A stretch of DNA of 32,000 bases from Thermosulfurimonas dismutans (GTDB lineage Bacteria > Desulfobacterota > Thermodesulfobacteria > Thermodesulfobacteriales > Thermodesulfobacteriaceae). Positions within the stretch are counted from its first letter, which is position 1, and each line of letters begins with the position of its first letter. Positions 1 to 32,000 of this stretch are shown piece after piece. Where the stretch lies: the NCBI RefSeq assembly GCF_001652585.1, contig NZ_LWLG01000006.1, positions 62,684 through 94,683 on the forward strand. The letters are read 5' to 3'. Below the pieces are notes generated by a model. The model saw only the letters and a program-made list of their open reading frames with translations, searched no databases and was not told where the DNA came from. The position numbers and the translations under genes are program-made.

Positions 1-1745
1 CTCAAGATGTAGTCCACCTTAACCCCGAGATCGTGGGCCATCTCAGGCTGATTAGTGGTATCCGCATGCCGACGGCCATACACAGTGTAACTGTACCAGG
101 AATAGTTCCAGGGATTATCCGGGTTCGAGTTCACTGGCGTATAATCCGTTCCCCCTACACTAGTGCCTATAGCCTCCTCCGGGCAAGCCGCGTGCTTGAA
201 GGCGTAAGGATCATCTACGTAGAGGAAGTTATAGTCCGCCTTCACCTTTAGACCAGCCATAGGCTTCCAGGTGGCGCCCAATTTGAAGAGGTGTTCTGTA
301 GTCTCATCGGTCACATGATGTTCTTCGGCGTTCTTACGATCAATGTATTCCAACTCATAACCAAATCTGAAGGCCAACTCCCGGGAATAACGCCAGGAAA
401 GATCTGCGGAGAAGATATACTCGTCCTCGTCGTAGGCGGACTTACGATTAAAACTGAAATCCTTGCCATCAATGGTGGGATCAGCGGGGTTGTAGTAAGG
501 GTCGAGCTGAATGTAAACATCATCACCGTCCATGGTGTGATACTTGGCCTTGACCGTGAGGCTCATATCCTTGCGAAGACGCCAATGCCAGTTGCCGGAG
601 AAAGCCAGGTAATCCACCTCAAGCTCTTCACCGGCATCTCCGTAGAGAAGACCGGAGCCACCCTCAGCTTCATCAGAGGACTCATTGGTGGCCTCGGAGT
701 AAACGAAACCAAGGTTAAGTATCTGGGAGGAAGAGATATCCCACTTGGCCTTCAGAGTGTGCTGCCACTTCTCGGATTCGGGCGTGCGCGCAAAGGGAAG
801 CTCGCCGTCGCTGTAGTCGTAGTTCAAGCCCCCCTCTCCCGGAAACTCTCCCGGGGCCAAACCAAAATCAGGCTTGAGGGCCGCCGCAGGATCGGTGGTA
901 GGGGCAGGCCCCTGGGCATTGAGATAGAGGTGGCGGGGAACGTCGCTGGAGGTGTTAAAGCTGCGATACATGAGGCTGTAACGCACCGTCCACCGGCCAA
1001 GACGGGCTTCAATGTACGGAATGTAATCATTGGTGTATTCCTCGATGTACTTGGAGTAAGCCGCTACGTGACAGCTAGAGCACTTGGAGACCGTACGGGC
1101 CTGATCCCAACCCTTGCGCTCCTCCATACGGTGAGTGAAGCCCAGCACCACACCGGGAACGGTAGGCAGACGCAAAATGGCGTCGTTTTTCCAGAGCGAG
1201 CGAGTTACCCCGTAATGGTGGACCTTCTCGTAGCTATCATGCCAAACCGCCGCCGAAGCTCCTTCCCAGACCCCATCATTATCAATATCTTTGACGTCTG
1301 GCATAGAAGACGGAGGAGTAAAGGTACTCGTATATTTTTCGGGATACCAAGTGCCACCCCGATATTCAGTAGCCGTGGCCTGGAGGTTCTCCATTAGGTC
1401 TCGGTCGAGCCTGTGATAGAACCTATAGTAGTTGCTCTTGAAAGAGAAAAGACGCCGAAAATCGAGGCTTCCGGAATACTCCTGATCGTTGACTTCAATG
1501 TAACGACCCTCAAGATTCAGGAGAAAATCTTTCTCGGCCAGACTGAACTTACCTCCTATATACCAGGAAGAGTCCATGTCCACTTGGCTTTTGTACTCTG
1601 CAGCCCGGTTGGGTACATCTCCGTAATCGTTTACCGAGGCCCCAAGGTTTACCTCTAGCTCGTAAGACTTCTCATCCTCGGCCCAGGCCTGGCTACATGT
1701 CAACACCAGACCTAGAGCCATCAACAATAAAATCAACCTCCTCAT
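1..1745 (-). CDS. Large outer-membrane beta-barrel-like protein, MtrB/PioB-like partner of the adjacent decaheme cytochrome. Partial: the C-terminus runs off the left edge. Not present in the supplied ORF track.
   Basis: I translated the minus strand by hand from the ATG at 1745-1743 down to position 3 and found no stop in 581 codons. A GGAGGAGG RBS lies just upstream (revcomp of 1750-1762). The N-terminus MRRLILLLMALGLVLTCSQAWA-EDEK is a Sec signal peptide with an AxA cleavage site. The body is Y/W/D/N/G-rich with alternating amphipathic stretches (for example LSWRYSRELAFRFGYELEYIDR and KLGATWKPMAGLKVKADYNFLYVDD), which is typical of OM beta-barrels. It sits 54 nt downstream of a decaheme cytochrome on the same strand. 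The function is inferred from context and composition only. Confidence 0.7.
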   Translation of the reverse strand, partial: MRRLILLLMALGLVLTCSQAWAEDEKSYELEVNLGASVNDYGDVPNRAAEYKSQVDMDSSWYIGGKFSLAEKDFLLNLEGRYIEVNDQEYSGSLDFRRLFSFKSNYYRFYHRLDRDLMENLQATATEYRGGTWYPEKYTSTFTPPSSMPDVKDIDNDGVWEGASAAVWHDSYEKVHHYGVTRSLWKNDAILRLPTVPGVVLGFTHRMEERKGWDQARTVSKCSSCHVAAYSKYIEEYTNDYIPYIEARLGRWTVRYSLMYRSFNTSSDVPRHLYLNAQGPAPTTDPAAALKPDFGLAPGEFPGEGGLNYDYSDGELPFARTPESEKWQHTLKAKWDISSSQILNLGFVYSEATNESSDEAEGGSGLLYGDAGEELEVDYLAFSGNWHWRLRKDMSLTVKAKYHTMDGDDVYIQLDPYYNPADPTIDGKDFSFNRKSAYDEDEYIFSADLSWRYSRELAFRFGYELEYIDRKNAEEHHVTDETTEHLFKLGATWKPMAGLKVKADYNFLYVDDPYAFKHAACPEEAIGTSVGGTDYTPVNSNPDNPWNYSWYSYTVYGRRHADTTNQPEMAHDLGVKVDYIL

Positions 1746-1799
1746 CCTAGCACCTCCTCCTATTTTTAAACTTTGGTTATTTCCCTGCATTTCAAACCC

Positions 1800-2858
1800 C
1801 TATCGGGTAAGCTTCTTACCCTGACCAGGAATGGTCTGAGACGGAAAGTCCGAACCGTGCACAGAAGGATGGCACTGCGTACACTTGGTAAGAAAGCTCT
1901 TCTGCCACCCCTCAGCTGTAGAGTGAATGTTAGGCGCCGAAGGATAACGCCAATCCTGGCCCACCGGATAACCTGCAGGATTAAAAGGATGGACCGTATC
2001 CTTATCGTTATACCTAGTGGCATGGAAGTGGACCTCATGACACTGCATGCACAGGAAGGGCTCGTTCTGCTTCAGCAGGTTGTTGGCCACCGCACCGTGG
2101 GGATCGTGGCAGATGGTGCAGTCCTCCACCACGGGCTCGTGTTCGAACACAAAAGGCCCCTGGTAGCGGGTATGACAGGTAAGACAAAGATCGTTCAACC
2201 GTTCCTCCGTTCTAAGCATGCCCGGGATGGGGTTACCCGTGCCATGAGGATTGTGACAGTCGGAACAGCCTAGGTGACCCTCCTTAACCGGGTGGTGAGA
2301 GGGGAAGAAGAGTTTGGACTGCACATCCCGGTGACAGGAAGCGCAGAGTTCAAGCTCGGCTTTGGCCAGCAGAGCCTCCCGCTTGTTCCCGTGCACTTTA
2401 TGACAGTCGGAACAGGCCACATCGTTTTCAAAGTGGGCAGAGAAGGCAAAGTGCATGGTCTCGCCGCCGGCGTGACAGGTCATGCAGACGGCACTGGCCT
2501 CCTCGCCTTCGAAGCCTTCCTCCCCGAAACGAATGATGGCTGAAAGTCCCTTTTCCGTATCGTCCTCCTGCATGGCCTCCACGTGCTTGGACCCCGGCCC
2601 ATGACAGCCCTCACAACCCTTGGCGTAGCCAGGAGCCTCATAATCCGCCAGTCTCAGGTGAACATTGGTCTTGGCATCCGCCGCGTAATCCTCGTGACAT
2701 TCTAGACAGGTTTCCGCACCCACATACTCTGCTCCCGGAGCCACTACCGGAGGTTTGAGGACCTGGGCCCGCTTCTCAGCTGCTTCCTTGGTACACGCTC
2801 CCAAAAAGAGAAGAAATACACCTAACAAGCCCGCCATCCATAGCTTTACCCTATCCAT
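1800..2858 (-). CDS. Decaheme c-type cytochrome, probable lipoprotein (MtrA/DmsE/PioA-like)
   Basis: Ten CXXCH motifs: CLECH, CEGCH, CMTCH, CSDCH, CASCH, CSDCH, CLTCH, CTICH, CMQCH, CTQCH. The GPFVFEHEPV...CTICHDPHG block is typical of the MtrA/DmsE family. I place the start at the ATG at 2858 (MDRVKLWMAGLLGVFLLFLGAC...) because GGAGGAGG lies 5 nt upstream. The track start at 2918 adds 20 residues in front of the signal peptide. LGAC forms a lipobox. Confidence 0.88.
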   Translation of the reverse strand: MDRVKLWMAGLLGVFLLFLGACTKEAAEKRAQVLKPPVVAPGAEYVGAETCLECHEDYAADAKTNVHLRLADYEAPGYAKGCEGCHGPGSKHVEAMQEDDTEKGLSAIIRFGEEGFEGEEASAVCMTCHAGGETMHFAFSAHFENDVACSDCHKVHGNKREALLAKAELELCASCHRDVQSKLFFPSHHPVKEGHLGCSDCHNPHGTGNPIPGMLRTEERLNDLCLTCHTRYQGPFVFEHEPVVEDCTICHDPHGAVANNLLKQNEPFLCMQCHEVHFHATRYNDKDTVHPFNPAGYPVGQDWRYPSAPNIHSTAEGWQKSFLTKCTQCHPSVHGSDFPSQTIPGQGKKLTR

Positions 2859-2889
2859 ACCAACCTCCTCCATAGATAATATCGCTAGA

Positions 2890-2918
2890 ATTTTGGCTAA
2901 CACCAAGGCAAAGGTCAA
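2890..2918 (-). promoter_or_regulatory. Candidate sigma-70-type promoter for the cytochrome/barrel operon
   Basis: On the minus strand: TTGACC (2918-2913), a 17-nt spacer, then CAAAAT (2895-2890), about 30 nt upstream of the 2858 start codon. Sequence match only. Confidence 0.25.
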
Positions 2919-3346
2919 ATCGTATTAACTGTAATTATCTCGTTTTTAACCTTTTTTTTACATTCTAATAGAAGCTTTCGCGCCGAGTCTCACCGGAGAT
3001 TAAAATTTCCGATATTTATAGCAAAAAATTTTTTCCGCCAGCTTTCCGCTAAAGCAGAGATCTGGATACCTAAACCCGTTGGCGTGTTTGAGATTGAAAT
3101 TGATCCGAATAGCTGATTTTAGCCAGTAGGTAAAAGGAAAATCGAAAAAACTAAAGCGCTGCAGGGAGTTTCAGGGGCGCAAGCTCCTCTGACGAAACGA
3201 TTAAGTGGAAATCAGTCTTTAAGGGAGGGTTGCCATTTTTAAAAATCGCGTAAGGATGTAAATTTAAATTGAAAAGAAGCCATATGTTGGTGAGAAGCTA
3301 TTCGATATAGACGATAAAAATAATAATGGAAGGAGGTTTTTAGAGA

Positions 3347-4456
3347 ATGATTGTCATCCTTAAACCGGAGGTTACCCCAGAAAGTCCGGAATTCCGAAAA
3401 ATTTACGACTATTTTGCCCGTTTTGAAGGTATAAAGCTTCGTGTGGCCCAGTATGAAGGTGTAAGCCGGAAAGTAATCGAGATCCATCTCATAGGAGATA
3501 CGCAAAAGGTGCCTTTAGAAGAAGTTCAGGCTTTACCGGGAGTAGAAAAGGCCATCCGGGTTTCGGCCAAGTATCGCCAGATCGGTCGACATGGAAGTCT
3601 TGAACCTTTTGGTTTTGAATATCAGGGACTGAAGTTCGATCAGGATTCTTTCCATGTTTTTGCCGGGCTCTGCGCGGTTGATTCCAAAGAAAATGCCGAG
3701 ACCATCTTCAAAGCCCTTTCCGAAAACGGTGTAGTCACCGCCCGTATGGGGGCCTACAAACCCCGCACCTCCCCGTACGATTTTCAGGGATTTGGCAAAG
3801 AATGTCTCCCTTGGCTCTTTGAACTCGCTGGAAAATACGGCATAAAGGTCATCGCCATGGAGGTACTCTCCCCTCATCACATAGACGAAATCCGGGAAGC
3901 CTTGGAGAAAACTGGACATCCCACCGGAGTGATGCTACAGATCGGAACCCGCAACGCCCAGAATTTTGAACTCCTGCGGGCGGTTGGAAGCCAAACCGAG
4001 TTTCCGGTACTCTATAAGCGGGGCATGGGGCTTTCCATTGAAGAATCCCTCAATGCCTGCGAATACATTGCCAGTGAAGGCAACCACAAAATTATCTTCT
4101 GTCTGCGAGGCGTAAGGACCCACTTGGGAGATCCCCACCGTAATCTAGTGGATTTCGGACATGTACCAGTGATTAAGCGTCAGACCAGGCTTCCGGTCTG
4201 CGTGGATCCATCGCATCCTATCGGTTCACGAGTAGCGGCTCCAGATGGTATTAAAGACATCTATCACGTGGCTGCCCAAGGTGTGATCGCAGGGGCCAAC
4301 ATGGTTTTGGTTGAGTTTCATCCCAAGCCAGAAGAAGCTCTCTGTGACGGTCCTCAGGCCCTTCAACTTGAAGAGCTCCCCTGGTTCTTAGAACACGTAA
4401 ATCTAGCCCGCGAGGCTTATCTGAAGATGCGGGAGCTGGTGAGTAAATATAGCTAA
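3347..4456 (+). CDS. aroF: 3-deoxy-7-phosphoheptulonate (DAHP) synthase, type I-beta, with an N-terminal ferredoxin-like regulatory domain
   Basis: Contains the GAYKPRTSPYDFQG, IGTRNAQNF and VDPSH motifs. The N-terminus MIVILKPEVT... closely parallels the regulatory domain of the Thermotoga-type enzyme. A GGAGG RBS lies 9 nt upstream. Confidence 0.9.
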   Translation: MIVILKPEVTPESPEFRKIYDYFARFEGIKLRVAQYEGVSRKVIEIHLIGDTQKVPLEEVQALPGVEKAIRVSAKYRQIGRHGSLEPFGFEYQGLKFDQDSFHVFAGLCAVDSKENAETIFKALSENGVVTARMGAYKPRTSPYDFQGFGKECLPWLFELAGKYGIKVIAMEVLSPHHIDEIREALEKTGHPTGVMLQIGTRNAQNFELLRAVGSQTEFPVLYKRGMGLSIEESLNACEYIASEGNHKIIFCLRGVRTHLGDPHRNLVDFGHVPVIKRQTRLPVCVDPSHPIGSRVAAPDGIKDIYHVAAQGVIAGANMVLVEFHPKPEEALCDGPQALQLEELPWFLEHVNLAREAYLKMRELVSKYS

Positions 4457-5380
4457 ATGCCCATCTTCGGTCCGGTTAGATCGCGAAGGCTGGGGCTTTC
4501 CCTAGGGGTGGACCTTGTTCCGTCCAAGGTCTGTTCTATGGATTGTGTGTATTGCGAGGTGGGCCGCACCACGCGGTTAACCCTGGAGAGGGCGGAATAT
4601 CGTCCGTTTTTCGAATTAAAAGCCAGTCTGAAGCGGGCTTTAAGAGAAAAAAATTATGATGTAGTGACCCTTACGGGTTCGGGTGAACCCACCCTGAATA
4701 TCATTTTCCCGGAGGTAGTCAAACTCGTAAGGAAGCTTACGGATAGGCCCATCGCAGTCCTTACCAACAGTACCACTCTGGAGTCCCCGGAGGTCTTCTC
4801 TGCCCTTTGCGAAGTGGATTATGTGCTGGCCTCTCTGGATGCCGCAAGGAGCGAGTCTTTCCGAAAGGTAAACCGTCCGGCGGCAGGCCTTGAGCCCGAG
4901 AGGATCGTGGAGGCCCTAGCGCGCTTGCGGGAGGCCATGTCCGGGGAGCTCTGGCTCGAGATCCTCCTGGTAAAAGGCCTGAATGATACCCCTGAGGATA
5001 TAGAGGCCCTGAAGAAGGCGGTTTTACGGATAAAGCCCCACCGGGTGCAATTAAATACCGTGGTGAGGCCGCCGGCCGATCCCCGAGCAAAGCCCCTCTC
5101 TTATGCCGAGCTCCTGGCCCTGGCCAGAGAGTTCGGCCCGGAAGCGGAAGTCTTAACGCGTCCTCCGGAAAGAAGGGCCGGTGGAGGCAAAATTGGAGCA
5201 GAAGAAATCTTGGCCTACCTCAGGCGCCGTCCGGCTCCAGCCGAAGAACTGGCCCGGGCCTTCGGAGTGAGCGCAGAAGAGATAAAAAGATTTCTGGAAA
5301 ACTTGGTTAAAGATAGAAAGATAGAATCACTCCTATTTAACGGGGTGGAATTCTTCCGTTTTCTTTCGAAGGATTTGTAA
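4457..5380 (+). CDS. Radical SAM protein (COG0731-like) with a C-terminal winged-helix-like domain
   Basis: CSMDCVYC is a CxxxCxxC cluster motif near the N-terminus, within FGPVRSRRLGLSLGVDLVP. A GSGEPTL glycine-rich SAM motif is present. The C-terminal ~60 aa (EEILAYLRRRPAPAEELARAFGVSAEEIKRFLENLVKDRKIE) look like a wHTH. The ATG directly abuts the aroF stop codon. Confidence 0.75.
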   Translation: MPIFGPVRSRRLGLSLGVDLVPSKVCSMDCVYCEVGRTTRLTLERAEYRPFFELKASLKRALREKNYDVVTLTGSGEPTLNIIFPEVVKLVRKLTDRPIAVLTNSTTLESPEVFSALCEVDYVLASLDAARSESFRKVNRPAAGLEPERIVEALARLREAMSGELWLEILLVKGLNDTPEDIEALKKAVLRIKPHRVQLNTVVRPPADPRAKPLSYAELLALAREFGPEAEVLTRPPERRAGGGKIGAEEILAYLRRRPAPAEELARAFGVSAEEIKRFLENLVKDRKIESLLFNGVEFFRFLSKDL

Positions 5381-5430
5381 ATACCGACCTTTGAAGCCAG
5401 TTTAATTTGGAGTCGATAAAAAGCTGGGTT

Positions 5431-7209
5431 TTATTCTGTGATCAAGATATAACGCACGTAACGAGGAGAGGGCGGGGACTCGGGATCGGCAAAAGCGTAT
5501 TCCTCCTCGAAACGGGAGGCCACAAACCTTAGAAAACTCTCGGTGAGTTCCGGGGCGTAGTAAAAGGTCTGTTGGGCGAGGCGCCTGAAGTTATCCAGAA
5601 GTTCCCGGAAAAGCTCTTCGGAAAACCGGTTTCTTTCCGAGTTAGAACGAACCTCCAGAAACCTTTCCAGAACTTCAGGCCACCTTTTCGCTGGAATAGG
5701 AGCAAACTTAAACTCCTGGGAAAGGACCCAGTTGGCCAATCCCGTAAGGATTAAGGCCGACCAGGTAATGTCCGAAGGTTCAAGGAAGTTGGTTTTTTGG
5801 GTAGCCATTTCCGCCACCCAAAGAGGCGGGATGCCAAAGGCCTTCTGAATAAGAACGGCCCAGTAACCGACTTCCTCAATGATCCTCTCCACCTGCCTTA
5901 CCTCGGAAAGCTCACGGAACCAGCGGTATTCCTCTGCGGTTCCGGCCTTATCCGGCACAAAAAACTTGATGCGGTTGGCGTCCCGTACCGTAACTCCTTT
6001 GAGATAGGAGGCATAGGGTTCATCAAGGTGTCTCAGGACACGGACATCCAGGTCCTCCTGAGAGCTGATTTCGCGAGCCTTTTTGCGAAGGCTTACGATC
6101 AGGGTGTGTGCTAGCCGGAAGATGTCCTCTAGGAAGTAAGTTTCAAGAATTCGTCGCCCAGCCTCTGGATCTGGCCCAGCTAGATATTCCAAACCGATAT
6201 TGAGATACCCCAAGACCTTATTTAAGGAATCCTCCACCTGGGCAATCTCGTCAATACTCACATGATCCACGATAAGGACCTTGTTGGTGATCCAGGCGAG
6301 CTCCCTTTTCAGGCGATCGAGCTGATGGGGATCCGTAATCCGAGAAAGGGCCTCGGAAAACCTCTCGGCCCCAGGATAATAAAGCGCCGGCACAAAACCA
6401 GGCGGGCTCTCTCCGGTTTCTTCTACTCGTCCGGGGAGGTAGCGCGGATCTATCCGACGAAGATGATTCTTGACTATTGGAGCGTAAACGTCCAAGGCCT
6501 CAAAGTAATCCGGAATCCCATGATCGGCCAGCCGCCCCCGACGCCAACGATAGGCCATCTCCTCTACCTGGGAGGGAAGCTCCCAGATGATGGCCTCCAT
6601 AAGGTTGTAGTAATAGTTCTCATCCATGTCCCGGATGATCTCAATGATGCGCCGGAAATAAAACTCAAGCTTTTGTTTTCTGAACTCCACGAAATAGACT
6701 TCATCTAAAGTATAGGGTGGGAGCCAGTCGCGGGCCTCGGTAAGATCTACATCGTCCGGGCGCTTCACTACCCGCACGAACCTTTGCATAATGGCTACCA
6801 GAAAATCGAAGTCCGCCACCCGAAGCCACTCGGCCACTTTGTCCTCAGAGGTCTCAAAAAGGAGAACTAGCCAGGCGGTAAACCTTTCAGGAGCAAGGCG
6901 ATCCTTCCGCCAGGCATCTATATCAAAAAGGAACTGAATTTGGGGCCCTTTGGCGTAGCTCAGGAGATCCACCGCTTCTTCCGTAGAGACGGCTTTGAGA
7001 GTGAGGAAAAGCTCCTGGGGAGGTAGGTTTTTTACCAGCCCTTCGGCCAGAGGCGAAAGCGTGATGACTCGGGCCCGGAGTTCCCAGGGAGTAGCAAGCA
7101 CAAGATCCATTTGCTCACGAAAACTGAGCTCCGTAAGAAGCTTTTCGGCCTCCTCCGCCGGCCGGGAGAGCAGGTCCTGATAGGTAACCGGAAGTTTACG
7201 TTCCGCCAT
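5431..7209 (-). CDS. Conserved hypothetical protein, 592 aa, largely helical, function unknown
   Basis: A long clean ORF with coding-like composition. Its start overlaps the yraN stop by 14 nt, which suggests the same transcription unit. The N-terminal ~110 aa resemble MgtE-N-type helical repeats, a weak impression only. I recognised no catalytic motif. Confidence 0.6.
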   Translation of the reverse strand: MAERKLPVTYQDLLSRPAEEAEKLLTELSFREQMDLVLATPWELRARVITLSPLAEGLVKNLPPQELFLTLKAVSTEEAVDLLSYAKGPQIQFLFDIDAWRKDRLAPERFTAWLVLLFETSEDKVAEWLRVADFDFLVAIMQRFVRVVKRPDDVDLTEARDWLPPYTLDEVYFVEFRKQKLEFYFRRIIEIIRDMDENYYYNLMEAIIWELPSQVEEMAYRWRRGRLADHGIPDYFEALDVYAPIVKNHLRRIDPRYLPGRVEETGESPPGFVPALYYPGAERFSEALSRITDPHQLDRLKRELAWITNKVLIVDHVSIDEIAQVEDSLNKVLGYLNIGLEYLAGPDPEAGRRILETYFLEDIFRLAHTLIVSLRKKAREISSQEDLDVRVLRHLDEPYASYLKGVTVRDANRIKFFVPDKAGTAEEYRWFRELSEVRQVERIIEEVGYWAVLIQKAFGIPPLWVAEMATQKTNFLEPSDITWSALILTGLANWVLSQEFKFAPIPAKRWPEVLERFLEVRSNSERNRFSEELFRELLDNFRRLAQQTFYYAPELTESFLRFVASRFEEEYAFADPESPPSPRYVRYILITE

Positions 7210-7612
7210 CCTCTATCACACCCTCAAGGTGTCTTATACAGGGTTTCTTTCCCGAAAAATCCAGGGCTATGACATCAAAGCGTACCCTTTTGGCCCTTCC
7301 TGCGTAAGAAGATAAGTAGGTTCTCGCTAGAGTTAAGAGCTTTTTCTGTTTAGCGGGATTTACGGCCTCCTCGGGAAGACCATGAGTAAGCTTACGACGG
7401 GCCTTAACTTCTATAAAGACCAGTGTATCCCCCCTTTCGGCGATGAGGTCTATCTCTCCGAGACGTGTCCGCCAGTTTCGGGCAAGAATTCGGTAACCTT
7501 TGAGTTTAAGATACCTTTCGGCCAGAGCCTCGGCCTCTTTACCGAGGCCCTGGCGGTCCGGTGAGGTCCGAAACCGGACGAAAAGTTCGGCGATGAATCG
7601 GGCAAGGGCCAT
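7196..7612 (-). CDS. YraN-family (UPF0102) endonuclease-like protein
   Basis: GEIDLIAERGDTLVFIEVKARR is the characteristic YraN/restriction-endonuclease-like core. No alternative in-frame start exists downstream of the ATG at 7612, so it overlaps the rnhB 3' end by 74 nt. Confidence 0.8.
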   Translation of the reverse strand: MALARFIAELFVRFRTSPDRQGLGKEAEALAERYLKLKGYRILARNWRTRLGEIDLIAERGDTLVFIEVKARRKLTHGLPEEAVNPAKQKKLLTLARTYLSSYAGRAKRVRFDVIALDFSGKKPCIRHLEGVIEDGGT

Positions 7613-8189
7613 AAAGTTTTAAGGCCTCGAGGTGTTCCTTAGTGCCGTACCCCTTATGGCGGGAAAATCCGTAAACCGGGTATGTAGGGCTTACGGACTC
7701 CATCAGACGATCCCGGGTAACCTTGGCCACGATGGAAGCCGCGGCCACAGAGGCACAGAGTGCGTCTCCGTCCACTACGGCCTTCTGCGGCCCGCTCCAG
7801 CCCGGAAGGCAAAAACGACCGTCCACCAAAAGGAGTTCCGGAGTAGGGGTAAGCCTGGTAACCGCTCGGGACATAGCCAAAAGGCTCGCCTGAAGGATCC
7901 CAAGGGCATCCACTTCCTCATGGGAAGCCTCTCCCACTGCCCAAGAAATGGCCTCCCGAACGATGATTTCATAAAGGGTTGCCCGTTTTTCGGGAGTTAA
8001 GACCTTGGAGTCCGCAAGATCTTCATGATCGAAATCCTCCGGGAGAATAACCGCGGCCGCCACCACCGGCCCAGCCAGCGCCCCCCGTCCGACCTCGTCC
8101 ACCCCGGCAATAAACCGATAGCCGGCCTTGCGGAAAGATTTCTCCCGCGCCCAACGCTGAGAAGAAAAATATTCGGGAGGCCAGAGCAT
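7539..8189 (-). CDS. rnhB: Ribonuclease HII
   Basis: IAGVDEVGRGALAGPVVAAAVIL active-site block, plus DSK and HRRTF motifs. Typical position downstream of rplS. Confidence 0.92.
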   Translation of the reverse strand: MLWPPEYFSSQRWAREKSFRKAGYRFIAGVDEVGRGALAGPVVAAAVILPEDFDHEDLADSKVLTPEKRATLYEIIVREAISWAVGEASHEEVDALGILQASLLAMSRAVTRLTPTPELLLVDGRFCLPGWSGPQKAVVDGDALCASVAAASIVAKVTRDRLMESVSPTYPVYGFSRHKGYGTKEHLEALKLYGPCPIHRRTFRPVSDLTGPPGPR

Positions 8190-8192
8190 ACC

Positions 8193-8540
8193 CTATAGAC
8201 GCTCCTTGATGCGGGCAGCCTTTCCGTAACGGCCACGGAGATAGTAAAGCCTAGCCCTCCGAACCTTACCCCGTTTCACAACTTCGATTTTTTCGATTCG
8301 GGGGGAATGGAGGGGAAAAGTTCTCTCCACACCTATACCGAAAGAGATCTTCCTAACGGTAAAAGTGGCCCCGGTACCACCTCCGCGTTTACGAATGACC
8401 ACACCCTCGAAGACCTGAACCCTTTCCTTTTCATCCCCTTCCTGAATCCGATAATGTACCCGAACAGTATCCCCCGGGCGGAAATCCGGTAGATCCTTTC
8501 GCAGATAACGTTTCTCTACCTCTTGAATAAGCGGAAACAT
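8193..8540 (-). CDS. rplS: 50S ribosomal protein L19
   Basis: The sequence [19 protein letters not shown]...[10 protein letters not shown] is unmistakably L19. Confidence 0.95.
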
Positions 8541-8541
8541 C

Positions 8542-9840
8542 TTATCTTCCCTCCCCTAACAAGCGATCAATTATAATGCTAGCCGCTGATCTTACCGAAA
8601 GATGGTTATACTCGTCAAGTCTTCCGGAAATAGGTAAAAGGAAATAATGGCTCTTGTCAAGGACCTCATCGGCCAGTCCCCAGGCCGTGCCGAATAACAC
8701 CAAAACCGGTTTCCCGGAGAAAATAAGACCTCGGGCCTCTTCATAAGAAAAGGTCTTTCGCAGGGGCCTGGCATCGGTGGCCAGGATGACGGGATCGTGG
8801 CCTTCGATCTTTCGGATCTCTTCAATAACCTCATTCAAAGAATGAACCGGACGCACCAGGCTCAGGGCCTCGCGACGGTCGGGATTGTGCTTAGCCCCAG
8901 GACCTGAAAGCCAGAACTCAAGCATCTCCTCCATGATAGCCCGCTGGTCAGATAGGGGCTGCACGATAAAATAAGCCTTAAGGCCGTAAGTTCTCGCCAC
9001 CCGGGCAATGTCGTGGAGATCAAGATTGGTGAAGGAGGAGGCGATCTTGCGGCCTTCCTTGTTCAGAACCGGATAGTGAAGCAGAGCCGCGTAAACTTTG
9101 GCCTTACGAGCCTTCTCCCGTTTTAGCTTCTCTAAGAAGGCTCGGTCTTCATCGGTAAGCGAAGCCTTGGCCAAAAGATCAGGACGTTTCTCAAAGGTTA
9201 TTCGCAGGGATTCCTCTCGTCTGAAACGCTCAATACGGGCGTGGTCGCCAGAGAGCAAAACCTCTGGAACCGTGTAGCCCATAAAATCCCGAGGTCGGGT
9301 GTACTGAGGATGTTTCAGGAGGCCCTCGGCAAAGGAATCTCGCTTTACGGAATCCTCACACCCTACCACCCCGGGCACAAGACGTGCGACGGTCTCGATC
9401 AAGACCAGAGCTGCCGCCTCACCGCCGAAAAGGACATAGTCTCCGATAGAAATCTCGTCATCTACGAAATACTGCCTTATGCGTTCATCTATCCCCTCGT
9501 AACGGCCACAGATTAAGATTAAATGTTTCTTTGCAAGTAGCTCGCGGGCCACCTCCTGATTGAAAAGCCTTCCCTGAGGAGAGAGATAAACTACCCAGGG
9601 TTCGGGAGACTCTTTTTTCAAGGCTTCGATGGCACGATAGAGGGGTTCGGGTTTAAGCAGCATACCCTCCCCACCACCAAACGGCTTATCATCCACCGTG
9701 CGGTGCTTGTCGGTAGCAAAGTCCCGTAGATTATGGAGACGGACCTTGAGCAACCCTTTCTGGATAGCCTTTCCCAAGAGACCAACCTTCAGGGGAGACT
9801 CAAAATATTCCGGGAAAATGGTTATGAGATCGAAAACCAT
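8542..9840 (-). CDS. trmD: tRNA (guanine37-N1)-methyltransferase TrmD fused to a C-terminal second SPOUT-like RNA methyltransferase domain
   Basis: Residues 1 to ~245 are canonical TrmD ([48 protein letters not shown]). Residues ~248-432 form an extra domain ([14 protein letters not shown]...LLFGTAWGL...[17 protein letters not shown]) that resembles the TM1570-type SPOUT family. Confidence 0.88.
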
Positions 9841-9841
9841 C

Positions 9842-10378
9842 TCAAATCTGGCTCTCGATAAGTCCGGGGGTGGGACGAACTAGAACGTAGCCCTCATCAA
9901 GATTGATCTCCAGGATCACCTCCTCCACCATGGGAAGGTAAAAACTTTGGCCCTCTTTGGTTTCCACCTCAAGGAGGTCGTAAGGCCCAACCGGCATCAC
10001 GCCCTTAACCCGGCCCAGGATCTCTCCAGCTTCGGTCTTCACAGGAAGGTCTTCGATCTGAAAATAATAGAACTCTCCCTCTTCAAGTTCGGGAAAATCA
10101 GAAACTTCGGCATAGAGAACCCTTCCCCGCAACCCCTCAGCGATCTCAACATCCTCGATACCCTCAAAACGAAAAAGGAAGTCCCGCCCCCCTGGGGCCT
10201 CCCTTACTGAAATAGGTATTAAGATCTCTTCGCCTTCTTTTTGAAGGAAAAATCGAGGAAGTTCCTTTAAAAGCTCTCGATTGGAAAGAAAGGGAAGGAC
10301 TCGAACCTCGCCTTTTAGTCCATGAGGGCGGGTGATCTTACCTACTGCCACCCGCCCTCTTTTTTTCGGATTACTCAA
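9842..10378 (-). CDS. rimM: 16S rRNA processing protein RimM
   Basis: [19 protein letters not shown]-terminal motif followed by a PRC-barrel-like C-terminus. Canonical position between the KH protein and trmD. Confidence 0.92.
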
Positions 10379-10610
10379 TAATCTCTAACACCGCCCGTTT
10401 ACGAAGCTTGGTGGAAGCCGCACTCAGGATGGTCCGCATAGCCCGGGCCGTGCGTCCCTGTTTACCGATGACCTTACCCAGATCCTCCTTAGCCACCCGC
10501 AACTCGATTACTGAGGTCTGCTCGCCTTCAATCTCGTTTACCTGAACAGCATCCGGATTGTCCACCAAGGCCTTGGCCATCTGCTCCACCAGTTCCTTGA
10601 GCTTGCCCAT
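10371..10610 (-). CDS. KH-domain RNA-binding protein (UPF0109/YlqC-like)
   Basis: 79 aa with a [18 protein letters not shown] (GxxG) motif. Canonical position between rpsP and rimM. Confidence 0.88.
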
Positions 10611-10678
10611 CTTCTACCTCCTCCACTGGGAATCTTTTAGCGAGAATTTTACTCTACAAAACCCACGGCCGTAAAGAC

Positions 10679-10948
10679 CTAAGCCGCTTTCTTTTGCTGA
10701 ATCTCTTTGAGGATCCCGGTACGCTTGAGAAGGGCCCTTACGGTCTCCGTAGGCTCGGCCCCCCTATCGAGCCATTTCTTTACCTTTTCGGGATCCACCT
10801 TGAATTCAAAGGGTTCTTTAACAGGATCATAGTAGCCTAGGATCTCCAGAAACTTACCGTCTCGCGGCGCCGAGGCCTCCGCCGCCACCACCCGATAAAA
10901 AGGCCGATTGCGCCGCCCCATCCGCATGAGCCTAATCCTTACCGCCAC
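10679..10948 (-). CDS. rpsP: 30S ribosomal protein S16
   Basis: [23 protein letters not shown] is the conserved S16 N-terminus. Confidence 0.95.
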
Positions 10949-11035
10949 CTTTGTTCACCTCCTTTGCCCAAACTGTTTCGGCTCCTAATTTAAACCGAAA
11001 TGCGCAAACATCAATACTGATTTTAAAAAGGTGCC

Positions 11036-12367
11036 TCAAAAGGCCTGCAAAAGCCTCCGGGCTAAACGTTCTAGCCCCCGTGGACCTCGAGCTTTCTTGA
11101 GGAGCTTGCGCATCTCTTCGTAACTCTTGAGTAGTTTGTTCACCTCCTGAACAGTGGTTCCGCTTCCCCGGGCAATCCGACGCTTGCGGCTAGCGTTAAT
11201 GATCCGGGGATTGAGACGTTCTTGGCGGGTCATGGAGTTGATGATGGCCTCCATCCGCACCAGTTCTTTTTCATCGAAGGGCATCTCCTTGATCTTCTTA
11301 CCGATTCCAGGAAGGAGCGAAAAGACTTCCTGCATGGAACCCAGCTTCCGCATCTGTTTTATCTGTTCCCGTAAATCCTCAAGGGTAAATTCCCGTCGGC
11401 GAAGTTTTTCCTGAAGTTCACGAGCCTTTTTAAGATCAAAGGCCTCCTGGGCCTTCTCGATCAGGGTCAGGACATCTCCCATTCCCAAAATACGGGAGGC
11501 CAACCGATCCGGATAAAAGACCTCCAGAGCCTCCAGTTTCTCGCCGGTTCCGATGAACTTGATAGGGCACCCCGTAACCTCGCGAATGGAAAGAGCGGCC
11601 CCCCCTCTAGCATCGCCCTCCACCTTGGTAAGGATCACCCCCGTAAGTCCCACCTTTTCGTGAAAGCTCTTGGCAATGTTTACAGCATCTTGGCCAGTCA
11701 TGGCGTCGGCGACCAAGAGCACCTCACGGGGACTTACGGTTTCCTTGATGGCCGCGGCCTCGGTCATCATGGCCTCGTCGATATGGAGGCGGCCAGCGGT
11801 GTCAATGATGGCCACGTCTCGCCCCAAGGCCTTGGCCTCGGCTAGGGCCTTTTTAGCAATTTCAACCGGATTGTCTGTAGGATCAGTGTCGTAAACCGGG
11901 ACCCCCACCCTTTCGGCAAGAGTCTTCAACTGATCAATAGCCGCCGGCCGATAAACGTCCGCCGGCACCAAATAGGGCCGATGCCCCTTCTTCCTAAGAA
12001 AGAGGGCCAGTTTGGCCGCCGTAGTGGTCTTACCTGACCCCTGAAGACCTACCAGAAGGATAGGAACCGGCCTTGATCCACCGAGATCCAGAGGCGCCGG
12101 AGTTTCTCCCAGAGTCCGAATGAGTTCTTCGTGAACGATCTTTATGAGTTGCTGAGCCGGAGTGAGGCTCTCGAGGACTTCCGCCCCCAGGGCCCTTTCC
12201 CGCACGCGATCGACAAAATTTTTGACCACCCGGTAATTAACGTCGGCCTCAAGCAGGGCCAGACGTACCTCCCTGAGACCCCGCTCCACATCATCCTTGG
12301 TGAGTTTGCCCTTGCCCCGGAGCCTCTGAAAAACCCCTTCCAACCTTTCACTTAAATTTTCAAACAT
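11036..12367 (-). CDS. ffh: Signal recognition particle protein Ffh
   Basis: N domain, G domain with [10 protein letters not shown] and DTAGR, and a methionine-rich M domain ([10 protein letters not shown]..., RIARGSG). Confidence 0.95.
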
Positions 12368-12427
12368 ACCTTGCCCTGTTTTTCTCTCTTTTCGTATTTT
12401 TCAATCATAATGAGCCGGTTAGGGGTG

Positions 12428-13414
12428 TCAATAAGCCAGGGTCATCACCTTCCAACCAAGATAGGCCAGATAGGCAACCAGGAAGAAGATACCATCCCGC
12501 CTCCTGATCTTGCCCGAAAAGGAAAAAAACCATAGACCCAAGGAGAGAAAGAACGTCATAAAAAGGTCGGGAAATCCCTGTTCGGGGACCGGAACCGGCC
12601 GAATAGTAGCGGTGACCCCCAAGATGAAAAGTAGATTAAAGATATTTGACCCCACGATATTTCCGATGAGAAGGTCCGTCTCGCCACGCCTTACAGCCAT
12701 AATAGAGATAGCAATCTCTGGAAGGCTAGTCCCGAGAGCGATAAGGGTAAATCCGATAAAGGCCTTTGGAAGTCCCAAGGCCGTAGCCAAACTTACGGCG
12801 AACCTTACGGTGACCTCGGCCCCAAGAACCAGCCCGGCCACTCCCAAGACAAAAAGTCCTAAGGCCACCGGAATGGAAAGCGGCTTTTCGGGTAAGGTCT
12901 CGGAAGCCGCCTGAAGCGCCAGACCGTTTAAACGATCCTGAACGACTTCAACCAGGTTGTAGTAGATGAAAATAGCAAAAAAGAGAAGCAGGAGGAGACT
13001 CTCGGTGCGGGAGTAAAGGGCTGGACCGTTAGAGAGATAAGGATCAAGGACTGCGACCACCGCAGCTACGGTAGCAAGCATCATCATTGGGATTTCCCGC
13101 CTGACCACAATGCTCTCGACCGCCAGAGGAGCTATCAGGGCTGCCAGGCCTATTCCTAGACCGATATTGGCAAGATTAGAGCCTATGATATTTCCAAAGG
13201 AAATCTCTCCGGCCCGAAGGGCGGCGGCCACATTTACGGCCAACTCTGGGGCACTAGTCCCGAAGGCCACCACCGTAAGGCCGATGACCGTGGTAGAAAT
13301 CCCCAAGCGCCGAGCCAAGGCCGCCGCCCCCCGTACCATGAGATCTCCCCCACCGAGGAGAATGGCAAGCCCTAAAAGAGTAAAAATGAGATCTAGAAAA
13401 ATCGACATATTCAT
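12428..13414 (-). CDS. Ca2+/cation antiporter (CaCA family, YrbG-like sodium/calcium exchanger)
   Basis: Polytopic membrane protein with two alpha-repeat motifs (GTSAPELAV and GTSLPEIAIS, each followed by GNIIGSN / GNIVGSN). Confidence 0.85.
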   Translation of the reverse strand: MNMSIFLDLIFTLLGLAILLGGGDLMVRGAAALARRLGISTTVIGLTVVAFGTSAPELAVNVAAALRAGEISFGNIIGSNLANIGLGIGLAALIAPLAVESIVVRREIPMMMLATVAAVVAVLDPYLSNGPALYSRTESLLLLLFFAIFIYYNLVEVVQDRLNGLALQAASETLPEKPLSIPVALGLFVLGVAGLVLGAEVTVRFAVSLATALGLPKAFIGFTLIALGTSLPEIAISIMAVRRGETDLLIGNIVGSNIFNLLFILGVTATIRPVPVPEQGFPDLFMTFFLSLGLWFFSFSGKIRRRDGIFFLVAYLAYLGWKVMTLAY

Positions 13415-13423
13415 TATTATAAT
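13394..13423 (+). promoter_or_regulatory. Candidate promoter giving a leaderless or near-leaderless nrdJ mRNA
   Basis: A perfect TATAAT at 13418-13423 ends 6 nt before the nrdJ ATG (13430). TAGAAA lies 18 nt upstream (13394-13399). There is no properly spaced SD. Sequence match only. Confidence 0.3.
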
Positions 13424-13429
13424 GAAAGG

Positions 13430-15229
13430 ATGAAGTTTCCCAAGACGGACCTCCCTTTAAGGGAGCCTGCCCTTCTGGTCCTTGCCTACCGATACTTGGT
13501 AAAGGACGAAAACGGCGAAGTAGTGGAGACCCCTGAGGAGATGTTCTGGCGGGTGGCCCGGACAGTAGCCGAGGCCGAAAGTTTCTTCGGAGAAGATCCG
13601 GAACCCTGGGCCGAAAAATTTTATCACCTCATGGCCTCTCTGGATTTCCTCCCCAACTCCCCTACCCTCATGAACGCCGGTCTTCCCCTAGGACAGCTCT
13701 CGGCCTGTTTCGTGCTACCGATAGAGGATTCCCTGGCGTCCATTTTCGAAACTCTGAAAAACGCGGCCCTCATTCACAAATCCGGCGGTGGAACCGGCTT
13801 TTCTTTCTCTCGTATAAGACCCAAGGGCGATGTGGTTAGGAGCACTCAGGGAGTAGCCAGCGGGCCGGTTTCCTTCATGAGGGTCTTTAACGCCGCCACC
13901 GAGGCCATCAAACAGGGCGGCAAGCGCCGCGGGGCCAACATGGGCATCCTGCGGATAGATCATCCAGACATTGAGGATTTCATCCTGGTAAAGCGAGATT
14001 TTAAAGAACTCACCAACTTCAACCTCTCCGTGGCCTTAACGGACGCCTTCATGGAAGCCCTTAGGAAAGACGATTACTTCTCTCTTATAAATCCCAGAAC
14101 CCAAAAGGAAGTTCGCAGAGTTCGAGCGCGGAGGCTATTTGACCTCCTAGTAGAAAGTGCCTGGCTTACCGGAGATCCGGGGGTTATCTTCATCGACACC
14201 ATCAATCGAGACAACCCTACCCCCCTGCTCAGCGAAATCGAAAGCACCAATCCGTGTAGCGAACAACCACTGCTTCCCTACGAATCTTGTAACCTCGGGT
14301 CTATCAATCTCTCCCGCTTCGTTAAAGAAGGACAGGTGGATTACGTACGTCTCAAAGAAGTCGTACACCTGGCCGTACGGTTTCTCGATAACGTCATCGA
14401 AGTGAATCGATTTCCCTTGCCTCAAATCGCCAGGATCACCCGGCTCAATCGCAAGATAGGCCTTGGAGTAATGGGCTTTGCGGACCTACTCATTAGGTTA
14501 GAAATCCCATACACTTCTAGAGAGGCCGTAAGGCTGGCGGAAGAAATCATGGCCTTTATCGAGCGGGAATCCGTAGCCGCAAGCATGGAGTTGGGCCAAA
14601 AACGGGGAAGCTTTCCCGCCTATGCCGGAAGCGTATGGGACAAACCCGAAACCCCTCACATGCGGAACGCCACCACCACTACCATCGCCCCTACCGGGAC
14701 TCTCTCCCTCATCGCCGGGACCTCCTCGGGCATCGAACCCCTCTTTGCCCTGATCTACCGCCGAAGGGCCTTTGATGGAGCCGAGTGGACCGAAGTCCAT
14801 GATCTCTTCTTGGAGGCCCTTGCCCATTACGGCCTTTCTTCCCAAGATATCGTTTCTGAAATCCTAGAAAAAGGGAGTCTGCGCAAGATTTCCGGCGTAC
14901 CGGAAAAACTTAAGAAACTCTTCGTAACAGCCTTAGAGATCCCGCCGGAGCAACACCTAGCCGTCCAGGCGGCCTTCCAGCGTCACACCCACAACGCAGT
15001 CTCGAAGACCATAAATCTTCCGGAAAACGCCACCAAGGAGGAAGTTGCACACATTTACCTCAAAGCTTACGAGATGGGACTTAAGGGGGTCACAGTATAT
15101 CGCTATGGCTCTCGTCCAGAGCAGGTCCTGAGACTACCCAAGGATAAGTGTCCGGACTGTGGGAACACGCTTAAAAACCGAGAATATTGTCTCCTCTGTG
15201 AGAATTGCGGTTATTCCGAGTGCGGCTAG
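13430..15229 (+). CDS. nrdJ: Adenosylcobalamin-dependent (class II) ribonucleotide reductase
   Basis: TNPCSEQPLLPYESCNLGSINL active-site block, ETPEEMFWRVA N-terminal motif, and a C-terminal Cys-rich tail CPDCG-x10-CLLCENCGYSEC. Confidence 0.9.
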   Translation: MKFPKTDLPLREPALLVLAYRYLVKDENGEVVETPEEMFWRVARTVAEAESFFGEDPEPWAEKFYHLMASLDFLPNSPTLMNAGLPLGQLSACFVLPIEDSLASIFETLKNAALIHKSGGGTGFSFSRIRPKGDVVRSTQGVASGPVSFMRVFNAATEAIKQGGKRRGANMGILRIDHPDIEDFILVKRDFKELTNFNLSVALTDAFMEALRKDDYFSLINPRTQKEVRRVRARRLFDLLVESAWLTGDPGVIFIDTINRDNPTPLLSEIESTNPCSEQPLLPYESCNLGSINLSRFVKEGQVDYVRLKEVVHLAVRFLDNVIEVNRFPLPQIARITRLNRKIGLGVMGFADLLIRLEIPYTSREAVRLAEEIMAFIERESVAASMELGQKRGSFPAYAGSVWDKPETPHMRNATTTTIAPTGTLSLIAGTSSGIEPLFALIYRRRAFDGAEWTEVHDLFLEALAHYGLSSQDIVSEILEKGSLRKISGVPEKLKKLFVTALEIPPEQHLAVQAAFQRHTHNAVSKTINLPENATKEEVAHIYLKAYEMGLKGVTVYRYGSRPEQVLRLPKDKCPDCGNTLKNREYCLLCENCGYSECG

Positions 15230-15981
15230 GCCTTCCGAAGATAGAGACACTCCCCGGCCAAAATTCTTATCATCCTTCCTTCTTCGGTCTTAAGGATAAG
15301 GGCTCCCTCTTCGTCCACCTCGCAAGCCATCCCAATAAAGAGCCCCTCAGGAGAAGCCACCCGAACCTTTCGGCCCAGGGTATCCGAAAGTGTCCTCCAC
15401 CTCGAAAGCACCTCCTCTGGCGAGAAATCCTCAAAGATAGTATAAAGTTCCTTTAAGATAGATCGCAGAAGCTCCTCTCGAGAGAGCCTCCTTCCCAAAA
15501 TTTCACAAAGGGCCACCCCGGAAGACTCAAATTGCGAAACAGGATGATTCACATTTACCCCTATGCCAATGAGAGCATATTTGGGAACTTTCTCTCCGGG
15601 GGCCATTTCAAGGAGGATGCCAGCCACTTTTCGCCCACCGTAAAGTACATCGTTCGGCCACTTAAGGGTTACCGAAAGGTCGTATTCTTTTTTAATGGCC
15701 CTGGCCACCGCCACTCCGGAAGCCAATGAGAGGAGATGGGCCTTTTTCGACGGAATTTCAGGACGCACGATGAGAGTAAAATAAAGCCCCCCTTCAGGCG
15801 AAAGCCAGTTTCGGCCGCGGCGGCCCCTTCCACGGTTCTGTTTTTCAGCCACCACCACCCCGATCTTGCCCTCCTCGGCAAGGATCCGGGCCACGTCCAT
15901 AGTACTCTCTACTTCCGAATAAGAAAAAAGGGGGACCTTAACCCAAGACGAACTCTCCATATTGGCTAAGTTTATCATCAT
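15226..15981 (-). CDS. birA: Biotin-[acetyl-CoA-carboxylase] ligase (group I, no HTH domain)
   Basis: GRGRRGRNWLSPEGGLYFTL biotin-binding loop and KWPNDV motif. 251 aa. The exact start is ambiguous (M1, M2 or M8). Confidence 0.88.
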   Translation of the reverse strand: MMINLANMESSSWVKVPLFSYSEVESTMDVARILAEEGKIGVVVAEKQNRGRGRRGRNWLSPEGGLYFTLIVRPEIPSKKAHLLSLASGVAVARAIKKEYDLSVTLKWPNDVLYGGRKVAGILLEMAPGEKVPKYALIGIGVNVNHPVSQFESSGVALCEILGRRLSREELLRSILKELYTIFEDFSPEEVLSRWRTLSDTLGRKVRVASPEGLFIGMACEVDEEGALILKTEEGRMIRILAGECLYLRKA

Positions 15982-16037
15982 TGAGAGTGTTCCGAAATTG
16001 CCTAAAAAGGCTTTATATATTAATATTCAAAATTGTC

Positions 16038-16346
16038 ATGAAGGCTCTAGATAGAGGTCTAAAAAAAGGTTGGTTATGGTGTCTCTTGGGAGGGAGCCTG
16101 CTTATGGCCCTTCTCATACTTGGGGGAGAGCTCACCGGTAAGGCCAAGGTTATGGAGACCCCTGTCGCCGAATTGAATCTTAAAGAGATTCAACTCCTAA
16201 AAGAGTACCACGGTGCTAGGGCCGTAAAGTTTGAAAATGGCAAATGGTATTTCCTTGGCCCCCGAGGGCGTAAGTGGTATCCCCTCACCACTTCCATGGC
16301 CTGTCGGGAGCTCAGGCTTTCCTGCACGGAAACGGTCGCTAAATGA
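16038..16346 (+). CDS. Small hypothetical membrane-anchored protein (102 aa)
   Basis: MKALDRGLKKGWLWCLLGGSLLMALLILGG is an N-terminal TM anchor. Its stop overlaps the tyrA start through ATGA at 16343-16346, which suggests translational coupling. No recognisable RBS and no similarity I can name. The ATG at 16038 is preferred over the track start at 15981. Confidence 0.45.
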   Translation: MKALDRGLKKGWLWCLLGGSLLMALLILGGELTGKAKVMETPVAELNLKEIQLLKEYHGARAVKFENGKWYFLGPRGRKWYPLTTSMACRELRLSCTETVAK

Positions 16347-17221
16347 AACCTTCCCTCATTGGTATTGTCGGCGGGCTGGGTAGAATGGGGGCCTGGTTCC
16401 GCCGAGTTTTTGAGGAAGCGGGATACACCGTTCTGGTCTCCGATCTCAATACCCCTTTGACCAACCGTGATCTTGCGGAAAGATGCGAAGTGGTAATTGT
16501 TTCCGTGCCCATGCCGGTCTTCCCGAAGGTCATTCGGGAAATAGGGCCTCATCTTCCTAAAAACGCCGGCCTCATAGACCTTTGTTCCTTAAAGGCCCGA
16601 GAAGTAAAACTCATGTTAGAGCACAGTACCTCTGAAGTGGTAGGGGCTCACCCTCTTTTCGGCCCATACGAAAAAGGTCTTCAAGGACAAACCGTAGCCC
16701 TTTGTCCGGCCCGGGGGCAAACCTGGTACCAATGGTTTAAGGACTTCCTAGAAGAAAAGGGCGCCCGTACGGTTACCGTATCTCCTGAAGAACACGACCG
16801 TATCATGAGCTTGGTCCAAGTCCTGAACCATTTTTGGCTCCTGGTACTCGGAAGGACCATTGAAAAAAGCAGGCTTTCTCTCGAAAAACTGGTGGCCCTT
16901 TCCACCCCTAGCTTCAAAAGACAGCTAGAAATCTTCTCTCGGCTGGCTCCTCAGGACCCCGAACTCTATGCCGCCATCCAGTTTGACAACCCTTTAGGAG
17001 ACGAAACTCGAAAGCTTTTCTGGCAACTCTCCAAAGAACTTTCCGAAATCATTGCCCATCGAGACCGCAAGACCTATATAGAGTATTTTAAAGATATGCA
17101 GATCTTAGCCCGAAAGGTAGGGACCTTCCTTTCGACCTCGGCGAATCCAAAACAGAAGCCCCCCCAAAACGACCATCAGGACACAGAAGACCTGTCCACG
17201 GGTCATCCAGCCAAACAGTAA
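16343..17221 (+). CDS. tyrA: Prephenate dehydrogenase
   Basis: An N-terminal Rossmann motif IGIVGGLGRMG, then VVGAHPLFGP and the SPEEHDRIMSLVQVLNHF blocks typical of TyrA. The last ~35 aa form a hydrophilic tail encoded antisense to the lgt 3' end. Confidence 0.85.
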   Translation: MKPSLIGIVGGLGRMGAWFRRVFEEAGYTVLVSDLNTPLTNRDLAERCEVVIVSVPMPVFPKVIREIGPHLPKNAGLIDLCSLKAREVKLMLEHSTSEVVGAHPLFGPYEKGLQGQTVALCPARGQTWYQWFKDFLEEKGARTVTVSPEEHDRIMSLVQVLNHFWLLVLGRTIEKSRLSLEKLVALSTPSFKRQLEIFSRLAPQDPELYAAIQFDNPLGDETRKLFWQLSKELSEIIAHRDRKTYIEYFKDMQILARKVGTFLSTSANPKQKPPQNDHQDTEDLSTGHPAKQ

Positions 17222-17902
17222 AGACACCCCTAGGTCTGGTTCTCGGAAAAATTCGATGAAGAAACGGATCAAACCATAAAGCACCATAAAAAGAGCCAGT
17301 TTTGTCCCCGAAGCCCAAGGTTTACGCCTTACGGACCAAAGCACAAGGAAGAGCACCAGGCCTTCCCCCAGAGCTTCGTAAAGCTGTGAAGGATGTCGCG
17401 GCACCGGGCCACCGGCCGGAAAGATCATGGCCCAGGGAACATCCGTAGGTCTGCCGAAAAGCTCTCCGTTTATAAAGTTTCCTAAGCGGCCGAGACCAAG
17501 ACCTATGGGGACCGTGACCACCAGAAGATCCGCCCACCAGAAGAAGGAAAGCCGATGTCGACGGGCATAAAGCCAGCCCGCTACCACCGCTCCGATAAGC
17601 CCTCCGTGAAAGGACATCCCTCCGTGCCAGACGGCAAAGATCTCAAGCGGATTCTTGAGGTAATAACCAGGATAATACAAAAGGACATGGCCCAATCTGG
17701 CCCCGACAATGAGGCCCACTCCTCCCCAAAAAAGGACGTTTTCGAGCACAGGATAGAGCTTCTTAAGCCCTCTTTCTCGGAGTTGATAACGGGCCAAAAA
17801 ATAGGCCGCCAGGAACCCTAAAAGATACATCAGTCCGTACCAGCGAACGGCCAAAGGACCAACCCTAAAGATTTCAGGATCTATACGGGGATAAGGAAGC
17901 AT
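17105..17902 (-). CDS. lgt: Prolipoprotein diacylglyceryl transferase
   Basis: RWYGLMYLLGF, WHGGMSFHGGLIG, GRLGNFINGELFGRPT and HPSQLYE motifs. I prefer the ATG at 17902 (MLPYPRIDPEIF, with GGAG 3 nt upstream) over the track start at 17950. Confidence 0.9.
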   Translation of the reverse strand: MLPYPRIDPEIFRVGPLAVRWYGLMYLLGFLAAYFLARYQLRERGLKKLYPVLENVLFWGGVGLIVGARLGHVLLYYPGYYLKNPLEIFAVWHGGMSFHGGLIGAVVAGWLYARRHRLSFFWWADLLVVTVPIGLGLGRLGNFINGELFGRPTDVPWAMIFPAGGPVPRHPSQLYEALGEGLVLFLVLWSVRRKPWASGTKLALFMVLYGLIRFFIEFFREPDLGVSLLFGWMTRGQVFCVLMVVLGGLLFWIRRGRKEGPYLSG

Positions 17903-17993
17903 GTCTCCATTATAAAACATGTTTTTTGGACGCAAAGCCTGGATCGTCAAATTTTTGGCTTTATCTTTTTAGAAAAAGGGGGAGGTAAGGACT

Positions 17994-18608
17994 ATGCCGA
18001 TAATTATTGGAGAGTCAGAAATTCAGGAAAGAGATCTAGATGCCAGAGCCTTAAGAGTCTTTCTAAAGGCCCTGGAGTTGCTAGGAGGTCCTAGGAAACT
18101 CATCGAACTACGCAATCTAACCTGGGTCACTAGCCTGATGGAAGCTTCTTACGCTGTAATCCTTGCGGAAGAAGGCCTCAAAACCGAAGATGAGATCGCG
18201 GCTTTCCTGGGGCTTACCCGCCAGACGGTTAGAAACATCCTGAGGGCTGATCCCGAACTCGTTATGATGAAGCTGGAAGGCGAACTTCGAGAAAAGACCC
18301 CCAAAGCCCATACCGCCGGAGGTCTTGCCAAATTGGCTTACCGAGAGATCAAAGAGGGTCGGGACGCCCTCATCTTTTTCTCGAGTCTGGTAGAAGAGGG
18401 GGCCCGACTACTCGGAGTGGGCTGGCCGGCGGAGGTCTTGGCCCGCCTAAAAGGTCTTCACTTTCCGGTTGCCGGAACCGAGATTGGACAAAGACTCAAA
18501 GGTCTAAAGGTTAAGGGAAAGGACCTCGGAGATATTGCGGCCACAAAAGATATTTATCATCATCCACGAGAAATCTTACAGGTACTTTCAGAAGCCTTGA
18601 AAGATTAA
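17994..18608 (+). CDS. Hypothetical protein with a putative helix-turn-helix (204 aa)
   Basis: A strong RBS (GGGGGAGG) precedes the ATG. The segment TEDEIAAFLGLTRQTVRNIL looks like an HTH. I recognised no family. Confidence 0.55.
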   Translation: MPIIIGESEIQERDLDARALRVFLKALELLGGPRKLIELRNLTWVTSLMEASYAVILAEEGLKTEDEIAAFLGLTRQTVRNILRADPELVMMKLEGELREKTPKAHTAGGLAKLAYREIKEGRDALIFFSSLVEEGARLLGVGWPAEVLARLKGLHFPVAGTEIGQRLKGLKVKGKDLGDIAATKDIYHHPREILQVLSEALKD

Positions 18609-19933
18609 TCCTTATACTTGATGTTCTCCTTCTGGGTCATCTGGCGCAGACGGGCTAAGGCCTTTTTTTCAATCTGCCGAATCCGCTCTCTGGAGACCCC
18701 AAAACGCTTGCCGATTTCCTCCAAGGTATATTCGCCCTCTTCCCCGATACCGAAACGCAGCCGGATAATTTTCTCCTCTCGGGGAGAAAGGGTAGAAAGG
18801 AGACTTCGGATCTTCTCCGAAAGATCCCGGTCCTTTACCTCCTCGTAAGGAGAAGGACTGTCCTTGTTCTCTATGAAGTCCCCCAGGGTGCTATCCTCGT
18901 CTCCGATGGGAAGCTCAAGGGAAACCGGCTCCCGTGAGGCCTCGAAGATGGCCAGAATCTTTTCCCGAGGAAGACCCGTACGTTCCGAAAGCTCGGCCGG
19001 GGTAGGTTCCCGACCCAGCTCCTTTACCAACTCGTAAAAGGCCTTAAAGAACTGACTGCGGAGCTCCAGAAAGTGGACTGGAAGGCGTATGGTGCGGGTC
19101 TTGTCCAAGATGGCCCGGGTAATAGCCTGCCGTATCCACCAAGAAGCGTAGGTACTAAACTTATTGCCCTTTCGATAATCGAATCGGAAGACCGCCCGCA
19201 TGAGACCCAGATTACCTTCCTGGATAAGATCTGCGAGAGGCAACCCTTGGCCGATATAGCGCTTGGCGATGGAAACCACCAAACGCAGATTGGCCCGCAC
19301 CATCTCGTCCTTGGCGGCCTCAATCTCGGAGACCCGGACTTTAACCTCCTCATAGAGTTTCTGGAGGCTCTCATCTCCAGGATACCTCTCTTTCATCTCC
19401 TCAATGGAGTTGACCAGAAAGTTCAGGAGACTCTTCTTAGGCTTGAGACCCGGATCTCGCTTTCTCCAGAGGGCAATTTCAGCCCTTAGGGCCTCCATTT
19501 CGGGGACTTGGGAAGGATGTTTTTCCACCGCCTCTATAATGGCATAAAACCCACCTCTAATAATTTTGGAGAGCTCGGCTTCCCGCTCCGGGGTAAGAAG
19601 AGGGTATTTGCCCATCTCCTTGAGATAAAGGCTGGTCACCTCTTCGGATTCGGAGGGCTCTTCTTCCTCGCCTGCCTCAAGCTCACTTTCCGAAAGGGTA
19701 GAAAGCTCCTGAATCTTCTTCTGAGCCTCTTTTTCTATCCAATCTTCTTTTTCGTAGAGTTGCTTCTCGTCTAGGATTTCAATATTGTTCTTGGAAAGAA
19801 AATCAAAAATTTCTTCAATTTTATCGGGATCGTCGTAATTCTCAGGTAAAATCTCGTTCAAGGCTTCGTAAGTAATAGCTCCATTCTTGCCCATCTCCAG
19901 AAGCTTCTTTTCAAGCTCCTTCTTGGTACTCAT
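18605..19933 (-). CDS. rpoD: RNA polymerase primary sigma factor (sigma-70 family)
   Basis: Region 2 (DLIQEGNLGLMRAVFRFDYRKGNKFSTYASWWIRQAITRAI), region 3, and region 4 (TLEEIGKRFGVSRERIRQIEKKAL), preceded by an acidic region-1 spacer. Confidence 0.93.
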   Translation of the reverse strand: MSTKKELEKKLLEMGKNGAITYEALNEILPENYDDPDKIEEIFDFLSKNNIEILDEKQLYEKEDWIEKEAQKKIQELSTLSESELEAGEEEEPSESEEVTSLYLKEMGKYPLLTPEREAELSKIIRGGFYAIIEAVEKHPSQVPEMEALRAEIALWRKRDPGLKPKKSLLNFLVNSIEEMKERYPGDESLQKLYEEVKVRVSEIEAAKDEMVRANLRLVVSIAKRYIGQGLPLADLIQEGNLGLMRAVFRFDYRKGNKFSTYASWWIRQAITRAILDKTRTIRLPVHFLELRSQFFKAFYELVKELGREPTPAELSERTGLPREKILAIFEASREPVSLELPIGDEDSTLGDFIENKDSPSPYEEVKDRDLSEKIRSLLSTLSPREEKIIRLRFGIGEEGEYTLEEIGKRFGVSRERIRQIEKKALARLRQMTQKENIKYKD

Positions 19934-19995
19934 TAGACTTCACCCACCCTTCACCAAAAGTTTGAACTTATAGTTTTTAACAAACAAAAACCCCT

Positions 19996-20023
19996 TTGAC
20001 AAGTCCTCCTTTAATGTTAAACA
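19996..20023 (+). promoter_or_regulatory. Candidate promoter for the 20043 gene
   Basis: A perfect -35 TTGACA at 19996-20001, a 16-nt spacer, then an extended -10-like TGtTAAACA at 20015-20023. This implies a short SD-less leader of about 13 nt. Sequence match only. Confidence 0.3.
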
Positions 20024-20042
20024 TCAAAATAAAAAAGTCAAA

Positions 20043-20759
20043 ATGGCGGATACAAAAAGGCTTATCAAGTTAGTCCATTATATGCTGGTCTACCGACCCG
20101 ATGAGTTCGGTCTCATACCCGATAATGAGGGTTTTGTAAAGATCAAAGACTTACATTTGGCTATCACCGAAACCGACGGCTTCCGAGGGGTTAGACGAAA
20201 AGAACTTGAAAGCCTCTTTGAAGTCTTTGCACGAGAACGGTTTGAGTATCGTCGAGATCTCGGTCTGGTAAGGACTAAAGATCAAGTCCAGTTTACTGGG
20301 GTGGAGTATACCGAAAACCCTCCCGCTCGACTCTACCTTCCAGTCAAACCCAGAGCCTGGCTCCATATCTCCGAGAAGGGTTGGCAACGACCCGACCAAG
20401 CGATTATGACCCCAGACAAGGATCTGGCAAAAAAACTCGCCCGGAGAAAGGGGGCCCTTTTGATCGAAGTGGATACCACTATCGCCCGAGAGGAGGGGGG
20501 CATCTTCTTTCGGTTCATCGAAAAACTTTACCTTTCCCCCTGGCTTCCGGCCAAGGCCTTGCGCGGCCCGAAAGTAGACGAAAAATTTCGGGCCCGCTAC
20601 GCCCCCAAACCAAAGGCAGAACCTGAGCCCGAACCCATTATCCCATTCCGACCCGATACTCAACTCCCAGAACTCCCCTACCGCAAGATCACTCGTGGAA
20701 AAAAGAAAAAAATCCCCTGGAAAACAGGACGAAAGGAAAAGAAAAAAGGAGATTGGTAA
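20043..20759 (+). CDS. Tpt1/KptA-like (RNA 2'-phosphotransferase fold) protein lacking the catalytic residues, with a lysine-rich C-terminal tail
   Basis: The N-terminus LIKLVHYMLVYRPDEFGLIPDNEGFVKIKDL parallels the KptA segment [27 protein letters not shown]. The Arg-His of the LRH motif reads VY here, and the HGT motif reads LPV. The C-terminus is PKPKAEPEPEP followed by RGKKKKIPWKTGRKEKKKGDW. Confidence 0.5.
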   Translation: MADTKRLIKLVHYMLVYRPDEFGLIPDNEGFVKIKDLHLAITETDGFRGVRRKELESLFEVFARERFEYRRDLGLVRTKDQVQFTGVEYTENPPARLYLPVKPRAWLHISEKGWQRPDQAIMTPDKDLAKKLARRKGALLIEVDTTIAREEGGIFFRFIEKLYLSPWLPAKALRGPKVDEKFRARYAPKPKAEPEPEPIIPFRPDTQLPELPYRKITRGKKKKIPWKTGRKEKKKGDW

Positions 20760-20825
20760 AGATCGCAAATCAATTAAGGGTTGCTTTATAGGCGAAGGGG
20801 TTTATAGTTGAGGAAGGGGGAAAGG

Positions 20826-22163
20826 ATGAAAAAAGGCTTATGGTTGCTACTCTGGCTTTGTTTTTGGCCGGGCTTCCTTAAAGCCGAGACCTTAACTTTA
20901 TCAAAGATTTATGAGTTGGCCTTAAGCAGGCACCCTTTGATCCGGGCGGCTGAGGCCGAGGTTGAGGCCGCTAGGGCCGGAGTGCGCGAAGCCAAGGGGG
21001 CCTTCTTGCCACAGATCGATCTCCGAGAGCTTTACGCTCGCACGGACAGCCCGCCCCAGGTCTTTTCTTACAAGCTCGCTCAAAAGAATTTTAAACCGGA
21101 GGACTTTTTAATCGATCGTTTGAACCATCCTACAGACTATTCCAACTGGAAGACACAGCTGGTAATCACCCAACCCATCTTCAATCAAGGCAGGGAAATC
21201 ATAGGCTATCGCAAGGCCATGGTGGCCCTTTCGCAGGCGGAAGACTATCTTCAGGCGGTGCGGCATCGGGTCCTTTTCGAGGCCGAGTCTGCCTACCTCA
21301 GATTAAGATTGGCTCAGGAAAGAGTAGCCGTCTTGGAAGAGGCCGTACGGACTGCCAGGGAGAACCTTCGAGTGGTGGAGAGGCGATATGCCGCGGGCCA
21401 GGCCCTCAAGTCCGACCTTCTGGAAGCTCAGGTCTTCCTCTCCAGGCAGGAAAAGGATCTTGAGTCTGCCAGACACGAGCTCGAGGTGGCGGCCTCAGCC
21501 CTGAACTTGGCCTTAGGGCTTCCGCTCGACACTCGGTGGGAGATCCCAGAGGAGGCTATTCAAGTCCCCAAGGAGATTAAGTCACTCGAAAACTGGTTAA
21601 CCCTTGCCCGTCAGAATCGACCGGATCTCAGGATCATAAAACACCGAAAGCGTCTCTCTGAGCTCGATCTCAAGGAAGCCCGCTATCGGTTCCTGCCCTC
21701 GCTTAATCTCAAGGGTATCTACGAGAAGAACTCCGAAGATCCTCTAGGGGGAGGCGCCGATGGCGAAGCTTACATCTTCTTGGCTGAGCTAAATTTCAAT
21801 CTCTTCAAAGGTTTCCAAGACAAGGCTCGGTTGGCTAAAGCCAGGGCTAGGCTCCTCTCGGAAAAAGAGAAACTCCGACAATACCAGCGAGAGGTGGAAC
21901 ATCAGGTACGGGAAGCCTATAGTCGTCTCCTTACGGCCCGGAGAGAAGTAATGGTCACAGAGAAGGCCGTAGCTCGGGCCGAGGAGGGCTTAAGGATCAT
22001 ACGTAAACGGTACGAAGCCGGACTTTCGCTTCTGGTGGAACTCCAAGATGCCGAAACAGCCCTGAAACGGGCGCGACTTCTCCATCTGGAAGCTCTTTAC
22101 GGTGAGAGGCAGGCCTTTAGCCGTCTGCGCTACGTCTCGGGAACTATAGGAGGCACACCATGA
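20826..22163 (+). CDS. TolC-family outer-membrane efflux protein
   Basis: Signal peptide MKKGLWLLLWLCFWPGFLKA, then two repeated coiled-coil halves typical of OEP/TolC. The ATG at 20826 is preceded by GGAAGGGGGAAAGG. The track start at 20808 is a TTG. Confidence 0.85.
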   Translation: MKKGLWLLLWLCFWPGFLKAETLTLSKIYELALSRHPLIRAAEAEVEAARAGVREAKGAFLPQIDLRELYARTDSPPQVFSYKLAQKNFKPEDFLIDRLNHPTDYSNWKTQLVITQPIFNQGREIIGYRKAMVALSQAEDYLQAVRHRVLFEAESAYLRLRLAQERVAVLEEAVRTARENLRVVERRYAAGQALKSDLLEAQVFLSRQEKDLESARHELEVAASALNLALGLPLDTRWEIPEEAIQVPKEIKSLENWLTLARQNRPDLRIIKHRKRLSELDLKEARYRFLPSLNLKGIYEKNSEDPLGGGADGEAYIFLAELNFNLFKGFQDKARLAKARARLLSEKEKLRQYQREVEHQVREAYSRLLTARREVMVTEKAVARAEEGLRIIRKRYEAGLSLLVELQDAETALKRARLLHLEALYGERQAFSRLRYVSGTIGGTP

Positions 22164-23320
22164 AAATTTTCAAATGGTTGGTTCCGATCTTTCTGGTGGT
22201 CTTTCTCTCGGCCTGTGGTCATCGGGAATCCGAAACCGAAAGACCCAAAGGCCGGACCATTAAAGCCGAGCTCTATACGACTTCCACGGTAGAAATCTCC
22301 CTCCTGCGCGAGCTTCCGGGAACGGTGGAGGCTAAGGTGCGGGCCAAACTCTCTTCCAAGGTGGCTGGATTCTTGAAAGAAATCCGCGTAGAAGAGGGCG
22401 ACCGGGTCAAAAAAGGCGATCTCCTGCTAAGGATCGAGGATCGAGATATCAGAGATAAAATAAGGGCTTTGAGGGCGGGCATTTTAGCTGCCCAAAAGGA
22501 TCTTGCGGAGGTTTCGGCCCGACTGGCTTTTGCCCGGGCAGAATTTGAGCGCTACCGCAAACTTTTTGAGGAAGAAGCTGTCACGGCTCAAGAGTTCGAA
22601 GCCAAAAAATCCGAATACGAGGCCCTCTCGGCCAGAAAGGGAGCCCTTTCGGCTCGCATCAAAGAGCTTCGAGCCAGGCTTTCGGAAGCCGAAAGCCTTC
22701 TACCTTACACTACCATTCGGTCTCCCTTCGATGGCCAGGTCCTGCGCAAATGGGTAGATACCGGAAGTTTCGTTAATCCCGGCCAGCCTTTACTTGAAAT
22801 CGAGGACACCACTTCGGGAAGGAGGGTGGTCTTCCATCCTGAGGAAACTTTATTTTCTACGATAAAACCAGGGCTCGAAGTCTTCGTACGATTTCCGGCA
22901 AAAGGTAAGGCCTTAAGGGTTTGGATAACGGAAGTGGTCCCGGAGGTAGATCCCCAGACCCGGACCTTCACCGCCAAGGCCGATCTTCCCAAGAATTACC
23001 AGGTATTGTCTGGAAACTATGTGCAAGTGTTTGTCCCCACAGGCAAGACTTCAAGGATTCTGGTACCGAAAACGGCCCTAATCAATCGGGGAGGATTCTA
23101 CGGCGTCTTCGTAGCCGACAAAAGTGGCGTTCTTCACTTTCGGGTCATTCGCATCGGAAAAACCTTCTATCAGGAAGGTGCAAACTTTCTGCCGGTCTGT
23201 CTGAAGACCGATTGTAAGGCTTATGTAGAAGTCCTTTCCGGTCTCCATCCTGGGGAAAAAGTGGTGGTCAAGCCTCCGGAGGGCGTTCGCGAGGGAGATC
23301 GGATAGCCGAGGGAGCTTAG
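22160..23320 (+). CDS. Efflux RND transporter periplasmic adaptor subunit (HlyD/MFP family), lipoprotein
   Basis: LSAC lipobox, a biotinyl-lipoyl-like motif (VEEGDRVKKGDLLLRIED), a coiled-coil hairpin, and IRSPFDGQV. A 4-nt overlap links it to the upstream gene. Confidence 0.88.
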   Translation: MKIFKWLVPIFLVVFLSACGHRESETERPKGRTIKAELYTTSTVEISLLRELPGTVEAKVRAKLSSKVAGFLKEIRVEEGDRVKKGDLLLRIEDRDIRDKIRALRAGILAAQKDLAEVSARLAFARAEFERYRKLFEEEAVTAQEFEAKKSEYEALSARKGALSARIKELRARLSEAESLLPYTTIRSPFDGQVLRKWVDTGSFVNPGQPLLEIEDTTSGRRVVFHPEETLFSTIKPGLEVFVRFPAKGKALRVWITEVVPEVDPQTRTFTAKADLPKNYQVLSGNYVQVFVPTGKTSRILVPKTALINRGGFYGVFVADKSGVLHFRVIRIGKTFYQEGANFLPVCLKTDCKAYVEVLSGLHPGEKVVVKPPEGVREGDRIAEGA

Positions 23321-23323
23321 GAA

Positions 23324-26300
23324 ATGGTAGATCGCGGCGGTTTCATTGCTCGCATAACGGAATACTTCGTAGACTCCAAACTCACACCTCTTATCATCCT
23401 GGCCATGCTCTGCCTGGGAGTAATGGCCATCGTGAACACTCCCAGTGAAGAGGAACCCCAGATCGTAGTCCCCATGATCGACATTTTCGTGGAGATGCCG
23501 GGAGCCACAGCAGAAGAGGTGGAAAAGCGGGTCGTCACTCCTATGGAAAAGCTCCTCTGGGAAATACCGGGAGTGGAATACGTATATTCCACGGCCTACA
23601 ATGGACGGGCGCTTACGGTAGTGCGTTTCTATGTGGGCGAAGACACCGAAGAGAGTCTAGTCAAGACCTATACCAAGCTCTATCAGCATTTGGACTGGAT
23701 CCCTCCGGGTTGCTCCCATCCCATTCTGAAACCACGTTCCATTGACGACGTCCCTATCGTGACCCTCACCTTTTGGGGAGAGGGTTATGACGCCTTCCGA
23801 CTGCGCCAGATCGTAGCCCGGGTGGACGACGAGATCCGCAACATCCCGGGGATCTCAGAAACCTTCATCAAAGGGGGGCTGAGGCGCGAGGTCCGAATAG
23901 AACTTGAACCGGACCGAATTTATGCCCTAGGGCTTGATCCCGTAGACGTAGCCCAGGCCATCTATACCCAAAACAAGGCCCGAGTACTGGGTGAGTTCCG
24001 TCAAAACTCGCAGAGTTTTCAGGTTCGCCTTGCCAATTTCTTTTCGGACATTCGGGATCTGGAAAACACGATCATAAAAACCGTAGCCGGCCGGCCGGTT
24101 TATCTCAGGGACGTTGCCCGGATCGTGGACGGACCCGAAGAGCCTGAAAACTATGTCTTCATGGTACCCGGGCCGGCGGCCAAAGCTAAAGAGATAGAAG
24201 GTGAGCTCGGGAAACTCTATCCTGCGGTAACGCTTGCCGTCGCCAAGCGCAAGGGTTGGAACGCCACTCGCCTGGCCGAAAAGATCCTCCAAAAAGTGGA
24301 AGCCCTTAAGGGGGATCTCATCCCCGAGGACCTCAAGATCACCGTCACCCGCAACTATGGAGAGACCGCCCGGGAAAAGACCAACGAGCTCCTAGAACAC
24401 CTCCTCATCGCCACGGTTTCGGTAGCGGTCTTAATAGCCCTCTTCCTAGGGGTGCGGGCCAGCCTGGTAGTCTTGGTGGCCGTACCGGTAACCTTGGCCA
24501 TTACCCTCTTTGTTTACTGGTTCTATGGCTATACCCTGAACCGGGTCACCCTTTTTGCCCTAATATTCTGCATCGGTATTTTAGTAGATGACCCCATCGT
24601 GGACGTGGAAAACATCGTCCGCCATCTTCATCTCCCGGAAAATGCTGGGCGTCCTTTCCGGGAGGTCATCATTCGGGCGGTAAACGAAGTCCGGGCCCCC
24701 CTTATCCTGGCCACCTTTACAGTCATTGCGGCTATTGCTCCTATGGGATTCGTACGGGGACTTATGGGCCCCTATATGCGCCCCATGCCGGTAGGCGCTT
24801 CGGTGGCCATGCTCCTTTCTATGGTGGTGGCCTTTGTGATCACCCCTTGGACAGCCTACCACCTCCTTCCCCGGAACATTAAACACGAACACCGCGAGAC
24901 CCTCCTCACCCGCTACTATCGTTGGCTGATGGGGCACCTTATACGCAGTCCTCGCTGGCGCTGGACCTTTCTCTTCATGGTGGGAGGGCTCTTTTTCCTC
25001 TCTTGCTCCCTTATTTATTTCAAACTGGTCTATGTGAAAATGTTACCCTTTGACAATAAGAGCGAATTTCAGGTGCTCATCGATATGCCGGAGGGGACCA
25101 CCCTTGAAACTACGGCCAGGGTGGCCGAGGAGGTGGCCCGTGCGTTAATGGAGGAACCCTATATCACGGATATGGAACTCTACATTGGTACGGCGGCCCC
25201 CTTCAATTTCAACGGGCTTATCCGACATTACTATCTCCGGCAGGGAGATCACGTAGCCGACATTCAGGTAAACTTGATCCCCAAACATGAAAGAAAACTC
25301 CAGAGCCACGACATCGCCAAAAGGGTAAGGCCTCTGGTGGTAGAGGTAGCCCGCAGATACGGGGCCAGGATTACGGTGGCCGAAATACCCCCTGGGCCTC
25401 CCGTGCTTCAGTCGCTCGTGGCCGAGGTCTACGGGCCGGATTACAAAAAACAGATCGAGCTGGCCCGAAAGATACGAGAGATCTTTGAGAACACCCCCGG
25501 TGTAGTGGATGTGGACTGGTACATGACCGAACCGCAAATCGAATGGCGTCTGGTCATAGACCGTAAGAAAGCGGCCCTCTCCGGAATTACACCGGAAAGG
25601 GTACTTTCGGCTATGGAAATAGCTCTCCCAGGAAAGATCCTGGGCCTCTTCCATGATCCCAAAGCCAAAGAAGATGTCTTTCTCAAGCTCCGTTTCCCTC
25701 AAGCTGAAAGGTCAGCTTTACCAGACCTCTCTGAACTTAAGGTCAGGAGCTTTTCCGGAGAACTGGTCTCAGTCTCAGAGATAGCCCGTTGGGAGAAGAC
25801 GGTGGTGCCCCATCCCATTTACCACAAGAACCTCCACCGAGTGGTCTATGTGGTGGGAGATCTCGCCGGAAAAGAAGAGGCTCCGGTTTACGGTATATTC
25901 AAGATCAACCAGGCTCTGAAAGATCTCAAAGCCCCGGACGGAGGCCCCATCAAAATTTACTATACCCGCCTTCCCTTCTCAGAGAGGGAGTGGGCCATAA
26001 AATGGGACGGGGAGTGGCATGTAACCTATGAAGTTTTCCGGGATCTGGGGCTGGCTTTCGGGGCCTGTCTGATCCTCATCTATCTCCTGGTAGTGGCCTG
26101 GTTTAAATCCTACACCGTACCGCTGGTGATCTTGGCCCCTATTCCCCTTTCCTTGATTGGTATCCTTCCGGCCCATGCCCTCATGGGGGCCTTCTTTACG
26201 GCCACCTCCATGATCGGTTTCATTGCCGGGGCTGGTATTGTAGTGCGGAATTCCATCATTCTTGCGGACTTCATTGAACTTCGCCTTAAAGAGGGCTACA

Positions 26301-26533
26301 GCCTAGAGGAAGCCGTGATCGACGCCGGAGCCATTCGTTTCCGCCCCATGCTCCTTACGGCCGCGGCGGTGGTGGTGGGAAGCTTCGTCATCCTCTTCGA
26401 CCCTATCTTCAACGGCCTGGCCTTGTCGCTCATGTCCGGTGAGGTCGCCTCCACCCTCTTCTCCCGGATGGTAGTCCCCATCCTCTACTATCTGGATCAC
26501 CGCATCAAAAAGGAACGTCGGCTGGTGCTCTAG
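23324..26533 (+). CDS. Efflux RND transporter permease subunit (AcrB/AcrD/AcrF superfamily)
   Basis: 1069 aa with a 12-TM two-fold repeat architecture. GILVDDPIVDVENIVRH lies in TM4 and VRNSIILADFIE in the second repeat. Confidence 0.92.
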   Translation: MVDRGGFIARITEYFVDSKLTPLIILAMLCLGVMAIVNTPSEEEPQIVVPMIDIFVEMPGATAEEVEKRVVTPMEKLLWEIPGVEYVYSTAYNGRALTVVRFYVGEDTEESLVKTYTKLYQHLDWIPPGCSHPILKPRSIDDVPIVTLTFWGEGYDAFRLRQIVARVDDEIRNIPGISETFIKGGLRREVRIELEPDRIYALGLDPVDVAQAIYTQNKARVLGEFRQNSQSFQVRLANFFSDIRDLENTIIKTVAGRPVYLRDVARIVDGPEEPENYVFMVPGPAAKAKEIEGELGKLYPAVTLAVAKRKGWNATRLAEKILQKVEALKGDLIPEDLKITVTRNYGETAREKTNELLEHLLIATVSVAVLIALFLGVRASLVVLVAVPVTLAITLFVYWFYGYTLNRVTLFALIFCIGILVDDPIVDVENIVRHLHLPENAGRPFREVIIRAVNEVRAPLILATFTVIAAIAPMGFVRGLMGPYMRPMPVGASVAMLLSMVVAFVITPWTAYHLLPRNIKHEHRETLLTRYYRWLMGHLIRSPRWRWTFLFMVGGLFFLSCSLIYFKLVYVKMLPFDNKSEFQVLIDMPEGTTLETTARVAEEVARALMEEPYITDMELYIGTAAPFNFNGLIRHYYLRQGDHVADIQVNLIPKHERKLQSHDIAKRVRPLVVEVARRYGARITVAEIPPGPPVLQSLVAEVYGPDYKKQIELARKIREIFENTPGVVDVDWYMTEPQIEWRLVIDRKKAALSGITPERVLSAMEIALPGKILGLFHDPKAKEDVFLKLRFPQAERSALPDLSELKVRSFSGELVSVSEIARWEKTVVPHPIYHKNLHRVVYVVGDLAGKEEAPVYGIFKINQALKDLKAPDGGPIKIYYTRLPFSEREWAIKWDGEWHVTYEVFRDLGLAFGACLILIYLLVVAWFKSYTVPLVILAPIPLSLIGILPAHALMGAFFTATSMIGFIAGAGIVVRNSIILADFIELRLKEGYSLEEAVIDAGAIRFRPMLLTAAAVVVGSFVILFDPIFNGLALSLMSGEVASTLFSRMVVPILYYLDHRIKKERRLVL

Positions 26534-26557
26534 GCCTTGGTATGGTAATAAACGAGT

Positions 26558-27388
26558 ATGATCGAGGAATTCTTCTTTAAACTGGCCTTCATCCTTTATC
26601 TAATTTCAACAGTGGGTTTCTTTATTTATTTCTATTCTCTAAAACCTGAAGCCTTGAAAGGGGCCAGGCTCGTCCTTCTAGGAGGATTTTTCTGTCACAC
26701 CCTGAACATTGTTCTCCGGTTAAAGATCTTGAAAGCCCCTCCGGTAGCCTCTTTTCACGAAAGCAGTTCTTTTCTGGCCTGGGCGGTGGTAGGGGTCTAT
26801 TTCTTTTTCGTCTATCGCGGTCCCAAAGTCTATACTCTGGGGACTTTTCTTCTCCCTTTAGTGCTTCTTCTCATGATAGCTTCAGCCATATCTCCTTCGG
26901 AGATCACACCTTTGCCCCCGGTACTCCAAAGTCTATGGCTCCCGATACACGCAATCATCTCCCTTTTTTCCTACGCCTTTTTCCTCACGGCTGCGGTAGC
27001 AGGCTTCATGTACCTTCTCCAAGAAAGGCAGGTCAAACACAAACATCTGGGAGGCATCTTCAGACGCCTGCCTCCGCTTGAGTCTCTCGACCGTATAAAC
27101 GAGCTCTCTCTGAAATACGGTTTCCCTCTTCTTACTCTAGGGATCATCACCGGAGCCCTCTGGGCGGAAAAGGCCTGGGGAACCTATTGGAGCTGGGACC
27201 CCAAGGAGACCTGGTCCCTCATCCTCTGGTTCATTTACGCGGCCCTGCTTCACGAGCGTCTCATCGTAGGCTGGCGGGGAAGAAGGGCCGCCATGATGGC
27301 CCTTTTGGGATTTTTTGTCTGGATAATCAGCTTTTTTGTGGTAAATCTTTTTTTACCGGGGCTTCACAGCTATGGAAAATGGTCCTAA
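26558..27388 (+). CDS. CcsA/ResC-family cytochrome c assembly (heme-handling) protein, HemX-like
   Basis: Polytopic membrane protein carrying the tryptophan-rich WWD-type motif WGTYWSWDPKETWSLILWFIYAALLH. It lies immediately upstream of hemA and overlaps it. Confidence 0.8.
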   Translation: MIEEFFFKLAFILYLISTVGFFIYFYSLKPEALKGARLVLLGGFFCHTLNIVLRLKILKAPPVASFHESSSFLAWAVVGVYFFFVYRGPKVYTLGTFLLPLVLLLMIASAISPSEITPLPPVLQSLWLPIHAIISLFSYAFFLTAAVAGFMYLLQERQVKHKHLGGIFRRLPPLESLDRINELSLKYGFPLLTLGIITGALWAEKAWGTYWSWDPKETWSLILWFIYAALLHERLIVGWRGRRAAMMALLGFFVWIISFFVVNLFLPGLHSYGKWS

Positions 27389-28727
27389 GGAGAAAATACT
27401 CATTCTTGGCCTCAATCACCGGACGGCTCCGGTGGAGGTCCGGGAGTGTTTCGCCCTCAAAAACGTTTCTGAACATCCTTTAGCCATTCTAAAACGGGAA
27501 CTCCCCGAAGCTGAAGAGGTACTGTTTCTTTCAACCTGCAACCGGGTAGAGTTTATTTTAGTTTCAAAGACTTCGGACCAAACCCTAAAGAGCCTGAAAG
27601 AGATCCTCGTCAGGACCACCGGGCTGGAGGTAGCCCGGTTTGAGGATCACCTTTACTTCTACGAGAACCGAGATGCGGTAAGGCATCTTTTCCGGGTAGC
27701 TTCAGGACTAGATTCTCTGGTTCTGGGAGAACCTCAGATCCTAGGCCAGGTAAAAGAAGCCTATCGGGAAGCAGTGGAATACCGCACCACGGGCCCCATT
27801 TTGAATCGGCTTCTACACAAGACCTTTTCGGTAGCCAAACGGGTGCGTACCGAGACCGGCATCGGGTCCCATGCGGTCTCGGTAAGCTATGCGGCGGTGG
27901 AACTGGCCAAAAAGATCTTCGGTTCCCTCAAAGGGCGTACGGCGCTCTTGGTGGGAGCGGGCGAAATGGCCGAGCTTGCGGCTCAGCACCTTATCTCTGC
28001 GGGGGTCTCCCGGATGCTGGTGGCTAACCGTACCCTTTCCCGGGCCATTGAGCTTGCCGAACGTTTTCGCGGAAAGGCTTATGGCCTTGAGGAACTTCCG
28101 GAATGTCTCCTTGAAACCGACATTGTAATCACTTCCACCGGAGCCCCGGGTTATGTGATCACCCGAGATATGGTGAAACCCCTTTTGCGCAAAAGGCGAC
28201 TGCGGCCGCTCTTTTTCATAGATATCGCCGTGCCCCGAGATGTAGAACCCGCAGTCAACGAGCTCGAAAACATCTACGTCTTTGACATCGACGATCTCAA
28301 ACAGGTGGTAGAGGAAAACCTAGGTCGGCGAAAGCAGGAAGCCCTGCGAGCCGAGAAGATCGTGGAGGAAGAGGTCCTCAAATTCGAAAGGTGGCTACGA
28401 GAACTTGCGGTCTATCCTACCATCAAGGCCCTGCGGGAGAAGGCCGAAGCCATCCGAAGACGGGAGCTTGAAAAGACCCTCGGCCGTCTGGACCTTTCAC
28501 CGGAAGAGAAAGAAGCCATCGAGACTTTGACGGAATCCTTAATCCAAAAGCTTCTTCACGATCCCATTTCCTACCTAAAGTCTGGCTATCACCGAGAAGG
28601 GCGTGAAGCCATTGTGACCGTACGCCGGATCTTCAATCTGGATCAGGAAGAGCCGGGCTCCTCGCCTACCTTTGAGGAGCTCAGTGGGGCTGAGGAGGCC
28701 ACGGAAATCCCTAAAAAATGGCATTAA
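27372..28727 (+). CDS. hemA: Glutamyl-tRNA reductase
   Basis: [25 protein letters not shown] (catalytic Cys), the [10 protein letters not shown] motif, and an NADPH-binding GAGEMAE. Confidence 0.93.
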
Positions 28728-29143
28728 AAGGGGAGATCCTCGTCTGGCGGAGGTTCAGGTAAAGATTCTTCTCTAGGAGAGCCAAACGAATCCGAAGGGC
28801 CGCTCTCCATAGTGTCCCGGCGACCGTCAAGCATACGCATATCGTTGGCCACGATTTCGGTAACATAGCGTCGGTTGCCGTCACGATCCTCAAAAGAGCG
28901 GGTACGTATCCGACCTTCAATATAAACCTGACGTCCCTTGGAGAGATACTCCCCGCAGATTTCGGCCAGGCGCCCGAAGGCTACGATACGATGCCACTCG
29001 GTATGTTCCTGCCGTTCCCCGTTTTTCACCCAAACCTCATTGGTGGCAATACGAAAAGTGGCTACCGGCTGGCCGTCGGCGGTATAGCGGATCTCAGGAT
29101 CCGCACCGAGTCGCCCGATAAGGATCACTTTGTTTACACTCAT
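28724..29143 (-). CDS. ssb: Single-stranded DNA-binding protein
   Basis: [23 protein letters not shown]-fold N-terminus and an acidic C-terminal tip, PPDEDLPF. Confidence 0.95.
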
Positions 29144-29146
29144 AAG

Positions 29147-29536
29147 TTAACCCTCCAGAACTTTGAGATAGACCTTACGGGTACGGGGGCCATCGTATTC
29201 CGCAAAGAAAATTCTTTGCCAGGTGCCAAGAACAAGTCTTCCGTCCTCGATAAGGACCGACATACAGGGCCCGGTAAGACTAGCCTTCACGTGCGCCGGT
29301 GAATTGCCTTCCAGATGACGATAGGGATGTTCATAGGGGGCCAGACGCTTGTAAATATCGAGGATATCCTCAGCCACCGCCGGATCTGCTCCCTCGTTGA
29401 TAATGATACCGGCCGTGGTGTGAGGCACATAAAGGAAACAAACCCCACTTTTTATCCCCTTTACCCGCCGGGCAACCTCATCGGTAATGTCTATAAGTTG
29501 GGCCCTGCTAGTGCTTTTTACGGTAAGGATCTCCAT
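29147..29536 (-). CDS. YjbQ-family (UPF0047) secondary thiamine-phosphate synthase-like protein
   Basis: LYVPHTTAGIIINEGADP, NSPAHVKASLTG and LGTWQRIFFAEYDGPR are family-typical blocks. Confidence 0.85.
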   Translation of the reverse strand: MEILTVKSTSRAQLIDITDEVARRVKGIKSGVCFLYVPHTTAGIIINEGADPAVAEDILDIYKRLAPYEHPYRHLEGNSPAHVKASLTGPCMSVLIEDGRLVLGTWQRIFFAEYDGPRTRKVYLKVLEG

Positions 29537-29583
29537 GCCTCCCCTCCCGAGGAACTTACCAAACTATATCCCCTATCCCGAGC

Positions 29584-29612
29584 TTGTCAAAGAGAGGCTT
29601 CCCCGGCATAAT
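29584..29612 (+). promoter_or_regulatory. Candidate promoter for the CBS-domain gene
   Basis: TTGTCA at 29584-29589, a 17-nt spacer, then CATAAT at 29607-29612. This lies about 30 nt upstream of a GGAGG RBS and the ATG at 29646. Sequence match only. Confidence 0.35.
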
Positions 29613-29645
29613 GAAAATGAGAAATTCTATATTTGGAGGCCAGAA

Positions 29646-30371
29646 ATGCTGGTGAAAGACTGGATGAGCGAAGAAGTCATAGTCCTTGATGAAAACGCCT
29701 CTATCATGAAGGCGTCTCAGATTATGAAAGAGCACAACATCCGACGAATCCCGGTGGTAAGGCAAGGGAAACTGGTGGGTATTGTAAGCGATAGGGACAT
29801 TAAAGAAGCAACCCCTTCCAAGGCTACCTCTCTGGATGTTCACGAACTCTATTATCTCCTGGCGGAAGTTCGAGTAAAGGACATCATGACCCCGGATCCC
29901 ATCTATGTAAAACCGGAGGATACGGTAGAATACGCGGCAGTGCTCATGCTTGAGAATCGAATTTCCGGGCTTCCAGTGGTAGACGAGGAAAAGCGCGTGG
30001 TGGGTATCATAACCCAGACCGACGTTTTCAAACTTTTCGTAAATATCACCGGTATCTATCAGGGACCCATTCAGATTGGTCTGGAGATAGACGAATCCAC
30101 CACGTTGGATGAAGTCACGGCCCTGGTGGTAAAACAAGGGGCCAGGATCATAAGTATTCTAACCTATCCCGAAGAGCTGGATCTTGCTAGACGTCAGGTC
30201 TTCATTCGTATCACGGATTTAGAAGAAGATAAGTTCAAGGCTCTGTTATCAGAGTTAGAAAAACGCTATCGGGTACGCTACTGGGCCCGGGATGATGTCA
30301 CCAAGATCAAACCCCGAGACATCAGCGCCACCAGAAAAGCCATCTTAGAGGAGAGCCTGGCCGAGGTCTAA
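29646..30371 (+). CDS. CBS-pair protein with a C-terminal ACT-like domain (AcuB-like)
   Basis: Two CBS motifs (IRRIPVVRQGKLVGIVSDRDI and ISGLPVVDEEKRVVGIITQTDV). The ATG at 29646 has GGAGG 6 nt upstream. The track start at 29487 would overlap yjbQ and adds non-protein-like sequence. Confidence 0.8.
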   Translation: MLVKDWMSEEVIVLDENASIMKASQIMKEHNIRRIPVVRQGKLVGIVSDRDIKEATPSKATSLDVHELYYLLAEVRVKDIMTPDPIYVKPEDTVEYAAVLMLENRISGLPVVDEEKRVVGIITQTDVFKLFVNITGIYQGPIQIGLEIDESTTLDEVTALVVKQGARIISILTYPEELDLARRQVFIRITDLEEDKFKALLSELEKRYRVRYWARDDVTKIKPRDISATRKAILEESLAEV

Positions 30372-32000
30372 TAGGAGGCACTTCTCTTATTTCCGGAGCT
30401 CGGTTTTCGGGATAGGGGAGCCAGATCTCCTCCGGTTTCCCTCGGGGATCGTGGTCCTTAAAAGGTACAAAAGTAATGCCTTCTGGTATCTGAAAGTCTT
30501 CGACCGGATGCTGGACAGCCTGCATGACCGCCAGCCACACCGGACAGGCGGCCCGGCCTCCGGTCTCAAGTCTTCCTAGAGATCGGGGGCGATCATGCCC
30601 TACCCAGACCCCGCAGGTGTATCGGGGGGTAAAGCCTATAAACCAGGCATCCTGATAGCGATCCGTGGTTCCAGTTTTACCACCCGTCGGTATGCCTAAG
30701 GCCCTAGCACATCGCCCGGTGCCTTCCCTAACCACTTCCTTGAGAAAAAAAGTGAGCACGTAAGCCGTTTCCTCGGAAAGAACTTGTTTGGGTTCGACAC
30801 TCAGGCGATAGATCTCCCTACCCTCTCGGTCATAAATAGTCTCTACAAAGTGGGGAAAAACTAATTTGCCTCCATTTGGAAAGACGGTGTAGGCCCGAGT
30901 AAGCTCAAGGGGAGAGATACCGGCTGTCCCCAAAGCCACGGAGTAGTTCCGGGGAAAAGTGGCCGTGATGCCCACCATACGAGCGGTCTCCTCCACTTCT
31001 GAAATACCAAGTGCCCGGGCAATCTTGACTGCTACCGTGTTGCGAGATTCCACCAGGGCCAGTCTCAGGGAAATGATTCCAAAATAACGATGGTCGAAGT
31101 TCCGAGGACGCCAGAGGCTATCCGGCTCTTCGCCGAGGAAAACCACCGGTTCGTCCACCACCAGGGAGTCCGGGAAAAGAAGGCCGTCTTCTAGAGCCCG
31201 AGCCCAAAGGAAGGGTTTGAAGGCTGAACCCGGCTGTCGACGGGCAAAGACTGCCCGATTAAATTGACTTTCCTCGTAATCCCGGCCTCCGATAAGAAGC
31301 CTCACCGCTCCGCTCTGGTTTTCCAGGCAAACCACCGCCAATTGCGGGAGCTCCTTCTTACGATGACGTTTGGGGATCTCGGTCAGTTTTTTCAAGGCCT
31401 TTGGCCAGGCCTTCTCCGTCCAGGAAAGATCCAGTGAAGTATAAATGCGGTAGCCACCGATAAGGAGATTATGTTCTCCAAGCATGCGCTCAAGACGCTT
31501 ACGCACCACCTGGAGAAAATAGCCTGCCAGAGGATTCGAAGAAAAGTCTTCAGGATTGAGCTTTAGAGGGGTAGAGTCTGCCCGACGAGCGGTTTCCCAG
31601 GTAATATAACCCTCCTCAGCCATACGCCGCAGGACATAACTTCGACGTTTGAGAGCCAGTTTCGGATTCTTTAGGGGATTAAACCGACTGGGGGCTGGAG
31701 TAAGACCGGCAATAAGCGCGGCTTCGGGAAGAGTCAGTTCCCAGACGTGTTTCCCAAAATAGGTCCTGGCCGCAGATTCCACCCCGTAGGCCCCGGCCCC
31801 AAGATAGATGTGGTTGAGATAGATATTGAGGATCTCGTCTTTGGAAAGGGCCTTGTCGATCTGCCAGGCTAGGATAGCCTCCCGAATTTTACGGGAAATC
31901 GTCCTTTCACGGGATAGGAGGAGAGAACGGGCCACCTGTTGGGTAATGGTACTTCCTCCCTGGACAACTCGGCCGGCCCGGATATCGGCCAAAATAGCCC
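30322..32000 (-). CDS. Penicillin-binding protein 1A-type bifunctional transglycosylase/transpeptidase. Partial: the N-terminus lies beyond the right edge.
   Basis: GT51 motifs (GGSTITQQVAR, RKIREAILA), then transpeptidase motifs SAFKP (SxxK), SRN and KTGTT. The ORF stays open to position 32000. Confidence 0.92.
   Translation of the reverse strand, partial: AILADIRAGRVVQGGSTITQQVARSLLLSRERTISRKIREAILAWQIDKALSKDEILNIYLNHIYLGAGAYGVESAARTYFGKHVWELTLPEAALIAGLTPAPSRFNPLKNPKLALKRRSYVLRRMAEEGYITWETARRADSTPLKLNPEDFSSNPLAGYFLQVVRKRLERMLGEHNLLIGGYRIYTSLDLSWTEKAWPKALKKLTEIPKRHRKKELPQLAVVCLENQSGAVRLLIGGRDYEESQFNRAVFARRQPGSAFKPFLWARALEDGLLFPDSLVVDEPVVFLGEEPDSLWRPRNFDHRYFGIISLRLALVESRNTVAVKIARALGISEVEETARMVGITATFPRNYSVALGTAGISPLELTRAYTVFPNGGKLVFPHFVETIYDREGREIYRLSVEPKQVLSEETAYVLTFFLKEVVREGTGRCARALGIPTGGKTGTTDRYQDAWFIGFTPRYTCGVWVGHDRPRSLGRLETGGRAACPVWLAVMQAVQHPVEDFQIPEGITFVPFKDHDPRGKPEEIWLPYPENRAPEIREVPPIRPRPGSPLRWLFWWR

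What the first reader, a model, noticed from the sequence alone, without database searches (positions are those of the whole stretch)
1..2858. MtrAB/PioAB-type porin-cytochrome pair: a decaheme lipoprotein followed by a large beta-barrel ORF
A 10-CXXCH cytochrome of about 330 mature residues has the same heme density as MtrA/DmsE/PioA/MtoA. It is followed 54 nt downstream on the same strand by an ORF of at least 581 aa with a signal peptide and OM beta-barrel composition. This is the gene order of the trans-outer-membrane electron conduits described in Shewanella (mtrAB), Rhodopseudomonas (pioAB) and Sideroxydans (mtoAB). Here it sits in a genome whose other genes look like a thermophilic anaerobe, where such conduits are poorly characterised. 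It could mediate extracellular electron transfer to minerals, sulfur or a syntrophic partner. The barrel gene is missing from the supplied ORF track because it has no stop inside the window. No MtrC-like extracellular cytochrome is visible, but the operon continues past the left edge.
Basis: partly seen in the sequence, partly recalled or inferred. Interest (0 to 1): 0.75.

Follow-up and report, generated by a model that had tools for sequence, protein, structure and literature searches.

The report
MtrAB-like conduit with heme-selenocysteine barrel
The window holds a real two-gene outer-membrane "electron wire" (a ten-heme cytochrome plus a large barrel protein) from the vent bacterium Thermosulfurimonas dismutans. 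It is already named in public databases, and its unstudied feature is that the barrel has its own heme-binding site and, just past the window edge, almost certainly a selenocysteine.

Summary
On the minus strand, 2858-1800 encodes a 352-aa lipoprotein with ten CXXCH motifs. After a 54-nt gap, an ORF with a signal peptide starts at 1745 and runs off the window after 581 codons.

The window is Thermosulfurimonas dismutans. GenBank already calls the two proteins "MtrA" and "MtrB". They pass the curated NCBIfam models GSU2203 (OmcK) decaheme cytochrome and GSU2204 CXXCH-containing (seleno)protein. The literature calls this pair the putative OmcKL conduit.

The cytochrome is a clear MtrA homologue (PDB 6R2Q_A, E 4e-44). 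Two barrel relatives were modelled; the high-confidence one has 26 strands, and MtrB (6R2Q_B) is the top match for both, by 6 and 14 orders of magnitude. A ten-heme gene lies directly upstream of the barrel gene in all 31 related loci with upstream sequence (28 complete).

- The barrel has a near-universal KCxxCH heme motif.
- The annotated 650-aa protein stops at a conserved UGA. Relatives read through it, with a SECIS-like hairpin and Cys in non-Sec orthologues. The true product is about 794 aa (TDIS_1111 plus TDIS_1110).

No MtrC-like gene follows in relatives.

Verdict: a real but already catalogued system whose function has never been tested. Moderate interest.

The parts
2890..2918 (-). 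Promoter-like site (TTGACC, 17-nt spacer, CAAAAT) about 30 nt upstream of the cytochrome start codon
   Evidence: Consensus scan. The number of such sites is no higher than in shuffled sequence, so this is only a candidate.
2864..2871 (-). Ribosome-binding site GGAGGAGG of the cytochrome gene
   Evidence: Read directly from the sequence.
1800..2858 (-). Decaheme c-type cytochrome gene. The product is 352 aa and is TDIS_1112 by inference from consecutive accessions (OAQ20823.1 / WP_068670157.1). It is an MtrA homologue of the GSU2203 (OmcK) family.
   Evidence: NF041028 490.6 bits (cut-off 325) and TIGR03508 250.6 bits (cut-off 192.2). PDB 6R2Q_A E 3.8e-44. Exact-sequence look-up.
2793..2858 (-). 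Signal peptide and lipobox (LGA-C22) of the cytochrome. The Cys22 codon is at 2795-2793.
   Evidence: Sequence. By inspection of the N-termini printed, a lipobox Cys is present in all 15 Thermodesulfobacteriota and Nitrospirae homologues (the script's pattern flagged 12) and absent from the 11 Aminicenantes-type ones.
1869..2708 (-). Region carrying the ten CXXCH heme-binding motifs (C51 to H330)
   Evidence: Translation. Paired_CXXCH_1, 128.9 bits.
1746..1799 (-). 54-nt intergenic spacer with the barrel gene's ribosome-binding site, GGAGGAGG at 1753-1760
   Evidence: Sequence.
1..1745 (-). 5' part (581 codons) of the outer-membrane barrel gene of the GSU2204 family. It is annotated as TDIS_1111, 'Cytochrome c family protein MtrB', 650 aa. 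The gene continues left of the window for 69 codons, then an inferred UGA (Sec), then about 143 more codons (TDIS_1110).
   Evidence: 100% identity to P0001. NF041027 434.9 bits for the partial sequence and 511 bits for the 650-aa protein, cut-off 350. Pfam MtrB_PioB 46.4 bits (cut-off 23). Models of family members match MtrB.
1680..1745 (-). Signal peptide of the barrel protein (residues 1-22, predicted cleavage AWA|ED)
   Evidence: Sequence.
1068..1082 (-). Single CXXCH motif of the barrel (C222-S-S-C225-H226, within ...QARTVSKCSSCHVAA...)
   Evidence: Invariant in alignment A1 and in 33 full-length members. Present exactly once in 142 of the 150 best family representatives.
1413..1415 (-). 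Codon of His111, the only other invariant histidine in the barrel family and a candidate distal heme ligand
   Evidence: Invariant in 33 of 33 full-length members. Its role as a ligand is inference.
225..806 (-). The only stretch of the barrel (residues 314-507) that sequence models recognise as MtrB/PioB-like
   Evidence: PF11854 profile positions 219-397 of 635.

Best explanation
This is a self-contained two-gene operon of Thermosulfurimonas dismutans. It encodes a porin-cytochrome electron conduit of the OmcK/GSU2204 ('OmcKL') type, a sister system of MtrAB, PioAB and MtoAB.

How it most likely works:
- The first product is a ten-heme MtrA homologue. It is made as a lipoprotein and most likely anchored in the inner leaflet of the outer membrane.
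- The cytochrome threads into the second product, an MtrB-fold barrel. The high-confidence model of a family member has 26 strands.
- Electrons then move across the outer membrane along the ten hemes.
- Unlike MtrB, the barrel has one c-type heme-binding motif of its own (C222-x-x-C225-H226) at the tip of an extra-long hairpin.
- About 70 codons beyond the window edge it also has a selenocysteine, at the tip of a second extra-long hairpin. Both tips lie on the predicted extracellular side.
- The barrel therefore probably supplies an eleventh heme as the exit or entry point, doing the job a separate MtrC-type cytochrome does in Shewanella. The Sec residue would be a redox-active group at the cell surface.

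Shown here: the family identities, the homology to MtrA, the MtrB fold of family members, the strict gene pairing, and the Sec/Cys column with its SECIS-like hairpin in relatives.

Inferred: threading of the cytochrome into the barrel, heme attachment to the barrel, the extracellular position of the two hairpin tips, the UGA in T. dismutans itself, and the physiological electron partner.
For: Cytochrome:
- NF041028 490.6 bits against 325, and TIGR03508 250.6 against 192.2.
- Best solved-structure match is MtrA of the MtrCAB complex, 6R2Q_A, E 3.8e-44.

Barrel:
- NF041027 434.9 bits for the partial sequence and 511 bits for the 650-aa protein, against 350. The model ends exactly at the protein's last residue.
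- AlphaFold models of two family members give MtrB (6R2Q_B) as the top Foldseek hit: E 4.7e-14, and E 9.1e-24 with TM 0.67/0.74. The next hits are at 3e-8 and 2.5e-9.
- The high-confidence model (pLDDT 90.1) has 26 strands.

Gene pairing:
- A cytochrome gene lies immediately upstream of the barrel gene in all 31 loci with upstream sequence: ten-heme and 308-358 aa in 28, cut by the contig end in 3.

Heme motif:
- CXXCH occurs exactly once in 142 of the 150 best representatives. Only 2 full-length members lack it.

Selenocysteine:
- 18 loci have an in-frame TGA after '..YHG', followed by a conserved continuation of about 140 aa ending in an aromatic residue.
- Cys occupies that column in 12 non-Sec full-length orthologues.
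- All 18 Sec-type loci have a hairpin at a fixed offset, 16 of them with 6-8 uninterrupted pairs, and with 12 different complementary arm pairs overall. The 8 Cys/Gly loci show no hairpin at that offset.
- T. dismutans TDIS_1110 (OAQ20821.1) is 77% identical to that continuation. Its accession directly follows those of the barrel (OAQ20822.1) and cytochrome (OAQ20823.1), and all three are recorded on a contig of the same length, 94,683 bp.
- T. dismutans is listed as having another Sec-containing cytochrome (PMC13510729).

Literature:
- OmcK/GSU2204 are up-regulated with hematite and magnetite in Geobacter (PMC4070692).
- OmcKL is described as a putative porin:cytochrome conduit in partners of methane-oxidising archaea (PMC10553843).
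Against: - No member of this family has been characterised biochemically. Heme in the barrel, Sec incorporation and complex formation are all untested.
- The T. dismutans DNA left of the window could not be retrieved. The TGA and its hairpin are inferred for this organism, not seen.
- The barrel does not reach the curated MtrB/PioB model (TIGR03509 32.6 bits against 240). A sequence profile of the family finds no MtrB in the PDB.
- The structural models are of relatives, about 50% and 24% identical, not of the T. dismutans protein. No coordinates were available, so distances between the heme site, the Sec and the lumen are unknown.
- By strand count the two hairpins sit 12-14 strands apart, on roughly opposite walls of the barrel.
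- T. dismutans disproportionates sulfur held inside alginate beads, so it needs no direct contact with the solid substrate (PMC4911364). No extracellular electron-transfer phenotype for it turned up in the papers read.
Confidence: 0.7

Rival explanations
1. The complex is an outer-membrane redox enzyme rather than a passive wire. The barrel's heme and selenocysteine would form, or flank, a catalytic site at the cell surface. That site would reduce or oxidise a chalcogen substrate (polysulfide or elemental sulfur, selenite or tellurite, possibly metal sulfides). The decaheme would only deliver or remove electrons.
For: - Sec is retained in most of the family: at least 102 of the 132 long representatives stop exactly at the Sec column. 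Where it is not Sec it is mostly Cys. From general knowledge of selenoproteins, that Sec/Cys pattern is typical of a catalytic redox residue.
- A precedent for heme plus Sec chemistry on sulfur exists: MccSep/ExtKL uses a Cys-ligated heme and an essential Sec to reduce polysulfide (PMC13510729).
- Many Sec-type hosts are sulfur-cycling Thermodesulfobacteriota and Nitrospirae.
- The T. dismutans clade has an extra Cys seven residues before the Sec position (C644, U651), which could form a selenenylsulfide.
- Both hairpin tips lie on the same predicted side of the barrel.
Against: - By strand count the two hairpins are 12-14 strands apart, on roughly opposite walls. Nothing shows that the heme and the Sec touch.
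- CXXCH is kept in members that have lost the Sec/Cys (P0011, L011, P0092), so the heme does not depend on the Sec.
- The upstream Cys and the His of 'YHG' are not conserved across the family.
- T. dismutans does not need contact with sulfur.
- No substrate evidence of any kind exists.
Confidence: 0.2
2. The barrel's CXXCH does not bind heme. It would be a structural or redox-sensing thiol motif comparable to the N-terminal CXXC of Shewanella MtrB. The complex would then be a plain ten-heme MtrAB-type conduit.
For: - From my own knowledge, not checked here: MtrB proteins carry a conserved CXXC needed for function.
- No heme-containing outer-membrane barrel has been shown experimentally.
- Attaching heme to a protein that the BAM machinery must later fold would be unusual.
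- In the lower-confidence model the motif region has pLDDT below 50.
Against: - The histidine after the second Cys is as invariant as the cysteines (33 of 33). The full motif K-C-x-x-C-H-V is what is conserved. A thiol-only motif would not need that histidine.
- NCBI curators name the family 'CXXCH-containing'.
- The motif is at residue 222, not at the N-terminus.
Confidence: 0.08
3. The decaheme is a soluble periplasmic electron carrier or reductase, for example the missing nitrite reductase suggested for TDIS_1112 in the genome paper. The neighbouring barrel would be an unrelated porin.
For: - The genome paper lists TDIS_1112 among periplasmic multiheme cytochromes that might replace NrfA (PMC4911364).
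- There are weak NrfB-like hits.
Against: - NrfB models score far below their cut-offs (51.6 against 184; 38.8 against 166.6).
- The homology to MtrA is strong.
- The pairing with the barrel holds in all 31 loci across several phyla.
- Models of barrel family members have the MtrB fold.
Confidence: 0.02

Closest known systems
OmcK (GSU2203) and GSU2204 of Geobacter sulfurreducens, the 'OmcKL' putative conduit of Ca. Desulfofervidus (HotSeep-1) and Seep-SRB2
   Same: - Both proteins pass the NCBIfam models named after these Geobacter genes.
- The gene order is the same, with no adjacent periplasmic or extracellular cytochrome gene.
- The barrel has one CXXCH and is a (seleno)protein.
- The literature treats the pair as a porin:cytochrome conduit (PMC10553843). 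It is induced by iron-oxide minerals in Geobacter (PMC4070692).
   Different: - The host is a thermophilic sulfur-disproportionating member of the Thermodesulfobacteria, with no reported extracellular electron-transfer phenotype.
- Murali et al. treat OmcK as the extracellular partner. Here its homology to MtrA (the component that sits inside the barrel) argues that it is the wire within the barrel.
- Direct identity to the Geobacter proteins was not measured.
MtrCAB of Shewanella (PDB 6R2Q)
   Same: - The decaheme aligns with MtrA over residues 46-282 and 325-341 (E 3.8e-44).
- Models of barrel family members superpose on MtrB (E 4.7e-14 and 9.1e-24, TM up to 0.74), and the better one has 26 strands, as MtrB does (26 for MtrB is from my own knowledge).
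- The cytochrome gene precedes the barrel gene.
   Different: - There is no MtrC-like gene.
- The cytochrome is a lipoprotein in this clade.
- The barrel is only remotely related in sequence (TIGR03509 32.6 bits against 240; no PDB hit with a sequence profile).
- The barrel has a CXXCH motif and a selenocysteine.
PioAB (Rhodopseudomonas) and MtoAB (Sideroxydans)
   Same: Both are two-component systems of a decaheme and a barrel with no surface MtrC-type cytochrome (general knowledge). The Pfam MtrB_PioB model is passed (46.4 bits against 23).
   Different: - Those systems take up electrons from Fe(II) in phototrophs or lithotrophs.
- The curated MtrB/PioB model TIGR03509 is not reached.
- No heme motif or Sec is described for those barrels (own knowledge, not checked here).
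MccSep / ExtKL (GSU2937-2936), a pentaheme selenoenzyme that reduces polysulfide
   Same: - It combines c-type heme with a Sec or Cys residue.
- It occurs in overlapping taxa, including T. dismutans (TDIS_RS01570).
- Its gene was also split at the UGA in older annotations (PMC13510729).
   Different: - It is a soluble periplasmic tetramer with an unrelated fold, and the two are not homologous.
- It serves here only as a chemical precedent, not as a family assignment.
Geobacter porin-cytochrome clusters (OmaB-OmbB-OmcB, ExtABCD and others)
   Same: They follow the same principle of an outer-membrane barrel plus multiheme cytochromes for transfer across the membrane (PMC10553843).
   Different: - Those clusters have separate periplasmic and extracellular cytochromes and smaller barrels.
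- The present pair has one MtrA-like cytochrome and a large barrel (26 strands in the best model) that carries a heme motif itself.

Membership tests
GSU2203 (OmcK) family decaheme c-type cytochrome (NCBIfam NF041028) | Score at or above the curated cut-off of 325 bits over the full model | tested here: met
   490.6 bits. Residues 13-352 match model positions 3-317 of 317. RefSeq gives the identical sequence this name.
GSU2203 (OmcK) family decaheme c-type cytochrome (NCBIfam NF041028) | Ten CXXCH motifs | tested here: met
   Ten motifs counted in the translation. The 28 complete homologues next to barrel genes all have ten.
GSU2203 (OmcK) family decaheme c-type cytochrome (NCBIfam NF041028) | Gene lies next to a GSU2204-family barrel gene | tested here: met
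   54 nt upstream of the barrel gene in the window. The same arrangement holds in all 31 loci with upstream sequence.
DmsE/MtrA family decaheme cytochrome (TIGR03508) | Score at or above the curated cut-off of 192.2 bits, and homology to a solved MtrA structure | tested here: met
   250.6 bits. 6R2Q_A E 3.8e-44.
GSU2204 family CXXCH-containing (seleno)protein (NCBIfam NF041027) | Score at or above the curated cut-off of 350 bits | tested here: met
   434.9 bits for the 581 residues in the window. 511.1 bits for the 650-aa protein, matching model positions 2-580 of 580.
GSU2204 family CXXCH-containing (seleno)protein (NCBIfam NF041027) | A single conserved CXXCH motif | tested here: met
   C222-S-S-C225-H226 at window 1082-1068. 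Invariant in alignments.
GSU2204 family CXXCH-containing (seleno)protein (NCBIfam NF041027) | In-frame UGA (Sec) or Cys at the end of 'part 1', followed by a C-terminal continuation of about 140 aa | tested here: inconclusive
   The site lies about 210 nt beyond the window, and the contig could not be fetched. Indirect support is strong. P0001 ends at '..YHG' exactly where 18 relatives have TGA. The next annotated gene, TDIS_1110, is the continuation (77% identity, consecutive accession).
GSU2204 family CXXCH-containing (seleno)protein (NCBIfam NF041027) | Covalently bound heme and incorporated selenium in the protein | not testable with these tools
   This needs heme staining, 75Se labelling or mass spectrometry.
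MtrB/PioB decaheme-associated outer-membrane protein | TIGR03509 score at or above the curated cut-off of 240 bits | tested here: not met
   32.6 bits, covering only residues 379-506. 32.0 bits for the 650-aa protein.
MtrB/PioB decaheme-associated outer-membrane protein | Pfam PF11854 score at or above the gathering threshold of 23 bits | tested here: met
   46.4 bits, but only residues 314-507 match profile positions 219-397 of 635.
MtrB/PioB decaheme-associated outer-membrane protein | Large (26-strand) beta-barrel fold like MtrB | tested here: met
   Tested on two relatives, not on the T. dismutans protein itself. P0075 model: pLDDT 90.1, 26 strands, 6R2Q_B E 9.1e-24, TM 0.67/0.74. P0011 model: 6R2Q_B E 4.7e-14.
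MtrB/PioB decaheme-associated outer-membrane protein | The decaheme cytochrome sits inside the barrel | not testable with these tools
   No multimer prediction or model coordinates were available.
MtrCAB-type three-component conduit | An adjacent gene for an MtrC/OmcA-type surface decaheme lipoprotein | tested here: not met
   No other multiheme gene lies within 9 kb in any Thermodesulfobacteriota locus. Downstream genes in relatives encode SMC, an IS200 transposase, RsmB and MutS2. The T. dismutans downstream sequence itself was not seen.
NrfB pentaheme nitrite-reductase subunit | Score at or above the curated cut-offs (184 and 166.6 bits) | tested here: not met
   51.6 and 38.8 bits.

The most novel reading that the evidence does not exclude
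The GSU2204-type barrel would be the first outer-membrane selenoenzyme. Its covalently bound heme and its selenocysteine would sit on long hairpins at the outer mouth of an MtrB-like barrel. The threaded decaheme would wire them to the periplasm. Together they would catalyse a surface redox reaction on sulfur or selenium species (polysulfide, colloidal sulfur, selenite, tellurite or metal sulfides). In T. dismutans that would be an extracellular entry or exit step of sulfur disproportionation, a pathway whose first step is still unknown.
Probability: 0.2. Interest if true: 0.85.

Novelty: already known. Interest (0 to 1): 0.4.

Why it matters
GenBank calls these T. dismutans proteins MtrA and MtrB. 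NCBI has curated family models for both. The OmcKL pair has been discussed as a conduit in the bacterial partners of methane-oxidising archaea.

What makes the locus worth a second look is that no member of the family has been studied experimentally, and the barrel is unusual. It is an MtrB-fold outer-membrane protein with its own heme-binding motif and a selenocysteine. If both are real cofactors, this would be a porin-cytochrome conduit that needs no separate surface cytochrome, and it might carry a catalytic selenium site at the cell surface.

There is also a practical point. The T. dismutans deposit splits the gene at the UGA (TDIS_1111 and TDIS_1110). More than 100 of the 150 best family representatives are truncated at the same column. 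Analyses that use those gene calls miss the last barrel strands.

Tried and rejected
- **Extending the contig leftward.** Exact-protein look-ups for the cytochrome, the barrel and the neighbouring DAHP synthase found no record. The UGA in this organism therefore rests on the annotated neighbours.
- **Sequence-profile search of the PDB with the barrel family.** No MtrB hit, only an insignificant match of the CXXCH region to a diheme cytochrome (E 2.8). The link to MtrB comes from the fold, not the sequence.
- **RNAalifold on an ungapped alignment of the region after the UGA.** It gave only 4 pairs because the loop length varies. Folding each sequence separately and comparing the arms was used instead.
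- **Literature search for 'OmcL'.** It mostly found the OMCL clustering algorithm.
- **Proteomics and genome papers on sulfur disproportionators.** None mentions this pair. TDIS_1112 appears in one paper only, as a generic periplasmic cytochrome.
- **MccSep/ExtKL as the identity of this locus.** Rejected: it is a different protein at a different locus (TDIS_RS01570).
- **The 368-aa plus-strand ORF at 291-1397.** Rejected as an antisense shadow of the barrel gene.
- **tRNA and Rfam scans of the window.** Nothing found.
- **Distance between the heme motif and the Sec.** It could not be measured because the structure tool returns no coordinates.

Full report
**1. The observation**

- On the minus strand, an ATG at 2858 follows a GGAGGAGG site. 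It opens a 352-codon frame that ends at TAG 1802-1800.
- The product has ten CXXCH motifs. Its N-terminus, MDRVKLWMAGLLGVFLLFLGAC, is a lipoprotein signal, so the mature protein has 331 residues.
- After 54 nt containing a second GGAGGAGG site, an ATG at 1745 opens a frame with a cleavable signal peptide (…SQAWA|EDEK).
- That frame is still open after 581 codons, at the left edge of the window.

**2. Where it comes from and what is already recorded**

The 581 residues are 100% identical to a 650-aa protein of Thermosulfurimonas dismutans (P0001). An exact-sequence look-up gives three consecutive GenBank accessions, each recorded on a contig of the same length, 94,683 bp:
- OAQ20823.1 is the cytochrome, named "Decaheme cytochrome c protein MtrA". 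RefSeq WP_068670157.1 names it "GSU2203 family decaheme c-type cytochrome".
- OAQ20822.1 is the barrel, named "Cytochrome c family protein MtrB".
- OAQ20821.1 is "hypothetical protein TDIS_1110".

By numbering, the barrel is TDIS_1111 and the cytochrome TDIS_1112. The genome paper mentions TDIS_1112 only as one of several periplasmic multiheme cytochromes that might stand in for a missing nitrite reductase (PMC4911364).

**3. The cytochrome**

- It passes NCBIfam NF041028, the GSU2203 family (490.6 bits, cut-off 325), and TIGR03508, the DmsE/MtrA family (250.6 bits, cut-off 192.2).
- NrfB models fall far short (51.6 bits against 184).
- Its best match among solved structures is chain A of 6R2Q, the MtrA subunit of the Shewanella MtrCAB complex (E 3.8e-44 over residues 46-282, plus the last heme motif). 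The tool's table mislabels that chain.
- GSU2203 is OmcK of Geobacter sulfurreducens.

**4. The barrel**

- The window fragment passes NF041027, "GSU2204 family CXXCH-containing (seleno)protein" (434.9 bits, cut-off 350).
- It passes Pfam MtrB_PioB, but over residues 314-507 only (46.4 bits against 23).
- It fails the curated MtrB/PioB model TIGR03509 (32.6 bits against 240).
- A sequence profile of the family finds no MtrB in the PDB.

The fold settles the relationship.
- An AlphaFold model of the 767-aa relative P0011 has pLDDT 68.6. Its top Foldseek hit is MtrB (6R2Q_B) at E 4.7e-14.
- A high-confidence model of the 723-aa relative P0075 was built from a 122-sequence alignment (pLDDT 90.1, pTM 0.86). 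It has 26 strands.
- That model matches MtrB at E 9.1e-24 with TM 0.67/0.74. The next hits are 22-strand TonB-dependent receptors at 2.5e-9.

The barrel is therefore MtrB-like in fold but belongs to a distinct sequence family. A whole-library HMM search finds 577 cluster representatives at E ≤ 0.001, 362 at ≤ 1e-10 and 180 at ≤ 1e-30, out of 1.84 billion.

**5.

*A heme motif in the barrel.* The barrel contains one CXXCH (C222-S-S-C225-H226, window 1082-1068) inside a strongly conserved stretch, …QARTxSKCxxCHV….
- It is invariant in 33 full-length members from several phyla.
- It occurs exactly once in 142 of the 150 best representatives. Five of the seven that lack the motif are fragments missing that region, and only two full-length members lack it. 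One further representative has two.

*A selenocysteine just past the window edge.* The annotated 650-aa protein ends "…MLCAAVYHG", which is not a normal barrel C-terminus. The evidence that this stop is a Sec codon is as follows.
- In 18 related loci the same column is followed by an in-frame TGA. A conserved continuation of about 140 residues then ends in an aromatic residue (…YRF, …WSF), as outer-membrane barrels usually do.
- Non-Sec full-length orthologues have Cys at that column in 12 cases, Gly in 3, and other residues in 3 diverged members.
- All 18 Sec-type loci have a G+C-rich hairpin at a fixed offset, its 5' arm ending 25-26 nt after the U of UGA. The stem has 6-8 uninterrupted pairs in 16 of them.
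- The apical loop begins AG, GG or GT, and there are 12 different arm sequences, each with a complementary partner. The 8 Cys or Gly loci show no hairpin at that offset. From my own knowledge, this fits the bacterial SECIS pattern.
- The NCBIfam model, named "Se_pt_1", ends exactly at the last residue of P0001.
- At least 102 of the 132 long representatives stop at this same column.
- For T. dismutans itself, the next annotated gene, TDIS_1110 (139 aa), is 77% identical to the continuation in the closest relative and ends …FITWSF.
- T. dismutans is listed as encoding another Sec-containing cytochrome (PMC13510729).

The real product is therefore about 794 residues, split into two genes by annotation. 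I could not see the T. dismutans codon itself. The family is listed as a selenoprotein in a 2026 review, with no function given (PMC13188914).

**6. Gene pairing and neighbourhood**

- In all 31 related loci that include sequence upstream of the barrel gene, a cytochrome gene lies immediately upstream. It has ten hemes and 308-358 aa in 28 loci and is cut by the contig end in 3.
- In the Thermodesulfobacteriota loci no other multiheme gene lies within 9 kb.
- A Thermosulfurimonas genome from a metagenome is fully syntenic with the window. The order is RNase HII, DUF6178, radical SAM, DAHP synthase, then cytochrome, barrel and its C-terminal piece. A small ORF and SMC follow.
- On the other side, the window continues with housekeeping genes.

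The unit is a self-contained pair. What lies beyond the left edge is the rest of the barrel gene, not an MtrC-like cytochrome.

**7. Topology (inference)**

Assume the C-terminus is periplasmic, as in other outer-membrane barrels, and count hairpins back from strand 26 in the confident model.
- Short turns fall on the periplasmic side and long loops on the outside, as expected.
- The CXXCH (residues 190-194 of P0075) sits at the tip of an extra-long hairpin formed by strands 7 and 8 (21 and 25 residues).
- The Cys equivalent to Sec (residue 580) sits at the tip of another extra-long hairpin formed by strands 21 and 22 (24 and 26 residues).
- Both tips are on the extracellular side. The lower-confidence model agrees on the side.
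- The two hairpins are 12-14 strands apart, so they sit on roughly opposite walls. Whether they lean together over the pore cannot be told without coordinates.
- His111 is the only other invariant histidine. It lies at the outer end of strand 5 and is a candidate second heme ligand.

**8. How it most likely works**

- The MtrA-type decaheme is lipid-anchored in this clade. Read from the N-termini printed, a lipobox Cys is present in all 15 Thermodesulfobacteriota and Nitrospirae homologues and absent from the 11 Aminicenantes-type ones.
- It threads into the barrel and carries electrons across the outer membrane.
- The barrel's own heme would be the eleventh redox centre at the outer mouth, taking the role that MtrC's contact heme plays in Shewanella.
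- The Sec or Cys would be a surface redox-active residue.
- The partner is unknown. Geobacter induces the pair on hematite and magnetite (PMC4070692). HotSeep-1 expresses it strongly in methane-oxidising consortia (PMC10553843).
- T. dismutans grows on sulfur enclosed in alginate beads (PMC4911364). A contact-dependent sulfur reaction is therefore not essential, although soluble polysulfide remains possible.

The main rival is that the complex is a surface selenoenzyme rather than a wire. The precedent is the heme-plus-Sec polysulfide reductase MccSep. Against it, the heme motif persists in members that lost the Sec or Cys, and nothing shows that the two sites are close.

**9. Comparison with what is known, and novelty**

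- The pair works like MtrAB, PioAB and MtoAB, and belongs to the GSU2203 and GSU2204 families.
- It is not a member of MtrB/PioB proper, and it lacks an MtrC.
- Both proteins are already named in GenBank and NCBIfam. The conduit has a name in the literature, and the Sec is catalogued.

I therefore rate the finding as already known, with moderate interest. The reason for that interest is that no member has been tested, and a barrel carrying both heme and selenium would be unusual.

**10. Limits**

- The structural models are of relatives, not of the T. dismutans protein.
- The loci came from a scan whose search pattern required the CXXCH motif, so they are biased towards it. The HMM-based representative search is the unbiased check.
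- The T. dismutans UGA is inferred.
- Heme binding, selenium incorporation, threading of the cytochrome and the physiological role are all untested.

Noticed in passing
Just left of window position 1 (T. dismutans TDIS_1111 / TDIS_1110; P0001, P0024): The deposited annotation splits the barrel gene at the presumed Sec codon into a 650-aa 'MtrB' and a 139-aa 'hypothetical protein'. At least 102 of the 132 long family representatives in the protein library are truncated at the same column.
   Followed up: yes
Window 1-1745 compared with L004/L035 6123-7988 and with L001: The barrel diverges much faster than its neighbours. Against the syntenic Thermosulfurimonas genome, the cytochrome is 80% identical, DAHP synthase 89% and DUF6178 78%, but the barrel only 49.5%. 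A different relative (L001) has a 69% identical barrel with a 77% identical cytochrome. This suggests either two barrel lineages exchanged between close relatives or strong diversifying selection on a surface protein.
   Followed up: partly
L020 3056-14028 and L023 7689-17411 (Aminicenantes-type loci): In these Cys-type loci the decaheme-barrel pair sits among additional large multiheme cytochrome genes (8, 11 and 17 hemes in L020; 11 and 21 hemes in L023). The Thermodesulfobacteriota loci have none. The pair may serve larger extracellular cytochromes in those organisms.
   Followed up: no
Barrel residues C644 and U651 (beyond the window); alignment: The T. dismutans clade has a conserved Cys seven residues before the Sec position (C-x3-Y-H-G-U). 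This could form a selenenylsulfide. The Cys is absent from the Desulfobulbales-type and Aminicenantes-type members.
   Followed up: partly
Window 8542-9840 (-): A 432-aa protein fuses a TrmD tRNA (m1G37) methyltransferase domain (residues 23-220) to a second SAM-dependent RNA methyltransferase domain (PF09936, residues 248-429).
   Followed up: no
Window 26558-27388 (+) and 27372-28727 (+): A gene for a CcsA/ResC-type cytochrome c assembly protein overlaps the start of hemA (glutamyl-tRNA reductase) by 17 nt. Heme synthesis and cytochrome maturation genes are thus linked about 24 kb from the conduit.
   Followed up: no
Window 17105-17950 (-): This is lgt (prolipoprotein diacylglyceryl transferase), the enzyme that would lipidate Cys22 of the decaheme lipoprotein.
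   Followed up: no
Window 5431-7209 (-): A 592-aa DUF6178 protein (559 bits) keeps the same position near the conduit pair in the Thermosulfurimonas metagenome genome. Its function is unknown.
   Followed up: no
Window 20808-26533 (+): A three-gene RND efflux operon: an outer-membrane factor, a membrane-fusion protein and a 1069-aa AcrB-type pump.
   Followed up: no
PDB 6R2Q chain A in the output: The molecule name shown for the MtrA chain of the Mtr complex is 'Cystathionine beta-synthase'. This appears to be a labelling error in the table. From my own knowledge, the entry is the MtrCAB structure, and one search lists it as 'Structure of the Mtr complex'.
   Followed up: no
Window 291-1397 (+): A 368-aa ORF lies on the strand opposite the barrel gene. 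It is an antisense shadow ORF in a G+C-rich coding region, not a gene.
   Followed up: partly

Follow-up and report, generated by a model that had tools for sequence, protein, structure and literature searches.

A GSU2204-family outer-membrane barrel of Thermosulfurimonas dismutans with a predicted surface CXXCH motif that may hold an eleventh heme of the OmcK-OmcL conduit

We propose that the outer-membrane barrel OmcL of Thermosulfurimonas dismutans and the decaheme cytochrome OmcK form a porin-cytochrome conduit in which, on balance, the barrel itself probably holds a covalently attached eleventh heme at the outer mouth. OmcL would be the barrel subunit and form a sheath around the lipoprotein OmcK. 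The heme would be joined covalently to C222-x-x-C225-H226 in the periplasm, before the chain folds, and after insertion the motif would come to lie at the tip between strands beta7 and beta8, inside an extracellular crown of conserved loops. From there the barrel-borne heme may exchange electrons, in either direction, with the outermost heme of OmcK, and it would fill the place that a separate surface cytochrome, MtrC, takes in Shewanella. We infer both the occupancy of the motif by heme and its relay role; the motif itself is not a discovery but the name-giving feature of a curated, never characterised family. What the present analysis adds is that the modelled barrel begins at residue 28, that the motif sits at the beta7-beta8 tip, and that the gene calls of relatives stop at a selenocysteine (Sec) codon. 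The window analysed here is the whole stretch of 32,000 nucleotides at positions 62,684 to 94,683 of contig NZ_LWLG01000006.1 (assembly GCF_001652585.1), and the features under discussion are listed in the table.

Features of the OmcK-OmcL locus, numbered from the first letter of the window
Feature	Coordinates	Strand	Basis
OmcL / GSU2204-family barrel gene, ATG at 1745	1..1745	-	Translation: 581 N-terminal residues; ORF runs off the window start
Shine-Dalgarno sequence GGAGGAGG	1753..1760	-	From sequence; 7 nt 5' of the barrel ATG
Sec-type (export) signal peptide MRRLILLLMALGLVLTCSQAWA, residues 1-22	1680..1745	-	Read from sequence
His111 in RF(Y/W)HRLD motif, outer end of beta5	1413..1415	-	Conservation; candidate distal ligand, role inferred
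Long hairpin beta7 (199-219) and beta8 (227-249), motif at tip, with invariant G212 and Q215	999..1151	-	AlphaFold2 model of P0001
c-type heme attachment motif C222-S-S-C225-H226, context TVSKCSSCHVAAYSKY, codons TGC TCT AGC TGT CAC read from 1082 to 1068	1068..1082	-	Sequence; invariant column of alignment A1
OmcK / GSU2203-family decaheme c-type cytochrome, 352 aa, 10 CXXCH	1800..2858	-	NF041028, TIGR03508
Lipobox L-G-A-C, OmcK residues 19-22	2793..2804	-	From sequence

The match to the NCBIfam model NF041027 (434.9 bits, with 350 as the cutoff; the query, cut at residue 581, covers positions 2-509 of the 580 in the model), whose title is 'GSU2204 family CXXCH-containing (seleno)protein' (NCBIfam), shows at the level of sequence that the barrel belongs to the GSU2204/OmcL family. 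The Pfam model MtrB_PioB (PF11854) is also matched above its cutoff (46.4 bits against 23, aligned residues 314-507 only), while the score for TIGR03509, the MtrB/PioB subfamily, is 32.6 bits and below the cutoff of 240, so the barrel is a distant relative within the superfamily that stands outside the MtrB/PioB subfamily. Its nearest homologues are NCBI-named GSU2204 family proteins from Thermodesulfatator. The sequence is new, with at most 72% identity to any homologue found and 70% to the best GTDB-representative match; a scan of metagenome contigs with exact 40-mers gave no match.

OmcK/OmcL of Geobacter sulfurreducens (GSU2203/GSU2204) belong to the same family (both HMMs above cutoff) and share the order of decaheme and barrel genes and the single CXXCH. 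GSU2204 was annotated earlier as 'cytochrome c family protein, putative' (PMC4070692), and OmcKL has been published as a conduit of Geobacter and of the sulfate reducers HotSeep-1 and Seep-SRB2, the partners of methane-oxidising archaea (PMC10553843). In the latter study OmcL is simply 'a porin', OmcK is 'an extracellular cytochrome', and the heme motif of the barrel, its position and the selenocysteine go undiscussed (PMC10553843). Our literature search found for the family no paper beyond annotation and none showing heme or selenium; the name OmcL matched mostly OrthoMCL or an unrelated journal abbreviation. The initial annotation of this DNA had taken the protein for an Mtr-type barrel, which is supported, and a decaheme cytochrome gene lies beside it. 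The architecture, which it thought would be a different one, is not new, given the name of NF041027, the cytochrome annotation of GSU2204 and the published OmcKL.

OmcK matches NF041028 with 490.6 bits (cutoff 325) and TIGR03508, the DmsE-family model (MtrA/DmsE), with 250.6 bits (cutoff 192.2). Its gene lies 54 nt upstream of that of the barrel. From its lipobox, OmcK is predicted to be a lipoprotein; a lipobox-like [LVF][IVAL]GC is conserved in the clade with Sec-type barrels and absent from the Aminicenantes homologues. Among 35 related loci, a 10-heme gene is found directly upstream of the barrel in 33, the other two being cut by a contig end, and other multiheme genes lie within 4 kb of the barrel in only three. 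OmcK is thus the obligate partner of the barrel.

The window edge cuts the barrel ORF after 581 residues. P0001, the gene call for this ORF, has 650 aa and agrees with all 581 of them (100% identity), and by homology the true length of OmcL here is probably about 790 aa. Cleavage of the signal peptide is expected after AWA, following the AXA rule. Four cysteines occur in the window part, namely C17 of the signal peptide, C222, C225 and C521, and P0001 adds one, C644, past the window edge. The earlier count of three mature cysteines, two of them in the motif, is therefore true of the window part, with C644 as a further one in P0001.

The CXXCH of the barrel is single, lies in its N-terminal third and aligns with the conserved site of the family; its codons sit at exactly the positions first reported. 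A chance origin, already considered unlikely in the initial annotation, is ruled out by an expectation of about 3e-4: the analytic, composition-matched value for C..CH in the mature part within the window (559 aa with 3 C and 16 H) is 3.1e-4. Homologues were aligned, as proposed there. In alignment A1, CXXCH is invariant across 20 homologues of 24-72% identity. Our genome-locus scan is unusable for measuring conservation of the motif, because the motif was one of its two search patterns; conservation was instead measured by a motif-independent HMMER search of cluster representatives. This yielded 166 sequences, mostly representatives of 50%-identity clusters, and among the 162 that cover the site CXXCH is kept in 160 (first C in 160, second C in 161, H in 161). 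The exceptions are P0160, with CX4CH, and P0063, a full-length representative without the motif. The most conserved columns of the family are C222, C225, H226, G212, Q215, R470 and G650. CX4CH is a known variant of the heme motif. H226 is as conserved as both cysteines and the spacing variant is of this kind; both features would be expected at a heme c site and not at a bare CXXC.

These numbers bear directly on the possibility that the site lacks heme, which would never be attached since the loop ends up outside the cell. CXXCH would then be a redox or metal site in a surface loop, closed as a disulfide in the manner of the MtrB CXXC or binding a metal through Cys2His(+Sec/Cys). MtrB does carry a functional CXXC without heme, the motif is predicted to be extracellular, and a set of four ligands would be at hand in the two Cys, the His and the Sec/Cys. 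The distal side also speaks for a site of this kind, as the family alignment contains no further His or Met that all members keep; H111, the only other widely conserved His, is present in 86%, and 15 sequences have Arg instead. However, the His that follows the second Cys in 161 of the 162 sequences is a signature of heme c and needless for a disulfide, and the single spacing variant is again of the heme-motif type. Moreover, Sec-type export delivers the chain to the same compartment in which the neighbouring decaheme matures, and the motif is handled as cytochrome-type both by the curators at NCBI and in the first Geobacter annotation. We therefore regard a heme-free site as improbable.

Where an attached heme would reside depends on the fold. 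The AlphaFold2 model of P0001 starts the barrel at residue 28 and assigns strands beta1-beta9 to residues 1-260, and the plug or periplasmic domain that had been considered for this region is rejected on this ground. The sole complete barrel modelled is that of P0011, a full-length homologue (about 50% identical, without Sec and without Cys644), which has 26 strands and finds MtrB as its best PDB match (6r2q_B; E 8e-19, TM 0.72). Both barrel models are of medium quality overall, with mean pLDDT of 64 and 69. When alignment A1 was searched as a profile against PDB sequences, nothing was matched, and the relationship to MtrB thus rests on the Pfam match and the fold comparison. OmcL can be modelled on these grounds as a 26-strand, MtrB-like outer-membrane barrel.

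The orientation of the barrel is suggested by a marked asymmetry of its loops, in that turns after even strands have 2-6 residues and loops after odd strands up to 67. MtrB has tight periplasmic turns, long surface loops and an extracellular cap helix (PMC7198977), and a small helix in the beta1-beta2 loop of the model matches the latter. In addition, 21 of the 22 columns conserved to at least 85% fall in outer loops or outer strand halves. We infer that the motif tip lies on the long-loop side and is extracellular, and the mouth of the pore, one of the positions imagined for the heme in the initial annotation, fits this predicted topology. The same annotation took an outward-facing motif to speak against heme attachment, on the ground that maturation systems could not reach it. 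The motif does appear to face outward, but we do not accept the conclusion, because cytochrome c maturation acts on the unfolded periplasmic chain, before the barrel is inserted. An extracellular heme nevertheless implies that the insertion machinery must pass a loop bearing a 616-Da heme, which counts against it, and we know of no precedent for such a passage. The absence of a universal distal His or Met, the motif-less P0063 and the low confidence of the hairpin tip in the P0001 model (residues 217-228, pLDDT below 50, with the strands at about 90) likewise count against the heme reading.

If the hairpin folds into the lumen, or if the topology is wrong, an attached heme might contact OmcK mid-chain or at the periplasmic entry and act as an internal relay or an assembly clamp. 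A lumenal position would spare the surface exposure of a heme-bearing loop; the poorly modelled tip leaves room for it, and the surface loops of MtrB bend inward, leaving an outer aperture of about 15 Å (PMC7198977). Against this, the hairpin strands are confidently modelled as continuous barrel-wall strands of 21-23 residues, the loop asymmetry together with the beta1-beta2 cap helix fixes the orientation, and counting strands backward from the C-terminal one is incompatible with a periplasmic site. We thus hold such a placement to be very improbable and keep to the eleventh heme at the outer mouth.

Comparison with known conduits helps to place this arrangement. With MtrCAB/MtrAB of Shewanella (PDB 6R2Q), PioAB and MtoAB, OmcL shares the 26-strand barrel, the short periplasmic turns, the long surface loops and the cap helix, and OmcK is a decaheme of the MtrA/DmsE family. 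In contrast to MtrCAB, the OmcKL locus has no adjacent gene for an MtrC-type surface cytochrome, and OmcK carries a lipobox. While MtrB holds no heme and has its CXXC at the N-terminus, the visible mature part of OmcL has a single Cys pair, that of the CXXCH between beta7 and beta8, and the barrels of OmcL relatives, unlike MtrB, contain Sec. Cyc2, the fused cytochrome-porin of iron oxidisers, resembles OmcL in combining a single c-type heme motif and an outer-membrane beta-barrel in one polypeptide; its heme, however, belongs to a cytochrome domain at the N-terminus that is followed by a barrel of about 16-17 strands, and it lacks a multiheme partner (PMC10654088), whereas the motif of OmcL is at residue 222 within a 26-strand barrel and the decaheme partner is adjacent. 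No sequence relationship of the barrel to Cyc2 was detected in the Pfam and NCBIfam scans. As the initial annotation had it, the motif is placed differently from the heme of Cyc2, and it differs likewise from the CXXC of MtrB, both of which are N-terminal.

Members of this family are as a rule selenoproteins. In 25 of 35 full-length loci checked, a TGA comes after Y[HND]G, and the reading frame stays open beyond it for about 140-155 aa up to an aromatic end. Per-sequence folds place a hairpin with compensatory changes 18-20 nt past the TGA, and they show it more clearly than RNAalifold, whose consensus for the SECIS region, aligned without gaps, was weak at only 4 pairs. The Aminicenantes homologues have Cys at the Sec position, and two sequences, P0011 and L015, have Gly there and retain CXXCH. 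At the level of the DNA, these features show Sec read-through in the relatives. P0001 ends in ...AAVYHG650, the exact point at which the 25 DNA-checked homologues have the TGA and the in-frame continuation, and the OmcL described here is almost certainly a selenoprotein as well, with a UGA-encoded Sec after Y-H-G650 at a site about 70 residues past the window edge. In 147 of the 166 collected family sequences (mostly cluster representatives), the gene call ends at the Sec codon and so misses the final five strands as well as the signal for insertion at the C-terminus. In the model, Sec would fall in the beta21-beta22 loop, on the same side as the motif, and five strands and the C-terminal aromatic signal would follow it.

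The presence of Sec raises the possibility of a catalytic centre within the extracellular crown, built from heme and the Sec/Cys of the beta21-beta22 loop, with Sec/Cys ligating the iron or adjoining the heme. OmcKL would then work at the cell surface as a decaheme-fed reductase, with polysulfide, elemental sulfur or selenium species as possible substrates, similar to the His/Cys heme and Sec of MccSep. CXXCH and G-U/C are the only candidate ligand positions conserved nearly family-wide, with no universal second His, both are on the outer side, and the interchange of Sec and Cys is typical of a functional residue. The host lineages are also suggestive. Related loci in our genome-locus scan come from, among others, Thermosulfurimonas, Thermodesulfatator and Desulfurivibrionaceae, sulfur-linked lineages that are tied to sulfur respiration or disproportionation.

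MccSep (ExtKL, GSU2937-2936), a pentaheme polysulfide reductase, offers a parallel to such a centre. Its c-type heme and Sec reduce polysulfide in G. sulfurreducens, and it occurs in the same bacterial lineages as the OmcL family, with a c-type heme motif and a UGA-encoded Sec after Gly; in MccSep, too, Sec swaps with Cys in some clades and gene calls are split at the TGA (PMC13510729). However, MccSep is a soluble periplasmic tetramer with five CXXCH, and the single-motif barrel OmcL is non-homologous to it (no NF040886 match in the NCBIfam scan). In MccSep, Sec lies 3.6 Å from the heme-ligating Cys (PMC13510729), and the likeness to OmcL is a mechanistic analogy only. The geometry of the barrel also speaks against a joint centre, as the beta7-8 and beta21-22 loops are 14 strands apart of 26 and thus nearly opposite, so both must fold to the centre to build a catalytic site. 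Furthermore, P0011 and L015 dispense with Sec/Cys yet keep CXXCH. We consider a catalytic centre of this kind possible but rather unlikely. That the c-heme of the barrel and Sec (Cys in the Cys-type clades) make up a redox centre, with OmcKL as a self-contained surface selenoenzyme wired by the decaheme, likewise seems doubtful to us.

Among the porin-cytochrome conduits of the thermophilic bacteria that partner methane-oxidising archaea, OmcKL shows the highest expression, and in Geobacter growth on iron oxides induces it (PMC10553843, PMC4070692). The papers found in our search regard OmcL as no more than a porin, and present cartoons of the conduit draw a porin and one cytochrome and note a periplasmic or surface partner as 'missing'. 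If it is true that the barrel holds heme and Sec in its outer crown, these cartoons of OmcKL are incomplete, and the barrel would itself supply the terminal redox site. OmcL would then be the first outer-membrane barrel shown with both a covalent heme and Sec, and a heme-Sec OmcKL might work on insoluble substrates at the cell surface, reducing or oxidising sulfur, selenium or minerals.

The single CXXCH motif of the barrel protein is real and strongly conserved. It lies exactly where the initial annotation had placed it, and the chance origin that was then thought unlikely can be excluded, given that a composition-matched shuffle of the barrel protein yields an expectation of 3.1e-4 for C..CH. 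The portion of the protein within the window has four cysteines (C17, C222, C225 and C521), C17 lying in the signal peptide, and the earlier figure of three for the mature protein is correct for that portion. Because a scan of genome loci had included CXXCH among its search patterns, conservation was taken from a motif-independent HMMER search against 1.84 billion cluster representatives, which gave 559 matches at E<=1e-3, the best 150 of which were used. Exactly one CXXCH is present in 158 of the 166 family sequences collected (mostly cluster representatives); seven lack it, six of these being fragments or not spanning the site. In the homologue alignment that had been called for initially, the first cysteine is kept in 160, and the second cysteine and the histidine in 161 each, of the 162 sequences spanning the site. 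Across 20 homologues of 24-72% identity, K221, C222, C225, H226 and V227 are invariant, and C222, C225 and H226 rank, with G212, Q215, R470 and G650, as the family's most conserved columns. A strict histidine is needed by a heme c site and not by a disulfide, and the motif histidine is as strictly kept as both cysteines. The same strictness disfavours a non-heme Cys2His site, as does one of the two exceptions among the 162 sequences, P0160, which reads CX4CH; in the other, P0063, the motif is absent.

The barrel protein falls into NCBIfam NF041027, 'GSU2204 family CXXCH-containing (seleno)protein', with 434.9 bits against a cutoff of 350 for a truncated query. Pfam MtrB_PioB matches residues 314-507, and the protein is far under the cutoff of TIGR03509, the MtrB/PioB subfamily model. 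Its upstream neighbour scores 490.6 bits against 325 for 'GSU2203 family decaheme c-type cytochrome' and is also above cutoff for TIGR03508 (DmsE/MtrA decaheme; 250.6 against 192.2 bits). GSU2203 is OmcK and GSU2204 is annotated 'cytochrome c family protein, putative'; hematite and magnetite induce both (PMC4070692). The gene pair corresponds to the 'OmcKL' porin:cytochrome conduit known from the bacteria HotSeep-1 and Seep-SRB2, which associate with methanotrophic archaea; there OmcL is referred to as a porin, and OmcK as an extracellular cytochrome (PMC10553843). Two reviews list the GSU2204-type barrel family as a selenoprotein (PMC13188914, PMC9312934). Thus, a CXXCH in an Mtr-type barrel is already catalogued, and the architecture, although distinct from MtrB and Cyc2 as first proposed, is not new. 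A literature search found no paper studying the CXXCH of the OmcL-type barrel; the protein adds a new member to a family that is already known and curated, and biochemically unstudied.

In 33 of 35 loci the barrel gene is immediately preceded by a gene with ten heme motifs, which a contig end cuts in the remaining two, and further multiheme genes occur within 4 kb in only three loci. The unit thus comprises two genes with 10 + 1 heme motifs. In the window, OmcK, a member of the MtrA/DmsE family, carries the L-G-A-C of a lipoprotein signal; MtrA itself is not known to be a lipoprotein. The lipobox is kept across the selenocysteine-type (Sec-type) clade, and Aminicenantes homologues have ordinary signal peptides without it. 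The AT-rich stretch of ~430 nt between the OmcK start and the divergent DAHP-synthase gene presumably holds the promoter and regulatory region of the omcKL operon. Elsewhere in the window, a Cytochrom_C_asm gene overlaps hemA directly downstream, forming a heme-synthesis and heme-handling context.

Features of the window and of related loci
Feature	Position	Strand	Remarks
Barrel ORF	ATG at 1745, past window start after 581 residues	minus	Translation
GGAGGAGG	1760-1753	minus	Precedes barrel ATG
Signal peptide MRRLILLLMALGLVLTCSQAWA	N-terminus of barrel ORF	minus	Typical, from sequence
C-S-S-C-H, residues 222-226	1082..1068	minus	Codons TGC TCT AGC TGT CAC
Decaheme OmcK gene	2858..1800	minus	54 nt upstream of barrel gene; NF041028
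OmcK lipobox LFLGAC	2793-2804	minus	Cys22
Intergenic stretch	2919-3346		
DAHP-synthase gene	3347-4456	plus	
592-aa protein	5431-7209	minus	DUF6178 only (559 bits); NCBIfam scan without match
TrmD ORF, 432 aa	8542-9840	minus	TrmD domain (residues 23-220) fused to SAM-dependent RNA methyltransferase PF09936 (residues 248-429); in ffh-rimM-trmD-rnhB-yraN housekeeping cluster
lgt, prolipoprotein diacylglyceryl transferase	17105-17950	minus	
Cytochrom_C_asm family protein	26558-27388	plus	CcsA/HemX-like, 180 bits
hemA, glutamyl-tRNA reductase	27372-28727	plus	
Read-through segments after TGA in related loci	L001:2510-2944, L002:4317-4751, L003:3248-3682, others		Five strands and C-terminal aromatic signal

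In the AlphaFold2 model of P0001, the 650-aa gene call matching the barrel (mean pLDDT 69; 21 strands, the first at residue 28), the CXXCH sits where beta7 (199-219) turns into beta8 (227-249), and this tip of the long hairpin has pLDDT below 50. The only homologue called full length (P0011, 767 aa) is modelled with 26 strands, its best PDB match being MtrB 6r2q_B (E 8e-19, target TM-score 0.72). Loops after even-numbered strands span 2-6 residues and those after odd-numbered strands up to 67, both models contain a small beta1-beta2 helix that matches the extracellular cap helix of MtrB, a barrel with tight turns on the periplasmic side and long surface loops (PMC7198977), and the register counted back from the C-terminal strand agrees with the orientation given by loop length. 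Together these features suggest that the beta7-beta8 tip is extracellular; a rival reading has the hairpin folded into the lumen. In addition, 22 columns are conserved at >=85%, and 21 of them sit in outer loops or outer strand halves, the opposite of the pattern in ordinary porins and an indication that the loop crown is structured and functional. A heme site at the pore mouth, as suggested initially, is consistent with the conserved motif and its predicted position, whereas residues 1-260 are modelled as barrel strands beta1-beta9 rather than as a plug or periplasmic domain. The initial annotation had counted an extracellular motif against heme attachment; the predicted topology does place it there, but we do not take this to refute a heme, since maturation precedes folding.

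Of the 166 family sequences, 147 have gene calls that finish with '...C-S-A-x-Y-[HND]-G'. Among 35 full-length loci checked, 25 have TGA as the stop, followed directly by an in-frame ORF of ~140-155 codons with an aromatic end; outer-membrane barrels end in an aromatic residue. A hairpin lies 18-20 nt past the TGA, with compensatory changes between clades, and the Sec position is Cys in Aminicenantes and Acidobacteriota homologues ('EGCGGGII') and Gly in two sequences. Since the 26-strand model has five strands beyond this position, read-through is required to close the barrel. P0001 ends at AAVYHG650, as most calls of the family do, so the window's protein is very probably a selenoprotein as well, with its Sec site ~70 residues beyond the window edge. 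Most Sec-type members also have Cys644, seven residues ahead of Sec; P0011 has lost both (Ala and Gly). Among the sequences compared at these two sites in the family alignment, L015 included, Cys644 alone is lost in L025 and L026 (Tyr, Sec retained) and is absent from the Cys-type Aminicenantes proteins (loci L030-L044), so the pairing is not obligatory.

We propose that the barrel apoprotein would be exported via the Sec translocon, that the cytochrome c maturation system would attach heme to C222/C225 on the unfolded chain, and that the barrel would be inserted around OmcK or receive it afterwards. The barrel heme would lie in the outer crown, exchange electrons with the outermost OmcK heme and an external partner or substrate, and take the place of a separate MtrC-type surface cytochrome. 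The main weakness of this proposal is that a loop carrying heme would have to cross the outer membrane, for which we know of no precedent. The family alignment shows no distal His or Met that is conserved throughout (H111 is conserved at 86%, with Arg instead in 15 sequences), and Sec/Cys is the sole further position that is nearly universal and could serve as a ligand. On that basis, a heme-Sec centre may be envisaged, resembling the one in MccSep, a periplasmic polysulfide reductase whose His/Cys heme acts with Sec (PMC13510729). However, the CXXCH and Sec loops are 14 strands apart in the 26-strand barrel. The barrel would be of high interest if such a heme-selenium centre holds true, and of moderate interest otherwise.
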